DNA of 64,000 nucleotides from Candidatus Woesebacteria bacterium (GCA_016700095.1 CP065002.1:1060145-1124144); one strand, 5' to 3'; shown: positions 1-64,000, counted from the stretch's first letter. Notes: a model not told the origin generated them from the letters alone. Made by a program: numbers and translations.

Positions 1-401
1 AAATACTGGGCCCTCAAAAAGTTTCAAAAACGTTACTCCTACTGCCATTGAGCCCACCATTGTTTTTATGTAAGCTAACAAAGTACGTTCGTTTGCCATT
101 GCTGTTCTCTCAAGAGCGAGTTGATCTCGAAGAATTATTTCATTATTGGTTGATACATGATTCAAAGCATTCATGGGTCTTAGTTACTTTAACATGTAAA
201 TTATATAACTTATAGTGTTAGCGTTGTTTCACTACTTCACTTATTAAGATAAATACTATTTTGTTACTTCAATTTATTAAACACACTAGTGTATTATATT
301 GAGAAAGAGATACAGGAAACAGCTTCTTTTTTGTGTTTTATTGTTTGTCCTTAATGGACTATTTAAAATTTATTACTTTAGGAACTAAACGTGTAATTGT
401 A

Positions 402-1098
402 TTAGGATCTTTTTTTCAAAAACTCTCTGGTGGCTGGGGACTCATCAATTTTATCTATATTAAATCCCGATTTTATAAACAAATTGATATAGTAGTCTAA
501 AGGTCGATGGATAAAACTGAACCTGAGATTTTTATCTCCCTGAATTGAAAACGAAAACTTTTTTATTTTAAAATATCCTTTAAGATCAGAAAAACCTTCT
601 CTTTTGTTTATATTCCAATAACTTGCAAGCCAGAAATGGAACCAATAAGTTGGATGGGGGTTTGATACAACTAATACCCCATTTGTTTTTAATACTCTTT
701 TAAATTCTTTTAATAGTGTTTCTGGTTTTTCAATAAACATAAATACATACTTGCAAAGTATTTTGTCAAAAGTCCCATTATTAAATGGTAACCTCTTGTT
801 TAGATCTGCAACTATAAATTCAACATTTTGATAATGTATTTTAATCTGAGACCAACTTCTCCGCTCCGTCTATGCCTGTTACTTGTGCACCTCTCGCAGC
901 TAAGAGATTGCTGAATTCTCCTGTCCCACTACCAGCATCTAGTATTCTTTTACCTTTTATGTTTCCCAAAAGTTTTAAACAAGAAGGAAAATTTACTAGT
1001 TCTTCGTACGGATCCAGCCCGCCAAGTCGTAATTTAGAATACGATTTAGAGGATTCATTCCATTGACTTATATAGTTAATATTTTTCATTAAGCACAT
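402..1098 (-). pseudogene. Class I SAM-dependent methyltransferase interrupted by a frameshift (ORFs 841..1098 and 402..740; the open frame of the downstream part continues through 741..840)
   Basis: The N-terminal ORF carries motif I (ILDAGSGTGEFSNLLAARGAQVTGID). The downstream frame reads QNVEFIVADLNKRLPFNNGTFDKILCKYVFMFIEKPETLLKEFKRVLKTNGVLVVS, the post-I/II region of the same fold. The two parts are in different frames with a stop at 841-843, and the shift lies near 843-850. Confidence 0.5.
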
Positions 1099-1509
1099 TG
1101 TAGCATCAAAGCGTGTTGAAATTTGAATGAATAGGTATAAAAACCTTACACAAAGAAGATTTAATAACCCATCAGAGAGTCGAACTTTTTTAACCCCATA
1201 ACACGAAAAAAACTACAAAACTTAATAATCCAGCCTCGTGTGACCCCACCTAAATAGATTAAAACTCGCACTATTTATCCAATAATATTTAACACACTAA
1301 CCTATCGTTGGGAGAAGATAATATGATTCTCACCACCCCACAACTACCTCTGATAATTTGAGATATGAGGCCATTTTAGCTCACATACCCACCGATTCAA
1401 CTAGGAAAAACTAGCGGGTATTTCACGTCTAGACTTTGTCAGAGTTTGCGGAAATGTTTGTATAGAGCGCCTTTATGTAAAGGGGGAATTAAAGTAAAAT
1501 ACGATTAAT

Positions 1510-2004
1510 ATGATTTTAGATAACTATAAAGAATTTCTGGATAAATTGTTTACTGATATCCACTCCGAGAAGATTGATGTCTCTGGTTATTATTTGGATC
1601 ATTTTGGCTACCAATGCTCGTCAAATGACGACTACGATAATTTGAAACCAGAACTACAAAAAGTTGCTGAAATGATATCTGAGAATGTAGTTGGTGGCAG
1701 GAGAGTAGGCATTTTTAAGCTCAATACTCCACTTATATATAACAATAAGGAAATTCCAGCAGTTGAGCTGGTTGCCCCTAAAGAAGCTCAAGTTTGTCCT
1801 TCAGCGCTAGAACATGCTGAATTTGTTATAGATACTGATTTCGATTCATTTATTAAGAAGTATCCAAACTTAGATTGGGACTTAAATGCTATTAACCAAC
1901 CAACATTCCCCATGGTTAAACTAAAACTATCTGAAAACACTCAGGTTAAATTTCATTTGAGGCCAGTGTTGGATATTATTGAAGACGAAAAGAAAAATGA
2001 TTAA
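1510..2004 (+). CDS. Hypothetical protein (164 aa)
   Basis: Long ORF that overlaps the next gene by 26 nt. No motif I can name. Confidence 0.4.
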   Translation: MILDNYKEFLDKLFTDIHSEKIDVSGYYLDHFGYQCSSNDDYDNLKPELQKVAEMISENVVGGRRVGIFKLNTPLIYNNKEIPAVELVAPKEAQVCPSALEHAEFVIDTDFDSFIKKYPNLDWDLNAINQPTFPMVKLKLSENTQVKFHLRPVLDIIEDEKKND

Positions 2005-2608
2005 ATTTGTATATTTCGATGTTGGCGGAGTTGTAATCAGGGATTTTAGTGGAACAAATAAATGGGAAGAACTCAAAACTGAAATGGGTATTAAACCCGA
2101 ACAAGCAGAAGAGTTTAACGAGATTTTTGATAAATACGAACCCGAAGTTTGTGTTGGGAGAGATGTTGAAACCTTAGTTCCCATACTCCGAAAAAAACTA
2201 GGTTTAGAATTGCCTACAAATTACTCGTTCCTTCAAGACTTTGTTAGTAGATTTGAGAAAAACGAATCAATCTGGTCAGTTATCGAAAAGGTGAAAGAAA
2301 AATACAAGGTCGGACTATTGACTAACATGTATCCAAATATGCTGGATGAAATTTACAAAGCCGGTTTAGTGCCAGATGTTACTTGGGATGTTGTTATTGA
2401 TTCGAGTATAGAAAAGGTGAGAAAGCCTCAAACGGAAATTTTCCAATTAGCTCAAGAGAGATCAGGATTTAAGGGAGAAGAGATCCTTTTCATAGACAAT
2501 GGAGCAAAGCATGTTGATGCAGCCAAAGCGTTTGGTTGGCAAGGTTTTGTATATGATCCCAACAATATCGAGAAATCAAACAAAAATTTAGAAGCAATTT
2601 TTCTCTAG
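1979..2608 (+). CDS. HAD superfamily hydrolase (subfamily IA-like)
   Basis: N-terminal motif I variant FDVGGVVI, a KVGLLTN motif, and a C-terminal FIDNGAKHVDAAKAFGW segment typical of HAD phosphatases. Confidence 0.7.
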   Translation: MKTKRKMIKFVYFDVGGVVIRDFSGTNKWEELKTEMGIKPEQAEEFNEIFDKYEPEVCVGRDVETLVPILRKKLGLELPTNYSFLQDFVSRFEKNESIWSVIEKVKEKYKVGLLTNMYPNMLDEIYKAGLVPDVTWDVVIDSSIEKVRKPQTEIFQLAQERSGFKGEEILFIDNGAKHVDAAKAFGWQGFVYDPNNIEKSNKNLEAIFL

Positions 2609-2848
2609 CCTAGAGCAAATCTTTACAGTACACAACGGTATTTTTTGTATTCGGTGTCCCATTGGGATAAATTCATATATTGCAGGATCTAAAACAGAAT
2701 TTCGAACATATCGAAAGAAAAATTGGCAATCTTTATCGGACTTTTTGGTGCAGACCAACGGGTCGCGCTGAACCATGAGAAATTTATGACCCCACCCGGA
2801 TGGATTCGGCAAGCTCACCATTTATCCCGAGTGGGTACTTTAACAAGC

Positions 2849-3125
2849 TCAAGATTTACTAAGCTTTATTAGCAAATCAATATCTCCTTCTATTAATGCT
2901 TTCTTCTTTGCTCTTGACCATTTTTTAAGTTGAATCTCTCTATTTTCCGCCTCTTTTCTAGTTTCATATTTCTCAAAGTAAATTAGTTTCAATTCAGAAA
3001 ACTTTTTTGTGGCAATGTTTTGTTCTGCTTTGTGTGACGCAAGTCTCTTATTAATATCTAAAGTCTAACCAATATAGTAGGTTTTCTGATCGCAAAGAAG
3101 TATATACACATACCACATACTTCAT
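2849..3125 (-). pseudogene. GIY-YIG nuclease remnant (frameshift plus in-frame TAG)
   Basis: The minus-strand translation starts MKYVVCVYTSLRSENLLY. After a -1 shift and a TAG it continues IG*TLDINKRLASHKAEQ...REIQLKKWSRAKKKALIEG. This matches the intact GIY-YIG paralog at 54293..54601 (YVYIL...LYIGVTNNLERRMYEHK...KQLKKWNR). Confidence 0.5.
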
Positions 3126-3148
3126 TATTGTGCGAAACCCTGATTATA

Positions 3149-3248
3149 AGAAGAGTAGTAAATCCTGAGCATTAGAAGGGTAGTTAACCCTGAGTATTAG
3201 AAGGGTAGTTAACCCTGAGTATTAGAAGGGTAGTTAACCCTGAGCTTG
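3149..3248. repeat. Tandem repeat, about 4 copies of a 25-bp unit (agaagggtagttaaccctgagtatt); the first copy is degenerate
   Basis: Direct reading. The unit resembles the tRNA-Glu flank gaagggtga. Confidence 0.8.
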
Positions 3249-3256
3249 TCGAAGGG

Positions 3257-3329
3257 TGACCCCACCCGGATTTGAACCGGGGTTTCTTGGATGAGAACCA
3301 AGTGTCCTAGGCCTCTAGACGATGGGGCC
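3257..3329 (-). tRNA. tRNA-Glu (anticodon CTC)
   Basis: The reverse complement reads GGCCCCATCGTCTAGAGGCCTAGGACACTTGGTTCTCATCCAAGAAACCCCGGTTCAAATCCGGGTGGGGTCACC. Acceptor and T stems pair, the T loop is TTCAAAT, and the anticodon loop TTCTCAT gives anticodon CTC. Confidence 0.85.
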
Positions 3330-3517
3330 AATAAATTGGCTATTATCAAAACACACCCTAAACACACATGACAACAAGGTGTATGGTAAACGGTTACTTA
3401 TTATGTGTAAAAATGGTAAACATAAACCGTTTCCATACTTTTGTATCAACCACCAGTATATTTTACCTTGAGCATAAGACAAACACAATTTTTATCACAA
3501 AATGTTAAGCTAGTAAT

Positions 3518-4183
3518 ATGCAAAATTATAAAAACGAAATTCTATTCCTAATTTTTACAATTCCGGCAACTATCGTACTGCTTTTGTTTATTGCAACATA
3601 TTCTACTAAGCAACCAAGTGAAGTTAACAATGCAAACGCAAGTTCTTACTTAGCCACAATTACGGTAAATCCCAGTCCCACACCTCAACCGACCATAACG
3701 CCATCACCCAGTCCAATACCTACAATCGACTGGGGCGGTGAAAAAATCAGTGCATATATAACCTTTTATGGATGGCCCGACAACACCCCATCAGGGAATG
3801 CTATCGCGTATCCAAACAGCAGATATAGCCAAACGTTACATAATTGGGCAAGTGGCATAGGAACATTTAATGATCCACTGACAATTGCAACCGATCCCAG
3901 TTTTCTTGCTATTGGAACAAAAATTTATATTCCGCTTCTTCAAAAATACGGAATAGTTGAGGATCTTTGTGAAGGTTGTGTAAACAATGTACAAGAAAGC
4001 GGTAGAAATCATATCGATGTCTGGATGGAAAGTAATGATAACCATTCGCAAAGTTTAGTGGCATGTCAGCATTACTGGACAAGACAAATCTCTACTGTTG
4101 TTATACATCCATCCCACAATCTTCCGGTAAATTCCTTACCACTTTTTAACAAAGATACCGGTGAGTGCTTGAAGACTATTTAG
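3518..4183 (+). CDS. Secreted or membrane-anchored protein with a Pro/Thr-rich linker and a C-terminal 3D/DPBB-like (MltA/YuiC-like) domain
   Basis: N-terminal TM helix and a PSPTPQPTITPSPSPIPT linker. The C-terminal region has a conserved Asp pattern (GTKIYIPLL...IVEDLCEGC...HIDVWMES) resembling the 3D domain of cell-wall-binding proteins. Confidence 0.45.
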   Translation: MQNYKNEILFLIFTIPATIVLLLFIATYSTKQPSEVNNANASSYLATITVNPSPTPQPTITPSPSPIPTIDWGGEKISAYITFYGWPDNTPSGNAIAYPNSRYSQTLHNWASGIGTFNDPLTIATDPSFLAIGTKIYIPLLQKYGIVEDLCEGCVNNVQESGRNHIDVWMESNDNHSQSLVACQHYWTRQISTVVIHPSHNLPVNSLPLFNKDTGECLKTI

Positions 4184-4191
4184 AAGAAGGG

Positions 4192-6687
4192 TTAATTTGC
4201 GGCTAAATAAGTCGGCCTTTGTATGGCACTATTTCTCACCACTCCGTCAATCGGCCATTTAACAAGTGCAATTTTCAAAACATCATCAAGATTATCTGCA
4301 AACACAAACTTAATGTCTTTTTTAACTTTGTCGGGTACATCTTCCATATCTTTTTTGTTGTCCTTGGGTAAGATGATAGTTTTCAAACCTGCACGATGCC
4401 CTGCAATAACTTTTTCTTTGACACCGCCAATTTCCAAAACTCTACCTCTTAGAGTCACTTCTCCGGTCATCCCGACCCACCTTCTAACAGCAATACCGGT
4501 AAGCGCTGAGACCAAAGCTGTTGTCATCGCGATTCCGGCTGATGGTCCATCCTTGGGAACGGCTCCTTCGGGTACATGGATATGAACATCGATTTTTCTT
4601 CCGAAATTCTCTTTAAGTCCAAGTATGTTCCAATTTGCCTTTGCCCAGGTAAATGCGGCGGTTGCTGATTCTTTCATTACATCACCCAATTGCCCGGTTA
4701 GAGTAAGTTTTCCAATACCCGGCATCAATGACACTTCAATAAACAATATTTCGCCACCGGATGCGGTTACTGCAAGCCCCGTTGACATACCGATCTCATT
4801 GTTTTTTTCGGCAATCAGTGAGTTGTATTTTTGTGGACCTAAAAACTTACGTACATCAGTTGGTGTTATTTTGGTGGGATATTTTTTCTTTTCGGCAACC
4901 AAACGAGCTATCTTTCTGCAAATTGTGGCAACATTTCGTTCCAGATTCCTTACACCCGCTTCTCTGGTATAGCTTGAAATAATTTCATTTATTGATTTTG
5001 AATCAATCTTAATATTTCTATCGTCCAAACCATGTACTCTAAGTTGCTTGGGAATAAGGAAATCTTTTGCTATATCAAACTTTTCATCAATGGTATAACC
5101 GGGGAAATTTATAACTTCCATTCTGTCTCGAAGCGGTCCCGGGATCGTATCGAGAACGTTCCCTGTACAAATGAACATGACATCACTTAGATCATAAGGT
5201 ACTTCCAAATAGTGATCCGAAAATTCTCTGTTTTGTTCTGGATCAAGCGCTTCCAAAAGCGCACTGCTTGGATCACCTCTAAAGTCAACACCAAGTTTGT
5301 CAACCTCGTCGAGCATAAAAACAGGATTTTTTGTCCCCGCGTTTTTTATACCTTGTATAATTCTTCCGGGAAGAGCACCGACATACGTTCTTCTGTGTCC
5401 TCTAATTTCGGCCTCATCTCTCACACCTCCGAGGGATACTCTTACAAATTCACGTCCCATTGCGTGCGCAATCGATTTGCCTATCGAGGTTTTTCCAACA
5501 CCCGGAGGGCCTATAAAACATAATATTGTCGGCTGAAACTCCTTGGGTTTGTCCTTTTTGAAACCACCCTCCTTGGCCATCTTTCTTTTATCGCTTTGTT
5601 CTTTTACTTTCATAACAGCTAAGTATTCAATAATTCTTTCTTTTGCTTTCCTCAGTCCGTAATGTTCATTTTCTAAAACATTAACTGCGTTTTTTATCGA
5701 TACATTATTTGAAGAAAACGTATTCCAGGGCATATCCGTTAACCAATCCAAGTAATTTCTTATATACCCGGTTTCGGGATTGTGAGGCGATAATCTTTCT
5801 AATTTCTTTAGTTCCTTTTCCGTTCTGTCTTTGACGTCTTTGGGCATGTTCGCCTTTTTTATTTTCTTTTTATATAATTTTATTTCTTCCGAGCCTTCTT
5901 CAATTTCCTCACCCAGTTCTTCATCGATCGTTTTTCTTTTCTCTCTGAGCATCGCTTTCCTCATTTGATTTTCGAATCTCTTTTGCGTTTTAACGGAAAT
6001 TGATCTCTCCAAATCCAGCACATTTACTTCGTGTGCAAGAAATTCCAACACCTTTTCGAGTCGTTGTTTGAGAGATAGAGTCTCTAATATTTTTTGTTTA
6101 TCCGAAGTTTTTAATTCAAGTAAAAAAGCAACCTGGTCGACAAGTTCAATCGACGATACGGGTCCGGAGACAAGCTTCATTACCGTCATGATTTCTGCTT
6201 GTTTCCCCAGATTAATCGAGTGTTTGAACAATTCACGTAGTTTTTTCGTCAAGGCTTTAGTTTCGGCATTTTCTTCAATGTTGTCTTCGACTTCAATAAC
6301 CTTACCGACTAGATATGGTTCAGAGGAAATTACTTGATTTAATCTAACCCGTGCCTGACCACGTACGACCGCATGAATTTCACCTTCAGTTGTCATCATT
6401 TGGTTAATTGTCGCGATAGTGCCAATCGGGAAAAGATCATCCAAATCCGGGTCAACAGTTCTTGCGTCCTTTTGAGCAAAGATGGCAACCACCTTATCTT
6501 CCTGGAAAGCTGCATTGACAGCAGCTAAACTTTTTTTACGTCCGAAGGATAAAACGGGTTCGGTATGGGGAAAAACTACGGTGCCACGTACGGCAACCAG
6601 TGGTACATTACGTGCAATTAATATTTTTTTGTCATCCATAATTTTGTAATATCTTAGCAGTCTATCAGCGGGTCTGCCAAATGTCAA
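4192..6687 (-). CDS. lon: ATP-dependent Lon protease
   Basis: 831 aa. LON N-domain, AAA+ Walker A GPPGVGKTS, and a C-terminal protease domain with catalytic Ser motif PKDGPSAGIAM. Confidence 0.95.
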   Translation of the reverse strand: MTFGRPADRLLRYYKIMDDKKILIARNVPLVAVRGTVVFPHTEPVLSFGRKKSLAAVNAAFQEDKVVAIFAQKDARTVDPDLDDLFPIGTIATINQMMTTEGEIHAVVRGQARVRLNQVISSEPYLVGKVIEVEDNIEENAETKALTKKLRELFKHSINLGKQAEIMTVMKLVSGPVSSIELVDQVAFLLELKTSDKQKILETLSLKQRLEKVLEFLAHEVNVLDLERSISVKTQKRFENQMRKAMLREKRKTIDEELGEEIEEGSEEIKLYKKKIKKANMPKDVKDRTEKELKKLERLSPHNPETGYIRNYLDWLTDMPWNTFSSNNVSIKNAVNVLENEHYGLRKAKERIIEYLAVMKVKEQSDKRKMAKEGGFKKDKPKEFQPTILCFIGPPGVGKTSIGKSIAHAMGREFVRVSLGGVRDEAEIRGHRRTYVGALPGRIIQGIKNAGTKNPVFMLDEVDKLGVDFRGDPSSALLEALDPEQNREFSDHYLEVPYDLSDVMFICTGNVLDTIPGPLRDRMEVINFPGYTIDEKFDIAKDFLIPKQLRVHGLDDRNIKIDSKSINEIISSYTREAGVRNLERNVATICRKIARLVAEKKKYPTKITPTDVRKFLGPQKYNSLIAEKNNEIGMSTGLAVTASGGEILFIEVSLMPGIGKLTLTGQLGDVMKESATAAFTWAKANWNILGLKENFGRKIDVHIHVPEGAVPKDGPSAGIAMTTALVSALTGIAVRRWVGMTGEVTLRGRVLEIGGVKEKVIAGHRAGLKTIILPKDNKKDMEDVPDKVKKDIKFVFADNLDDVLKIALVKWPIDGVVRNSAIQRPTYLAAN

Positions 6688-6715
6688 GGTGATTTTATTG
6701 ATTAATAACTAGTTT

Positions 6716-7234
6716 TCAACTGCGATGTCTTTTTTTTGTCTTCCTTTTTGCGATTAGATTATTAACATGCATTTTGCTTATTGAGTATGCAACAATAATT
6801 CCAATTGCAGCTCCCGCAATTATATCAAATGGATAATGTACATTGCCAATTACTCGGCCAATTCCCACTAAAACTGCACATAGTGCAAAAAGGGCACCGA
6901 TTTTTTTGTTGTGCAAATAAACGCTGGCAGCGATCGAAAAAGCTACAGCCGAATGCGACGAGGGAAATGACCCGTTGGTTTTAAACAGACTAATGGTAAT
7001 TGGAGGCATACCGTTTACCTGGTAAGGACGAAGCGTGGGAAACAGGGTTTTGATAATTTCGGTTATTACCCACGCAACCATAACCGCGATAACCGTGTGA
7101 AGTACGAGTTCTTTTTTAACCCTACCATCAATTACCCACAAAATTGCCAATCCAAAAAACATCAGCCAAATTAGGATGCTTGCAAAAAAAGTAATATAAA
7201 TATTTGTGTTACTGGATAAAACTGCAGGATTCAT
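6716..7234 (-). CDS. PAP2-family phosphatase (undecaprenyl-diphosphate/phosphatidylglycerophosphate phosphatase-like)
   Basis: Multi-TM protein with PAP2 motifs SFPSSHS and GRVIGNVHYPFD. Confidence 0.8.
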   Translation of the reverse strand: MNPAVLSSNTNIYITFFASILIWLMFFGLAILWVIDGRVKKELVLHTVIAVMVAWVITEIIKTLFPTLRPYQVNGMPPITISLFKTNGSFPSSHSAVAFSIAASVYLHNKKIGALFALCAVLVGIGRVIGNVHYPFDIIAGAAIGIIVAYSISKMHVNNLIAKRKTKKRHRS

Positions 7235-7235
7235 T

Positions 7236-7913
7236 TTACTCGTGAATTACCACTCTGGTTCCCTGATTATCTTTGTCAGATTTGACCGACCACTTCCCCG
7301 AAGGTAGCGTGGGAGAAGCCCAATCATACAGCTTAGCTGCTTCACTAACAGGTAAATTTACACATCCATGAGACCGCGGGGTACCAAATTCATTATGCCA
7401 ATAAGCTCCGTGAATTCCATAGCCTTTCCATCCGGGCACACTATCATTCTCAAAAAACATAACGTAGGGAACATTTGGCAAATTATAATAATACCTACCT
7501 TCTCCACCTTCCATTTTTGTAGCACGTAATTTTATCCAAATTCTAAATTCACCGGTTGGTGTCTTCCACCATTTTAGACCCGAGGATATCGGTGTTTGCA
7601 TGTATTGCGTATTTCCTTCCCAAGCAATTAGTTTTTGCTCCGATAAATCAACTTCTATCCATCGCTCCTCGCTTGATACACCCAAAACGGCAGTCTCACG
7701 CATCGCCAATACTTCATCGGGGACAGAAATTTTTTTATTTTCAAAATATGCAACATCTCCTGTCAGATCAGGTATACCGGAAATATCAAAAGGTGCACAT
7801 GCTTGTTGAATTTCATACGGAGCTTGTTTTACGGTTGGCTTATTAAATAGTTGTGTAAACAAGATAATTAGTAAAGTAGAAGAAGCTAAAATTAACAGAA
7901 AGTTTTTATGCAT
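7236..7913 (-). CDS. L,D-transpeptidase (YkuD family)
   Basis: Signal/TM region at the N-terminus. Catalytic motif GTPRSHGCVNL near the C-terminus. Confidence 0.85.
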   Translation of the reverse strand: MHKNFLLILASSTLLIILFTQLFNKPTVKQAPYEIQQACAPFDISGIPDLTGDVAYFENKKISVPDEVLAMRETAVLGVSSEERWIEVDLSEQKLIAWEGNTQYMQTPISSGLKWWKTPTGEFRIWIKLRATKMEGGEGRYYYNLPNVPYVMFFENDSVPGWKGYGIHGAYWHNEFGTPRSHGCVNLPVSEAAKLYDWASPTLPSGKWSVKSDKDNQGTRVVIHE

Positions 7914-8156
7914 TTATATCAGACTACAACAAATAAAAACTTTTTAAAAGTGCTTGTGGAAAATCGACTGAATTAGAATAATTTTCAACCATGCTTCGTA
8001 CGACTTTTTACGGCTCTTACATTTATTCTTTTAGCTAAATAAGTATTTTAGATTTGGACAATATACCTCGTTTATATTAATCACCGAATATATTTACTAA
8101 ATTAAGACAAAAGCACCCAGTCTGCCATTTTCATTTGTTTAATATATAATAATTCC

Positions 8157-8522
8157 ATGGGCTTACGACATTCAACTCAAAAAAGTTTTCGATATGCATT
8201 TTCTGGTATCAAAACCGCCTACATTAGCGAACCAAATCTAAGAATACATACAGTCATGGGTACACTTGCAGTGCTTTTCGGAATCGTACTAAAACTATCA
8301 CAAACAGAATGGCTTCTTTTGGTATTTACCATTTTTTACGTGATTACACTTGAACTTATGAATACAGTGCTCGAGGCAATTGTTGATCTTGTTAGTCCCG
8401 AAGTTAAAAATGCAGCAAAAACAGCAAAAGACGTATCCGCTGCGATGGTATTAATTGCCGCTTTTATGTCAATAATTGTCGGAGTTACTCTCTTTCTCCC
8501 CAAAATTATCGCTTTAGTCTAA
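8157..8522 (+). CDS. dgkA: Diacylglycerol kinase
   Basis: 121-aa three-TM protein. Motifs ITLELMNTVLEAIVD and AKDVSAAMVLIAA are typical of DgkA. Confidence 0.8.
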   Translation: MGLRHSTQKSFRYAFSGIKTAYISEPNLRIHTVMGTLAVLFGIVLKLSQTEWLLLVFTIFYVITLELMNTVLEAIVDLVSPEVKNAAKTAKDVSAAMVLIAAFMSIIVGVTLFLPKIIALV

Positions 8523-9275
8523 AAACACAACAACTAAAACACCGACAAATAAACAGTAATAAGAAAAATATCTGAATTTATTAGTATCTAATAGTTTTAT
8601 CACCCAAGCAATTGCTATGTAACCCGATATCACAGCCGCCAAAAAACCAGCCGAATAAGTAATAACGTTAATCTCAGAAACATTACCATATTTCACAAAT
8701 TGTAAAATGTTGGCTCCGATAATGGCGGGAATTGATAGTAGGAAGCTAAATTTCGCCGCTTCTTGTGCTTTGAGACCATATTTCGTACCTGCAAAAATGG
8801 TAGATCCGGATCGAGATATGCCCGGTGTAATGGCAATTGCCTGAAAAAGTCCGATAACGAAAGATGTTTTCATGGGATTTTTCACATCCGCAAAACCGAT
8901 CGACCGCTTCTTAATGTTTTTATCCGTTAGGTAGTTTAGAAAAGCTGTAATCATTAACATAAGTCCTACCAATTTTGCATTATCAAACAGCAATTCAATC
9001 GAATCACTAAAAAGAAAACCGACAACAGTAGCAGGTAAAGTTGCACACCCCAAGAAAAAATAATCCCTGAAAGTAAGTTTAAGAATATCTTTATAAAAAT
9101 AAATGATAACAGCAAGCAGTGTACCGGCATGTAAAAATACATCAAATAGCACTCCAGGCTGGCTGAAACCCGGGACTATTTGTTGAGCAATCACAAGATG
9201 ACCGGACGAGGAAACCGGGAAAAATTCAGTAAAGCCTTGCAATATTCCAAGTAATGTTGGGTATAGTAATTCCAT
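8514..9275 (-). CDS. uppP: Undecaprenyl-diphosphatase
   Basis: Motifs VSSSGHL and GISRSGSTI in a polytopic membrane protein. Confidence 0.9.
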   Translation of the reverse strand: MELLYPTLLGILQGFTEFFPVSSSGHLVIAQQIVPGFSQPGVLFDVFLHAGTLLAVIIYFYKDILKLTFRDYFFLGCATLPATVVGFLFSDSIELLFDNAKLVGLMLMITAFLNYLTDKNIKKRSIGFADVKNPMKTSFVIGLFQAIAITPGISRSGSTIFAGTKYGLKAQEAAKFSFLLSIPAIIGANILQFVKYGNVSEINVITYSAGFLAAVISGYIAIAWVIKLLDTNKFRYFSYYCLFVGVLVVVFLD

Positions 9276-9372
9276 TTTTGATAATCTTGCGGATGTCGGT
9301 TTTTAAATTTGGCGCACTAATTAAACTCGCTTAGCTAAGTAATTAACTCCAAACTTTAACAACGTTGGTAGT

Positions 9373-10050
9373 TTATAATTCTATAGCATACTTTATCCAA
9401 TTGTCAGTCTTTAATTTATGTAAATCTACGGCATTATCCACCTTGAAATCTCCGATTTTCGTCCTTCTTAAATCTTCCAAGTAACCATACATGTTTAGTT
9501 TTCGTCCTACATCTCGAGCTATGGCGCGAATATATGTTCCGCTTGATACATCACAGTCAATAATAAGTTTGGGAAACTCATAATCGATTAGTTTAATAGA
9601 ATGAATCATTATTGTTCGTGGTTTAAGTTCTACTATATTTCCCTTTCTGGCCAACTGATAAGACTTTCTTCCTTTAACTTTGATTGCAGAAAAAATAGGT
9701 GGTATTTGTTTTTGTTCCCCAACGAAGCTATTTAAAACGGTCACAACTTTTGCACTACTTGGAATATTAATTTTGTCTATCTCAATTTTATTGATAACTC
9801 TCCCTTCAATATCGTCGGAATCCCTTTCTTCGCCGAGCATAAGTGTCGCAAGGTATGTTTTACTTGCATGATTGGTAAGAGAGTCTAATTTTTTTGTCGA
9901 GTCGCGACCCACAGCAATAATTAGTAGTCCAGTCGCATTTGGGTCAAGTGTACCGGCATGCCCCACTCTTTTTTCACCGGTAATCTTTCTAACCGAGTTC
10001 ACAACATCGTGTGAGGTAACGCCCTTACTTTTGTCGACCAACAAAAACAT
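9373..10050 (-). CDS. truB: tRNA pseudouridine(55) synthase
   Basis: LLVDKSKGVTSHDVV...HAGTLDPNATGLLIIAVG catalytic Asp motif. The C-terminal part is PUA-like. Confidence 0.9.
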   Translation of the reverse strand: MFLLVDKSKGVTSHDVVNSVRKITGEKRVGHAGTLDPNATGLLIIAVGRDSTKKLDSLTNHASKTYLATLMLGEERDSDDIEGRVINKIEIDKINIPSSAKVVTVLNSFVGEQKQIPPIFSAIKVKGRKSYQLARKGNIVELKPRTIMIHSIKLIDYEFPKLIIDCDVSSGTYIRAIARDVGRKLNMYGYLEDLRRTKIGDFKVDNAVDLHKLKTDNWIKYAIEL

Positions 10051-10071
10051 AATTTGATTATATAATAGTAC

Positions 10072-10845
10072 ATGCCAAAAGTTCTTAATATTTACAAACC
10101 TCGTGGGAAAACACCGTTTGAGGTAGTTAAAAAATTACAAGAAATTATACCTACATACAAAAACTTGAAAATCGGTTACGCGGGTAGGCTTGATCCCATG
10201 GCTCACGGAGTACTTTTAATACTAATTCATCCTGAAACCAAAAATCGAACTACGTATCAAAACTTGGACAAAGAATACGAATTTGACCTACTACTGGGCA
10301 TTAATACCGATACTTACGATTTGTTGGGCTTAATTACTAATTACAAACACGTTATTTACTCGGATGACCTATTGAAGAATATTAGAAAATGTTCAAGCAA
10401 ATTAGTTGGTTCATATCGACAAGTTTATCCCGTGTACTCGTCAAAGACGATTAAAGGAAAACCGCTTTACAAATGGGCAAGAGAGAATTTACTAGACACA
10501 ATTGATATTCCAACTAAAGTTGTTAATATACATTCGCTAAAGATCGTGAAAATACGTGAAATAACACAAGTAAAATTACTCCAAAATGTTACTAAAAGAA
10601 TCAAGATGGTAGACGGAGATTTCAGACAAGATAAAATCCTCAAAACTTGGAACACATTTCTTACCACACATAGCAATGACAAATTTGTTCTCGTTAAATA
10701 TAGGGTAAAATGCCAAAGCGGTACGTATGTCAGATCAATCTGCCAAACATTGGGTGAAATGTTGGGTTGCGGTGCAGTCGCATACGAAATAAAAAGAACG
10801 AAGGTTGGAGAATTCTATATCAAAGACGCATTGAAGGTGTTTTAG
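10072..10845 (+). CDS. Second TruB-family pseudouridine synthase paralog
   Basis: GYAGRLDPMAHGVLLILI is the TruB catalytic motif with RLD in place of TLD. It sits divergently 22 bp from truB. Confidence 0.7.
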   Translation: MPKVLNIYKPRGKTPFEVVKKLQEIIPTYKNLKIGYAGRLDPMAHGVLLILIHPETKNRTTYQNLDKEYEFDLLLGINTDTYDLLGLITNYKHVIYSDDLLKNIRKCSSKLVGSYRQVYPVYSSKTIKGKPLYKWARENLLDTIDIPTKVVNIHSLKIVKIREITQVKLLQNVTKRIKMVDGDFRQDKILKTWNTFLTTHSNDKFVLVKYRVKCQSGTYVRSICQTLGEMLGCGAVAYEIKRTKVGEFYIKDALKVF

Positions 10846-10851
10846 ATTTGC

Positions 10852-11850
10852 TTATAGTTCTCCTTTTCTTGCGCTGCAAACTTTTTTCGCTCGCTTGATA
10901 AATTCCGCTTTCGCTTTCTCAACATTTTCTTTCTTACCTTCCCACGCATTCAATGCATCTTCCTGAAGCGCTCGTTCAAACGAAAAACTTACTTCCCAAG
11001 GTGCCTCAACTGATCTTTGGGCAATTAAATTAAGACGCCTTGTTGCGTCGTCTGCACTTTGCCCTCCAGACAAAAAGACAACTCCTGGTACTTCATCCGG
11101 AACTACTTCGTTTAATACACGGAAAGTTGCTTCGGCAACTTTATCATCTTCAATTTTTTGCTTACTGTCTTTTCCCGGAAGTATCATATTCGGCTTTAAT
11201 ATCATCCCACCTAAATAAATCCTATGTTCCGTAAGTTTTGTAAATACTTTTTTAAGTGTGGAGTAGGTCACTGATTCACACCTTTCCATGTCGTGACTTC
11301 CATCCATAACAACCTCGGGTTCAACAACCGGAACAATGTCCACTTCTTGGCAAAGTGCGGCATAGCGAGCTAAACTTTCCGCATTAGAATTAATGCATGT
11401 GTCTGTCGGTATACCCTCGCCAATAGTAATTACAGCCCGCCACTTCGCAAATGTCGCACCCATATTCTTATATTCAATTAATCTGTCGCGTAATCCATCC
11501 AATCCTTCCGCCAACATTTCACCCGGAAAATTCGCCATTGGCCATGCTTTTTTATCAACTTTTATTCCGGGCATGACACCTTTGTCAAGTAAGATTTTTG
11601 TAAACAAATCTCCCCCGTCGGAATATTCTCTAATCGTTTCATCAAACAAAATTACTCCTGTGATGTAATCTTCTAGACCTTCCGAGGTAATGAAAATATC
11701 CCTAAATGCCATCCTGGTCTCTTTGGTTGATTCGATACCAACTTTTTCGAGACGTCTTGTCATTGAGCCGACGCTTGAATCTGAAGCTAAAATTCCTTTC
11801 CCGTCGGCAACCAACTTTTTGGCTACCGCATTTAAGATCTTTTTGTCCAT
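10852..11850 (-). CDS. fba: Fructose-bisphosphate aldolase, class I
   Basis: Strong similarity across the full length to eukaryotic-type class I FBA (ILASDSSVGSMTRRLEKVGIESTKE...IYLGGMILKPNMILPG...VVFLSGGQS). Confidence 0.9.
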   Translation of the reverse strand: MDKKILNAVAKKLVADGKGILASDSSVGSMTRRLEKVGIESTKETRMAFRDIFITSEGLEDYITGVILFDETIREYSDGGDLFTKILLDKGVMPGIKVDKKAWPMANFPGEMLAEGLDGLRDRLIEYKNMGATFAKWRAVITIGEGIPTDTCINSNAESLARYAALCQEVDIVPVVEPEVVMDGSHDMERCESVTYSTLKKVFTKLTEHRIYLGGMILKPNMILPGKDSKQKIEDDKVAEATFRVLNEVVPDEVPGVVFLSGGQSADDATRRLNLIAQRSVEAPWEVSFSFERALQEDALNAWEGKKENVEKAKAEFIKRAKKVCSARKGEL

Positions 11851-12151
11851 ACATTTATATTGTGCTGAAAATATCTACTTGTCAAACAGTATAAAATTTC
11901 TTGACTCGAAAATAGTGTAACGCAATTCGCTCAGATTACTCAGAGAATTTCCTCACATTTAGTTTGTTTGTGTACAGATTAGTCTCAAGCATGCTGTTAA
12001 CAATCTTACTAATATAAATATATAGGAATTGATCTGGAATAACTTAAGGCGGCTAGCCAAAACATATATAGTATCCGGATCAAAACATAAATATCATGAA
12101 AAGAGGTCTACCACCCTAGAAAGAAAAAGAGAGTAGACACATAATTAATTA

Positions 12152-12184
12152 AAAACCCTGGAATTAAAACAGGGTTTTTAATTT
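12152..12184. terminator. Intrinsic-terminator-like hairpin (aaaaaccctg-gaattaaaa-cagggttttt); A/T runs on both sides make it potentially bidirectional
   Basis: Perfect 10-bp stem flanked by A and T runs. Confidence 0.5.
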
Positions 12185-12219
12185 GGATTTCATAAAATTT
12201 AAGATATAATATTCTCAAT

Positions 12220-12555
12220 ATGGCAGAAGAAGTGATTCAAAATACTAACTTTTTAATCCCAGGACAGAAAAGAATTATTGCTGATAGAGCATTTTCCGTA
12301 AACACGCCAACAGACGTTGGTCCTCGATTAGATATTGAATTTTGTGCACCAGAAGCAAAAGTGGAAGCCAAATTAGGTCTTGGGAACACTCTCTATATAC
12401 GTGGCGGTGAAAAAGCGTGGTATTTAGTAGATACGCATGATCCTAAAACCGGTAGAGATGTCAGGCACTGGAAACCATTTCCCAAAGCAAGTCTCAGCCC
12501 TCAGTGGGTCGAGATAACAGACAATGCAACTTCAGTTGCTTTTAAAAAAAGCTAA
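12220..12555 (+). CDS. Hypothetical protein (111 aa)
   Basis: ORF only. Confidence 0.4.
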   Translation: MAEEVIQNTNFLIPGQKRIIADRAFSVNTPTDVGPRLDIEFCAPEAKVEAKLGLGNTLYIRGGEKAWYLVDTHDPKTGRDVRHWKPFPKASLSPQWVEITDNATSVAFKKS

Positions 12556-12734
12556 AAGACCTGAACTACCAATCGTTTTTATAAAAAAAGAAGATGGTCT
12601 GTTGTCCGTAAGAAGAGAAAAAAAAGAGGCAAGATACAACGCCCTCATGTTTCCAGATGCACAATAAATCTTATTTGCATTACCCACCACGACCCAAAAT
12701 AGCAAGCCAACTTTCGATATGCTAGTCTTAACTA

Positions 12735-13967
12735 ATGAAAACTACTAGACTTCCAGGAATTACTTTTCCAAAACCCACAATTCTCAGAAAAATAGATTTC
12801 AAAATAGTCTCAATCGCACTCTTGTCTTTCATTGTCACTTTTCTTGGTGCCTCCTATTACTTTTCTTATACAAATAGTAATTCTATAAAAGCTTCACTTA
12901 GTAAATCTTTGCAAAATGAAAATGATTACAAGGTAAGTCTGGAAAATATTTCCCAAGAACTGGAAAACCTAAAAACCCAGGATCAAATAAAAAGAAACGA
13001 GGAACTAAATGCAACTATAAAAAGTATGGAGATTTCTTATGATACCGCGGTTAGTGTTTATGAGAACTTGCTCAAATTAAAAGATAAAACAGAAACCGAT
13101 GACAAACTTGATGATCTTTTCACCAGCTCCCTCACTCTTTTATCAGAGAGAAAATACAGTGAAGCAAATGAAAAACTAAAAGAGTTGACCAAAAATATTG
13201 ATGAGGTTGAGGCAAAAATTGCTGCAGCTGCTCAGCCGACAATTCCTGCAAACATAGCATCAAGCAACACTCCTCCCGGCACGGGATACAGTAGACAAAG
13301 TGTTACAACAGATGTTGGTACATTTGTTGTAAGTATGGTTGCGGCAGATATTGGTAGTACAAGGGTAATAGTCGATACGGCAAGTGAAGGTGACTGCGGA
13401 AACGATTGCCCCGTACTTTCCCTTGCTGATTATGTATCGCGAAACGGCGCCTTTGCGGGTATAAATGGTACCTACTTTTGTCCCGCCAGTTATCCTTCGT
13501 GTGCTGGAAAAACAAACACTTTTGACCTTCTTGTCATGAACAAGAATAAATACTACTTCAATTCAGGAAACAACGTCTACAGCAATAATCCGGCGGTGAT
13601 TTTTGGAAATGGTTACGTCAGATTTGTATCAAGCGCTTCGCAATGGGGCAGAGATACCTCAGTTGATGGTGTTATCTCTAATTATCCGCTGACTTTATTG
13701 AATGGCAATATCACCTTTGGCGGTGATGATGATCCCAAAAAAGGAAGTCGCGGGGCTAGAAGTTTTGTCGCAAACAAAGGCAATACGGTTTATATCGGCG
13801 TGGCTAGCGGTGTAACGGTTGCGGAAAGTGCGCACGTAATGAAATCACTGGGCATGGAAAACGCGATGAATCTCGACAGTGGTGGTTCAACCGCGCTTTG
13901 GTCGAGTGGATATAAGGCGGGTCCAGGTAGAAATATTCCAAATGCGATTTTGTTTGTGAAAAGGTAA
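12735..13967 (+). CDS. Membrane-anchored protein with a coiled-coil region and a C-terminal phosphodiester-glycosidase domain
   Basis: N-terminal TM helix, a heptad-rich region, and a C-terminal NLDSGGSTALWS motif characteristic of the phosphodiester glycosidase family. Confidence 0.65.
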   Translation: MKTTRLPGITFPKPTILRKIDFKIVSIALLSFIVTFLGASYYFSYTNSNSIKASLSKSLQNENDYKVSLENISQELENLKTQDQIKRNEELNATIKSMEISYDTAVSVYENLLKLKDKTETDDKLDDLFTSSLTLLSERKYSEANEKLKELTKNIDEVEAKIAAAAQPTIPANIASSNTPPGTGYSRQSVTTDVGTFVVSMVAADIGSTRVIVDTASEGDCGNDCPVLSLADYVSRNGAFAGINGTYFCPASYPSCAGKTNTFDLLVMNKNKYYFNSGNNVYSNNPAVIFGNGYVRFVSSASQWGRDTSVDGVISNYPLTLLNGNITFGGDDDPKKGSRGARSFVANKGNTVYIGVASGVTVAESAHVMKSLGMENAMNLDSGGSTALWSSGYKAGPGRNIPNAILFVKR

Positions 13968-14177
13968 TTGCCTCCATTTACACTTCTTTGAATCGGACAT
14001 ATCCATGTAATATTTTCGACATATGAAACATGAAGTCGATCCACCACAAAAAGAAGAAGAAGGTGATGAGGACGAGAGACATGAAAGAATCCTGAGAGAA
14101 AACGATCCAGTGACAGATGAAGATTCTTATCCTGACAACGACGAAGATATACCTCGAGGTTTTCCGAGATAATTCTG

Positions 14178-14249
14178 TGCCCTTGCCGGGATTTGAACCT
14201 GGATCTCACCCTTCGGAGGGGCGTATTCTATCCATTAAACTACAAGGGC
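14178..14249 (-). tRNA. tRNA-Arg (anticodon CCG)
   Basis: The reverse complement reads GCCCTTGTAGTTTAATGGATAGAATACGCCCCTCCGAAGGGTGAGATCCAGGTTCAAATCCCGGCAAGGGCA. Cloverleaf with anticodon loop CTCCGAA. There is one A-C mismatch in the T stem. Confidence 0.7.
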
Positions 14250-14392
14250 ATACTATTACTGACTACCAACACACAACTTCCAACCGACAACATTATAATT
14301 CACTCAGTGCTTTCTACCATTCAAAACTGCTAACTATATGCACAGTCTCAAATTACATTTCAATTTTACATCTCCTGATATAATTAAACCAA

Positions 14393-16126
14393 ATGGGTTT
14401 TGTATATTTTTTTGTTAGTGTCCTTTTATCTTACTTAATTACCAATTTTAGATATTTCCCCTACTTGGGATTTGCGCTTTCGGCATTGCTAGTTTCGTAT
14501 TTGATATTTCTTGGCAAATATCAAAAAACTTTATCAGTTAAATTATTGTTTGCATTGGTCGTGATTTTAAGTGTTTTATTGGTGTCTCGCTCAAATGGTT
14601 TTCTAACCTTTATAAACTTGTCGGCATTACTTTATGCAATGTCTGAGTTGGTTTTAGAAAACAAAAAACCTAAATCACTTGTCTCGACACTTCTTTCGCC
14701 TTTCGTAGTATTTATAAATTTACTAAGTACCAAAGTAAATTTATTTGTTTCCAAAAACGACAAACGCAATATATACTTTTTTTCTGTACTTCTTAGTTTA
14801 ATCATCTTATTCATCATCACCCCGGCGCTTATGATGGCAAATCCTATGTTTAATAACTTAGTACTGAAACTATTTGACAATCGCCTAACAAAGTTAATCT
14901 TTGTCGATAACTTATTTGTCTATATAATTCGAACACTGCTTGTAATATTTTTTGTAATTTTCGTGCCAAGGGCAGTTCGTTTTGCAAGTAAAAGCGGAAA
15001 AATACTAGAAACCCTTTTGTTTAAATTAACACCCACCATCCGTTTCATTATTCCCAAAGTAACCGTCATCATTGTTTTATGTATCTTTTTTGCTACTCAA
15101 ATCAAATTATACCTATCGTCAAGCCAAGATTTACTGGACATGGGATATACCAATTCCAAATATGCCAGAGAGATATTTGGGCAATTGTGTTTTGTTTCAC
15201 TCGTTTCATTTCTTTTGATCTATGCAGATAAAGCAAGAAAAACATGGAATCAACTAACCTCGTACATACTTATACTGCAAATGTTTTTCTTAAATGTCAT
15301 GGCTTTAAAAAGTGTTTATGATTACACCTATAATTGGGGTTTCACACAAAAAAGACTTTACGGTTATACACTTGTAGTGTGGTTATTCATCATACTGGTA
15401 ATATACGTAATTTCTTACTTAAAGAAAGCAAAAGAGGAAAAGTTTCTCCGTTTAAGTGTAGTAGTAACTTTTGCAACTTTAATATGTATTAACTTGGTGA
15501 ATTTTGACAAGCTAATATATTTTTGTTCAAAATCAAAAACACATCAGGGCGTCGATTATGTCTATCTCGCTCAGCTTTCTGCCGATTCCTCTTCATTTGC
15601 CTATCAAGTCAAAAATATCTTGGCAGATAATGCATCGGGTGACAATTTAAGCGACCGCTATCAAGCTATGTCAATTTTATTTTATAAAATCAATGATCTG
15701 GAAAACGAATATGAAAATCCAGATTTTCGCTCCTTTAATATAAATAGGTATTTGGAATACAAACGAGTAAAAGATATTGATAAAGTAAAAATAGAAGATT
15801 TTTTAAATTCTTCATCACACGAATTAACTTATCAAGTTGGTAATCCAAATACAGATAATAGAGTAAATGTGACAATAGAAAACCTTCCGGCAAATTTAGT
15901 AAATGCTAATTTCTATGTAAAATATTTGGATGTTAATACAGTATTACAAGAAGGATCTCTTGACAATATCTCGTATCTCCACCGTGTCGGACAAGGAAAT
16001 TTTATTGTCACTTTAGAAAGAAGTGAAATGAGTAGCGATGGAAAAAGGGAAAAAATACTAAACGAAATTCCCTATTCGATTTATTCAAATGAAGTGGAAA
16101 AAGGAGAACTAACTGTAAGTTATTAG
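14393..16126 (+). CDS. Large polytopic membrane protein of unknown function
   Basis: At least 10 predicted hydrophobic helices followed by a soluble C-terminal region. Confidence 0.5.
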   Translation: MGFVYFFVSVLLSYLITNFRYFPYLGFALSALLVSYLIFLGKYQKTLSVKLLFALVVILSVLLVSRSNGFLTFINLSALLYAMSELVLENKKPKSLVSTLLSPFVVFINLLSTKVNLFVSKNDKRNIYFFSVLLSLIILFIITPALMMANPMFNNLVLKLFDNRLTKLIFVDNLFVYIIRTLLVIFFVIFVPRAVRFASKSGKILETLLFKLTPTIRFIIPKVTVIIVLCIFFATQIKLYLSSSQDLLDMGYTNSKYAREIFGQLCFVSLVSFLLIYADKARKTWNQLTSYILILQMFFLNVMALKSVYDYTYNWGFTQKRLYGYTLVVWLFIILVIYVISYLKKAKEEKFLRLSVVVTFATLICINLVNFDKLIYFCSKSKTHQGVDYVYLAQLSADSSSFAYQVKNILADNASGDNLSDRYQAMSILFYKINDLENEYENPDFRSFNINRYLEYKRVKDIDKVKIEDFLNSSSHELTYQVGNPNTDNRVNVTIENLPANLVNANFYVKYLDVNTVLQEGSLDNISYLHRVGQGNFIVTLERSEMSSDGKREKILNEIPYSIYSNEVEKGELTVSY

Positions 16127-16440
16127 ATTCTTTTGTATTTGTTTGGCATGTGCCTTTTCTAACATATTTTGATATAATTCTCTGCATGGCAAGAGAAGTC
16201 GTTATTAAAACTGTTGTAGTTCCTATCGAATATGGATGTATAGAAATCGGTCAGCGTGTGAGGGCAGAGCTTGAAAATAGTGTTCCCAATGGAACTGCTT
16301 ACTGTTCAGATACACCTGGAATTAAAACTACAATATTAGGACGCCAGTGTTTAAATACAACATGCTCTAAATACTCGGGTTACAGATGATTTTTCATCAT
16401 CTTTTTGATATTTTGTTATAATACTTCTGAAAACTTTCAA

Positions 16441-16812
16441 TGCCCGGTCGTCTCAGTGAAACTCAGTGAGTATTCTCACGCAAGTGGTAGGACATGTCAT
16501 GCAAGGCATGACCTAAAGCATATTTTGAAGTATAATCTGGTTGGTGATTTAGTTAATCCTCCATTGCCCGGTCGTCTCAGTGAAACTCAGTGAGTATTCT
16601 CACGCAAGTGGTAGGACATGTCATGCAAGGCATGACCTAAAGCATATTTTGAAGTATAATCTGGTTGGTGATTTAGTTAATCCTCCATTGCCCGGTCGTC
16701 TCAGTGAAACTCAGTGAGTATTCTCACGCAAGTGGTAGGACATGTCATGCAAGGCATGACCTAAAGCATATTTTGAAGTATAATCTGGTTGGTGATTTAG
16801 TTAATCCTCCAT
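16441..16812 (+). repeat. Three exact tandem 124-bp units, each carrying a sigma70-like promoter (TGACCT-16nt-TATAAT) and the first 14 nt of tRNA-Gln with a 32-nt insert in place of nucleotides 15-17
   Basis: The sequence tgcccggtcgtct recurs at 16441, 16565, 16689 and 16813 with an exact 124-bp period. Each unit contains ggtaggacatg, which is tRNA-Gln nucleotides 18-28, and then diverges into a gtcatgc-aagg-gcatgac hairpin. Confidence 0.9.
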
Positions 16813-16883
16813 TGCCCGGTCGTCTAATGGTAGGACATGCGGCTCTGAACCGTATAATCGAGGTTCGAATCCTTGCCGGGCAG
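16813..16883 (+). tRNA. tRNA-Gln (anticodon CTG)
   Basis: TGCCCGGTCGTCTAATGGTAGGACATGCGGCTCTGAACCGTATAATCGAGGTTCGAATCCTTGCCGGGCAG. U1-A72 pair and G73 discriminator as expected for bacterial tRNA-Gln. All stems pair. Confidence 0.85.
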
Positions 16884-16926
16884 CTAAGACGGGCACCCCT
16901 AGGTGACCGTATTCTCTATTTAGCTT

Positions 16927-16951
16927 GAAGGGGCTTGCTAAAAGCCCCTTC
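16927..16951 (+). terminator. Stem-loop downstream of tRNA-Gln (gaaggggctt-gctaa-aagccccttc)
   Basis: 10-bp stem with no U tract, so it may be a processing or termination element. Confidence 0.35.
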
Positions 16952-17083
16952 AAGACGGGAAACATTCGGACCGGCAAAATACTCTTAAAATTCCAATATC
17001 AAGGCTGGATTCATATATGTCCTACTTAACCCAGAGAATAAGGATTCTAACCCCTCATTTTGCTATAATCCTTATATAACTAT

Positions 17084-17647
17084 ATGCGTCTCAGAAATGT
17101 ACTATTGATCCTCTTAATTGTAATTCCTTCTTTATTTTCTTTTTCCCCTCGCACTGCTTTTGCCTCTTGTGCTCCTCCTACATCACTTGCTGAATACAAA
17201 GAACAGGCAGATATAGTTGTGTTAGGCCGTGTAGCAAGCATTTCTGATACTTCAGCTATAGTTAATGTGGAACTATATTTTAAAGGTCATGGTGGACCTT
17301 CTCAGATTCAGGTAAGCGGACAAGAATCTCAAGGAGCAGTAACATCTGTTGATTTTTCGTTTGAGGAAGATAAAAAGTATCTCCTTTTTCTTAAGATGGA
17401 CTCCGGTAATCTTAAAACAAATGCCTGTATGGGAAATAAAGAAGTATCCGATGCACTTACTTCTGAAGATTTAGCTGTTTTAGGTACGGGATATTCACCG
17501 AGTGGGAACACTCAGGACTTATCATCCTCCGAAGGTAGTGAAAGACAGCCTTCAAATCCTAATATAAATTTTATGTTAGTAACTGGTGGTCTTTTAATTC
17601 TTGGAGTTGTTGCTGTTTCCTGGAAAAAGTTGCAAAAGAAGCGATAG
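17084..17647 (+). CDS. Secreted protein with a C-terminal membrane anchor (hypothetical)
   Basis: Signal peptide at the N-terminus. Hydrophobic C-terminal segment followed by KKLQKKR. Confidence 0.5.
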   Translation: MRLRNVLLILLIVIPSLFSFSPRTAFASCAPPTSLAEYKEQADIVVLGRVASISDTSAIVNVELYFKGHGGPSQIQVSGQESQGAVTSVDFSFEEDKKYLLFLKMDSGNLKTNACMGNKEVSDALTSEDLAVLGTGYSPSGNTQDLSSSEGSERQPSNPNINFMLVTGGLLILGVVAVSWKKLQKKR

Positions 17648-17655
17648 AAATAGTT

Positions 17656-18993
17656 TTAAATTAACGGTACTGAGGTAACAGTTTCGTTGTGGATATAGAG
17701 TTGCCGATTTAATATATTCGTTACTTCTCGTTTTTCCAGCATCGTTCCATTTCTGAAAATGTAGTTCGCATAATCCATAAAGTGAACAGGCTTGTTTTCA
17801 GGGTTAATGTCTTGCGCCCACAAAATCTCATCTCGCATTTTCTTGTAAGATTCCATACTTTCTTTTATAAATAACTTAAAAGTAAATATCTGCGGATGCG
17901 CCATATACATGAAGTTTAGGTATCGTAATATTTGCTTTACTAGCTTTTCCTCTGTGAGATATGGTTCCGGGCAACCATACTTTTTCTGCCTCGTACAGTG
18001 ATAGTAAATGTGATAGCGTGGTTCTCCATATTTTCGCTTTCTGTATCTATCTTCACCAATAACCAGTGAACCGCAACTCGCACATTTGAACAGTTCTTTG
18101 AAGGTAAAGGTTTTGCTACCCCATTTTGCTTTCTTTGGAGCTACAAGCTGTTTTTGTACTTGATCAAATAGCTCTTTGCTAATTAGTGGTTTATGTGACC
18201 CTTTGTACCAATTACCACTTCCGATAGGATACTCAAATTCTCCATAATAGAACGGGTTTTTAAGCATCAAGTAAATTTGACTGAGTGTTACTTTCTTTCC
18301 TGCTCTGGTTGTTAAACAAGAATCGAGCCACTTCTTGAGAGTTCTTCCGCTATCACCATTTTTCGCAACCCTTTCAAACATTTCTGTCACAAATGGTGCT
18401 CTTTCAGGATCAGGAATAATATCTTTTATGCCAGCCATGGCTCTATTGAAATAACCGATTGGCGGCATTCCCGGTCTCCATCCCATGTTACATTTCGCTC
18501 TGATACCTCTTTTTACATTTATTCCTTTCTGGTCATTCTCAAGTTTGGCTTGAGAGCAAAGGATCATAAGTAAAAACTTATCACTTGGGCTGTTTGAGAA
18601 TGCTTGCGTGAATGTTTTAATGTGGATGAGTTTTCCGCCATCCATCATATCTACAAGCATTCCTAAATCTCCTGCATTCCTTGATAATCTATCTGGAGCC
18701 CATGTTAAAATCCCTGTGAACATTCCATTACGAAGATCATTGAGGAGCTGATTAAAGACTGGTCGCTGCCCCGAAAGTTTGGCTGAATGACTTTCTTTGC
18801 GAATCTCTTTGATAAATAGTCCTTCTTTTATCGCCATGTCATTCATTTCTTTGATTTGAGAGTCAATTGACATGGCTTGCCGTTCATCATCCTCAGTTGA
18901 TTTTCGGGCATAGAGACAATATTCAACGGTCTGTACTTGCGGTAGAACTGCTTGCTGTAACAAGTTATTCTGGTAGTTCATATCAGGGAACAA
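17656..18993 (-). CDS. Large serine recombinase (resolvase/invertase N-domain, recombinase domain and zinc ribbon)
   Basis: YCLYARKSTEDDERQAMSIDSQ carries the catalytic Ser motif. A recombinase domain follows, then a Cys cluster CASCGS...CTRQKKYGC. Confidence 0.9.
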   Translation of the reverse strand: MFPDMNYQNNLLQQAVLPQVQTVEYCLYARKSTEDDERQAMSIDSQIKEMNDMAIKEGLFIKEIRKESHSAKLSGQRPVFNQLLNDLRNGMFTGILTWAPDRLSRNAGDLGMLVDMMDGGKLIHIKTFTQAFSNSPSDKFLLMILCSQAKLENDQKGINVKRGIRAKCNMGWRPGMPPIGYFNRAMAGIKDIIPDPERAPFVTEMFERVAKNGDSGRTLKKWLDSCLTTRAGKKVTLSQIYLMLKNPFYYGEFEYPIGSGNWYKGSHKPLISKELFDQVQKQLVAPKKAKWGSKTFTFKELFKCASCGSLVIGEDRYRKRKYGEPRYHIYYHCTRQKKYGCPEPYLTEEKLVKQILRYLNFMYMAHPQIFTFKLFIKESMESYKKMRDEILWAQDINPENKPVHFMDYANYIFRNGTMLEKREVTNILNRQLYIHNETVTSVPLI

Positions 18994-19050
18994 GGTACCG
19001 CAACAATTAAGGGAAGTCCAGACGCAAAATACTATGAGGATTAATCTAAA

Positions 19051-21270
19051 TTATACAGTTATAAGGTCTTTTTCTGACCTCTTCAATAGAACTGCATTTG
19101 TTGCAACGATAATTGAAGAGACACTCATCAAGAGTGCTGAAATTTCGGGTCTTAGTGAAATATTAAATGCAGGGTATAGAACACCTGCAGCAACAGGTAT
19201 AGCTAAGACGTTATAAATTGATGCCCAAAAGAGATTTTGTTTCATTTTCCTTACCGTTGCTTTTGAAAGCCTAATCGCCCTGATAACATCAGCCGGATCT
19301 GACTTCATAAGAACGACCCTTGCAGTTTCTATTGCAACATCAGTCCCCGCACCAATAGCGATTCCTATATCTGCTTGAGCAAGTGCTGGGGCATCATTCA
19401 CGCCATCTCCAACCATTGCGACAAATTTTCCTTCTTTTTGTAATTTCTTAACATAAGAAGCTTTATCCTCTGGCATTACATCCGCAAACACTCGCTTTAT
19501 TCCAAGTTTTTTCGCTACTGCAAGAGCTGTGGTTTCATTATCTCCTGTAATCATAGCTGTTTCGATACCTAGCTCATTCATCCGATCAACTGCTTTTTTG
19601 GCATTTTCTTTAATAGGGTCAGCTGCACCAACAACGGCTTTTACTTGTCCGTTCACGGCAAGAACCATGATTGTTTGTCCACTTTTTAAAAATGACTGTA
19701 TTTTAGTATCAAGTGGTGTAACATCAACATTATTTTCTCTCATGAGCTTTACCGTACCCACTAATACCTTTTTTCCTTCAATGACTGCCCGTACTCCTAA
19801 ACCTGAAAGATTCTCAAATTTTTCAATTCTGGTTGGAAGCTTAATCTTTTTACTCTTCATTTCTTCAAGAACTGCATTTGCAAGTGGATGGCTCGACTTT
19901 GCTTCTGCAGCTCCAATAAGTTGCAAAGCCTCTTTATCACTGAAGCCCTTAACACTACTCATGCTTGTAATTTTAGGCTTACCCTCTGTTAACGTTCCCG
20001 TTTTATCAAGCACGACGGCTTGAATTTTTGATACCTGCTCAAGAGTGGGAGCATCTTTAATAAGAATGTTGTGCTTTGCTCCAAGTCCTGTCCCAACTGC
20101 AACAGCAGTAGGTGTTGCAAGTCCTAATGCATCAGGACAGGCGATTACGACAGCAGATATTGCAAAAGTAAGTGCAAAGAGTAAAGGCTGTCCTGCTATA
20201 AAATACCAGACGGCAAAAGTAAGTAGACCGCTTCCTACGGCAAGAATTACCAAATAACCAGCGAATTTATCGGCGATTTTTTGTCCAGGAGCTTTGGAGT
20301 TCTGTGCTGTTTCAACCATTTTTGCTATTTGTGAAAGAGCAGTATCTTCTCCTACTTTTGTTGCTTTGAACTGAACTGACCCTGATTGATTGATAGATCC
20401 CCCAATAACCTGATCTCCACTACTTTTAGCAACAGGTATAGATTCTCCTGTAACGAGGGATTCATCAATTGCCGTTTCACCTTCAATAATTTCACCATCA
20501 ACAGGCACTTTATCACCAGGTTTTAATACTAATATATCTCCGATTTTTACCTCAGAAGTTGAAACCAACTCCTCTTTTCCATTTCTAAGGAGTCTTGCCT
20601 GGGGTGGAACTAAATTAAACAAAGCTTGGAGAGCGTCTGTCGTACCACGACGTGATTTCATCTCCATCCAATGTCCAAAGAGGACGAATGTAATAAGCAT
20701 TGCTGCTGCTTCATAGAATGTTTCATGACTCCCAAGCAGGGTGAGTATCACACTGAAACCATACGCTGCTGTTATACCCACCGCGATAAGCACAGACATT
20801 CCTAGCCGTCGGGTTTTCAATTCATAGTAAGAAGAATACAAGAATAACCAGCCACCATAAAAGAAAACCGGTGTTGTTAGCAAAAAGAGAAGCCAGGGAA
20901 TGGGAATTGGTGAGGGTAGGTTCCAATTAAACAGCATTCTACCCATTGAATATGCAAGGATAGGGATCGTTAAAATGAACGAGAAAAAGAACTTATTTCG
21001 TATATCCTCTTCCATGAGCTTTGCCATCTCACGTCCTGCTTTTCCTGTGTGATCCATACCCATTGTCATAGTCATGCTCATCTTTATTTTTTCCCAAAAG
21101 GACATATCATCAATGGGTTTCATTGTGTGCTCATGACTCATATGGCTTTCATGCATTCCATGTTTATCATTCTTTACTTCAACAAGTGCCATACCACATT
21201 TAGGACAAACACCAGGTTTGTCTTTTCTGACTTCAGGATGCATTGGACAGGAATATGTTTTGTTACTCAT
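19051..21270 (-). CDS. Heavy-metal (copper-type) P1B ATPase with an N-terminal CPxHPE...CPxCGM metal-binding domain, a His/Met-rich stretch and an atypical CPD transmembrane motif
   Basis: CPMHPEVRKDKPGVCPKCGM; HGMHESHMSHEHTM...MSMTMTMGMDH; DKTGTLT phosphorylation site; GDGVNDAPAL hinge. TM6 reads IACPDALGLATP, i.e. CPD where CPC or CPH is usual. Confidence 0.9.
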   Translation of the reverse strand: MSNKTYSCPMHPEVRKDKPGVCPKCGMALVEVKNDKHGMHESHMSHEHTMKPIDDMSFWEKIKMSMTMTMGMDHTGKAGREMAKLMEEDIRNKFFFSFILTIPILAYSMGRMLFNWNLPSPIPIPWLLFLLTTPVFFYGGWLFLYSSYYELKTRRLGMSVLIAVGITAAYGFSVILTLLGSHETFYEAAAMLITFVLFGHWMEMKSRRGTTDALQALFNLVPPQARLLRNGKEELVSTSEVKIGDILVLKPGDKVPVDGEIIEGETAIDESLVTGESIPVAKSSGDQVIGGSINQSGSVQFKATKVGEDTALSQIAKMVETAQNSKAPGQKIADKFAGYLVILAVGSGLLTFAVWYFIAGQPLLFALTFAISAVVIACPDALGLATPTAVAVGTGLGAKHNILIKDAPTLEQVSKIQAVVLDKTGTLTEGKPKITSMSSVKGFSDKEALQLIGAAEAKSSHPLANAVLEEMKSKKIKLPTRIEKFENLSGLGVRAVIEGKKVLVGTVKLMRENNVDVTPLDTKIQSFLKSGQTIMVLAVNGQVKAVVGAADPIKENAKKAVDRMNELGIETAMITGDNETTALAVAKKLGIKRVFADVMPEDKASYVKKLQKEGKFVAMVGDGVNDAPALAQADIGIAIGAGTDVAIETARVVLMKSDPADVIRAIRLSKATVRKMKQNLFWASIYNVLAIPVAAGVLYPAFNISLRPEISALLMSVSSIIVATNAVLLKRSEKDLITV

Positions 21271-21297
21271 AACTATTTCTCAGCTGCATAATATATT

Positions 21298-21318
21298 TGT
21301 ACTACTTATTGTAGTACA
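21298..21318. promoter_or_regulatory. Palindromic operator TGTACTAC-TTATT-GTAGTACA (TACTAC-N5-GTAGTA) 28 nt upstream of the ATPase start
   Basis: Perfect 8-bp inverted repeat. The same core is found at 26201, 27629 and 34774. Confidence 0.55.
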
Positions 21319-21321
21319 CAG

Positions 21322-21816
21322 TCAAAAGGATTTTTTGAGAGCGTTTTCGTATTTATATGGATTAGAGATTCCTGTCAGGGTAACTTCACCTTGATACCCT
21401 CCTGAAGCACTTGTTTTTAATATAACATCTCCGTAGTTAAAAATCTTTCCTAATAAAGACTGGTGTGTTGTAATAGATCTAATGTTTTCGAAATGAAATA
21501 CATCTTCTTCTGTGCTAAGTATTCCAGTTCTTTGTATTAAATGCTTATCTGTAAGAAAATAGGTATTATTGGCCCACTGCAAAATCACATAAGTAATGAG
21601 AAAAATTTCTAATATGATCTTTCCTATTTGTGTGATAAAGAGCATTACTGAAATGTGGTGATGGAAATCAAAAGGAATACCAAAGCCTAAATTAAGGAGA
21701 TAAAATATAAGGCTGTAAAGAGAGTCTATAATAAACAGTATAAGTGCAAGTTTTAGAGTTAAAACAAAAATGCTTCCTCTTATTGGTTCGACATTATGTT
21801 CGTGTTCCCTCGTCAT
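21322..21816 (-). CDS. Membrane protein with a bacterial PH (bPH_2/YdbS-like) domain
   Basis: Two TM helices, then LTDKHLIQRTGILSTEEDVFHFENIRSI...GDVILKT, resembling the DUF304/bPH_2 family. Confidence 0.5.
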   Translation of the reverse strand: MTREHEHNVEPIRGSIFVLTLKLALILFIIDSLYSLIFYLLNLGFGIPFDFHHHISVMLFITQIGKIILEIFLITYVILQWANNTYFLTDKHLIQRTGILSTEEDVFHFENIRSITTHQSLLGKIFNYGDVILKTSASGGYQGEVTLTGISNPYKYENALKKSF

Positions 21817-22039
21817 ACCTTGATCTCTTTCCTTTTAATATTTGGCTTATACCTCTTTTCACCTATTGTAAACGTCATCATAATCGGGCATAGAAGAACT
21901 ATTGTTAATAGTAATAGTACCGAAACATCAATAGATCTTTGAAAAAATAGAAAAGCTCCCATTGTCAAGACTACGATCCAAACAGGCCAAGATGTTTGGA
22001 GTTTTTTATTATTCAGATTATTTACACCTCCTCCACAAT

Positions 22040-23671
22040 TTAGATTACTTCAAACTGTGACATCATTCCCGCTTCCATATGCTCAGGTATATGACAGTGA
22101 AGCACCCAGTCACCCGGATTATCCATCTCGACAAGTAGCTCTACAGTATCACCAGTTTGGATAAGAACTGTGTCTTTCCAGACTAAATTTTGATTAGGTA
22201 CACCATTGGTATTAAGTACTAAGAAACGTTGTCCATGAACATGAATAGGGTGCTGCATTGGATGTGGTGCTTTTGGATCATTGATAAGTTTGAGTTTTAT
22301 TTTGTCACCTTTTTTAAACTGCCATTTTATATCCATATTCTCCTGCCTAGTTTCTGTATCAACAAGTTTCCAGTTAATCATTTTTGTATCAGACATCACA
22401 TTCATCTGACCCATATCATCTTCCCACTCAATCTTCTGAACCGTCCCGTCATTTAATGGCATTTCTTCATTACTCATCATTGATCCACCATGCATATTAT
22501 GCATACCTTCATTATTTTCATTTTGCTGCATCATATTCCCCATCATTGATAACGTCATATTGAGTGTTTTATCTGCAGGCTTTGTAAAGAGTGGTCGAAG
22601 GGCTGTAAGAGAGTTGATAAAATCTTGATTTACTCTTGGAACAAGAAGATAAGATGTGGTAACTGGAGTAGTAGCAACAGCTACTGTGCCCAGTGTATAC
22701 GTCTTTTCAGGTGTTTTATTAACTATCTGGAAATCTCCTGACTGTTCAAACCAGATTTCAACTATTGAGCGCTCAGATGGTCCTATTACAACTGTGTCCA
22801 CCCATTCTTCTTTTTCATATTTCCCGTTATCTGCACCTACTAATCTCATTCGAGTGTTTGGAATTGAAAAGTTAAATACTCTGGTATTGGCAGCATTCGT
22901 AAGATATAAGCGGACTCGTTCACCTTGTTTTATAGATAGTTTGTACTTGTCATCACCATTAATAAGCATGGTATTTCCATATCTTCCCATCAGGGTGTGA
23001 TTTGCTCCTGATTTACTAAAAGAGGCTATTTTGCCATTTTGAATGAGAATATCATCAAGAAACAGTGCTTCTTCCCGATCAACCTCTGCCCAATAATCTG
23101 ACTGATTTGGTGTCACAACATAATTACCATATAACCCCAGCTCTTGAGCATAGTCTTCTCGAAGATGTGGATGATACCAATATATTCCTTCATCAGGAAA
23201 CTTTATTTTATAAGTAAATGATTCACCGACTTTAATTGCTTCTTGGGTAACGTCCACTACGCCATCAAATTGATTATCAAGCCTTACTCCGTGTGAGTGG
23301 AGTGCTGTATCAACATCAGTGTCATTTTTAAAATTGAGAGTAATTTCTGAGCCTTGGTCTACTTTAATTAAAGGACCAGGAATTGAGCCATTATACGCAA
23401 GCATTTTGACTTCAGTGCCATTAATATTTTTTTTGACTATGCTTGCTGTCAAATCATAGGTATCACCATTTTTTAGCTCAACAACTCTTGATGCTTTTGC
23501 TTCAGGATAATTATTTACCTCTTTTGAATATTCTCCTGTCTTACTCGAACTTTCTCTTTGCTTCTGAGTATTTGAATACAAGTATATTCCTGCCCCCACA
23601 AGCACAATCCCAATAATAATCGCGGCTAGAACTTTTTGCATATTATTCATAACGAATTTCAATATTATCAC
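22040..23671 (-). CDS. Multicopper oxidase (CueO/PcoA-like) with a Met-rich insert
   Basis: Copper-ligand motifs WYHPHL and HCHIPEHMEAGMM. Met/His-rich segment MTLSMMGNMMQQNENNEGMHNMHGGSMM. Confidence 0.9.
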   Translation of the reverse strand: MIILKFVMNNMQKVLAAIIIGIVLVGAGIYLYSNTQKQRESSSKTGEYSKEVNNYPEAKASRVVELKNGDTYDLTASIVKKNINGTEVKMLAYNGSIPGPLIKVDQGSEITLNFKNDTDVDTALHSHGVRLDNQFDGVVDVTQEAIKVGESFTYKIKFPDEGIYWYHPHLREDYAQELGLYGNYVVTPNQSDYWAEVDREEALFLDDILIQNGKIASFSKSGANHTLMGRYGNTMLINGDDKYKLSIKQGERVRLYLTNAANTRVFNFSIPNTRMRLVGADNGKYEKEEWVDTVVIGPSERSIVEIWFEQSGDFQIVNKTPEKTYTLGTVAVATTPVTTSYLLVPRVNQDFINSLTALRPLFTKPADKTLNMTLSMMGNMMQQNENNEGMHNMHGGSMMSNEEMPLNDGTVQKIEWEDDMGQMNVMSDTKMINWKLVDTETRQENMDIKWQFKKGDKIKLKLINDPKAPHPMQHPIHVHGQRFLVLNTNGVPNQNLVWKDTVLIQTGDTVELLVEMDNPGDWVLHCHIPEHMEAGMMSQFEVI

Positions 23672-24152
23672 CCTCCTTCATCATGTAATTTTCAAAATCA
23701 GTATTTTCCTTTCCATTGACAAGCATTTTAACTGTTCCATCTTGACCGTTTTTCTTATCTAAAATTGTTGTTGAGTTAAAGTCCTCCCCCCAAATTTTAA
23801 AGAAATTGCCAAGTTTTGTATCATCTTTCGTAACTACTCCCTGCGCTTCTATATGTACCACACCATCTTTTGCATCTGTATCGTGAGTATGAATCTTTTG
23901 ATGCACTGCTCCAAGTCCAATATTAGCTGGAAGTTCTTGTTTCAGACCTTTAATAATAATCGTAAGCTTTGGATGCCAGTGCAACCCGTTGTTTGCTACT
24001 ACCTGGTCAGGAGGGACAGATGATTCGCTACCTTTTGATAAAAAGAAAACTCCACCAATTAGTATAGATATTGTTAAAAGTGCTATTCCACCAATTACTC
24101 TCTTCTCAGTTGTCATAATCCTTACTGATTTCTGCATCATAGCTATCATCAA
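23643..24152 (-). CDS. Membrane-anchored periplasmic protein with His-rich motifs (possible metal-binding; hypothetical)
   Basis: N-terminal TM helix, and HWHP and HTHDTD motifs. It overlaps the MCO start, so it is translationally coupled within the copper operon. Confidence 0.4.
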   Translation of the reverse strand: MMIAMMQKSVRIMTTEKRVIGGIALLTISILIGGVFFLSKGSESSVPPDQVVANNGLHWHPKLTIIIKGLKQELPANIGLGAVHQKIHTHDTDAKDGVVHIEAQGVVTKDDTKLGNFFKIWGEDFNSTTILDKKNGQDGTVKMLVNGKENTDFENYMMKEGDNIEIRYE

Positions 24153-24339
24153 GTTTTTTAATTATAGAAATAATCTTATCTATTGAAATTTTCTCTGGAT
24201 CAAAGGTAACCTCAGTTTGCTGCTTTGCATAGTTTGTTTTTGCTTCTTTAACCCCTTCAGTATCCTCAAGCTCACCATCTATATTCATAGCGCAGCTTGT
24301 ACAATGCATACCAAATATATTTAGTTTTACTTTTTGCAT
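24106..24339 (-). CDS. copZ: Copper chaperone, heavy-metal-associated domain
   Basis: GMHCTSCA is the MxCxxC motif of the HMA domain. The protein is 77 aa. Confidence 0.85.
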   Translation of the reverse strand: MQKVKLNIFGMHCTSCAMNIDGELEDTEGVKEAKTNYAKQQTEVTFDPEKISIDKIISIIKKLDDSYDAEISKDYDN

Positions 24340-24344
24340 ATGTT

Positions 24345-25379
24345 TTATATTACGTTAATTGTTCCTCTATACATTCCCATACTGCACATGAACGGTATTT
24401 GTGTGCCTGGTTCATTTGGTGCGGTAAAGGTGACCGTATCAGTGTTTCCATTTGTGACGATTTTTTGGATATTGTACTTCGGTAGAGTAAACGCCTGTGC
24501 ACATCCACCTCCACCATTATTTACTAACCGTAGAGTTACTTTGGAACCAGCCTTAACATTTATGTTGTTGGGATTATATCCATTGTTATCAATAGTAATT
24601 GTTGCATCAGTTACGGCAACTGCTGCCTGAGCAGTAGGAGAAAAATCTCCTTCGCAAAAGGTGAATGTGCAATAGAAATTTGACCACACATTATCGAGTG
24701 TCAGATTACTTCCAGTTAATGCTATCGCTCCATTAAGATTATATACAGCAAGAAGAATAAGTGCATACGCTGCTACTTTTAAAAACCGTTTATGCATTGC
24801 ATCCCCGAGCCTCGTTGCGAGATACCCAAGTGTAAAAAAGACTGGAGAAGTTCCCAGTGTAAAAGCAGCAAGTATTGCAGCTCCATATACTGGGTTACCG
24901 GATGCAATCGCTAACGCCATCATTGCCTGTGTCGTCCCGCAGGGAATAAACACAGTAAACGCTCCAAGCATAGCAGGTGCAAAAATGCTATTACTTTTTG
25001 ACTGGTTCCTCACGAGTTTTGTTAGAAACTTAGGTGGCTGGATAATAAAGTATCTGAATATCGGGTGTACATTTAAAAGATTCAATGCCGTCCCGATCAT
25101 AAAGACTGCAACTGCAACCGTCATTATAATTTTCGCTGTAAGTGATAACTGAACAACTGAACCAAGCCAGCCAAGCAAGAAGCCAAGAATGGTATAAGCA
25201 ATTACCTTCGCAATGAGAAAAGAAATGATAGGTAATGCGTTACCAGAATTTTTGGTTTTTTCTTTTAATTTTTCTTCTTCACGCTGCGCAATTGTTGTGG
25301 CTAGAAGACCTCCTTGCACAGCAAGGCAAGTAAGACCACCTGTAAAAAGTCCTGTTAAAAATATTGCCCACAAGTTCAT
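24345..25379 (-). CDS. Polytopic membrane protein (CcdA/DsbD_2- or TauE-like permease core) fused to a C-terminal cupredoxin-like domain
   Basis: Six or more TM helices with intramembrane Cys (GGLTCLAVQGG, FIPCGTTQ). The C-terminal roughly 100 aa carry a beta-sandwich-like pattern ending GGGGCAQAF...FMCSMGMYRGTINVI. It lies between copZ and the dsbA-like gene. Confidence 0.45.
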   Translation of the reverse strand: MNLWAIFLTGLFTGGLTCLAVQGGLLATTIAQREEEKLKEKTKNSGNALPIISFLIAKVIAYTILGFLLGWLGSVVQLSLTAKIIMTVAVAVFMIGTALNLLNVHPIFRYFIIQPPKFLTKLVRNQSKSNSIFAPAMLGAFTVFIPCGTTQAMMALAIASGNPVYGAAILAAFTLGTSPVFFTLGYLATRLGDAMHKRFLKVAAYALILLAVYNLNGAIALTGSNLTLDNVWSNFYCTFTFCEGDFSPTAQAAVAVTDATITIDNNGYNPNNINVKAGSKVTLRLVNNGGGGCAQAFTLPKYNIQKIVTNGNTDTVTFTAPNEPGTQIPFMCSMGMYRGTINVI

Positions 25380-25382
25380 AAT

Positions 25383-26183
25383 TTATTGTAATTGTTTATC
25401 TATTTCTGCTTTAAATGTTGCAAACGGCATAGCACCCACAAGCGGCGTACCAGTAATAACCCCATCAGAAGTTGATTTACCTATAAAAAATGTTGGTGTG
25501 CCAGTTGCACCTACAGCTGCAGCATCTGCCAAATCTTTATCTACCTCGGCTTTATATTTATCTGAGTCAAGACATGATTGCAAAACTGAGCCATCTAGCC
25601 CTAGATCATTCGCGATAACTGATAACTGATCAAGTGCTAGCCCTGTTCCATTTGAGGTTGTTTTGGTAAATATTGCATCATGGTATTTGAAGTATGCTTC
25701 ATCTCCTCCTTGTTCTCTTGCACACTCAGCAGCCTGTGCTTCTTTATGAGCATTTGCGTGGAAGCTTAATGGTAAATCTCGAACAACATACTTTACTTTA
25801 CCTGTATCGATGTATTCTTTTTTAATTTGTGAGAATGTCTCATCATAATATCGTTTACAGAATGGACATTCATAATCTGTAAAGTCTATTAGAGTAACCT
25901 TTGCATTTTTATCACCAAGTACAGGATCATCATCAATTGAAACTTGTTTTGGAGTGGTGTCCTCCGGAGGAGCTTGTTGAGGCGGGACTTGCTGTGCTGC
26001 ACCTTGTGCGTTTGCAGTTGCTCCTTTTGCTAAAGCCCCACCTTTTTCTAAGTACTGCATCTTTGTCCAAAGAGACCCAATTAGGAAGGATGCAACCATT
26101 AAAGCAGCTATCAACAATAGTTGTGTTTTATTCAACTTTGGAACTCGTAACGTTATGTATTTATTTTCTGTTTGTTCAGCCAT
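25383..26183 (-). CDS. DsbA-like thiol-disulfide oxidoreductase (thioredoxin fold, CPFC)
   Basis: N-terminal TM anchor. A Pro/Gln-rich linker. Active site YECPFCKRYY. Confidence 0.8.
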   Translation of the reverse strand: MAEQTENKYITLRVPKLNKTQLLLIAALMVASFLIGSLWTKMQYLEKGGALAKGATANAQGAAQQVPPQQAPPEDTTPKQVSIDDDPVLGDKNAKVTLIDFTDYECPFCKRYYDETFSQIKKEYIDTGKVKYVVRDLPLSFHANAHKEAQAAECAREQGGDEAYFKYHDAIFTKTTSNGTGLALDQLSVIANDLGLDGSVLQSCLDSDKYKAEVDKDLADAAAVGATGTPTFFIGKSTSDGVITGTPLVGAMPFATFKAEIDKQLQ

Positions 26184-26200
26184 AATATAGCTAATAACTA

Positions 26201-26219
26201 CCTACTACATATTGTAGTA
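26201..26219. promoter_or_regulatory. Palindromic operator CTACTACA-TAT-TGTAGTAG upstream of the dsbA-like operon
   Basis: Perfect 8-bp arms. It contains the TACA..TGTA core of BlaI/MecI/CopY-family operators and lies 18-36 nt upstream of the start codon. Confidence 0.55.
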
Positions 26220-26262
26220 GTATTACTTTAGGAATGTCAAGGGTAAAAAATATTAGAGGCTA

Positions 26263-27276
26263 CTAATGTGTTGGGGTATATGGTTGTGATGCGTTTGGTT
26301 GATTTACTTCAGTATTTGGTATTTCAGAATAAAACTTATTTAAACTTTTTTCACTTGCGCATGAATTCATACACGCCCCATCTGCGCACAACATCATAAC
26401 ATCATGTTCTTCGTGATGAAGCTCTTTAGCGTGTACCGGCACAACAAAGATTGTTGCAAGAATAAGTGAAGAAAATACTGTGATTAGTAGATGTTTTAAT
26501 TTAAACTGTTTTTTAACAAATGGTTTATCCACTAATGAGTAAATTCTTGGCTCTAGAGTATCATGATCGGCAATTGCAGCAACAGGCACTGACTGAACAG
26601 TTGGGAAAGCAAGTAGTTTTTTGAGGGCGGATATAAGTGCGTAATGATTACCCAGCCTTTTAACGGCATATTGGTCAGCAGCGATCTCCCGATCAATTCT
26701 GTATTTTGTGATGAGATCACCTACAAGTGGGAAGAAGGGGAAGAGCGAATGAGCGACTGAGGCAACTATCATAGTAAATGTATCCCTGTTCTCTAAGTGG
26801 TATTGTTCATGCAGAAGTACTGCCTCAACTTCTTTTACTGACAGTTGAGATAATAAACCAGTTGATATGTAAATTTTAGTAGTTCTGATTCCTAGACAAA
26901 ATGCGAAGTGTTTACTTGATTTTACTAAGCTTACCTTATCTTGCAACCCAAGGTGCATGATAAGTTTATCGATCTTTTGGTTAGCAAAGACATTACCTCC
27001 TAATTTATATTTCAGAAATTGTACTTTGATATATAAAATCAAAAATTTTATGATTGAGATCGTTAAAATAATAAAAAGGAACGCAAAAGGAATAATACTG
27101 AGATAATAGGGAATTGGAACCATATTTGCCTCTATTAGTAATGACTGACAGTAATATGTAACGTGACCTAAAAGCGGAGAAAACTTTTGAAGCGTGTAAA
27201 ATAAAAGCGTTCCCAATAAAAGAAATAACCCTGAAAATAAGGCAAGATTTTTATTTATTTTTATCATACTCGTCAA
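26263..27276 (-). CDS. BlaR1/MecR1-like M56 signal-transducing metalloprotease that lacks the penicillin-binding sensor and instead has a short His/Met/Cys-rich C-terminal tail
   Basis: Four-TM M56 core with LLHEQYHLENRD (HExxH). After a final TM helix the tail reads HAKELHHEEHDVMMLCADGACMNSCASEK. The gene overlaps the blaI-like gene by 26 nt. Confidence 0.8.
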   Translation of the reverse strand: MTSMIKINKNLALFSGLFLLLGTLLFYTLQKFSPLLGHVTYYCQSLLIEANMVPIPYYLSIIPFAFLFIILTISIIKFLILYIKVQFLKYKLGGNVFANQKIDKLIMHLGLQDKVSLVKSSKHFAFCLGIRTTKIYISTGLLSQLSVKEVEAVLLHEQYHLENRDTFTMIVASVAHSLFPFFPLVGDLITKYRIDREIAADQYAVKRLGNHYALISALKKLLAFPTVQSVPVAAIADHDTLEPRIYSLVDKPFVKKQFKLKHLLITVFSSLILATIFVVPVHAKELHHEEHDVMMLCADGACMNSCASEKSLNKFYSEIPNTEVNQPNASQPYTPTH

Positions 27277-27628
27277 GAACTTCTAAAAAATACTTTCTCT
27301 TTTTTTCCGGCAGTTTATCAATACTATCCGCAAATGAAGCGATTGCAGTATCACCAAAAGAGCTAATGAAGTTCTTTAAGAACGATTGAGCTACATTTTT
27401 AGTATATTTTCCTTTTGAAATCTTAGGAGAGTAAATATGCCCAGCAGTATTTTCTTTTCGAGTTAGGAGACCTTTATCGAAGAGTCTTTGTAGAATTGTT
27501 GCAACTGTAGTGTATGCAAGCTTTTTATCTGTCTCAAGTTTATTAAGTACATCTCGTGCTGAACAATTTTTGCACTCCCATACAATATCCATTATCTGCT
27601 GCTCAAGCTCACCAAGAGAAGGTTTCAT
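27251..27628 (-). CDS. BlaI/MecI/CopY-family winged-helix transcriptional repressor
   Basis: LGELEQQIMDIVWE...ARDVLNKL...YTTVATILQRLFDKGLL is the family signature. There is no C-terminal CxCxxxxCxC motif. Confidence 0.85.
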   Translation of the reverse strand: MKPSLGELEQQIMDIVWECKNCSARDVLNKLETDKKLAYTTVATILQRLFDKGLLTRKENTAGHIYSPKISKGKYTKNVAQSFLKNFISSFGDTAIASFADSIDKLPEKKRKYFLEVLDEYDKNK

Positions 27629-27643
27629 ACTACATATTGTAGC
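27629..27643. promoter_or_regulatory. Operator-like palindrome ACTACATATTGTAGC abutting the blaI-like start codon
   Basis: Matches TACTAC-N5-GTAGTA with one mismatch. Confidence 0.45.
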
Positions 27644-27661
27644 AGGTTAGATTAATAATCA

Positions 27662-28582
27662 CTACTTCAGATGCTTGTTATAAAAGTCCAAGGTTCTCTC
27701 CGAGATTAAATCCCACCCTAAATTCCTAAAGTTATGATCTTGTCCTTCATATTCAAAGTACTCAAGTTGCTTTCCTTCTTTTTTTAATGCGTCTGAAAGT
27801 ATAATACTTGTCTCAGGATCAACTTCTGTGTCAGATAGGCCTTGATGAAGACTTATTGGAGTTTTATTCTTTGTAAGATTACTCATGAGAGAGTTATCCG
27901 AAGAATGACCACCACCAAGTGTTGGTGCCCAGAGAACTAAAGCTTTAATTGCATCAGTAGCTTCAACAGTTCGCAATGAAGTTTCTCCACCCATACTATG
28001 CCCCCACATACCTACTCGGTTTGCATCTCCTTTTTCAATATTCTTGACCGATGCGAGTAAATTGAGTACGTCTATGGCGTATTCCGGTTGATGCCCTCCA
28101 CCTTGTCCTTCAGACTTTCCATGTCCCCGATAGTCTGATGCCAAAGTTATGTAGCCATTGTTTGCCAGTATAGTTGCCATTCCATTTGTTCCATCTCCAG
28201 TCTGAAACGTTTGAGTGTCATAGTAACCGTGATTGAGAAGAATTACAGGAAAAGGTCCGATCCCTTCGGGTATATTCATAGCTGCATAAATCTTAAGGTT
28301 ATCAGATGTGTAAGAAATGATATATGGAGTAAAGTTAGATTCATTAGGAAGCACTTCTTCAATTTTTATTTCTCCACCATTAAACTCTCTCTTTCGTAAA
28401 CCCTCAATAAAGGATCGATCCTTGTCACTATCATTTTCTAGCAATTGATCACGCTCTGTATTTATATTTTGCGAAATGCCTATTTGCTGATTTGAGACAG
28501 GGAAGCTTTGTCTTTGCCATAGAATAAATGCTCCTATTCCAAAGATTAATATAACAGCTAAAATTATTAACTTTCTATTCAT
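27662..28582 (-). CDS. Secreted alpha/beta-fold hydrolase (S9/dienelactone-hydrolase-like)
   Basis: Signal anchor at the N-terminus. Nucleophile elbow GHSMGG. Confidence 0.75.
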   Translation of the reverse strand: MNRKLIILAVILIFGIGAFILWQRQSFPVSNQQIGISQNINTERDQLLENDSDKDRSFIEGLRKREFNGGEIKIEEVLPNESNFTPYIISYTSDNLKIYAAMNIPEGIGPFPVILLNHGYYDTQTFQTGDGTNGMATILANNGYITLASDYRGHGKSEGQGGGHQPEYAIDVLNLLASVKNIEKGDANRVGMWGHSMGGETSLRTVEATDAIKALVLWAPTLGGGHSSDNSLMSNLTKNKTPISLHQGLSDTEVDPETSIILSDALKKEGKQLEYFEYEGQDHNFRNLGWDLISERTLDFYNKHLK

Positions 28583-28592
28583 AACAACTTAT

Positions 28593-29321
28593 TTAATGGC
28601 TCGACCATCTAAGGCTTTTTGTTTCTTCATTGTTATTTTGGTTTTTAACTTCATTAGTGCTTATTGAAATAAGAAACATTTTATTATTTGTCTGGTTTCT
28701 CGCATAAAGTTTTGTTCCCTCAGCAGATAGAGCAAGTTGGTGAGGTTTACTTTCGGGAGGCAGTTGTATTAAATCAACTTTATAGGTACTTGTGTTAATT
28801 TTATATATCGCGTTACCAGTTTCTGCTGAAGTATAAGCGTATTTACCATCTGGTGAAATTATCAAGTCAGTCAACCCTAACTGCATGCCTATGTTTAATC
28901 TCTTTGCAACATTATGTGTCTGAGTATCAACAACAAATATTTGATCGGAAGTCATCAATAAATGAATATGTTCGAGACTTTCCTTACTTATTGCTTGAAA
29001 CTGTTCTTCAGGTGCAGTTGCTGTTAGCCAAATTTGTTTTTTATCAGGTATCAGAGTAATATTATGAGGAGTAAATTTAATAGTAAATTCTCCTTCTTTT
29101 GCAGATAAGTCGATTGCGGTTATTTCTTTCTTGTTCTGTCTTCCCAATACTATTACTTTTCCTTCCCTTACTTTATACTCTTTTTTCTCTATATTTTGAG
29201 AATTATTTGCTTGTTGATTGGAAGAAGAGAAATTGGTCTTTCGCCACAGAATCAATCCTCCAACAGCTATAATGACTAAAAGAGCCAAAATTCCTATATT
29301 TCTTAGGTTCATAAATAACAA
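28593..29321 (-). CDS. Membrane-anchored beta-propeller repeat protein (YVTN-like)
   Basis: N-terminal TM helix. Repeated KLYA, KYAY and QIWL blade motifs. Confidence 0.5.
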   Translation of the reverse strand: MLFMNLRNIGILALLVIIAVGGLILWRKTNFSSSNQQANNSQNIEKKEYKVREGKVIVLGRQNKKEITAIDLSAKEGEFTIKFTPHNITLIPDKKQIWLTATAPEEQFQAISKESLEHIHLLMTSDQIFVVDTQTHNVAKRLNIGMQLGLTDLIISPDGKYAYTSAETGNAIYKINTSTYKVDLIQLPPESKPHQLALSAEGTKLYARNQTNNKMFLISISTNEVKNQNNNEETKSLRWSSH

Positions 29322-30227
29322 TTACCGAACTTTGTTCCATGAGTTACCACCATCTAAACTTTTATAAATACTATTTTTCTCAGTTAATGTATATAACATT
29401 TCAGGACTTTGTTTATTAAAAGCTATAAATAATGGTGTTTCATCATTAAATGTTTCGCTCAATTTTTCCCAATTTTTACCACTATCATTACTCCGAGCTA
29501 GTCCATTCATTTCAGAAAAAGATAATAACTTTTGTGAATCCTGGGGATGAATAGTCACGACCGATACAAATCCATCCAATAATGTACTCCAATCAGCTCC
29601 TTTATTTACACTGATCATCAACCCCTGTGGAGTTGCTGCATAGACTATGCTCTCATCTTTAGGATCAGCAGCAAGATTAATAATTGGATAGGTGCTAGTT
29701 GATGCAACTTCCCATGTCTTACCTTGATCTATGCTTCGCTGCAACATACCGTTATACCAACCATAAACAAGATTAGAATTTGCTGGGCTTATTGTCATTG
29801 CATGGAAATCAGCCGGACCTTGTATACCATCTGATACTTTATTCCAAGTGAACCCCCCGTCTACGGATTTTTGAAAGCCAATATTACCTCCTGTGCTAGG
29901 GTGTCCACTACTAAAAAGCACTTTAGGATCGCTCGGATGAGGGGTAAATCCCATATAGTCATCTTGAGTAGTTCCCACTCTATTTAACTCTTTATCATTG
30001 GTCAGAACGAGCAAACCATGATGAGTCGCAATATATACTCTACTTGGATCAGCAACATCAACCGCTAAACCATGTCCATGAGTTATTTCATCAACCTGAG
30101 TTATCTCTTTTGATACATTTTCAGTTTCTTTCTTTGGTGAATTATTGCCCTCCTGTCGAAATAGTACGAAAAATCCAACAATAGCTATCAAGACGAAACC
30201 TATTAAAATAATCTTATTCATTTTCAT
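29322..30227 (-). CDS. BNR/Asp-box repeat beta-propeller protein (Ycf48-like)
   Basis: Repeated SxDxGxTW-type motifs ([35 protein letters not shown]). Confidence 0.6.
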
Positions 30228-32563
30228 ATTTTATACCTTTTCAAGAGAAGTGAATTGGTTACAACTGAAACACTGCTAAAAGCCATTGCTGCACCAGCGA
30301 TTGCAGGATTAAGCATAATACCAATGAATGGGTATAGCGCTCCCGCTGCTACTGGGATTCCTACAACATTATAAAAGAAGGCCCAGAAAAGGTTCTGTTT
30401 GATTACTTTCATTGTTGTGCGAGCAAGCCTTATGGCTTTGGGTAGTTTGGAAATGTGACCGCCAAGTAGGGTAATACCAGCAGATTCGATAGCTACATCT
30501 GTTCCTGTTCCCATAGCAACTCCTACATCCGCAGTTGCCAAAGCTGGCGCATCATTTATACCATCTCCAACCATTGCTACTTTATACCCTTCGTCCTGTA
30601 GCTTCTTGACTTCATTAGCCTTATCCCCAGGGAGCACTTCAGCAATCACCCGATCGATTCCTACCTGTTTCGCAATGTACTCTGCAGTACGTCTGTTATC
30701 TCCTGTTAACATGGCAACTTTGATACCCAGCTTATGAAGGGCAGCTACCGCTTCCTGCGCATCATCTTTAATAGTATCGGCAATCGCAATATACGCAAGA
30801 ATTGTTTTTTTAGTTGCAAAAATTACTGGTGTTTTTCCTTGTGAAGTTAATTTTTTGATATGATTAGTGTCTACCGTTAATCCCAGGTCATCTGCTAGTT
30901 TAAGATTTCCGGCAAAGTAATGAGTTCCAGTAATCGTTCCTTCAAGACCTTTTCCTTCCAACGCTTTAAAATTAGAAACAGATAAGAAATTAATCCTCTC
31001 ATCTTTAGCTCTTCCTACTACTGCCTGGGCTAATGGATGTTCTGATTGTTTCTCTAATGACGCAAGCAGCTGTAATATCTTTTTCTGTGCTATATTCGAA
31101 GTCACCTTTATGTCAGTCACTGAGGGCGTTCCATTTGTTATTGTCCCTGTTTTATCCATGACAACAAAGTTAACACTCTGGAATTTTTCAAGACTTTCTG
31201 CATTTTTGATAAGAATTCCATTCTGTGCTGCTTTGCCAACTCCAACAATAACAGCAGTAGGTGTGGCAAGACCCATCGCACACGGACAGGCAATAACAAG
31301 AATACCGACAAAACTAATTAGGCCAAGTGAGAGACTTTGCGAAAAAGGCATAAATTGAGAACCTACAATAGTCCATAGAAAAAGCATGACTACTGCAAAG
31401 ACCAGAACAATCGGCACAAATATTCCTGATACTTGATCAGCTATTCTTTCTATCGGTGCTTTAGAACCCTGTGCTGACTCAACCATTTTGATAATTTGGG
31501 ATAGTACTGTCTGCCCACCAACCTGGGTTGCCCTCATCTGAAACGCACCATGTTTGTTAATTGTGGCTCCAATTACTGTGTCCCCAACAGTTTTATCTAC
31601 CGGTATGGGTTCACCAGTAATCATAGATTCATCAATTGAGGATTTACCAGAACTAATCTCTCCATCAACCGGAATTTTTTGACCTGGTTTGACAATTATG
31701 GTGTCTCCGACAACAACCTGCCCAATTGGAAGCTCTATTTCTTCTCCATCACGGACTACAACTGCAAATTTTGCCGCAAGTCCTAAGAGTTTTTCAATTG
31801 CCTCACCAGTCTTTAGTTTTGATTTTGCTTCAAGGTATTTACCTAATGTGATGAACCCGATAACAACAATGGTAACATCATAATATAGTCCTTCAGGAGC
31901 GTTTAAGAGTGACTTTATTTCAGGAAAAAGAAGCATGATACTACTATAGAAATACGCAACTAGTGTACCAATTCCGACCAATGTATCCATATTTGCAGCT
32001 CTATATTTAATAAAACGTACAACACCATTTATAAATGGTCTTCCTATCCAAAACATGACAGGAGTCGCCAGTATAAATGATGCTCTGTTGAACGCATCCA
32101 TCGAAAGAGGGAAGGTGGGAAGGAATGCCACACTATGTGCAAGAATTTCCCAAAGCATTAGAAGAAAAACCACTGCAGCAATCGGCATGACAAAAGCTGT
32201 TTTCTGTCTCATTTCTTCAAGTTCTTTAAGCTTCTGGTCTTTCGCCTGATTTTCTGAAGTAATTTGTGGATACTCGGAAGATTTGCCAACTTCAGTATCG
32301 TTGAGCGTATATCCAAGCTTACTAACTTGCTCATTCATTTGAGGCAAATCAACTTTTGTTGCGTCAAATGCTACTTCTGCCTTTTCTGTACCGAAATTAA
32401 CAGCGCACGTTGAAACACCATCGAGCTTTTCAAGTTTTCTTTTAATGATATTTGCACATGATGCGCAGTGCATTCCCTTAACCTGAAATGTTTTTGTTTC
32501 CATATTAGGGTGTTCCTCCCGACTGATTTGACCACAAACTAATACCATTTGGCATTTTGCCAA
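30224..32563 (-). CDS. copA: Cu(I)-translocating P1B-1 ATPase
   Basis: HMA domain [17 protein letters not shown]6 [27 protein letters not shown]. 779 aa. Confidence 0.95.
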
Positions 32564-33662
32564 CCTTTATTTTGGCAATCTCTTTATTAGTGGCAGTATC
32601 AATAACTGAAACATCATCACTTAAAAGATTGGTAATATATGCTCTTTTCCCATCAGGTGAAACAACGACACCATGCGGTGCAACACCCGCTTGAATATTA
32701 CTGGTAACACGCTTTTCTTGAATATCGATGACATATACATAATCGCTAGTTGGCTTGCCAAAGTAATAGCCCTGATCTGCAACATACAAATACCGACCAT
32801 CTGGTGTGGCATATGACTGTATTGCGCCTTCGGATTCAGATGGTAAACTTATATAGAAAACCTCTCCTGTGTCTGTATCATAAAATGCCATCTGCTTTGT
32901 GTCGTAAACAGAAGCGGCTATATAGTTGGTGTTAGGAATAACCGCTGTTTGTACCGCGCTTCCGGAAAGCAGGATAGTTGTTACTTCATTTGTTCTGGTA
33001 TCAACCACACCAATCCCTTTTCCGCCAATAAATGCAACATATGCTTTTGTATCATCAGTAGAAAGACGGAGTCCATGTGGTTGTGCGTCTTTTGTAAGTG
33101 GGATGGTTTTCTCAACTTTGTATGTTATTCCGCTTATTTTATATACTAGTCCTGGTTCCTGTGCGGTAGTAAAAGCAGTTTTCCCGTCCCTGGTTACAAC
33201 AATATGCGCAAGATGTTGGTCAGTTCCTATATCTATGCGTTTTACTATCGAGTCTTTTTGTGGATCAATCACAATTACTTGATCTGAAATTACTTCTTCT
33301 GTTTCATCATTTTCAGTGGAATCATTTTCTTCTTCATGTCCTCCAAGACCCATAAAGTTTGCCGTTACCCAAACACTTTTTCCATCTGGAGCTACTTGCA
33401 CATTATGCGCTGAATAACCGACTTCCATCTCTCCATTCTTATAAGTAAGATCGATCTTACCAAGAAGTGAGTTATCTTTTGTATCAATTATAGCGATTGC
33501 ACCCTCATCCTCTAGTGCTACATACAGTTTTTCTGTCGCTTGATTTTGCCTAACAGTTGACTTACTGGTGGGTACTATTCTATCTGAGAAAAAAGCCAAT
33601 CCCAACACGATTATTACGAAAACAAAGGAGGCGATTATATATATGTGTTTAGATAATTGCAT
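32505..33662 (-). CDS. YVTN-family beta-propeller repeat protein, membrane-anchored
   Basis: N-terminal TM helix. Repeated 40-residue blades ([45 protein letters not shown]). Confidence 0.6.
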
Positions 33663-33694
33663 AGCAAAAGTTATTATTTCCTACATTTCTTGAT

Positions 33695-34483
33695 TTAATT
33701 TACGACTACTACTCCTCCCGAACTTGGATTTAAGTGATCGTGGTACTCCCATGCACCTGTCTTTTTGAATATATATCGATAGACAGATCCTTTTGTGAAC
33801 GCTCTAAACTGATCAAATGTTGGAAGCTTTTCATGTCCCGGGTGATTGGCTGAGGCAACCCACATATTCATACTGCTTTCATTTTGAAACTCAACCATGC
33901 CTCCTTCATTAATTTCTATCTTATCTGGTGTAAATCCATTGTCTGTGTACTTTACAGTTACCATTCCTTCCATACTGTGTGCAGGCATATCTGATGTGTT
34001 TCCTTCAACCAGATTTCCTGGAAGGGGTTCACCAGATCTTACATACCTTGCAATCAATGAGCCTTTCTCATTAACTACCGGAATTTCAAGATCATTAAAA
34101 ACCTGATCGTTTTCCTGATCTTCATAAACCATTACAATTAATTCTTTATTCTTTATATCGACGTTGCCAAGCGGAATCTCTACATCAGTATGTGTTCCTG
34201 CTTTTAGGAAAGCACTTATCTCAACAATTTGACTCAGTGTGTCTCCTTGCATTTCACGAAGCGCAAGAAATCCATCTTTCTTAAGAGTTGCGCTTTTTAT
34301 AACTACTTTATTTGTTGGCGTTTGCGGAGCAACAACAAGATCTTGTGTGCTTCGATTGCGTTCTTGAACTTTTGTTTTTGAGTTCTCTTGAGCTTTTGTA
34401 CCGTTTTTATTAACCACAAAGTACAAAAGTCCTGATACGGTAATGGCAAAGAATAAAATAACAATAATTAAAATTCCTTTCAT
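33695..34483 (-). CDS. Membrane-anchored protein with a possible cupredoxin-like C-terminal domain (hypothetical)
   Basis: N-terminal TM helix. The C-terminal segment PDKIEINEGGMVEFQNESSMNMWVASANHPGH resembles a cupredoxin_1-type fold. Confidence 0.4.
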   Translation of the reverse strand: MKGILIIVILFFAITVSGLLYFVVNKNGTKAQENSKTKVQERNRSTQDLVVAPQTPTNKVVIKSATLKKDGFLALREMQGDTLSQIVEISAFLKAGTHTDVEIPLGNVDIKNKELIVMVYEDQENDQVFNDLEIPVVNEKGSLIARYVRSGEPLPGNLVEGNTSDMPAHSMEGMVTVKYTDNGFTPDKIEINEGGMVEFQNESSMNMWVASANHPGHEKLPTFDQFRAFTKGSVYRYIFKKTGAWEYHDHLNPSSGGVVVVN

Positions 34484-34752
34484 TGATATTTCTTAAAAAC
34501 TTGCATTATTTCCTTTAGAGCTTCATCCTTTTTACCTTTGTTGATTGCATCTGCTGCACATTTTTGTAAATGGTTTTCAAGCATGAGGTGATCTACTTCC
34601 TTTAAGGCTTTTTGAATTGCTTGTGATTGGTGAAGCACATCAATGCAATATACATCTTCATGAACCATTTTGATTACTTTCTCTAGTTGCCCCTTGGCGA
34701 TTTTGAGTCGGTGGATTATTCGCTCTTGTGTATCTTTAGGTCTGTATGCCAT
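34480..34752 (-). CDS. csoR: CsoR/RcnR-family metal-sensing repressor (Cu(I)-type C-H-C ligand pattern)
   Basis: 90 aa. RLKIAKGQLEKVIKMVHEDVYCIDVLHQSQAIQKALKEVDHLMLENHLQKC carries the Cys/His/Cys triad. Confidence 0.8.
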   Translation of the reverse strand: MAYRPKDTQERIIHRLKIAKGQLEKVIKMVHEDVYCIDVLHQSQAIQKALKEVDHLMLENHLQKCAADAINKGKKDEALKEIMQVFKKYQ

Positions 34753-34773
34753 ATACCCCCCATGGAGATAATC

Positions 34774-34792
34774 TACTACATCATGTAGTAGT
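34774..34792. promoter_or_regulatory. Palindromic operator CTACTACAT-C-ATGTAGTAG 22 nt upstream of csoR
   Basis: Perfect 9-bp arms. Same TACTAC-N5-GTAGTA core as the other three sites. Confidence 0.55.
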
Positions 34793-34949
34793 ATGTCAAG
34801 AGCAGAATTCCTTCATATGAGATTTGGAAAGTAGGGGAGCTAATTATTTAAACTAAAGATACATCATTATTCTAGTTTCAAAAAGGATCTTTAATAACAC
34901 AAAAAATGCCCGATGTTATTCAGGCATTTTTGTCTTCGGATAGTAATAA

Positions 34950-35498
34950 TTACATTCCAAGATCAACTAAGATGTTTTTATTGCTATAAAAACTAGCATT
35001 ATATTGAAGTTTAAGACCTGTTGCGGTCTTTGGAACCTCAAATCCTACCCAATCAGTTTTTTTTGCTTTCGCTACTAATGCTCCATCCATTCCTAAAGAG
35101 CCAGAATTTTCTAGCCGTTTTCCAGTAACAGCAACTTGGTATTGATTGTTTTCACCATCAATAACAAACATCTGACCCATTGTAGTTATGAACTCTTGGT
35201 CTGACCCAGTATTTTCTATGGTCATATTCACATCTACCCAATGATTTCCTTCAGACGGCTTGGTATACTGAGCACCATCTGATGTTTCTACGTTGTTAAC
35301 GGTTAGAATAACATCTCCCATCTGTACTTTGTCGCCAACCTTGTATGTCTCCTGACTTTGTTGTGAGTCATTATTTGAAGCTTGAGTATTATCAGAATTT
35401 GATCCTACTTTCTCACTATCACTACCCATACTGCTGAAGACGCCAATTACAATGATAACTAAGAGTGCAATTCCTCCCCATTTTAATAATTTCTTCAT
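34950..35498 (-). CDS. DUF4352-like secreted protein
   Basis: Signal anchor at the N-terminus. Ser/Asn/Gln-rich linker followed by a beta-rich domain (GDKVQMGDVILTVNNVE...NMTIENTG). Confidence 0.5.
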   Translation of the reverse strand: MKKLLKWGGIALLVIIVIGVFSSMGSDSEKVGSNSDNTQASNNDSQQSQETYKVGDKVQMGDVILTVNNVETSDGAQYTKPSEGNHWVDVNMTIENTGSDQEFITTMGQMFVIDGENNQYQVAVTGKRLENSGSLGMDGALVAKAKKTDWVGFEVPKTATGLKLQYNASFYSNKNILVDLGM

Positions 35499-35594
35499 TT
35501 TATCTACACCTCCTCTCCTTATAGGTTAAATCCTAAGTTACCGCTAATTATAGAGGAAATCAAGCACTAAATCTACTAATAGTGCGTTGTACTA

Positions 35595-35849
35595 ATGTGC
35601 GAGTTATTACGAAAATATATTACTATGTTAAGTAAGCTTAGATTTACCGAAATTGTCGGTGCGAATATAAGAGAGGAGAGAAAGAAGAAAGGCTGGTCGC
35701 AGGATCAGTTATCTGCTGAGTGTGGGTTCTATAGAACCTATATTAATCTAGTAGAAACGGCTAAGCGGACTCCTTCATCGTACACTCTTTTTAGAGTTGC
35801 GAAGGCACTGAAAGTCCCTGTCGATAATCTATATCCTTCCACCGTCTAA
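35595..35849 (+). CDS. XRE-family helix-turn-helix transcriptional regulator
   Basis: IREERKKKGWSQDQLSAECGFYRTYINLVETAKRTPSSYTLFRVAKALKV is a canonical HTH_3 motif. Confidence 0.7.
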   Translation: MCELLRKYITMLSKLRFTEIVGANIREERKKKGWSQDQLSAECGFYRTYINLVETAKRTPSSYTLFRVAKALKVPVDNLYPSTV

Positions 35850-35876
35850 TTAAAACATTATCCTTCAAATGTTTAT

Positions 35877-37400
35877 TTAAAATTTTGTATCAAATGTTAA
35901 ACGGTCCTCGTTTAAATTCCCGAGAGGTGAATACCTATCATACATACTACTTCCCATATCAATAATAATAACACTAGGTTCTCCCTGGTCTTCTTCTAAA
36001 ACTTTTAGGATTAAAAGCGAAAAAGCATCAGCAAGATCGTCATGTTTTTCTATTCCAAAACCAGTTAGTTGCATAAGTAGTTCTTCGGCTCCTTTTCTTG
36101 GGAAGCGTACTTTGCCCAGTTTTATAAGATGAGTAACAAGCGCAAGTCTTGATCTTTTATCTTGTCCTGATACTTTCACTCCTTCTGCGGGAACGTTATT
36201 ATTTTCCAAATGATGGATAAGAGCCGCTTGATATCCAACCTCTTCAATAAAAAGTTTTGTATATTGCCCGCTTCCCAGCTCTCTTGATAAGTCTTTTGCA
36301 AGCTCATATGTCTCAGGAAAACTTAATCTTTTATTGACCGGGAAAGGCAGTATATACACAGCAAGTTTATCGTTATATCCAAATACTTTTGCCGAAACCA
36401 TAGCAGTATAATCAGCCGATTCCTTTTGGGAAATAGCAAGGTCAATTCCAGTTGCTGTATACAAAAACTCTCTGTTGTCTTCGGGTGGAAGCACATCGTA
36501 ATATTGGATCCATTCGGGGTGAACAAGGCGGTCAGCGTCTGAAATTATCTTAAGTAAAAATTCTCTATACCAAGCGGATTCGCTTCCTATCTTTGATTTT
36601 AGATCATTTATTGATTCTTCGGTTTGAAATTTCTCAGGCCAAGCCACCCGACCTTCAGAACTAATAAGTGGATAAGAATAAAACTTGCCTTTTATCACAA
36701 GGTTTTCAATATTCTGCCTCAGTCTCATTAGAAGACTATCCTCGTGTAAAAGATTTCCAATAATCATGTATTTCGTATCACGATCTCCGATTGGTAAAAC
36801 CTCTCCTGTTAACCATTGATGTGTTTTGTCTCTTCCTTCACGGGTCTTAACGCTATTTAGATCCTCCACATCATCGCAAATGACTAAGTCTGGTCTATAT
36901 TGTTTATGTCTTAATCCTCTTATGCTTTGTTCAGATGATGCAACAGTAATTCTTGCTCCAAAGTTTGATAGTTCAAAAGTAGCAAGTCCTTTCTCATCTC
37001 CAGTTTCTTGAAATGGTCCAATGTCATTTTTAAGCAGTTCATTTCCTTCAAGCTCGTTTCTAATATTTGTCATTAGCTGTTTTGCCTGACTTTGAGTTTG
37101 ACTTAGTATTAAAACAAACTTTTTCTGTTGTTCGCCAATTATTGACCAGATGACATATGAGAGGGTGATAAGGGTTGATTTTCCTGATCCTCTAAATGCT
37201 ACAAGAACTACAAATTTATTATCCACGTCTTCTGTTATTTGAAACATTTCGGTGTGGAAGGAAGCAAATGGATAGCCAATGTAGTGAGATAGATAAATGG
37301 AGAAGAACCATTTATGGCTGTTTTTAGCAAGCATTCGTCTTACCGATCTTTTCTTCTTTATTGCCTCAAGCTCTTTATCAGAAATCACTTGTGCTGTCAT
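35877..37400 (-). CDS. terL: Phage terminase large subunit
   Basis: N-terminal ATPase Walker A VLVAFRGSGKSTLITL and a Walker B-like VICDDVED. The C-terminal part has a nuclease-like acidic pattern. Overlaps the upstream small-subunit gene by 4 nt. Confidence 0.85.
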   Translation of the reverse strand: MTAQVISDKELEAIKKKRSVRRMLAKNSHKWFFSIYLSHYIGYPFASFHTEMFQITEDVDNKFVVLVAFRGSGKSTLITLSYVIWSIIGEQQKKFVLILSQTQSQAKQLMTNIRNELEGNELLKNDIGPFQETGDEKGLATFELSNFGARITVASSEQSIRGLRHKQYRPDLVICDDVEDLNSVKTREGRDKTHQWLTGEVLPIGDRDTKYMIIGNLLHEDSLLMRLRQNIENLVIKGKFYSYPLISSEGRVAWPEKFQTEESINDLKSKIGSESAWYREFLLKIISDADRLVHPEWIQYYDVLPPEDNREFLYTATGIDLAISQKESADYTAMVSAKVFGYNDKLAVYILPFPVNKRLSFPETYELAKDLSRELGSGQYTKLFIEEVGYQAALIHHLENNNVPAEGVKVSGQDKRSRLALVTHLIKLGKVRFPRKGAEELLMQLTGFGIEKHDDLADAFSLLILKVLEEDQGEPSVIIIDMGSSMYDRYSPLGNLNEDRLTFDTKF

Positions 37401-37828
37401 TTATTTTCCTCCTCGTGTGTATTCGGCAGTAATGCCGCAAGTTTTAATGCTCTCGTTACCAATGCTTCTTGTTCTGGAGTAAGAGCTTCATTATCTGCTT
37501 TAAGCCTAGCCGTTACTTCAACTTTAGTTGCGTAATGAGGATGGTGGTGTTTCAGCCAGAAAATGATAGCTGTGAGGTTTTTGTCTCGGATCGCAGCCAT
37601 GAGCTGGGACTCAGCCATATCATTCACAAGTAATGAACCTTCAGCTATGGAAATGTCTGCTTGTTCTGCGAAGACTTCATTTTCCTTTCGCCATCTATAA
37701 TATGTTGCTCGACCAATACCAACTTTCTCACACGCAACTTGGACAATAGGCGTTTTCTTAAGTTGTTCAAGAAGTAATTCCTGAGTCTTATCAATCCGCT
37801 TCTGAATCGTAGTTTGATTATTTTCCAT
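37397..37828 (-). CDS. terS: Phage terminase small subunit (HTH DNA-binding)
   Basis: 143 aa. VACEKVGIGRATYYRWRKEN HTH. Position and coupling with terL. Confidence 0.6.
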   Translation of the reverse strand: MENNQTTIQKRIDKTQELLLEQLKKTPIVQVACEKVGIGRATYYRWRKENEVFAEQADISIAEGSLLVNDMAESQLMAAIRDKNLTAIIFWLKHHHPHYATKVEVTARLKADNEALTPEQEALVTRALKLAALLPNTHEEENK

Positions 37829-38573
37829 CTTTTATCCTTTCTGCTTTAATTCCAGAAACTTTTTCAAAGCGATCAATAATTACTTGGCAGTACTCCGGAT
37901 CTATCTCAACCATGAGGCATTTCCGTTTCGTTTGTTCGCAAGAAATAAGTGTTGATCCTGATCCGCCGAACGGATCATAGACATAGTCATTAACTTTTGA
38001 ACTGTTAAGGATTAAGTTTCGCAATAACCCAACAGGTTTCATGGTTGGATGAAGAGGACTTTTATTTGGTTTTGGATAAATGAGAATACTTTTGTCTTTT
38101 GCCTTATAGAATTCATGGCTTCCAAACCATCCGTATGCGATCAGCTCATGTTGTGGTAAATAGTGAAGCCGTCCGACGACAACATTGTTTTTGATCCAAA
38201 CAAGTAGTTGTGTAAGTCGAAAACCCGCATCAACAATGCCATCTCGCAAGGAGAACACCATTTTGTCTGAGTTAAAAATGTAAAAAGAATTTTTCTTGGC
38301 AAGATATGGCTTTATTGCTTCTAGCCATTCCTTCGTAAAATGGCGATACGTTCCTTCTGTTTGGTTGTGATCGTTGGCTATCTTTTTATTACTCTTAATT
38401 TCCGTAAGTTCAGCTTTTCCTTCAACATAAGCCACGCCGTAGGGCGGATCCGTCAGAAGGAGAGAGATTCGATCATCTAAAATAAGCCTCTTTAACAACG
38501 CTGAGTCTTTTGCATCTCCACACGCCAAGCGATGATCACCGAGTTGTAGAACATCACCTATTTTTATTTGCAT
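37818..38573 (-). CDS. DNA methyltransferase, N6-adenine/N4-cytosine class (DPPY)
   Basis: Motif IV LLLTDPPYGVAY and motif I VYDPFGGSGSTLISC. Confidence 0.85.
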   Translation of the reverse strand: MQIKIGDVLQLGDHRLACGDAKDSALLKRLILDDRISLLLTDPPYGVAYVEGKAELTEIKSNKKIANDHNQTEGTYRHFTKEWLEAIKPYLAKKNSFYIFNSDKMVFSLRDGIVDAGFRLTQLLVWIKNNVVVGRLHYLPQHELIAYGWFGSHEFYKAKDKSILIYPKPNKSPLHPTMKPVGLLRNLILNSSKVNDYVYDPFGGSGSTLISCEQTKRKCLMVEIDPEYCQVIIDRFEKVSGIKAERIKDGK

Positions 38574-39856
38574 AGCTTTGCCTCCTGTCCAGTCAACTTC
38601 TCGAAGCGCTTGATAATAAGGTCACAAAAAATAGGCTCAATTTCGCAAAGATATGCTCTGCGTTTGAGTTGTTCACACGCAATGAGAGTAGATCCGGAGC
38701 CACCGAATACATCAAGCACGATGTCTCCAGCTTTCGTGCAACGACGTAATGCTTTTTCATGGAGTGTTGGTGGTTTTTCTGTCGGATGTTCGTATTCTTG
38801 TGCAGGAAGACGTTTTGCTAGCCATATATTAAAAAGGTCAAGGATATCATCTGTCAGTCGATTTCCTGTTCCTACCTCTTTATTGAGAACCTCATTCAGG
38901 TTTTTGACTGATTCGGAAAGATACGGATTACCTTGAATACCATAAACGCATGGTTCATACACTTTATTAAATGCAGTTTGTGGAGTGACGTTCTGGTTAT
39001 TCTTAATCCAAAGACAAACTCGTTTGTTTATAATCCCAAGTTCCTTGTATATTCCCTGGATTAGTCCAATGTAATTTTCATCACACCAATAAAACACGTG
39101 TGCATCAGGAAAAGCAGTTGATAGCCCATTTTCAAGCGTTTTCTTGAGAAACGCTTTATATTCTTCTTCAGATTTCTTGTCATTCGTTTTCCCGCCATAT
39201 TTTCCATTTGTTCCAATCCCGTTGCTGTAATCGAGCGAGATATTATATGGGGGATCGCAGTAGAGCATGGATATCTTGTCATCCTGTACTAGCTTTTTGA
39301 GTACTTCGGGATCTGTCGCGTCTCCACAAATAAGTCGGTGCGATCCAAGCTGGTATATATCTCCCCATTTGCTTTTTGGTTCTTTGATCTTTTCAATTTC
39401 TTTTTTAACATCAAAGTCGTCATTTTCGACTCCCAAGTTATCATCCCAAATGTGTGAAAGATCGCTATCATCAAATCCAACATCAAGTAACAGCTCGACA
39501 TTAAATGATTTCAGAAGTTCAAAATCCCATTCTCCAGTATTGCGGTTAAGACGTAGATTCAACTCCTTTTCCTTCTGAAGATTGGGGATATTAACATAAA
39601 CTACAGGTACTTTTTCTATACCTAGTCTTTTTCCTACTTCGAGTCTGAAATGTCCACCAATTACAATATTTTTTCGATTAGATGCACCATTCGCAATAAT
39701 GGGATCTATCAATCCGAAGCGCTTAATACTCTCCGTTAATTGCTTGGCAGCTTCCTCATCCCATTTTCTTGGATTGTATTCAGCGGGGCGAAGTTCTTGA
39801 GCTGAAACATAAACGATAGAATATGGGTTCTCTTGTTTAGTATGTGCGTTCAACAT
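38564..39856 (-). CDS. ParB-like nuclease N-domain fused to a DNA methyltransferase (DPPY class)
   Basis: N-terminal ParB/Srx-like region (ELRPAEYNPRKWDEEAAKQLTESIKRFGLIDPIIAN). Then MLYCDPPYNISLDY and VLDVFGGSGSTLIACE. Confidence 0.85.
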   Translation of the reverse strand: MLNAHTKQENPYSIVYVSAQELRPAEYNPRKWDEEAAKQLTESIKRFGLIDPIIANGASNRKNIVIGGHFRLEVGKRLGIEKVPVVYVNIPNLQKEKELNLRLNRNTGEWDFELLKSFNVELLLDVGFDDSDLSHIWDDNLGVENDDFDVKKEIEKIKEPKSKWGDIYQLGSHRLICGDATDPEVLKKLVQDDKISMLYCDPPYNISLDYSNGIGTNGKYGGKTNDKKSEEEYKAFLKKTLENGLSTAFPDAHVFYWCDENYIGLIQGIYKELGIINKRVCLWIKNNQNVTPQTAFNKVYEPCVYGIQGNPYLSESVKNLNEVLNKEVGTGNRLTDDILDLFNIWLAKRLPAQEYEHPTEKPPTLHEKALRRCTKAGDIVLDVFGGSGSTLIACEQLKRRAYLCEIEPIFCDLIIKRFEKLTGQEAKLCK

Positions 39857-39906
39857 ACTATCAATAATAGGATGAAAAAGGGCTTGTGTATAAACAACAA
39901 TTGTGA

Positions 39907-40650
39907 CTAATTGATGTTGAGGCGTTTCTTGTAGCGGTTGATAGCTATATTTATTTCGTTGTAATCAAGTGAGTCACCAAATTCTTGCTGTATGATATCC
40001 CCAATATCCTTTTCCGACTTTCCTTCTTGTTCAAGCTCATAAATTCTTTGATCTCGGTCAAAGTTCTTAATAGGCTGGAACTTATCAGCCTTCCTATACA
40101 TTAAATCTTTCTGCATTCGCTTCACCCACGGCCAAATATGCCTGATGTCATTGAGGGTCGTATCGCCATCAATTTCAAGCGAAAGTCTTTTCATACCGTT
40201 TTCCCATGTCGTAACCATAGTTACTCCTGCGGTCAAGTTCAGATTATCGGGATCATTAAATAAAAGGTAGCGACGAATACCAGTGTGCCAACGTGGAGAA
40301 AGGCGATATTTTCTGACGACACCCCATACATCCTCACGAAATGCATGCATTGGAGCTTTAGCGTTACACTCTTTTCTTTTATCCTCAGCTTCTAGGAACT
40401 TTTTCTCTTTATTTAAGCTATCAATCTCTGCTCGACACTTCGGCCATTCTGTTTTGTAATACTCGTCAGTTGCAATATCAAGCTTATGATTCCATTCTAA
40501 ATTGTCATCCTCATTCTTTATTCCTTCGGAAGGAATATTCCATTTTTTCCTGAGGTCAGCAATTTCTTTCTGAAATGCAGGTCTGCTGACAAGCACTTTT
40601 ATTTCCTGTTTCAGTCGCTTCGTTTTTTCAGCAAAATAGTCTTTTTTCAT
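39907..40650 (-). CDS. Hypothetical protein (247 aa), divergent from the helicase gene
   Basis: ORF only. Charged and coiled-coil-like. Confidence 0.4.
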   Translation of the reverse strand: MKKDYFAEKTKRLKQEIKVLVSRPAFQKEIADLRKKWNIPSEGIKNEDDNLEWNHKLDIATDEYYKTEWPKCRAEIDSLNKEKKFLEAEDKRKECNAKAPMHAFREDVWGVVRKYRLSPRWHTGIRRYLLFNDPDNLNLTAGVTMVTTWENGMKRLSLEIDGDTTLNDIRHIWPWVKRMQKDLMYRKADKFQPIKNFDRDQRIYELEQEGKSEKDIGDIIQQEFGDSLDYNEINIAINRYKKRLNIN

Positions 40651-40723
40651 AGCCCATAATTCTAGCTTTATACATTCGTATTGTATATAATTCAGCTAAT
40701 AAAAGGAACAGCTTCAAATCACC

Positions 40724-43700
40724 GTGAATAATGATCAATTTATAATCAACACAAAAGTATTAGGTAATCCTATTAGGCAGGTTAATAAATCTGCTACATT
40801 TTCCGGCGATAAACCTAGAGCGTTAACACTTAGTAATAGAAGAATTGCTACATTCCCCAGATCTTGCGAAAAAGTAATTAAATCCTGGGATAAGCAATTC
40901 TCTTTCGTCGAAGAAAAACGAGAAAATGATCAAATTCTTGAAGAAGGATTGCGTCCGCCCCAAATCGGTGCACTCCATGCCGCACTCGCTCATTGGAAAG
41001 TAACAAACGCATCAGCCACCATTGTTATGCCTACTGGTACAGGAAAAACGGAAACAATGCTTGCACTTATGGTTTGCGAGCGAATAGATAAAATCCTAGT
41101 AGTTGTACCAACAGATGCGCTAAGAGATCAGATCACGAATAAGTTCCTAGGTCTCGGATTATTAAGAAAAATTGGAGCTGTTGGAAGGAAAGCAGAAAAT
41201 CCTATCGTGGGGACCCTCGAGCATCGACTCAAAACAGTAGATGAGGTAAATAAATTTTTTGGGTCATGCAATGTGGTGATAACGACAATGGCAATAGTAG
41301 GTGGATGCTCAGAAGAAATTCAAAAGGCAATGGCTGGAACAGCTACGTACCTTTTTATAGATGAGGCACATCATATTTCAGCACCAACTTGGCAAAAATT
41401 CAGAAAATTCTTCAAAGAAAAAACCATATTACAATTTACCGCCACACCTTTTAGAGGAGATGGAAGACATATTGATGGAAAGGTAATTTTTAATTATCCA
41501 TTACGAAAAGCGCAAAGCGAAGGGTATTTCAAGCAAATCAGTTTTATTGGTGTAAGAGATTATAATAAACAACGTGCCGATGAGACTATTGCCAAAAGAG
41601 CAATCAAAAAGCTGGAAGAAGACCTTGCACAAAATCTAGACCATATTATCTTGGCGCGAGCAGATAGTATAACTCGTGCGCGAGATATATTTGCTATTTA
41701 CCAACAACACGGCGCAAATCATAATCCTCAACTTTTTCATAGTAAGAAAAAAGTGGCTGAAAAACGCCAATCTCTTAATGAAATAAATGAAAGAAAATCA
41801 AGAATTATTGTATGTGTTGACATGTTTGGAGAAGGTTTTGACTTACCTGAATTAAAAATTGCAGCACTCCATGATGTGCATAAAGGTCTTGCCATTACAT
41901 TGCAGTTTACAGGAAGATTTACAAGAACAAAACCAAATATTGGTTCCGCAACGATTGTTGCAAATATCGCCAACCCTGGTGTTGAAGAAGCGTTAAAAGA
42001 CTTATATGCAGAAGATGCTGATTGGGATAAATTACTACGGAACTTAAGTGAAGGAGCGACTACCAAACAGGAAAAGCTATCTCAGTTTTTTGAAGGATTT
42101 GTGGATTTGCCTCCAGAATTCTTACCTCAAAATATTTTGCCTAAAATGAGCACTGTTGTTTATAAAACAAATAATACGCGGTGGACTCCCGAAAACATAC
42201 CAAAAGTAGTAAAAGAATCTAGGCTTTTTATTGACCCTACTGTAAATCAAGGAGAAAAAGTCGTGTTCTTTGTTACCTGCGAGAAAGAACCAATTTCTTG
42301 GGGCAATTTTAAGGATATCCATAATACGATTTGGGATCTGTATTTGATTCATTGGGATGAAGCTCAAAAATTATTATTTATCAATAGCTCAAACAACAGG
42401 TCCTTCCATGGGGAATTAGCAAAAGCTATTTGTGGCGATGATGTTGAAATAGTTCGTGGAGAACAAGTGTTTCGTACTCTCTCTGGGATCAATAGATTAA
42501 GCCTTATGAATCTTGGCTTAACACATTCCTTAAATCGAGCAATGCGATTCACAATGTATGTTGGATCAGACATACTATCAGCAATCTCGGACGCTCAGCA
42601 ACAAAATAGGATTAAATCCAATCTTTTTGGAAGAGGTTTTGAGAATGGTAGTAAAACAAGCATCGGGTCATCTTACAAAGGGAGGATTTGGTCTTATAAA
42701 ATAGCAGATGATATCTCGGAATGGATTGAATGGTGCCGAAAAACAGGCACAAAATTACTTGATGATACTTTTTCTGCAACAGATATTCTTAAATATGTAT
42801 TGCGCCCAACTTTAATAACACAACGGCCAAACCTCGTACCGCTAACAATAGAGTGGCCAGAAGACTTACTCTTGAAAAGCGAGGAAACTGTTGAACTAAA
42901 TATCGCGGGAGAGACGATTCCATTGTATGAAGCAGGTATTGAGTTAACGGACTTTAATAAAACAGGCCCAATAAAGTTCCAGGTTTTTAGTGAAAACAAA
43001 AGTGTTGAATATAAAATTGCATTTAATAATAACAATGTTGAGTATTTACCGACTGGGCAAGACACTGCACAAATTATAATTGCGAGAAAACCACAATCCC
43101 TTCCTGATTGGTTAAAAGAGAATTCTCCTATTGTTCGTTTTGAAAACGATTCATACCTACAATACAACGTTCTTTTTGAAAATCCTGCTGATCCGCCTGC
43201 ACCTTTTGATAAGGATAAGATTCAAATATGGGACTGGAATGGTATTGATTTGAGTAAAGAATCGCAGACAGTAAATAAAGATACTGACTCAATACAATAT
43301 CGAGTCATACAAGAGGCACTAAAGGATACCCACGATTCACAATATGATGTCGTTTTTGACGATGACGATTCCTATGAAGCTGCGGATGTAATAGGAATTA
43401 AAATGACAGAGGAGAAATTAATAGTTGATTTATACCATTGTAAGTTCTCCCAATCTGCCACTCCCGGAGCAAGAGTCGAAGATCTATATGCAGTTTGCGG
43501 TCAAGCACAAAAAAGTGTTCATTGGAGAGATGATATACAAAAACTTATCGATCACTTAACTTTACGTGAGGTGAGTCGACAAAAGAAAGGATTGGTTTCA
43601 AGATTTGAAAAAGGTGATTTAGAAAAACTCGAAGAAATAAGAAATAAAGTACCTTATCTTATTCCTGAATTTACAATCACAGTTGTTCAGCCAGGTTTAT

Positions 43701-43804
43701 CTAAAAACCAAGCAAGTAATAGTCAACTAGAACTACTCGCCGTTACAGAAAATTATCTTAAAGAAACACACGCAATAAACTTAGAAGTGATAGCCAGTCA
43801 ATAA
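40724..43804 (+). CDS. 1026-aa DEAH-box SF2 helicase with a large C-terminal extension containing a PD-(D/E)xK-like motif (Type III Res-like architecture)
   Basis: Q-like LRPPQIGALHA; motif I MPTGTGKT; motif II FIDEAHHI; motif III FTATPFR; motif V VCVDMFGEGFDLP; motif VI QFTGRFTR. The C-terminal region includes DVVFDDDDSYEAADVIGIKMTEEKLIVDLYHCKFS. Confidence 0.8.
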   Translation: MNNDQFIINTKVLGNPIRQVNKSATFSGDKPRALTLSNRRIATFPRSCEKVIKSWDKQFSFVEEKRENDQILEEGLRPPQIGALHAALAHWKVTNASATIVMPTGTGKTETMLALMVCERIDKILVVVPTDALRDQITNKFLGLGLLRKIGAVGRKAENPIVGTLEHRLKTVDEVNKFFGSCNVVITTMAIVGGCSEEIQKAMAGTATYLFIDEAHHISAPTWQKFRKFFKEKTILQFTATPFRGDGRHIDGKVIFNYPLRKAQSEGYFKQISFIGVRDYNKQRADETIAKRAIKKLEEDLAQNLDHIILARADSITRARDIFAIYQQHGANHNPQLFHSKKKVAEKRQSLNEINERKSRIIVCVDMFGEGFDLPELKIAALHDVHKGLAITLQFTGRFTRTKPNIGSATIVANIANPGVEEALKDLYAEDADWDKLLRNLSEGATTKQEKLSQFFEGFVDLPPEFLPQNILPKMSTVVYKTNNTRWTPENIPKVVKESRLFIDPTVNQGEKVVFFVTCEKEPISWGNFKDIHNTIWDLYLIHWDEAQKLLFINSSNNRSFHGELAKAICGDDVEIVRGEQVFRTLSGINRLSLMNLGLTHSLNRAMRFTMYVGSDILSAISDAQQQNRIKSNLFGRGFENGSKTSIGSSYKGRIWSYKIADDISEWIEWCRKTGTKLLDDTFSATDILKYVLRPTLITQRPNLVPLTIEWPEDLLLKSEETVELNIAGETIPLYEAGIELTDFNKTGPIKFQVFSENKSVEYKIAFNNNNVEYLPTGQDTAQIIIARKPQSLPDWLKENSPIVRFENDSYLQYNVLFENPADPPAPFDKDKIQIWDWNGIDLSKESQTVNKDTDSIQYRVIQEALKDTHDSQYDVVFDDDDSYEAADVIGIKMTEEKLIVDLYHCKFSQSATPGARVEDLYAVCGQAQKSVHWRDDIQKLIDHLTLREVSRQKKGLVSRFEKGDLEKLEEIRNKVPYLIPEFTITVVQPGLSKNQASNSQLELLAVTENYLKETHAINLEVIASQ

Positions 43805-43807
43805 ACT

Positions 43808-44401
43808 TCAGCTGATAAGTCTCAAAACAAACGGGACAATTCTTGTTGTCGGCAGTTTATATCGATACGCAATTTTGTAATACCACTTGAAACATATCTT
43901 CTTCATTTCTTCACATTGCTGATCAAAGACAAAGTCATCCTCTACGTCATTAAGAAGACTTCCTGCTGCTCGTTCTATTGCAATACTGAGTAGCGCATAT
44001 TCATTTTCATAATCAGGGTCGAAAAAGTCTCGTGATCTGTGCCTTTTTGATTCGGCAAGAGCAATCAGTTCGTCCTCGATGGCAAGATATAACCTAATTC
44101 CATCACTGCTTCTTACCTGCTTACTCAGTAGCGGCTTTTTATTCAATAGTATTGCTCTCCATAGAACTTCGTAGTCAAAATGTAGCGAATAAGAAAGCCT
44201 AGAAATTTCTGGAATAATTCTCTTATTGATATATCTCTTTCGTAATTCTCGTGGCGTTAGGTTATCATTAATTTTATATTTCGTTTTTACATGGCAAGTA
44301 ATAGCATAACAGGCATATGAATGAGTAAATAACATAAGCCTTGCCCTATTAAATGTTGTATATTTTCTTGCCCTTGCCATAATTAAAGGGCAGAAACACA
44401 A
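43808..44401 (-). CDS. Hypothetical protein (197 aa), convergent with the helicase gene and 4 bp from its stop
   Basis: ORF only. Confidence 0.4.
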   Translation of the reverse strand: MCFCPLIMARARKYTTFNRARLMLFTHSYACYAITCHVKTKYKINDNLTPRELRKRYINKRIIPEISRLSYSLHFDYEVLWRAILLNKKPLLSKQVRSSDGIRLYLAIEDELIALAESKRHRSRDFFDPDYENEYALLSIAIERAAGSLLNDVEDDFVFDQQCEEMKKICFKWYYKIAYRYKLPTTRIVPFVLRLIS

Positions 44402-44708
44402 CTATATCAAAATATATCATTTATCTGTTGTGTTGTTATGGGATATTATAGAAAATAAGACACCCTTTTTTATAGTGTCTCGTTTGTCTCATTTAGCCTT
44501 GATGTGAGACAATCGTTATAAGGATAAGAAGGTTCTAGACCGAGCCTCTCAGCAAACTCGGAAAAACAAAGATAGAAGTAGTATTTTGGGCCGCTACTTC
44601 GGGCTTTTCTGAGAGTTCGAATAAAACACTTTATTTATAATCCTTTGTTTTTTTCATATCCTGAAGTACCAAGAATGGATTTAGGCCTTCAATTCGGAGT
44701 TTTCTGCC

Positions 44709-44984
44709 TTATAATTTTAAGTTCGAACCTAAAGCACTTAAAATTGTCCTTTTTGTATCTGTATCTCCTTTTGCAAACCAATAACGAGCGTGGGTGGTAA
44801 AATTATAGATTTTTTCAAGATCCGCCTGATATGAGTTTCTCTCTGCTCGCCACCGTTTTGTATGCCTACCAGAATTTCCATTAGGAGCAATACCATTCTT
44901 AGATAAGAACTTGCGTACAGATTCTATTTCACCGTAAATATACTTATTTTTAAGGCTAATCCAGTCAATTTTTAATTGTTTCAC
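44709..44984 (-). CDS. Hypothetical small basic protein (91 aa)
   Basis: ORF only. Confidence 0.35.
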   Translation of the reverse strand: MKQLKIDWISLKNKYIYGEIESVRKFLSKNGIAPNGNSGRHTKRWRAERNSYQADLEKIYNFTTHARYWFAKGDTDTKRTILSALGSNLKL

Positions 44985-45050
44985 ACCCAGGTTGTACCTT
45001 AATCATTACATTTTCTTTCTCTAGGAAAAACAGGAGCTTTGAGTGTAGAT

Positions 45051-45449
45051 TTAAGGATTAATGTGTACCAATGCAAGCCATACCACGGTTAAATCGACGA
45101 CTAAACCAGCCAGTGCATAAGAAACTGTGAGAAGTAACCATAATCCAAATACACGCCAAATATATCTTTTAATTTTCTTTTTATCTCGTCTTTTATGGGC
45201 AAGATAAGAAACTAATAATAGATATCCTAAAAGAGGGATGTAAACAATATTTCTTATCCCGCGATATAGATTAATGTAGTGCTCAGAACCAAATTGGTAA
45301 CCAGAGAAACCTCCTTCTTTTGTAGGAACATTTTCAGGAGCAAATAGCCCATCATTTATAGAAAGATATACAAAATATACAGTAATCAATAAAGCTGACA
45401 CCAAGATAATTTTCCTCAATAGGTATTCTGTTTTTTCAAGATTATCCAT
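45051..45449 (-). CDS. Small membrane protein (hypothetical)
   Basis: Three or four hydrophobic helices. Confidence 0.4.
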   Translation of the reverse strand: MDNLEKTEYLLRKIILVSALLITVYFVYLSINDGLFAPENVPTKEGGFSGYQFGSEHYINLYRGIRNIVYIPLLGYLLLVSYLAHKRRDKKKIKRYIWRVFGLWLLLTVSYALAGLVVDLTVVWLALVHINP

Positions 45450-46355
45450 TTGTTTAAATCTGACCTTCTTGAATACTCATACTATTACTATGCTACACTA
45501 ATTGTATTACCGAAACAAAGATTGATTAAACCTATGAAAGAAAGGTTGCAAAATAAATTATCCGCAGAGCTCCAATTAATAAAATCTCAAAAACATTTAA
45601 GAATATATCTAGGTTTAGGATTCTTTTTCACACTTATTGGTACGCTAATAAGGGCAACATTTACTAATAATGAGTTGTTAACCAACTTAGGAATACTTCT
45701 TGGAGCTGTTGGTAGTGTTATGTTTGTTTGGGGAACTATCAAATACGCACATATTAAGGGAAGAAATATCTTCTCGTTTTTGGTCGTATTGTTTATGCCA
45801 TTTACTTATCTATGGTTCCTTGTGCTTTTTGTATTAAAACCAAAGATTGCCACTGAAAAAATACCCTGTATTCCGATGATGGCTAAAGAATATGTATTAA
45901 CTTTGGTGTCAACCCTTTGCTTGTTCACATACTCACTGATTAGGTTGAATGTTCACTTTACTTATCTTGGATTGGATAATTACAGTAATTTAATCCCAAT
46001 GTGGTTGGTAGTTATCGTTTTACCAACAGTACTTATACTTCCCGTTTGGGCTTTAATAAAAAACAAAAGGAAAATGCTGACGGCAACTGGCTGGTTAATG
46101 TTACTTTTATTTTTTCTGTGGCTTTTTATTGTACCAAAAGATAGTGCCGAAGAGATTTACAAAGTTATGAGAAATCAAGTATATGTGTATTTACTTTTTT
46201 ATGCAATATTACACTTGCTAATTCACGGAATTTATTGGATTAAATCTAAAAAGAGAAGTTGGGTAACTCCTGAAGGTTTATTTCACTGGTATTGGGCACT
46301 GATATTCACCACCTTCTATTACTCAGTTTATGACTTTGTGTTGAAGCTAATTTAG
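45450..46355 (+). CDS. Polytopic membrane protein (hypothetical)
   Basis: Eight or more hydrophobic helices. Confidence 0.5.
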   Translation: MFKSDLLEYSYYYYATLIVLPKQRLIKPMKERLQNKLSAELQLIKSQKHLRIYLGLGFFFTLIGTLIRATFTNNELLTNLGILLGAVGSVMFVWGTIKYAHIKGRNIFSFLVVLFMPFTYLWFLVLFVLKPKIATEKIPCIPMMAKEYVLTLVSTLCLFTYSLIRLNVHFTYLGLDNYSNLIPMWLVVIVLPTVLILPVWALIKNKRKMLTATGWLMLLLFFLWLFIVPKDSAEEIYKVMRNQVYVYLLFYAILHLLIHGIYWIKSKKRSWVTPEGLFHWYWALIFTTFYYSVYDFVLKLI

Positions 46356-46728
46356 TACGCTGGAGTAACAGTAGGGATGAAAACTGGTTTACTAACTATA
46401 GCAAAATATGTTCGAATAGCGTCTATGCTCGCCAGCACTTCGGCAGGCTCAGTGCATGCCCAGATTCGTTCATATGACATGGTATGTATCAAGGTGAAGA
46501 TTAAAGAACCACCTAATGGGACAAAAGAAAACCAATATGACATATAACTATATCAAATTACGTCATTATTAACTCTTTTTATACTGTCCCATTTGTTCCA
46601 TTTAGCTTCAAGATGGTACACTTATAGCGACAGTAATGGTTTAGACCCGTATGTTCAGCAAAATCCAAAAATTGTAGTAAAAAGCCTGCCTCATGTCTAG
46701 TTTTTTAAACCGTTTGATATAATTAGAT

Positions 46729-47811
46729 ATGGATTATGCAAAAATATCGATTAACGAACTTGGATTTGATAAATTTTTTGAATCTAATCTTAAAGAATTG
46801 GAAGTTGAAAAATACACAATCGCACGCGTTATTGCGGAATATAAAGAAGCATATAGGGTAATAAGCAATAATGGTGAATTTTTAGCAAAAATTACAGGTA
46901 AACAAATATTTAATGCTACAAAAAGAGAAGATTATCCCGCAGTTGGAGATTGGATTTTAATAACTGAGCTTAATGATAACAAGGCAATAATCCATCAAAT
47001 ACTACCTAGAAAAACTTTATTAGAGAAAAAATATAGCAATAAACAAGAAAATCAATTAATCGCTACAAATATCGATACTGCCTTTATTATTGAATCTGTT
47101 GACAGAGACTTTAATCTTAATCGATTTGAAAGATATTTGATTATTTCGCGGAAAGCAAATATTATTCCGGTCTTTATACTTAATAAGATTGATTTAATTT
47201 CTAAAACAGAGATTAATAACCTATTTTCTCAAGTAAAAAGTAGATTTAATAAAGTAGAAGTTATTTTAACAAGCACAAAAACAGAAGCGGGAATTAATAA
47301 TTTAATAAAATATATAAAGAAAGGGCAAACTTATTGTTTCTTGGGTTCATCTGGAGTTGGTAAATCTTCACTGGTAAATGCATTGCTTGGGAAAAACATA
47401 ATTAAAACACAGGAAATTAATACAACAAACGAGCGTGGGAGACATACAACCTCTGTTAGAGAGTTATATCTTTTAAAAAATGGCGGAATAGTAATAGATA
47501 ATCCTGGAACCAGAGAAGTTGGAATATCAGATTCATATAGCGGAATAGAAAATGTTTACAATGAAATAACCGACTTATCTAGAAATTGTAAATTTTCTAA
47601 TTGTACACATACAAACGAACCAGAATGTGCAATATTGGCTGCAATAGCGAATAATTTGCTTGATATAAATAAATTTGATAATTATCTTAAACTTAAGAAA
47701 GAGTCAGAATATTTTGAAATGAATAAGCGAGAAAAAAGACTGAAAGATCGTAAATTTGGGATATATGTAAAAAAATATTTTGATAACTTAAACAAAGAAC
47801 CACATATTTAG
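46729..47811 (+). CDS. rsgA: Ribosome small-subunit-dependent GTPase A
   Basis: OB-like N-domain. Circularly permuted GTPase motifs (G4 LNKID, then G1 GSSGVGKSS). C-terminal zinc finger CKFSNCTHTNEPEC. Confidence 0.85.
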   Translation: MDYAKISINELGFDKFFESNLKELEVEKYTIARVIAEYKEAYRVISNNGEFLAKITGKQIFNATKREDYPAVGDWILITELNDNKAIIHQILPRKTLLEKKYSNKQENQLIATNIDTAFIIESVDRDFNLNRFERYLIISRKANIIPVFILNKIDLISKTEINNLFSQVKSRFNKVEVILTSTKTEAGINNLIKYIKKGQTYCFLGSSGVGKSSLVNALLGKNIIKTQEINTTNERGRHTTSVRELYLLKNGGIVIDNPGTREVGISDSYSGIENVYNEITDLSRNCKFSNCTHTNEPECAILAAIANNLLDINKFDNYLKLKKESEYFEMNKREKRLKDRKFGIYVKKYFDNLNKEPHI

Positions 47812-47850
47812 CTTTAACGATAAAATGAGTTCAGACCAAAATTCTCAGCA

Positions 47851-48063
47851 ATGAAATTTCTTGAAAATGTTTTAATAAAAATCTTAAGTGTTATTTTCTC
47901 TCCGTTGATTGATAAAGATGGCTTCCTGAAGTTACCAAAGAACAAAAAGGGGAGGATTAGAATTCTTTATCTTTTGATGTTATCTGTCATGGTTGTTTCC
48001 GTAATTTACTTCCTTACTCAAGATGCTATTTTTAGACTGCCGCTTCTGATCATGGAAGAGTAA
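47851..48063 (+). CDS. Small membrane protein (hypothetical)
   Basis: 70-aa ORF with one hydrophobic helix. Confidence 0.3.
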   Translation: MKFLENVLIKILSVIFSPLIDKDGFLKLPKNKKGRIRILYLLMLSVMVVSVIYFLTQDAIFRLPLLIMEE

Positions 48064-48292
48064 AGAAAATAGATCCGAATAACATCCACAGTTCGCCAGC
48101 AACATAATGTAACAAGCGCCTTGTCAAAACTTTAAATTAGACTCATGAGTGCAATTGTTTCGAATTAATAGATTTAACGAGAGTTGGATCCGAATTAAAC
48201 AAGCTCGCAATCATTAACACAGCGTTTTGAACAAACACTCCTTATCTAAATTCCTGGAATAACGACCGCACGTGTGTTAGTATTTCGTATAA

Positions 48293-49006
48293 ATGGCTCA
48301 GGAAAAAGAAATAAAGATTCAACTAAAAATACAACTTGACGATTTTGTTAAAAGAATCCAGAGAAAAGGATATAAATTGGTTCACAAACTTAACCAAACC
48401 GATATCTACTTTGATACAAAAGATTGGTTTCTGTATGAAAGCATTGCTGCCTTAAGACTAAGGCGAATTGATAATAACGATAGCTCTTTTTCGTTTAAAA
48501 AAGTATTTTATCTTCCTAAACAAAAAGATTACTATGTCGAAGAAATTGAAGTAAAATTTCCGATAAATAATTTTGATGAGGCTAAGAAAATTTTTGAGAA
48601 AGTAACAATTCCCTTTGACAAAAGTATATTAAAAAGCGGAAGTGAGTTAACTAAATATTTAGCGAAGTACAACTATTTCGACGAACAGAAAATGACGAAA
48701 TTACGAACGGTGTATTCAAAAGGTGAAGATGAGATAACCATCGACGAAGCTGACAATGTCGGGATAATTATTGAACTTGAATGTCAGAATAACGAACCAC
48801 TTCACGTTGTAAAAACTTTTTTAAGTGACAACGAATGGGAACGAAGTGTCGAAGGTACAAGTTATATTTGGTTAAAAAACGTCAAAGGGTTAACATCACA
48901 TATTAAAAACCTGGAAAGATTCAAGACAGAACCCGACTGGAATGTTTGGGAAAATGAAAAGGAAATGTATGAAGAAATCCAAAAAAAACAAGATGGTGGA
49001 TATTAA
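48293..49006 (+). CDS. CYTH-domain protein (class IV adenylyl cyclase / triphosphate tunnel metalloenzyme-like)
   Basis: N-terminal ExExK (EKEIKIQLKI) and a second EIEVKF strand. Several further acidic beta-strand motifs. Confidence 0.55.
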   Translation: MAQEKEIKIQLKIQLDDFVKRIQRKGYKLVHKLNQTDIYFDTKDWFLYESIAALRLRRIDNNDSSFSFKKVFYLPKQKDYYVEEIEVKFPINNFDEAKKIFEKVTIPFDKSILKSGSELTKYLAKYNYFDEQKMTKLRTVYSKGEDEITIDEADNVGIIIELECQNNEPLHVVKTFLSDNEWERSVEGTSYIWLKNVKGLTSHIKNLERFKTEPDWNVWENEKEMYEEIQKKQDGGY

Positions 49007-49775
49007 TAAATCAAGTCTATACAAGGCACTCATTTCTGACATCGATGGTACACTTACACCGATTATCCCCAATTCCCTTCCTTCAGAAAAAGTGACCTGC
49101 AAAATTAAAGAGGCTGTGAATAAAGGTCTAATATTTTCACTTGCCACTGGAAGACCGTTTTTCTTGGCTAAATATCTTGTCGACCATTTGGGATTAATTG
49201 GTCCCTCCATAGTTGATAACGGTGCAGTAATTGTTGATAGTCATGACGGATCTACAATATGGGAAGCTAATTTACCAAACGAGGAAGCAAACCAAGTAAT
49301 ATCTTCGGTAAAAAAGTATAAATTACGCAGAGCCTCGTTGGATAGTGGCGTACTTGAAAATCCAACGAAACTGCCCAACAACTCCAAAGTAAGAAAACTG
49401 TCAATCCACGATATTTCTGAAGACATTGCAGATAAAATTATTTCGAAAGTAAGTTCATTGTATAGTGACGTCATCGGAACGAAGGCAGCATCGTACAAGG
49501 GTCAGCATTTAGTTGACGTTTATTTTTCGAATATCAAGGCGACAAAGCAATACGCAGTTTTCAAACTATCAAAAATATTAGGTATACAGGAAAGTGAAAT
49601 AATTGGAGTGGGTGACGGATATAACGATTTTCCTCTCTTGATGGCATGTGGCATGAAAGTTGCAATGGGTAATTCCGTGAATGATTTGAAGGGTATTGCG
49701 GATTACATAGCTCTTTCGGTCGAGGAAGATGGACTGGCAGAGGTAATTGATAAATTCTACTTAAACAAGCTGTAG
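48942..49775 (+). CDS. Cof-type HAD-IIB phosphatase; the likely true start is ATG 48993, overlapping the CYTH stop
   Basis: Motif I ISDIDGTLTP and motif IV GVGDGYNDFPLL. Confidence 0.8.
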   Translation: MFGKMKRKCMKKSKKNKMVDINKSSLYKALISDIDGTLTPIIPNSLPSEKVTCKIKEAVNKGLIFSLATGRPFFLAKYLVDHLGLIGPSIVDNGAVIVDSHDGSTIWEANLPNEEANQVISSVKKYKLRRASLDSGVLENPTKLPNNSKVRKLSIHDISEDIADKIISKVSSLYSDVIGTKAASYKGQHLVDVYFSNIKATKQYAVFKLSKILGIQESEIIGVGDGYNDFPLLMACGMKVAMGNSVNDLKGIADYIALSVEEDGLAEVIDKFYLNKL

Positions 49776-49939
49776 TGAATATAATTTAATAAAATTATAT
49801 TTATCCATCAAATCATTGATTAAATACCAAATATCATTTGAACAAACACACAAGCCAAAAAGTAATGGCAAAATTGTAAGAAAAACATATTAGCTGGGAT
49901 AACCTATCACCCTAAAGGAAATATACTTCTAAAGCTATT

Positions 49940-50700
49940 ATCTTCTCACCCTACAGGTGATATAGCTTTACACATCTCCCTATTAATATTATATTTTAGT
50001 AATGCCCAATAAAAGATCAGTTGTATTTGCAACTAACGAAATCTATCACACGTATAACCGGTCGGTTGCCAACGAAGAAATATTTAATAATTCCAGAAAT
50101 ATAAACCGGGCCTTAGACCTTATCAATTATTACAAAAATCTTTCTAATTTGAGATTCTCGTATTTTGTAAAATTGAGTCAAGACAAGAAAAATGAACACC
50201 TCAAGTCTAAAAAAATCATTCCTCTTGTGGAAGTTTATGCCTTTTCCATAATGCCCAATCATTTTCATTTACTGGTAAGACAACTTTCCGAAAATGGGAT
50301 AGAAAAATTCTTATCAAATTTTCAAAACAGCTTTGCAAAATATTATAATATTAGAAACAAAAGATATGGAGCCTTGTTTCAGCGACCGTTTAAAGCGAAA
50401 CATGTCGCGGGTGACAAGGAATTACTACATCTGTCTAGATATATACATCTTAATCCCGTAACCTCTTTCATGTTGGATCTCGAGGAATTGAAAACAAGCA
50501 ACCTAACATCCTTTCCCCATTATTTGAAACCTGTAAATAACTTAGTGAATAGCGATTTAATTATAAAGCTTGCTGGTTCCAAAACAAAATATCTGCAATT
50601 TGTTTCAAATCAAGTAGATTATCAAAGGAAGTTGGGCAAGATCAATCATTTAATAATTAAAAAGTAAGTTGTGTAGCCTTATTTCACCCGTAGGGTGTAA
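49940..50700 (+). mobile_element. IS200/IS605-like unit: Y1 HUH transposase (RAYT-like) flanked by short hairpins
   Basis: The CDS at 50002..50667 carries the HUH motif IMPNHFHLLV and the catalytic Tyr region LSRYIHLNPV. Hairpins tcacc-ctaca-ggtga sit upstream and caccc-gta-gggtg downstream. Confidence 0.75.
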
Positions 50701-50756
50701 TTCTTTATTAGAATAAATACTTTTCTAACTATACAAGATGTTATAAAATCCAAATC

Positions 50757-50990
50757 GTGAGTAATAATTTGAAACCGGGTAAATACAAACATTACAAGGG
50801 TCACCTCTACAACGTAATTGGGGTTGCAAAGCACTCTGAATCCTTGGAAGAATTAGTTGTTTATGAGACTTTATATGACAATCCCACAGCAAAATTATGG
50901 GTAAGGCCGCTTGAGATGTTTACCGGGAAAGTCAAAATTGGGGGCAAAACGATTCCAAGATTTATTTTTGTAGGAAATAGAAAAGTATGA
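50757..50990 (+). CDS. DUF1653-family small protein
   Basis: GKYKHYKGHLYNVIGVAKHSESLEELVVYETLY...WVRPLEMF is the DUF1653 pattern. Confidence 0.6.
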   Translation: MSNNLKPGKYKHYKGHLYNVIGVAKHSESLEELVVYETLYDNPTAKLWVRPLEMFTGKVKIGGKTIPRFIFVGNRKV

Positions 50991-51670
50991 AAAAAGTAGT
51001 ATTAATTACAGGTGGCTCTGATGGTTTAGGACGAACAATTGCCAAATGCGTATCATCGGATTACCAAGTTGTCATACTCTCGCCAACTGAACAGAAATTG
51101 AAAAAGGTGGCAAAAGAAATTGGGGTAGATTATGTCTTAGCTGACGTTTCCAATTATGCAAGTGTTGAGAACGCCATTAAGCTAATTATCAAGAAATACA
51201 AACAAATCGACTGTTTGGTAAACAATGCAGGTCTTTGGATTCAGGGCGAACTGGATGACAACGACATAACACACATTGAAAACGTTATGAAAGTGAATGC
51301 CTTGGGTGTTATTTATATTACTAAAGCTATTATTCCTCTAATGAAAAAACGCAAATCGGGATTAATCATCAACATAAATTCTCAAGGAGGGTTGTATGCA
51401 AAAGCGGAAAGGTCGGTTTATAGTGCCGCAAAATGGGGCATCACTGGTTTTACAAAATCGCTTCAACCGGAATTGGCAAAATATGGAATTGCCGTCACGG
51501 GAATTTATCCGGGTAAATTGGATACCAAGATGTTTGAAAAAATCGGAATCGACAAAGATATGACCGACGCCCTTGATACCAAAGAAGTAGCACGGGTTAT
51601 TAAGTTTCTACTTGAATCTCCACAGGGTGTCGTCTTTCCGGAGATCGGCATCATGTGTATAAAGTATTAG
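50987..51670 (+). CDS. Short-chain dehydrogenase/reductase
   Basis: ITGGSDGLGRTIA is the TGxxxGxG cofactor motif. Catalytic YSAAK. Confidence 0.85.
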   Translation: MKKVVLITGGSDGLGRTIAKCVSSDYQVVILSPTEQKLKKVAKEIGVDYVLADVSNYASVENAIKLIIKKYKQIDCLVNNAGLWIQGELDDNDITHIENVMKVNALGVIYITKAIIPLMKKRKSGLIININSQGGLYAKAERSVYSAAKWGITGFTKSLQPELAKYGIAVTGIYPGKLDTKMFEKIGIDKDMTDALDTKEVARVIKFLLESPQGVVFPEIGIMCIKY

Positions 51671-51680
51671 TGAAGAATCG

Positions 51681-52412
51681 TTAATTATTCTCGAGTAATT
51701 GTTTTTTAGCCAACTTAAACTCCTCATTCGTAATAATGTTTTGTTTTCTCATATCGGCAAGTTTTTTTATCTCTTCCGCGATGGATGACGAAGGAGGTGT
51801 TTCAGGTTTATTATTATGTGTAGAATTATTTGCATCCACATCATCATTTTGGCCTCCTATAGCTTTGGAGATAATCGCAAGAATCCTATCGCGTTCATCA
51901 CAAACGGCCATTATTTCTTTGCTTGCATTGTGGAATCTTTTCGACCACCATCTCCATTGGAGTCTCCCAATAAGTACTCCTCCAGAACCCATAAACTCAA
52001 TGCAAAATTTTCCATCTTTTCCTTGATCGTTATAGTCTATGGGTGCATAATTTCGAAATGCCGTAAAAGGAATGGATTCATATTTTATTGCTTTACTCAT
52101 GAATTTATTCTTCCCCACCGAAACTATAAATCCTTTGGTGTGGATAAAAACCAAAGTCGGCGCATCAGCACTTGATTCAATATTCCATTTATTATACGTA
52201 CACCAACTGGCAGCCAAAACGTCAGCGAATTTTACACCTTCAGTTGCCAACACTTTCAACAATCCATCCGCGTCAATATCTACCGAGGCATTGAAATATG
52301 CAGGTAACGAGGCTATTAAAGATTTGATTTCTTCAGTGTCAGTCATAGGTCGCATGATAAAAGTAGTGTATTCCTCTATCGCCAGAATTTTCCATGTGCA
52401 GGACATTCCCAA
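51681..52412 (-). CDS. PH-like/SHOCT-domain protein; the probable start is the internal Met (MRPMTDTEE)
   Basis: The C-terminal IAEEIKKLADMRKQNIITNEEFKLAKKQLL is a SHOCT motif. Confidence 0.5.
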   Translation of the reverse strand: MGMSCTWKILAIEEYTTFIMRPMTDTEEIKSLIASLPAYFNASVDIDADGLLKVLATEGVKFADVLAASWCTYNKWNIESSADAPTLVFIHTKGFIVSVGKNKFMSKAIKYESIPFTAFRNYAPIDYNDQGKDGKFCIEFMGSGGVLIGRLQWRWWSKRFHNASKEIMAVCDERDRILAIISKAIGGQNDDVDANNSTHNNKPETPPSSSIAEEIKKLADMRKQNIITNEEFKLAKKQLLENN

Positions 52413-52531
52413 CCTGTTTTATCGCACGTGTTACAATTCAACTTGCCTGCAATACCAGCCGTATAACCTTCTCCCTTACAAACTTTACATTTAATAAGAT
52501 TTAATTGACATTTTCGACACTTCGGCGTCAT
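52376..52531 (-). CDS. Small zinc-ribbon protein (51 aa, below the ORF-track cutoff)
   Basis: MTPKCRKCQLNLIKCKVCKGEGYTAGIAGKLNCNTCDKTGWECPAHGKFWR has four CxxC-type pairs. Immediately upstream of the SHOCT protein. Confidence 0.4.
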   Translation of the reverse strand: MTPKCRKCQLNLIKCKVCKGEGYTAGIAGKLNCNTCDKTGWECPAHGKFWR

Positions 52532-52703
52532 ACGTGAATAGTAACAAAATAATAAATTTTACACAATTATATTTAAAACAAAGATTGTATGTGTATGTAC
52601 TTGTTTTGATAGTTAGAAGTTGTATCATTATTCAAAGTGAACCTGATTGGCAATTATTAATGACTTTTAAAACATATTAAGATCAATAATTAATCAAGGG
52701 AGG

Positions 52704-52847
52704 TGAATAAATATGAGTAATCCAAATCAACGTCCCAATTCTGAAACGAGACCAGAAAAGCGTCCCGAATGGCCGCCACAGAAACAATCCCAACCCAATC
52801 CAAGTATTGCTCGGGCATTAGGTAATTTAGCAGTTAAAAATTCAGGT
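52704..52847 (+). CDS. Small Pro/Gln-rich protein (47 aa) with a strong Shine-Dalgarno
   Basis: AAGGGAGGTG sits 8 nt before the ATG. MSNPNQRPNSETRPEKRPEWPPQKQSQPNPSIARALGNLAVKNSGNK. Confidence 0.35.
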
Positions 52848-52859
52848 AATAAGTAATAT

Positions 52860-53987
52860 ATGGGATTTTTCAATGCATTTAAAACATTCGAACTAGACGA
52901 CAAGCACAAAAGTGCTATTAGCCGCCATTTTAACCCTGAAATAATTGGTGATGATGTATATGCCACAAGCCTTACAAATCTTGCGTCGTGGATGTCCAAA
53001 CTATCCAAAGATAAATTACCCGATGAAGAAATACTTCTTATTACTAGTGATAACTTTGGTGAGGATGCTTTCTCGCAGACAGTGTATATCATCTCGAATA
53101 AACGCATTGTCAAATTGACAAATTTTCCCGATCCGTTTACAAATCAAAAGGTACGGATCTTTCATATCAATGAAATCGCCGATGTTCAGTTAAAGGTATA
53201 TCCATCGGGACGATTCAGTGCCTATGTTCTCAATAATTCTGCTCTGCCTTTTGCAAATATGTTAGAAGGTGGCGGATCACCACCCTTGAGCTTTTTTACA
53301 AATAGCATATTTTTTGATATTAATCGAGAAGATTTGTTCCTTGAATTTGACACGGCTCTGAAAAAAGCCCGCGGGATACATGACTCACCCGATCCCTCCA
53401 AAGTTAAATCATCAGCAGATACCGACACAACTTCCTTTCAGCACCTAAAAGATTTAATCGACGCCTATGTTGAAATTAAGAAAGAGAATTTTGTCATACA
53501 GGAACGCGGGGAACTTTTGGAAGCAAGACAAGATCAGCTTGATATTGATAAAGAAATTCGCTCAATTGTAAAATCTGCAAAACTTGCCAATAACACTAAT
53601 CTTATTACAGATGCGTTAAATTATTATCATACATTAACGAAAGAGTTTCCCAAACATCAATTGGATGATCTTGAGTTATTTGGCAATCGATTGTTCGGGA
53701 CATTTCTAAAAGATGCAAAACGAGAAACTCTTGAAGACATGATAGACAATATCGTAAAAGCATGGAGCCAACCACTTATACTTATTATTTCCGATGAGGA
53801 ATTGCAGGAATTAAACGATGAATTAACCAAAGCAGCTATTGCAAAAATTGATGCGGGAGACGAGGAAGCGATAAACCAAGCTCACAGACATTTGCTTTTG
53901 GAGGAAACAAAAAAAGATCTGTCTCCAGGTGCCCGTGCAAACATCGAAAAATTCTTACCGGCAGCCCTTGCGGGTAAATATATATAG
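52860..53987 (+). CDS. Hypothetical protein (375 aa)
   Basis: ORF only. Confidence 0.45.
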   Translation: MGFFNAFKTFELDDKHKSAISRHFNPEIIGDDVYATSLTNLASWMSKLSKDKLPDEEILLITSDNFGEDAFSQTVYIISNKRIVKLTNFPDPFTNQKVRIFHINEIADVQLKVYPSGRFSAYVLNNSALPFANMLEGGGSPPLSFFTNSIFFDINREDLFLEFDTALKKARGIHDSPDPSKVKSSADTDTTSFQHLKDLIDAYVEIKKENFVIQERGELLEARQDQLDIDKEIRSIVKSAKLANNTNLITDALNYYHTLTKEFPKHQLDDLELFGNRLFGTFLKDAKRETLEDMIDNIVKAWSQPLILIISDEELQELNDELTKAAIAKIDAGDEEAINQAHRHLLLEETKKDLSPGARANIEKFLPAALAGKYI

Positions 53988-54044
53988 AGCAAACTAATTA
54001 ACTCTATTAAACTACCTGCCAAATAATATTTCCCGTACAACTTT

Positions 54045-54300
54045 CCCCTTTCTTTCTGGATTCCCTTTTTCAAGGGAATGACAACGTCTCTGTCACTCTC
54101 TGTTGTTTTCTGTCATCCTCTTCTGTTTTCTGTCATCCTCTGTTGTTTTCTGTCATCCTCAAAAAGCGTTTTGTCATTCCTGGCTTATGTTTTGTCATCC
54201 TCGCGAAGGCATATTGTCATCCCGCACTCGATGCGGGATCCAGTCCCCTTTCTTTCTGGATTCCCTTTTTCAAGGGAATGACAACGTCTCTGTCATCCCC
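54045..54300. repeat. Repeat cluster: two 60-bp direct copies (54045 and 54245), six spaced TTGTCATYC units and 8-bp-stem hairpins
   Basis: cccctttctttctggattccctttttcaagggaatgacaacgtctctgtca occurs twice. ttttctgtcatcctc occurs three times. The hairpins are atcccgca-ctcga-tgcgggat and atccccga-ctccga-tcggggat. Confidence 0.85.
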
Positions 54301-54601
54301 GACTCCGATCGGGGATCCAGTCCCCAGATAAATCTTTCCACTCTGGATTAACACTCTCAATCAATTCCAGTTTCCATGTCCTATTCCATTTCTTCAATTG
54401 TTTTTCTCGTACAAGAGCAGCCTCTATATCATTAGTAACTTCAAAATATACCAGCATACTAACATTGTGTTTTTGGGTAAAACCTTTAATTAAATGATGT
54501 TTATGTTCATACATCCTTCGTTCTAAATTATTCGTGACTCCTATGTAGAGTGTCCCGTTTCTTTTACTTGCAAGAATGTAGACATAATAAGTTTTGGCCA
54601 T
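54293..54601 (-). CDS. GIY-YIG nuclease (small URI-domain endonuclease)
   Basis: YYVYILASKRNGTLYIGVTNNLERRMYEHK. The C-terminal tail DWIPDRSRG is encoded by one of the hairpin repeats. Confidence 0.85.
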   Translation of the reverse strand: MAKTYYVYILASKRNGTLYIGVTNNLERRMYEHKHHLIKGFTQKHNVSMLVYFEVTNDIEAALVREKQLKKWNRTWKLELIESVNPEWKDLSGDWIPDRSRG

Positions 54602-54609
54602 ACAAATAG

Positions 54610-54965
54610 TATTAATGTCTAGATTCCCTTTTTCAAGGGAATGACAAAGAGACTACGCAAACAACCAAAGGATACAGGAATGACAAAGGTGAAAAGGAAT
54701 GACAATGTTGTTTTCTGTCATCCTCAAAAAGCGTTTTGTCATTCCTGGCTTATGTTTTATCATCCTCACGAAGGCATATTGTCATCCCGCACTCGATGCG
54801 GGATCCAGTGTTCTCCTGTCATCCCCCGCGAAAGCGTATTGTCATCCCGCACTCGATGCGGGATCCAGTCCCCTTTCTTTCTGGATTCCCTTTTTTCCTC
54901 CTTCGCTGATAGCTTCGGAAGGACACAGCAAGGGAATGACAAAAAGGCTGTAGAAATGACAACGA
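54610..54965. repeat. Second half of the repeat cluster. It includes a 104-bp direct copy (54704-54807) of 54123-54226 and more gaatgacaa/tgtcatcc units and hairpins
   Basis: Direct comparison of the two segments shows two mismatches. The ggattccctttttcaagggaatgacaa palindrome also recurs. Confidence 0.85.
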
Positions 54966-55030
54966 CGTAAGTGGATATAACTATCAAAACTCGTGATTAT
55001 TAAACCTAATTCTGCTACAATCTAATCATT

Positions 55031-55747
55031 ATGAAAGTGTTGAAGGTACTTCTTGTCGTCTTTTTCCTCTTTGTCGTTAGCATCGTTTTAGTTATTGGAT
55101 ACTTGGGCTTTATTCCTGGAGTATCAAGTGTCATGGGCAGTGATAAACCACGCGATCTTGGTATGACATACTCCCAAGAAAGCTATGACAACGCCCTTGC
55201 CAAAGCTCAAACTGAGGTAAAAGAACTTCCCGCAAACTCAGTTGCATCAATTCAATACGAGGGCAGCCATTCTGTAAAAGAGTCTTTCGCCAGCGAAGAA
55301 CTTACTGCACACGCTTACAATAAAACATGGGTTCACTATCCAATTTCACAAGTGCAGGTAAGGATAAACGATGATGACACGTGCGAAGTATCAGGTCTAA
55401 TTGACCTTACAAAAGTTGACGCGTTTCTAAATGCATTTGGGATTAGTCAAGGTGATTACAAAAAAGCACTTGAAAAAGCAAACATTCCGATGAAAACGCT
55501 TCCTTTTTATGCAATGGGGTCAGGAACTGCTAAGGATGGAAATCTAAACATTGACGTTTCTAAATTTGAAATCGGCAGATTCTCGGTCCCTGCAAATTAT
55601 ATTGCAGAATACAAAGAAGAATATAATTCTTTTGGTGAAATGGTCATGGGGAAAATTGATGGCTTTTCGGTAAATGAAGCATATATTGATAACGGCCAAA
55701 TAAACTTTGACGGTACTCTCCCAGACAAAGAACTGACGAAAAGGTAA
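55031..55747 (+). CDS. Secreted or membrane-anchored hypothetical protein
   Basis: N-terminal TM/signal anchor. No recognisable motif. Confidence 0.45.
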   Translation: MKVLKVLLVVFFLFVVSIVLVIGYLGFIPGVSSVMGSDKPRDLGMTYSQESYDNALAKAQTEVKELPANSVASIQYEGSHSVKESFASEELTAHAYNKTWVHYPISQVQVRINDDDTCEVSGLIDLTKVDAFLNAFGISQGDYKKALEKANIPMKTLPFYAMGSGTAKDGNLNIDVSKFEIGRFSVPANYIAEYKEEYNSFGEMVMGKIDGFSVNEAYIDNGQINFDGTLPDKELTKR

Positions 55748-55833
55748 TTAATATTTTCTCCCCCTCCCCCTATTGGATTTATAGTTATAACATCACTTAA
55801 TGCACTTACGCATTGAATATTTAGTCTGAAGAA

Positions 55834-56589
55834 ATGAATCGACCTCGTTCCCTACTTGAACGTAAGTTCAAGACGCGCGCCATCCGGCGACAATTCGGTA
55901 ACGAGGTCTTTGTAACTTTATTATACACAACTGGTATCATAAGAATAATGGCATACGTTTTTATCGACGAAAGTGGAGATTTGGGATTTAATTTCCAGAA
56001 AAAGGGAACTTCAAGCTATTTTGTGATAACTCTTTTATTTAGCTCTACCAAACGTTCTGTTGAAAAAGTAGTCAAAAAAACATTCAGAAGTTTACCCGCT
56101 AAGGTACAGCAAAAACATACAGGCTGTCTACATGCTGTGAACGAAAAACCAAAAACTCGCATTAAACTGCTGAGTCTTCTCAACAAACAAGACATCTCAA
56201 TAGTCACGATATATCTTAATAAGAAAAAGGTCTATACCAGATTACAAGATGAGAAACACGTTCTCTATAATTACGTAACAAATATTTTACTAGATAGAGT
56301 CTATTCAAAGAAGCTGATTCCAACCAAAGGCCAAATACAATTAATCGCTTCTCAGAGAGAAACAAATAAGTTTCTTAATGCAAATTTTAAACAGTACTTA
56401 GAAAATCAGGCTAAAAATAATCACAAGCTAAATATTACTATTGAAATAAGACCATCCCACTCAGAAAAGGGTTTGCAAGCTGTCGATTTTGCATGTTGGG
56501 CAATTTACCGAAAAATTGAAAGGGGTGATTCTAGCTACATCAATATAATTAATAGCAGAATAATAGAAGAAAGCCCGTTGTTTCCTTAA
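55834..56589 (+). CDS. DUF3800-family protein; the likely true start is the internal Met at about 55948
   Basis: MAYVFIDESGDLGF is the DUF3800 N-terminal signature. Confidence 0.65.
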   Translation: MNRPRSLLERKFKTRAIRRQFGNEVFVTLLYTTGIIRIMAYVFIDESGDLGFNFQKKGTSSYFVITLLFSSTKRSVEKVVKKTFRSLPAKVQQKHTGCLHAVNEKPKTRIKLLSLLNKQDISIVTIYLNKKKVYTRLQDEKHVLYNYVTNILLDRVYSKKLIPTKGQIQLIASQRETNKFLNANFKQYLENQAKNNHKLNITIEIRPSHSEKGLQAVDFACWAIYRKIERGDSSYINIINSRIIEESPLFP

Positions 56590-56739
56590 AAAACAAAACC
56601 CTATGCGCTATTTACGAGCAACCATCCGGAAGCCCACGCATAAGGATTTACTTGTTAAATAAATTATACTTTACTTTGTCAAGAAATAACAATTCCCCCT
56701 CCCCTGCCAGATTGGTGAAAAAGTGGTAAAATAGCATCA

Positions 56740-57108
56740 ATGAATAAGCAATTATCAGACATCCAGAAACTGACTGCGAAAATTATTAAATTTCGAGATG
56801 CTAGAGATTGGAAACAATTTCATAACCCCAAAGACGTTTCGCTCTCTTTGGTGCTAGAGGCCACAGAAGTTATGGAACATTTCCAATGGAAGAGCAACGA
56901 AGAAATAGTTGAGTATGTCAAAACTCACAAAGAAGAAATTTCAGAGGAATTGGCCGATGTAATGTACTGGATACTTTTGTTGAGCCATGATCAAAACATA
57001 AACATATTTAGTGCCTTAAAAAAGAAAATTAGAAAAAATGAGCTAAAGTATCCCGTAAAAAAAGCTAAGGGAAATGCAAAAAAATATACTGAGTTAGAAA
57101 AATTATGA
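56740..57108 (+). CDS. MazG-like nucleoside triphosphate pyrophosphohydrolase
   Basis: EATEVMEHFQW and EELADVMYWILLL all-alpha NTP-PPase motifs. 122 aa. Confidence 0.75.
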   Translation: MNKQLSDIQKLTAKIIKFRDARDWKQFHNPKDVSLSLVLEATEVMEHFQWKSNEEIVEYVKTHKEEISEELADVMYWILLLSHDQNINIFSALKKKIRKNELKYPVKKAKGNAKKYTELEKL

Positions 57109-59027
57109 TCGTTTACTCTTCCACAAAAAGAAACTTCAATCTAGATGTTACGACAAATCAAATCGAAAAGTCTATATTGTCATCTTTTGTAAGAGAATTA
57201 GGGCATTCAACGGGTAAATCAGAAGTCGCATCATGGAGAAACTCCATGCTATATATGAACAATATTGTTTCGGATCCTGAAATTCCTGATGATACAGGAG
57301 TAGCAATTGAGTATAAAATTCCACGGACGACAAAAAGAATTGACTTCATATTAACTGGTGCAAATTCCGAACATAAAAAAACCGCCATACTCATCGAACT
57401 AAAACAGTGGAGCGATGGTGTTGCGATATCCGACAAAGATGGAATTGTAAGTACGAAGTTTTTCGGAGAAGTTAATCATCCCTCTTATCAAATATGGTCT
57501 TATGCAATGCTTTTGAAGGATTACAATTCCAATGTACAGGAACAAGACATTGCACTAAAACCATGTGCTTATCTACACAACTATGATCGTGACAATAATG
57601 ACGGTGACACTGTCATTGAAAATGAATTTTATAACGAATATCTTACTAAAGCACCTGTTTTCTTAAGGGAAGACATGCTGAAACTTCAAACATTTATCAA
57701 AAAATATGTGAAATATGGAGATAATGGAGATGTTATATATGCAATCGAAAACGGGAAGATACGTCCATCAAAAGCGCTTGCCGACAGTTTATCTTCAATG
57801 CTTGAGGGTAACAAGGAGTTTATTTTAATTGACGATCAAAAACTAGTATACGAAACCGCATTGAAGCTTGCCAGAGAATCAAATGAAAGCAACAAGAATG
57901 TTTTGATAGTGGAAGGTGGACCGGGAACTGGCAAGTCAGTAGTTGCGATTAACTTACTCACTGAATTAACCAATCGTGGACAAGTAACACAGTACGTAAC
58001 CAGAAATTCTGCACCTCGTGAAGTCTATCAGATTAAACTAACTGGGAAATTTACAAAATCTAGGATATCGAATTTATTTAGTTCATCTGGATCTTTTTAC
58101 AACATTGAACAAAATACATTTGATTCTCTGATCATAGATGAAGCTCACAGACTTAATGAAAAGTCTGGATTATTTAACCATCTTGGTGAAAATCAAATCA
58201 AAGAACTAATTAGTGCTGCAAAATTTAGTGTCTTTTTCATAGACGAGGACCAAAGAGTAACTTTAAAAGACGTCGGTAATATTTCAGATATCGAAACTAC
58301 CGCTGAACTACTCGGGGCAAAAGTACATAATCTTAAGTTAGCTTCTCAATTTCGCTGTAACGGATCAGATGGATATCTTGCATGGGTCGATAATACGCTA
58401 CAAATTCGAGAAACGGCAAACGAAACACTAGAAGATATTGATTATGATTTTAGAGTATTAGACAATCCGAATGCTGTTCATCAATTAATTATTGAAAATA
58501 ATAATGATAATAAATCCCGAGTGCTTGCAGGATACTGCTGGAATTGGGTAAGTAAAAATTCCCCAGAGTTGAAGGACATAATCATTGGTGATTACAAAGC
58601 CACTTGGAACCTTAATAAACACGGTCAAGCCTGGATTATTCATCCTGATTCCGTCAATGAGGTAGGGTGTATTCACACATCTCAAGGCCTTGAACTTGAC
58701 TATGTTGGGGTTATCATTGGCCCAGATCTAGTAATTCGCGATAACGAAGTTATAACTGATGCAAGTAAACGGGCAAGAACTGATAAATCCATCTTTGGAT
58801 ATAAAAAGATGTTGAATCAAAATCCTGTAAAAGCCCGAGAAATCACTGACATGATAATTAAAAACACTTATCGAACTCTGATGACAAGAGGCATGAAGGG
58901 TTGCTATGTTTATTGCACAGACACAGAAACACAAGAGTATTTTCGCAATAAACTTAGATCAAAAAAAACAGCTGGTACTGATTACGGAAGTATTCCATCA
59001 GGTGTTTCCGTTAACACTGATAAGTAG
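57105..59027 (+). CDS. DUF2075-type protein: an N-terminal PD-(D/E)xK-like nuclease domain fused to an SF1-like P-loop ATPase/helicase core
   Basis: N-terminal RIDFILTG...ILIELKQW has a D...ExK pattern. Walker A VEGGPGTGKSVVA. Walker B/DEAH-like LIIDEAHRL. The start overlaps the MazG-like stop by 4 nt. Confidence 0.7.
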   Translation: MIVYSSTKRNFNLDVTTNQIEKSILSSFVRELGHSTGKSEVASWRNSMLYMNNIVSDPEIPDDTGVAIEYKIPRTTKRIDFILTGANSEHKKTAILIELKQWSDGVAISDKDGIVSTKFFGEVNHPSYQIWSYAMLLKDYNSNVQEQDIALKPCAYLHNYDRDNNDGDTVIENEFYNEYLTKAPVFLREDMLKLQTFIKKYVKYGDNGDVIYAIENGKIRPSKALADSLSSMLEGNKEFILIDDQKLVYETALKLARESNESNKNVLIVEGGPGTGKSVVAINLLTELTNRGQVTQYVTRNSAPREVYQIKLTGKFTKSRISNLFSSSGSFYNIEQNTFDSLIIDEAHRLNEKSGLFNHLGENQIKELISAAKFSVFFIDEDQRVTLKDVGNISDIETTAELLGAKVHNLKLASQFRCNGSDGYLAWVDNTLQIRETANETLEDIDYDFRVLDNPNAVHQLIIENNNDNKSRVLAGYCWNWVSKNSPELKDIIIGDYKATWNLNKHGQAWIIHPDSVNEVGCIHTSQGLELDYVGVIIGPDLVIRDNEVITDASKRARTDKSIFGYKKMLNQNPVKAREITDMIIKNTYRTLMTRGMKGCYVYCTDTETQEYFRNKLRSKKTAGTDYGSIPSGVSVNTDK

Positions 59028-59030
59028 TTA

Positions 59031-59723
59031 ATGACCAAAAAAACTATTCAAAAGCATATTGGAGAAGGCCACCGAAAAAGACTGAGGGATAAATTTTTAA
59101 ACGCTGGTCTTGACGGATTTTTGGATTATGAAGTTGTTGAATTACTACTAACTCTTGGCACCCCTAGAAAAGATTGTAAACAACCCGCAAAAGAAGCAGT
59201 AAAAAAATTCAAAGGACTACTGGGTGTATTGGATTCATCACTGGAGGAATTGCAACAAATAAAAGGTATTGGACCTTCAAACGCATTTGGAATCAAGCTA
59301 TTTCAAGCAGTGTCTAAACGATACACTAAAGAAAAACTTACACCCACAACACTTCTTAATTCACCGCAATCAATATTTGAATATTTAAGAGAGCGAATAG
59401 GGAAAGAAAAAAAAGAACACTTTTCAATTATGTGTCTCGACACTCGCAGTAATTTAATCATCGAAGACGTATCAGTTGGAATTCTCAATGCCAGCCTTGT
59501 CCATCCTCGTGAGGTTTTCAAAAAAGCAATTCTCAATAATTCATCTTATGTTGTACTTGCACACAATCACCCGTCTGGTGATCCAACTCCGTCCAGTGAT
59601 GATATTATAACTACGAGAAGACTTGTTGAATCCGGCAAGATTCTTGGCATTACAGTTGTCGATCATCTAATTATTACTAAAAATGAATTTGTCAGCTTGA
59701 AAGAGAAAGGCTTCATTCAATAG
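59031..59723 (+). CDS. radC: RadC-like JAB/MPN domain protein
   Basis: N-terminal HhH LQQIKGIGPSNAFGIKL. JAMM motif HNHPSGDPTPSSDD. Only 4 nt after the DUF2075 gene. Confidence 0.85.
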   Translation: MTKKTIQKHIGEGHRKRLRDKFLNAGLDGFLDYEVVELLLTLGTPRKDCKQPAKEAVKKFKGLLGVLDSSLEELQQIKGIGPSNAFGIKLFQAVSKRYTKEKLTPTTLLNSPQSIFEYLRERIGKEKKEHFSIMCLDTRSNLIIEDVSVGILNASLVHPREVFKKAILNNSSYVVLAHNHPSGDPTPSSDDIITTRRLVESGKILGITVVDHLIITKNEFVSLKEKGFIQ

Positions 59724-59912
59724 GAGCTAATCTACATAACCATCCAGTAATTCGCTCGAACCTCCAGAATGTCTAATAAAACAAAATCTTCTCTTTTCTT
59801 GGGCAACAACTATGTTACAACATCATTCACAACACATTGAAGCACAGCACTACGGCTTCGTCGTAGTGGCTATCTTTAATTGATGAAAATATTCCTATAA
59901 ATATCTGACGAC

Positions 59913-61298
59913 ATGAGAAGTAATAAAATTTTGTATAATAGCGTCATGGAAGCACAGGAATTTAATAAAACAATAAAAAGTATTAGTAATTCTTCAATAA
60001 AGGAGCTTTATCTCCTTATGGATAAAAATAAATTAACTTCAGATAAGAAAATCTACGACTATTTTGTTAATACAAGTTTTGAAAAAGTTTTAGAAATCAC
60101 AACTGAAGCATATATCATAACAACCACAACTAACAATTATATAAATCCATCATTATTTAACTTCTCAGCATCCATTTCCTTAAGCGGTGGAGATAAATCC
60201 TGTGGTGCATGGGAATGTAGAATAAATAAAGTACAGGAAATAGCAGCTTTTTCTTCACTTTATGCCGATACTCTGACTCTTCATAATCCTTTTGACTTTG
60301 TGTATTTCTATATAAATCCTGTAAACAACTTTCGCATTGCTGAAAGAAAATTTAGAAACGAGTCTATAGTTGCTTTTTCAATAGCATTAAACTTCAAATA
60401 CCTAATTGAAAGAAAGCTAATGTTGTTTTCTAAAACAACAAATTTAATGTGTAGTGAATGTGTCACCAAAAAAGATCAATATTTATTGTCAATAGAAAAT
60501 AAATTAAAAGATATTGCAAAGAACAAACTCTATCCAATTATTAATAATTTTGACATTAAATACGGAGATAATTTCTATAATTTAGAGGGGATCAAAGATA
60601 TTCTTGGAGAGGAAATATTTAATCATTTCGAAGTTTTTCCTAAATATCTCATAAAAGATGGAATAAAAGTTAACAACACTAGACAATTAAAATATGATAA
60701 TTATTTAATACAAAATTTAATCGGAAATGCGATAAATAGTTTGTTGTTTCAAAAATTTGGGAACATTAATGCAGTCAGTCAAACTTATCTGACAACAAAT
60801 TTGTTTGAATCAAGATTATTAGAAAATCTAGGAAGTACATCGGAAAACAACACTCTGAATCTTTTAGCACATGGATTACCTGTATTACAGAGTAAATCAC
60901 TTGAAGATATAATAAAAATTAGAGAAAAACATAAAGATGAATTCATCTCATTTAGAGAACATCTTTATGATATTTTAGAAAAAGCTAGTTTCTTTAAAAC
61001 ACAAGTTGAATATAACGCTTTTGTAAACAATAAATTATACTCTGAATTGAAAGATCTTATACAAATTCAGAATGAAGCAAAAAAGAAATTTATAAGAAAA
61101 GGATTCATTACAGGAGTTTTTTTGAGTGCTATTGCTATCCCAACAGCAATAGATCCATCTACCAAAGATATTATATCAACACTCTTAACTATATATAATT
61201 GTAAGGAATTTTATAATAGCGTTACTGAAAAAGAAAAACAAATTACTGAATTGCCTATATATTTCTATTTTAGACTTACAGAATCTTTGTCTGAATAA
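59913..61298 (+). CDS. Hypothetical protein (461 aa)
   Basis: ORF only. Asn/Lys-rich. Confidence 0.45.
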   Translation: MRSNKILYNSVMEAQEFNKTIKSISNSSIKELYLLMDKNKLTSDKKIYDYFVNTSFEKVLEITTEAYIITTTTNNYINPSLFNFSASISLSGGDKSCGAWECRINKVQEIAAFSSLYADTLTLHNPFDFVYFYINPVNNFRIAERKFRNESIVAFSIALNFKYLIERKLMLFSKTTNLMCSECVTKKDQYLLSIENKLKDIAKNKLYPIINNFDIKYGDNFYNLEGIKDILGEEIFNHFEVFPKYLIKDGIKVNNTRQLKYDNYLIQNLIGNAINSLLFQKFGNINAVSQTYLTTNLFESRLLENLGSTSENNTLNLLAHGLPVLQSKSLEDIIKIREKHKDEFISFREHLYDILEKASFFKTQVEYNAFVNNKLYSELKDLIQIQNEAKKKFIRKGFITGVFLSAIAIPTAIDPSTKDIISTLLTIYNCKEFYNSVTEKEKQITELPIYFYFRLTESLSE

Positions 61299-61556
61299 AG
61301 TATATTTACTAAAATGTGAACGTTAATGACCGCAGCCTCAAGAAAAGACCATACTTTACCCCTTAGTCACCACATTTTCGTCATTCGCGCTTACTCTTGG
61401 GAATCCTTGTTATAATTCACTAAACTGAACCGAGGGTAATAATCTACATATTACTCAACAACTCTAATTAATTACTTACCAAAGCACAAGAGGCGTAGGA
61501 ACAATATCGTCAATTTGACCCTATAGTGCGTATTTTGTGCTCATCTATAGTATAAT

Positions 61557-62279
61557 TTGCATATTATGACAATTGAGATAAACGGTAAAGAATATAACAC
61601 TTATCAAGCCAGAAGGGGTCAAAAATACATTGATTCATTATTCCTTGAGTCACGAACAAAAAATAAACCCCTTGATAACGCGATAAGACAAGTATTGCAA
61701 CAACAAGTAGAGTCAATACATGGACCGATTGAGTTTTATGCGCACGACTCAGCTGATGTCAGTGAACCTCGAATTGTCACACTAAAAAATGTGAATAGAT
61801 CAACGGGTGGATTTAGATCATTTTTTGCAGACGGTGCGAGAGTACTTGATATCGGTAGCGGAGCAGGTTTAGCAGTAAGTGAGTTTTCTATGGCTTTTCC
61901 TAAAACAGACTTCATCGGGGTGGATAATGGTTACACATCAGAGTTAGTTCCAGCCTATCCTGATTATGGTAAGTTTGTTTGTGCTGATTGGAACAACTTA
62001 CCGTTTGCACCAAATACTTTTACCGGTTTTTTGTCAGCAGAATCATTTCCCAAACATGCTGTTCCGATAGAAAAGCATGCGGCGACTTTTCAGCAAATAA
62101 CAAGAATTGCTCAACCTGGGGCCGTTTGGAGAGGAACAAATCAAGATAATTTGCAAATATCGTTTGGCCATAAAAATACAAATTATCGTAGAGAGTTTCT
62201 AGATAATATGCATCAAAACGGATGGGATGTATTTTTGACAAATCATATATTTATCGCAAAGCTTACAGGTAAACAATAA
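61557..62279 (+). CDS. Class I SAM-dependent methyltransferase (substrate unknown)
   Basis: Motif I VLDIGSGAGLAV. Motif II/III region FIGVDNG...FVCADWNNLPF. Confidence 0.7.
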   Translation: MHIMTIEINGKEYNTYQARRGQKYIDSLFLESRTKNKPLDNAIRQVLQQQVESIHGPIEFYAHDSADVSEPRIVTLKNVNRSTGGFRSFFADGARVLDIGSGAGLAVSEFSMAFPKTDFIGVDNGYTSELVPAYPDYGKFVCADWNNLPFAPNTFTGFLSAESFPKHAVPIEKHAATFQQITRIAQPGAVWRGTNQDNLQISFGHKNTNYRREFLDNMHQNGWDVFLTNHIFIAKLTGKQ

Positions 62280-63595
62280 TCGTTTAACCAGCCCCAGATG
62301 GAGATGATGATGGAATCCCTTGTGAATATTTGTGTAGGTAATTAAATCCCACAATGCCCTTTCGTTATATTGGGGAGCTACACACCCGTCGGGTGAGCTA
62401 TTGGCTGACAAAGTTAAAATACCTCTTCAATACGTTATAAACTAGCTAAATTATTATCACGTTTCGGAACCAGAAGGCGTTTTTTCAGATTTACCAAGTT
62501 CTTTTCTCCAGTCCATGACTTGTTTGAAAACCCTTTCTTTCGTTCGATCACTAATTTCGGGTGAAGCATGTATCTCAAGGAGAAAACTTTGGGCTAATAA
62601 AGATCCTGGAGTTGCCACTACACCACCTACTTTTCCAGGCTTATCTTTATTTTCTGCTGTCATACCGCAATTATACACATAGTGTAAGATAGTACAAATA
62701 ATTACATACCCCTCGGGTGAACTACGACTTTCGTATCAGGTCAAAATCAATCTTGTAATAATAACTTAAACAATCTACAATTCCCACATTATGAGAAGAG
62801 AAGTATTACTTGATGACTATGACGCCGCACAAGTCGCAGCCGCCGAAGAACTATATAAACGACGTAAGTCCGGTTTCGTACCTGGTTTGGGCGGGTTAGT
62901 TAACGAACTTTCAAAGGTAAGTGACCACAGAAAGGTCGAAGGGGTAATTTCTGGTTGGGATAACTGAAAGCATTTTAGACTTCCCGAACCAAAAATAAAA
63001 ACTCAAATTGATTGGTACTAATCAATGATTATCGTTTTTCCAGCAGAGACAATAAACAGCATCTTTTGTGGAAATTTGTGTAAATAATAAATTAGGAGAA
63101 TTATATCAGTAGAAATTAGGTTGATTAAACCACAGGACACCCTTTACATCTGCTTATCCCATTTTTTCGTCTTTCTAAAGTTTTTATTTGTCTTTGCATA
63201 TCACCTGCTCTTTTACCAAGTGCAATAACTTGATCAAGATCATTTGAATTTTGTATCCTTGTGCCTATTCCATCTAATAATAGATTTAATCCGTTAATTT
63301 CGTTCGCTAGTCCGACAACCGGACATTCATTATGGCCTGGCAATTCACAACTCATACCTATAGTATAGACCAAAACTATATAAATTCAACAAATAATTTT
63401 ACCCAATTAACCCGATTTAGAAAATTGTTGAAACTTCTACAAGCTTACGCTTAAGGATCTTAGAATAAGAAGTGGTACACAAGTTTTTAAAAATGTTTTG
63501 TATTCAAACTAACTTAAATAGGCAATATTTTCCCAAACTTTGGCAAACAACAATCAAAAGAGTTAAAATAGAGATAATATCTATTGTAAATTAAT

Positions 63596-64000
63596 ATGGA
63601 TTACAAATTATCACCATCAGATTTTGCATATCTTTACGAAGAATGTAAATTATGTTATTGCCTTAAAATTAAACAAGGTATTTATCAACCAAGCATGCCG
63701 ATGCCCGGAGTTTTCTCGGCAATAAATACAAGACTTCAGGGAAAACTGGTAGGAATAAATCTTAAAGAACTATCCTCTGACTTACCGGATGGTGAAGTAA
63801 TTGCGCAGGAAGGTTGGGTCGAGTCAATTCTGGTTCCCGATACCTCGGTTTTTATTAAAGGAAAATATGATTTATTAGTTAAAAATCCGGACGGCACACA
63901 TACTTTGGTTGATCTAAAAATCAGCCAACAAAGTGATGACAAAATAGATAAGTACAAAACTCAATTAACCGCATATAAATTTGCTTTAGAAAATCCTAAG
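63596..64000 (+). CDS. Partial (3'-truncated) protein with an N-terminal Cys cluster and a PD-(D/E)xK-like motif
   Basis: EECKLCYC near the N-terminus. GKYDLLVKNPDGTHTLVDLKIS has a D...(D/E)xK pattern. The ORF runs off the end of the window. Confidence 0.35.
   Translation, partial: MDYKLSPSDFAYLYEECKLCYCLKIKQGIYQPSMPMPGVFSAINTRLQGKLVGINLKELSSDLPDGEVIAQEGWVESILVPDTSVFIKGKYDLLVKNPDGTHTLVDLKISQQSDDKIDKYKTQLTAYKFALENPK

Follow-up and report, generated by a model that had tools for sequence, protein, structure and literature searches.

A mobile three-gene operon of a MazG-like pyrophosphatase, a DUF2075 nuclease-helicase and RadC as a candidate defence against invading DNA in Candidatus Woesebacteria

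In the window analysed here (the whole stretch of Candidatus Woesebacteria DNA, 64,000 nt), a MazG-like pyrophosphatase, a 640-aa nuclease-helicase and a RadC protein are encoded in one compact cassette, which we regard as a mobile accessory three-gene operon most likely directed against invading DNA (phage or plasmid) through a nuclease-helicase of the 'Nhi-like' class, at a probability of roughly 0.55. The catalytic motifs of the nuclease, the ATPase, MazG and RadC are all under strong constraint, and the MazG-helicase pair keeps its spacing in many bacterial and some archaeal phyla.

ORF calling over the window recovered, on the + strand, the two genes named in an earlier sequence-only reading of this DNA: the MazG-like gene (56740-57108; 122 aa), encoding an all-alpha NTP pyrophosphatase of the DCTPP1/RS21-C6 type, and the nuclease-helicase gene (57105-59027; 640 aa), encoding a PD-(D/E)xK-like N-terminus, an SF1 ATPase (DUF2075/SLFN-g3_helicase) and a short C-terminal tail. 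That reading had taken the ATGA overlap at 57105..57108 (ATG at 57105, TGA at 57106-57108) as a sign of coupled expression, and the tight layout proved to be real and conserved across phyla; its two-gene unit had to be enlarged to three, as it had overlooked the RadC gene (59031-59723, + strand; 230 aa), which starts 3 nt past the DUF2075 stop. The order is thus MazG-like, nuclease-helicase, RadC, with a 4-nt overlap followed by a 3-nt spacer. The MazG-like protein is given 115 aa in the NCBI annotation, which leaves the position of its start codon in doubt by 21 nt. On the same strand, a promoter-like site (CTGCCA-17-TAAAAT with a TG, 56704..56732) lies 8 nt 5' of the MazG ATG, and a terminator-like hairpin with a 9-bp stem (59848..59868), probably the end of the operon, lies between RadC and the next ORF (59913); both are weak evidence, because a scan of the region found such sites and hairpins no more often than in shuffled sequence. 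Two flanking genes, DUF3800 upstream and a 461-aa gene downstream, were considered as parts of the system and dropped, neither being kept beside the cassette at other loci. A search across related loci for a conserved gene 5' of MazG found none, MazG being the first gene of the operon at most loci, and the base composition of the cassette gave no sign of recent acquisition.

The product of the first gene matches PF12643 at 60.6 bits against a cut-off of 27, and its best PDB matches are the pyrophosphatase 4qgp (1.4e-20) and mouse/human DCTPP1 (1e-17). Alignment with mammalian dCTP pyrophosphatase 1 (DCTPP1/RS21-C6) and with 4qgp, an archaeal enzyme, extends over the full length (1e-17 to 1e-20), and the EXXE..EXXD metal-binding residues, RDWxQFH and the C-terminal KYP..KY are common to all of them. 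Among 73 partner copies the metal-binding residues E40, E43, E46, E70 and D73 are at least 95% conserved, and the RDWxQFH and KYP..KY motifs are conserved as well. Unlike DCTPP1 and 4qgp, the protein amounts to a minimal domain whose gene shares an operon with nuclease genes; it is a bare catalytic domain of 115-122 aa without a sensor or regulatory part. Its assignment as a MazG-like NTP pyrophosphatase, made at first sight of the sequence, is therefore borne out by a match above the cut-off and by the retained catalytic residues; nucleotide depletion is only one of several readings of such an enzyme. Four close MazG homologues (~70-74% identity) lie directly 5' of a DUF2075 gene, a DUF2075-S24 gene, a gene for an NmeDI_C-annotated protein and RadC alone, respectively, and a Bacillus thuringiensis plasmid shows the gene order NTP-PPase, HNH, helicase, from which this MazG appears to be a portable partner of nucleases.

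The N-terminus of the 640-aa protein had been thought to resemble a restriction endonuclease on account of the motifs RIDFILTG and ILIELK; both are present, and they contain D80 and E98-x-K100. The PD-(D/E)xK-like core spans 57216..57575 (aa 38-157), with putative catalytic codons for E69 (57309-57311), D80 (57342-57344), E98 (57396-57398) and K100 (57402-57404), all on the + strand. Alignments show no substitution of E69, R78, D80, E98, K100, W102, H125 or Q129 in homologues with identities as low as 31%. The predicted model orders the secondary structure as H38-55, E65-71, E78-86, E92-100, H126-140 and E150-157, i.e., alpha-beta-beta-beta-alpha-beta, with D80 on strand 78-86, ExK on strand 92-100, and helices 38-55 and 126-140 flanking them. 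The domain thus shows what defines the PD-(D/E)xK superfamily, a conserved D...(D/E)xK on beta2-beta3 of such a core, and its sub-threshold Pfam matches fall almost only within that clan (NERD, DUF2726, RE_endonuc, Tox-REase-9, HSDR_N_2, PDDEXK_9). The likeness seen in the sequence is upheld by the invariant signature, the matching secondary structure in the confident part of the model and the weak matches within the clan taken together.

Structural comparison was less informative for this domain. The full-length AlphaFold model has a pLDDT of 75, with block means of 69-94 over residues 61-160, and its Foldseek matches are dominated by the helicase part; a domain-only model, built on a truncated alignment of 14 sequences, was poor (pLDDT 49; best Foldseek E 0.3). 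A PDB sequence search with the 640-aa protein returned no matches, and a PDB profile search with the N-terminal domain returned only spurious armadillo-repeat proteins and nothing relevant. The domain alone is found in 1,817 clusters at 50% identity, and in the listed proteins of 617-1,068 aa it is N-terminal; the shorter listed matches look like fragments.

The ATPase had also been recognized as DUF2075 and SF1-like, and this assignment is firm. PF09848 (DUF2075, now SLFN-g3_helicase) matches residues 264-606 (57894..58922, + strand) at 359 bits against a cut-off of 24 (4e-107; model 1-354 of 354). Walker A GGPGTGKS (57915-57938, + strand; aa 271-278), Walker B DEAH (aa 345-348), HTSQGLE (aa 524-530) and TRG (aa 594-596), which we take to be the SF1 motifs, are intact and invariant in the alignment. 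Foldseek matches of the full model include RecD2, IGHMBP2, SLFN11, Dna2 and Upf1 (1e-8 to 1e-6), confirming, at the level of the predicted structure, an SF1B-type helicase fold; against viral structures, the same model matched generic SF1 helicases only.

The protein ends in a disordered tail (58959..59024, + strand; aa 619-640; pLDDT <50) with a conserved motif, Y..(D/S)G(A/V)S.N.D, in which Y627 and D639 are nearly invariant. The tail was found in 13 of 13 loci with RadC downstream and in none of the three with RadC upstream, and the motif in none of 29 short forms without RadC; the 13 tail-bearing loci form one clade and are therefore not independent observations. A few of the short forms without RadC have unrelated C-terminal extensions.

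RadC itself consists of a UPF0758_N/HhH and a JAB domain, and matches PF04002 (1.1e-41) and NCBIfam PRK00024 (210 bits against a cut-off of 180), with an intact and conserved JAB motif, HNHPS..PS..D (H178-N-H180-P-S..P-S..D191). The third module differs among relatives, being RadC in Patescibacteria (CPR) and a fused LexA/UmuD-type S24 autoprotease elsewhere. In the S24 fusions of these long-form relatives, the GxSM serine and the lysine, together with an AAG motif, line up with the cleavage sites of LexA and UmuD, so that the Ser/Lys dyad and the AAG site of LexA/UmuD-type autoproteases are present there, whereas the 640-aa protein is without the domain, its place being taken by a separate RadC gene. 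The S24 fusions, like RadC, had been missed in the sequence-only reading, and both bear on the regulation of the system.

The MazG-helicase juxtaposition recurs far beyond chance. Of 79 related loci, 70 have a MazG-like gene 5' of the helicase gene and on its strand, directly in 67 and with RadC between in three; three others are truncated at a contig end, and six carry the helicase gene without MazG. Among 42 short-form loci, 37 separate the two genes by -4 to +4 nt. A survey of 185,579 species, each represented by a single genome, gave at least 597 encoded relatives among the 600 matched stretches listed, and the best 80 matches, at 56-73% identity, include CPR, Desulfobacterota, Bacteroidota, Verrucomicrobiota, Elusimicrobiota and Methanobacterium; identity of this order spanning phyla argues for horizontal transfer. 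A scan of IMG/VR confirmed no relative. A close copy was found in just one 'phage' record, the 22-kb Microcystis phage Mwe-JY31, in which MazG is again upstream. Cultivable carriers of homologues include Marivirga sericea DSM 4125, Pedobacter sp. CAN_A7, Rufibacter glacialis and, for the S24 form, Geomesophilobacter sediminis.

Genomic context also points to mobility. The same triad occurs in all six contigs of close CPR homologues, within six different, unrelated flanks. One triad island holds TIR_2 and Bro-N and lies between tuf and fusA, and other triads neighbour Fic, PDDEXK_1, RE_endonuc, integrase, HigB/A-like and HNH genes. Plasmid-borne copies were found in Hymenobacter (beside a restriction-modification system), Priestia, Halalkalicoccus and Methanosphaera, the Priestia plasmid carrying DUF3578-MazG-DUF2075 with a restriction endonuclease gene on one side and type I R-M genes on the other. 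At ~4-8 of 80 loci, the neighbours are of the modification-dependent restriction type (HNH_2, PLD-ResIII-DUF3427, DUF3883), and several loci lie amid ordinary housekeeping genes, without a recognisable defence neighbour. The unrelated flanks, the plasmids and the restriction-modification, TIR, Fic and toxin-antitoxin neighbours mark the cassette as accessory and mobile. Among the 600 matched stretches listed and the six CPR contigs, neither the near-universal presence nor the stable context of a housekeeping pair was found, and the possibility that the two genes form such a pair, which would have counted against an immune role in the sequence-only reading, gives way to a distribution that is broad but patchy and mobile, in islands and plasmids.

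Among known defence proteins, the closest comparison is Nhi-like of Bacillus cereus FSL H8-0482, a 'Verified' defence protein (Millman et al., 2022, bioRxiv 10.1101/2022.05.11.491447, supplementary files 11 and 26). Nhi-like has the same architecture, in which a restriction-endonuclease-like N-terminus bearing an E..D..ExK pattern precedes a DUF2075 ATPase, and is collinear with the 640-aa protein at 22% identity over 355 aa (BLASTP E 7e-6; 399 of 611 reference residues compared), while the two N-terminal domains match in hhalign at 96.9% (E 1.6e-10). The 640-aa protein is therefore a remote, collinear homologue of Nhi-like across nuclease and ATPase domains, and by sequence this is real homology. 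Nhi-like differs in having been cloned and found active as a single gene, whereas the 640-aa protein has a clade-specific C-terminal tail and comes from an operon in which its gene stands between those for MazG and RadC; because Nhi-like works alone, MazG and RadC are dispensable in its branch. What we say of function in the present clade we infer, the link to defence running through this remote relative at 22% identity.

The relationship to Nhi itself is looser. Nhi (SERP2475, Staphylococcus epidermidis) is presented, in the part of the description by Bari et al. available to us, as one polypeptide with a PD-(D/E)xK nuclease and an SF1B-type helicase overlapping DUF2075 that targets phage DNA; that part describes no MazG or RadC partner, unlike the operon studied here. 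The PADLOC models of Nhi (PDLC02372, model 179-331 of 470) and AbiO (174-330 of 468) match the P-loop core only (residues 237-419; E 1e-13 to 3e-14), and on these matches the 640-aa protein is not of the same sequence family as Nhi. The proposed likeness to single-protein nuclease-helicase immunity factors thus holds through homology to Nhi-like, and fails as membership of the Nhi family proper. The PADLOC candidate PDC-S41 matches partially (E 7e-16, 55.6 bits, two stretches), its best stretch joining residues 18-298 to model positions 15-271 of 657 and taking in the N-terminal domain. With the eukaryotic Schlafen group 3 proteins (SLFN5/11/13), the C-terminal helicase family PF09848 is common (Foldseek match to SLFN11, 7zel, 2.2e-7), whereas the N-terminus here is PD-(D/E)xK-like instead of a Schlafen/AlbA_2 tRNase; a Pfam search of the 640-aa protein found no AlbA_2 domain, the mark of a eukaryote-type Schlafen. 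A literature search for the DUF2075-MazG pair, and also for Nhi-like/MazG and bacterial Schlafen, found no paper describing the pair, which does not prove the pair undescribed.

In the reading that we prefer, the 640-aa protein would be the effector, with an SF1B-type motor that would load onto replication intermediates or foreign DNA, to be cut by the N-terminal nuclease. The MazG-like enzyme, a bare DCTPP1-type dNTP pyrophosphatase held in fixed proportion by translational coupling, would act on the nucleotide pool alongside the nuclease. For MazG we favour, tentatively and with the odds still against it, the destruction of dNTPs that are non-canonical or modified (of the 5-substituted-dCTP type), whether used by phages or freed from degraded modified DNA; this would block their re-use and their entry into host DNA. 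RadC here, or the fused S24 autoprotease in relatives, may serve as a third module, regulatory and interchangeable; the S24 forms would have their activity tied to RecA-ssDNA, i.e., to DNA damage or phage replication.

Two other readings start from the same parts and divide the labour differently. If the depletion idea of the sequence-only reading is carried further, MazG would be the effector, depleting canonical dNTPs or NTPs upon infection, and the DUF2075 protein would mainly sense foreign nucleic acid and activate it. Depletion of nucleotides upon infection is the mode of action of the dCTP-deaminase and dGTPase defences, which, like the predicted MazG- and Calcineurin-CE-based systems, place a (d)NTP-attacking enzyme in a defence-like context; their enzymes are stand-alone or sensor-fused and triggered by infection, whereas here a bare pyrophosphatase domain is coupled to a DNA-degrading motor with no trigger evident. 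Translational coupling would suit a fixed-ratio complex, the helicase domain of SLFN11 is a sensor of ssDNA (PMC13056530), and MazG domains are predicted, though not validated, as defence effectors targeting NTPs (DefensePredictor, PMC13092281; PUA-Cal-HAD preprint, 10.64898/2026.01.15.699771). However, this MazG has no sensor part and is closest to constitutive house-cleaning enzymes, members of its clade are also paired with nucleases lacking an ATPase sensor (NmeDI_C-type, HNH), its Nhi-like relative defends without MazG, and the invariant nuclease residues make the 640-aa protein more than a sensor; we therefore consider this account unlikely. Membership of the house-cleaning DCTPP1 family would suit an SOS or DNA-repair module, in which the helicase-nuclease would process damaged or stalled DNA, MazG would sanitise the dNTP pool and RadC or S24 would tie both to the RecA response. 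To this belong the LexA/UmuD-type S24 domain of the long forms with its catalytic Ser and Lys and its AAG site, a mutT gene two genes upstream at a Priestia locus, the loci amid housekeeping genes and the lack of a confirmed relative among the viral contigs of IMG/VR. Nevertheless, a repair role is improbable for a cassette that is patchily distributed, as judged from the 600 matched stretches listed for the 185,579-species collection, crosses phyla at an identity implying horizontal transfer, resides on plasmids, changes its flanks between close relatives, adjoins restriction-modification, TIR, Fic and toxin-antitoxin genes, and encodes a homologue of a verified defence protein; the S24 domain, moreover, could equally sense phage replication.

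The mobility that counts against repair would also suit a selfish addiction cassette, in which a nuclease-helicase toxin is checked by the co-translated MazG and/or RadC and the whole persists via post-segregational killing. Tight coupling, a partly plasmid-borne distribution, frequent toxin-antitoxin neighbours and the antitoxin-toxin-like layout of a small upstream and a large downstream gene are in line with it. It is nonetheless very improbable, because the full catalytic site of MazG is unusual for an antitoxin-only protein, the partner module is exchangeable or absent, with the helicase gene persisting without MazG at the six loci mentioned above, and no DNA-binding autoregulator is present. 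That the genes are merely adjacent and overlap by accident, as four-base overlaps are common in compact CPR genomes, is effectively refuted by the recurrence of order and spacing at 70 of 79 loci, in many phyla and on archaeal plasmids, whatever the flanks.

Returning to the preferred reading of a nuclease-helicase defence, its parts may be joined in a more speculative form that we hold to be doubtful, in which the MazG clade is a portable 'nucleotide-pool guard' travelling with DUF2075 nuclease-helicases, NmeDI-like and HNH enzymes, and RadC. Here, MazG would hydrolyse phage-type modified dNTPs, which phage replication requires and which the degradation of modified DNA sets free; the pair would in that case provide two layers of defence against base-modified phages and also prevent self-sensitisation of the host genome. 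S24 (at the AAG site) or RadC, acting on the C-terminal tail, would be the proteolytic switch by which the third module arms the nuclease-helicase upon RecA-ssDNA or phage replication intermediates.

In brief, DUF2075 nuclease-helicases, with their Schlafen-type motor, are a proven yet poorly understood class of single-protein phage defence, and a very large cross-phylum branch of them is almost always co-translated with a dCTP-pyrophosphatase-type enzyme and comes with a protease-like third module that can be exchanged. Should the MazG partner prove to have a part in immunity, it would be the first MazG-type defence component to be validated, and DNA degradation would be linked to nucleotide-pool control, while the S24 fusions offer a testable hypothesis for how infection is told from normal DNA metabolism. 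CPR organisms are uncultured and their phages largely unknown; to the Patescibacteria (CPR), whose immunity is little known, the operon adds a candidate defence system.

Three plus-strand ORFs are tightly packed in the window, encoding a MazG-like protein of 122 aa (gene 1, 56740-57108), a DUF2075 protein of 640 aa (gene 2, 57105-59027) and a RadC protein of 230 aa (gene 3, 59031-59723). Genes 1 and 2 share an ATGA overlap at 57105-57108, gene 3 starts 3 nt past the TAG stop of gene 2, and the triad is flanked by noncoding gaps of 150 nt before gene 1 and 190 nt after gene 3. The sequence-only reading had described the first two genes and their overlap correctly, and had overlooked the RadC gene. 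A protein identical to the 640-aa product is recorded for a Candidatus Woesebacteria genome, which assigns the window to a CPR (Patescibacteria) bacterium. Sequence scans placed a promoter-like site at 56704-56732 and a terminator-like hairpin at 59848-59868, in a region where such sites and hairpins are no more frequent than in shuffled sequence. The start codon of gene 1 is ambiguous (56740-56761), the NCBI version of the ORF being 7 codons shorter (115 aa); since ATG 56740 lies only 8 nt past the promoter-like -10 element, the gene 1 mRNA could be leaderless.

Gene 1 encodes a MazG-like all-alpha NTP pyrophosphatase (PF12643, 60.6 bits against a cut-off of 27), consisting of the catalytic domain alone, without any added region, and aligning over essentially its full length with its closest solved relatives, the archaeal pyrophosphatase 4qgp (1.4e-20) and mammalian DCTPP1/RS21-C6 (1e-17). 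Conservation is 95% or higher across 73 copies from related loci, both at the metal-binding residues (E40, E43, E46, E70 and D73) and in the RDWxQFH and C-terminal KYP..KY motifs, which resemble those of DCTPP1. Mammalian DCTPP1 family members prefer dCTP and 5-modified dCTPs. This MazG clade behaves as a portable partner of DNA-targeting enzymes, because four close homologues (~70-74% identity) lie directly upstream of DUF2075, a DUF2075-S24 fusion, a protein annotated with the restriction-enzyme domain NmeDI_C, and RadC alone. The last two arrangements are found in other genomes, at L098:4001-5396 (NmeDI_C) and L095:4001-5021 (RadC alone); the NmeDI_C annotation was not reproduced in a separate Pfam search.

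Residues 264-606 of gene 2 match DUF2075 (PF09848, 359 bits), which Pfam now calls 'Schlafen group 3 DNA/RNA helicase', and the Walker A GGPGTGKS, Walker B DEAH, HTSQGLE and TRG motifs are invariant in an alignment of 59 homologues. With the AlphaFold model built from this alignment (pLDDT 75), Foldseek retrieved the SF1B helicases RecD2, IGHMBP2, SLFN11, Dna2 and Upf1 (E 1e-8 to 1e-6). The N-terminal 255 residues match no Pfam family above threshold; in 27 sequences, down to 31% identity, their invariant residues include E69, R78, D80, E98, K100, W102, H125 and Q129, and the sub-threshold matches belong almost only to the PD-(D/E)xK clan (NERD in seven sequences; also DUF2726, RE_endonuc, Tox-REase-9, HSDR_N_2, PDDEXK_9 and Endonuc_Holl). 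The canonical element order of PD-(D/E)xK nucleases, alpha-beta-beta-beta-alpha-beta, is reproduced in the full-length model, where helix 38-55 and strand 65-71 precede D80 (strand 78-86) and E98-x-K100 (end of strand 92-100), and helix 126-140 and strand 150-157 follow, with a block-mean pLDDT of 69-94 over residues 61-160. A fold search with a model of the N-terminal domain only, itself a poor query, returned nothing, and the domain profile found no relevant match in the PDB. The nuclease fold suggested in the sequence-only reading is therefore well supported at the level of sequence, by the invariant E69/D80/E98/K100 and the clan matches, and putative in its catalytic geometry.

Among known defence proteins, the PADLOC models of Nhi and AbiO match gene 2 within the P-loop core only, and the PADLOC candidate PDC-S41 gives a partial match that includes the N-terminal domain. 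Nhi-like, a verified single-gene defence protein of Bacillus cereus FSL H8-0482 (Millman et al., 2022), was compared over 399 of its 611 residues, taken from the supplement of that paper; it is collinear with gene 2 from residue 10 to Walker B (22% identity over 355 aa, E 7e-6), and matches the N-terminal domain profile with 96.9% probability (E 1.6e-10), the E-Y..R.D..IE.K motifs being aligned. On these alignments, the gene 2 protein is assigned as a remote member of the superfamily of this experimentally validated protein; the earlier proposal of a likeness to single-protein nuclease-helicase immunity factors holds to that extent, and does not extend to the Nhi sequence family proper, of which gene 2 is not a member. 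As Nhi-like was cloned on its own, that branch needs neither MazG nor RadC.

Scanning a single genome for each of 185,579 species gave at least 597 stretches encoding a gene 2 relative (597 of the 600 matches listed). The 80 best of these, with 56-73% identity, come from CPR lineages, Desulfobacterota, Geobacterales, Bacteroidota, Verrucomicrobiota, Elusimicrobiota, Melainabacteria and a Methanobacterium, and 79 of them hold an intact gene. In 70 of these 79 best loci the gene is preceded on its own strand by a MazG-like ORF (67 directly, three with RadC between); three other loci are truncated where the contig ends, and six have no MazG. The gap between the two genes is -4 to +4 nt in 37 of the 42 loci with a short form of the protein, 11 of the 37 having an ATGA overlap identical to that of the window. 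Archaeal plasmids also carry the pair, annotated in Halalkalicoccus as 'nucleotide pyrophosphohydrolase' followed by 'DUF2075 domain-containing protein', and further out in the family the order is DUF3578-MazG-DUF2075 (Priestia) or NTP-PPase-HNH-helicase (B. thuringiensis). The N-terminal domain as sole query matched 1,817 clusters at 50% identity, being the N-terminus of 617-1,068-aa proteins among the matches listed, the shorter of which look like fragments. Given this recurrence of pair and spacing across phyla, plasmids and clusters, the MazG-DUF2075 operon structure is ancient, widespread and strongly maintained.

The third position of the cassette is exchangeable. Gene 3 belongs to the RadC family (NCBIfam PRK00024, 210 bits against 180; PF04002, 1.1e-41) and conserves the JAB-type HNHPS..PS..D motif; all four catalytic centres of the cassette are under constraint. 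Among the 79 best loci, RadC adjacency is limited to a CPR-centred clade, as MazG-DUF2075-RadC (n = 13) or MazG-RadC-DUF2075 (n = 3). A tail of ~20 residues carrying Y..(D/S)G(A/V)S.N.D (residues 619-640 of the window's gene 2 protein, disordered in the model) ends 13/13 RadC-downstream proteins; its motif is absent from the three RadC-upstream loci and from the 29 short forms without RadC, of which a few end in unrelated extensions. As the 13 form one clade, this association is not statistically independent. When RadC is absent, the equivalent position is often held by an autoprotease domain of the RecA-responsive (LexA/UmuD-like) type: in 35 of the 79 best loci (~44%) the protein is longer (long form, 760-832 aa), owing to a Peptidase_S24 domain added at its C-terminus. 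Aligned with E. coli LexA and UmuD, this region keeps the GxSM serine and the catalytic lysine, and an upstream 'AAG' aligns with the Ala-Gly and Cys-Gly self-cleavage sites. Examples of the fusion are loci L019 (1895-4300), L025, L027 and L067. Elsewhere that position is taken by an EEP nuclease or a second DUF2075 paralogue, or is empty; the second paralogue, divergent and directly 3' of the first, was seen at L032:7905-9782, L048:7878-9851 and L084:8098-9987. A TPR protein of ~650 aa occurs in eight loci, translationally coupled 5' of MazG in L027, L029 and L032.

The refuting possibility raised in the sequence-only reading, that these are widely kept housekeeping genes, does not hold: the pair is broad but accessory and mobile, with differing flanks and plasmid copies. 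The triad is present in all six close homologue loci (68-75% identity), with six entirely different flanks: between alaS/ruvX/yceG and rpoB; in a block with Fic, a Cas4-like PDDEXK_1 protein, RE_endonuc, integrase and NERD; in a ~9 kb island between tuf and fusA on a Patescibacteria contig (L088:4187-13027); beside GreA; beside dnaX; and beside a HigB/HigA-like pair with HNH and PDDEXK_1. The L088 island is inserted in the otherwise conserved str/S10 ribosomal gene region, and also carries Bro-N, TIR_2, RHH and an RNase_H_2/DNA_pol_B_exo-domain gene. Plasmid copies occur in Hymenobacter (directly 3' of a restriction-modification system), Marivirga, Methanosphaera, Halalkalicoccus and Priestia (flanked by restriction endonuclease and type I R-M genes). 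Neighbours of modification-dependent-restriction type (HNH_2, PLD-ResIII-DUF3427, DUF3883) adjoin only ~4-8 of the 80 best loci; DUF3427-DUF3883 enzymes adjoining DUF2075 were noted previously (PMC6765204). Among 2.9 million viral contigs no relative could be confirmed; a close copy appears in just one 'phage' record, a 22-kb Microcystis phage, also with MazG upstream.

In the window too, the cassette lies in a variable region. A phage-derived block on the minus strand (35.9-39.9 kb) with terminase-like, ParB-methylase and methylase genes is followed by a plus-strand ResIII/SNF2-type helicase of 1026 aa (40.7-43.8 kb), and 35877-43804 is possibly a prophage remnant or another defence/anti-defence locus. 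In this block the terminase-large-like gene is a weak match, an HTH_Tnp_1_2 gene is possibly small-terminase-like, and one of the two N6/N4 DNA methylases is fused to ParB_N. An IS200-like Y1 transposase gene (50002-50667; PF01797, 1.9e-7) lies ~6 kb upstream of the cassette. A small minus-strand GIY-YIG gene (54293-54601) has repeats on both sides; the stretch 54044-54950, with several direct-repeat families of 52-104 nt, up to 98-100% identical, and 20-nt tandem units, looks like a MITE/REP-like cluster around a homing-type nuclease gene. The DUF3800 gene directly upstream (55834-56589) and the 461-aa gene directly downstream (59913-61298; 27% GC, weak DUF6236 match only) are probably separate cargo of this variable region, since neither is kept beside the cassette in the other loci compared.

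The cassette is best rated as a candidate Nhi-like nuclease-helicase defence with an obligate DCTPP1-type partner and exchangeable protease-like modules. The 640-aa protein would be a nuclease-translocase degrading foreign DNA, and MazG, held at a fixed ratio to it by termination-reinitiation, would act on the nucleotide pool. The activity of S24-fused relatives may be gated by RecA-ssDNA, as their domain suggests, and RadC might, speculatively, play an analogous proteolytic role on the conserved gene 2 tail. The main rival, an SOS or repair module instead of immunity, draws on that same S24 domain, on the house-cleaning family of MazG and on several housekeeping-like flanks, but fits poorly with a patchy, plasmid-borne and island-associated distribution.

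Within the defence reading, the effector at the core is of a known type, and what MazG contributes is conjecture. Hydrolysis of non-canonical or modified dNTPs is weakly favoured (probability about 0.3) over triggered depletion of canonical dNTPs, rated somewhat lower, because the enzyme is of the minimal, house-cleaning DCTPP1 type, because of the substrate preference of that family and because its nuclease partners are several and unrelated. One 2026 paper (PMC13092281) counts MazG among domains whose defensive role is predicted but unvalidated, and a 2026 preprint (10.64898/2026.01.15.699771) predicts that it rarely stands in as the effector of PUA-HAD systems. In the literature searched, no description was found of MazG paired with DUF2075, of the triad with RadC or of the S24 fusion. 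The MazG-DUF2075 family is large, the alternation of S24 and RadC offers a testable handle on the activation of a nuclease-helicase, and, as a candidate system, the cassette extends what little is known of immunity in CPR bacteria.
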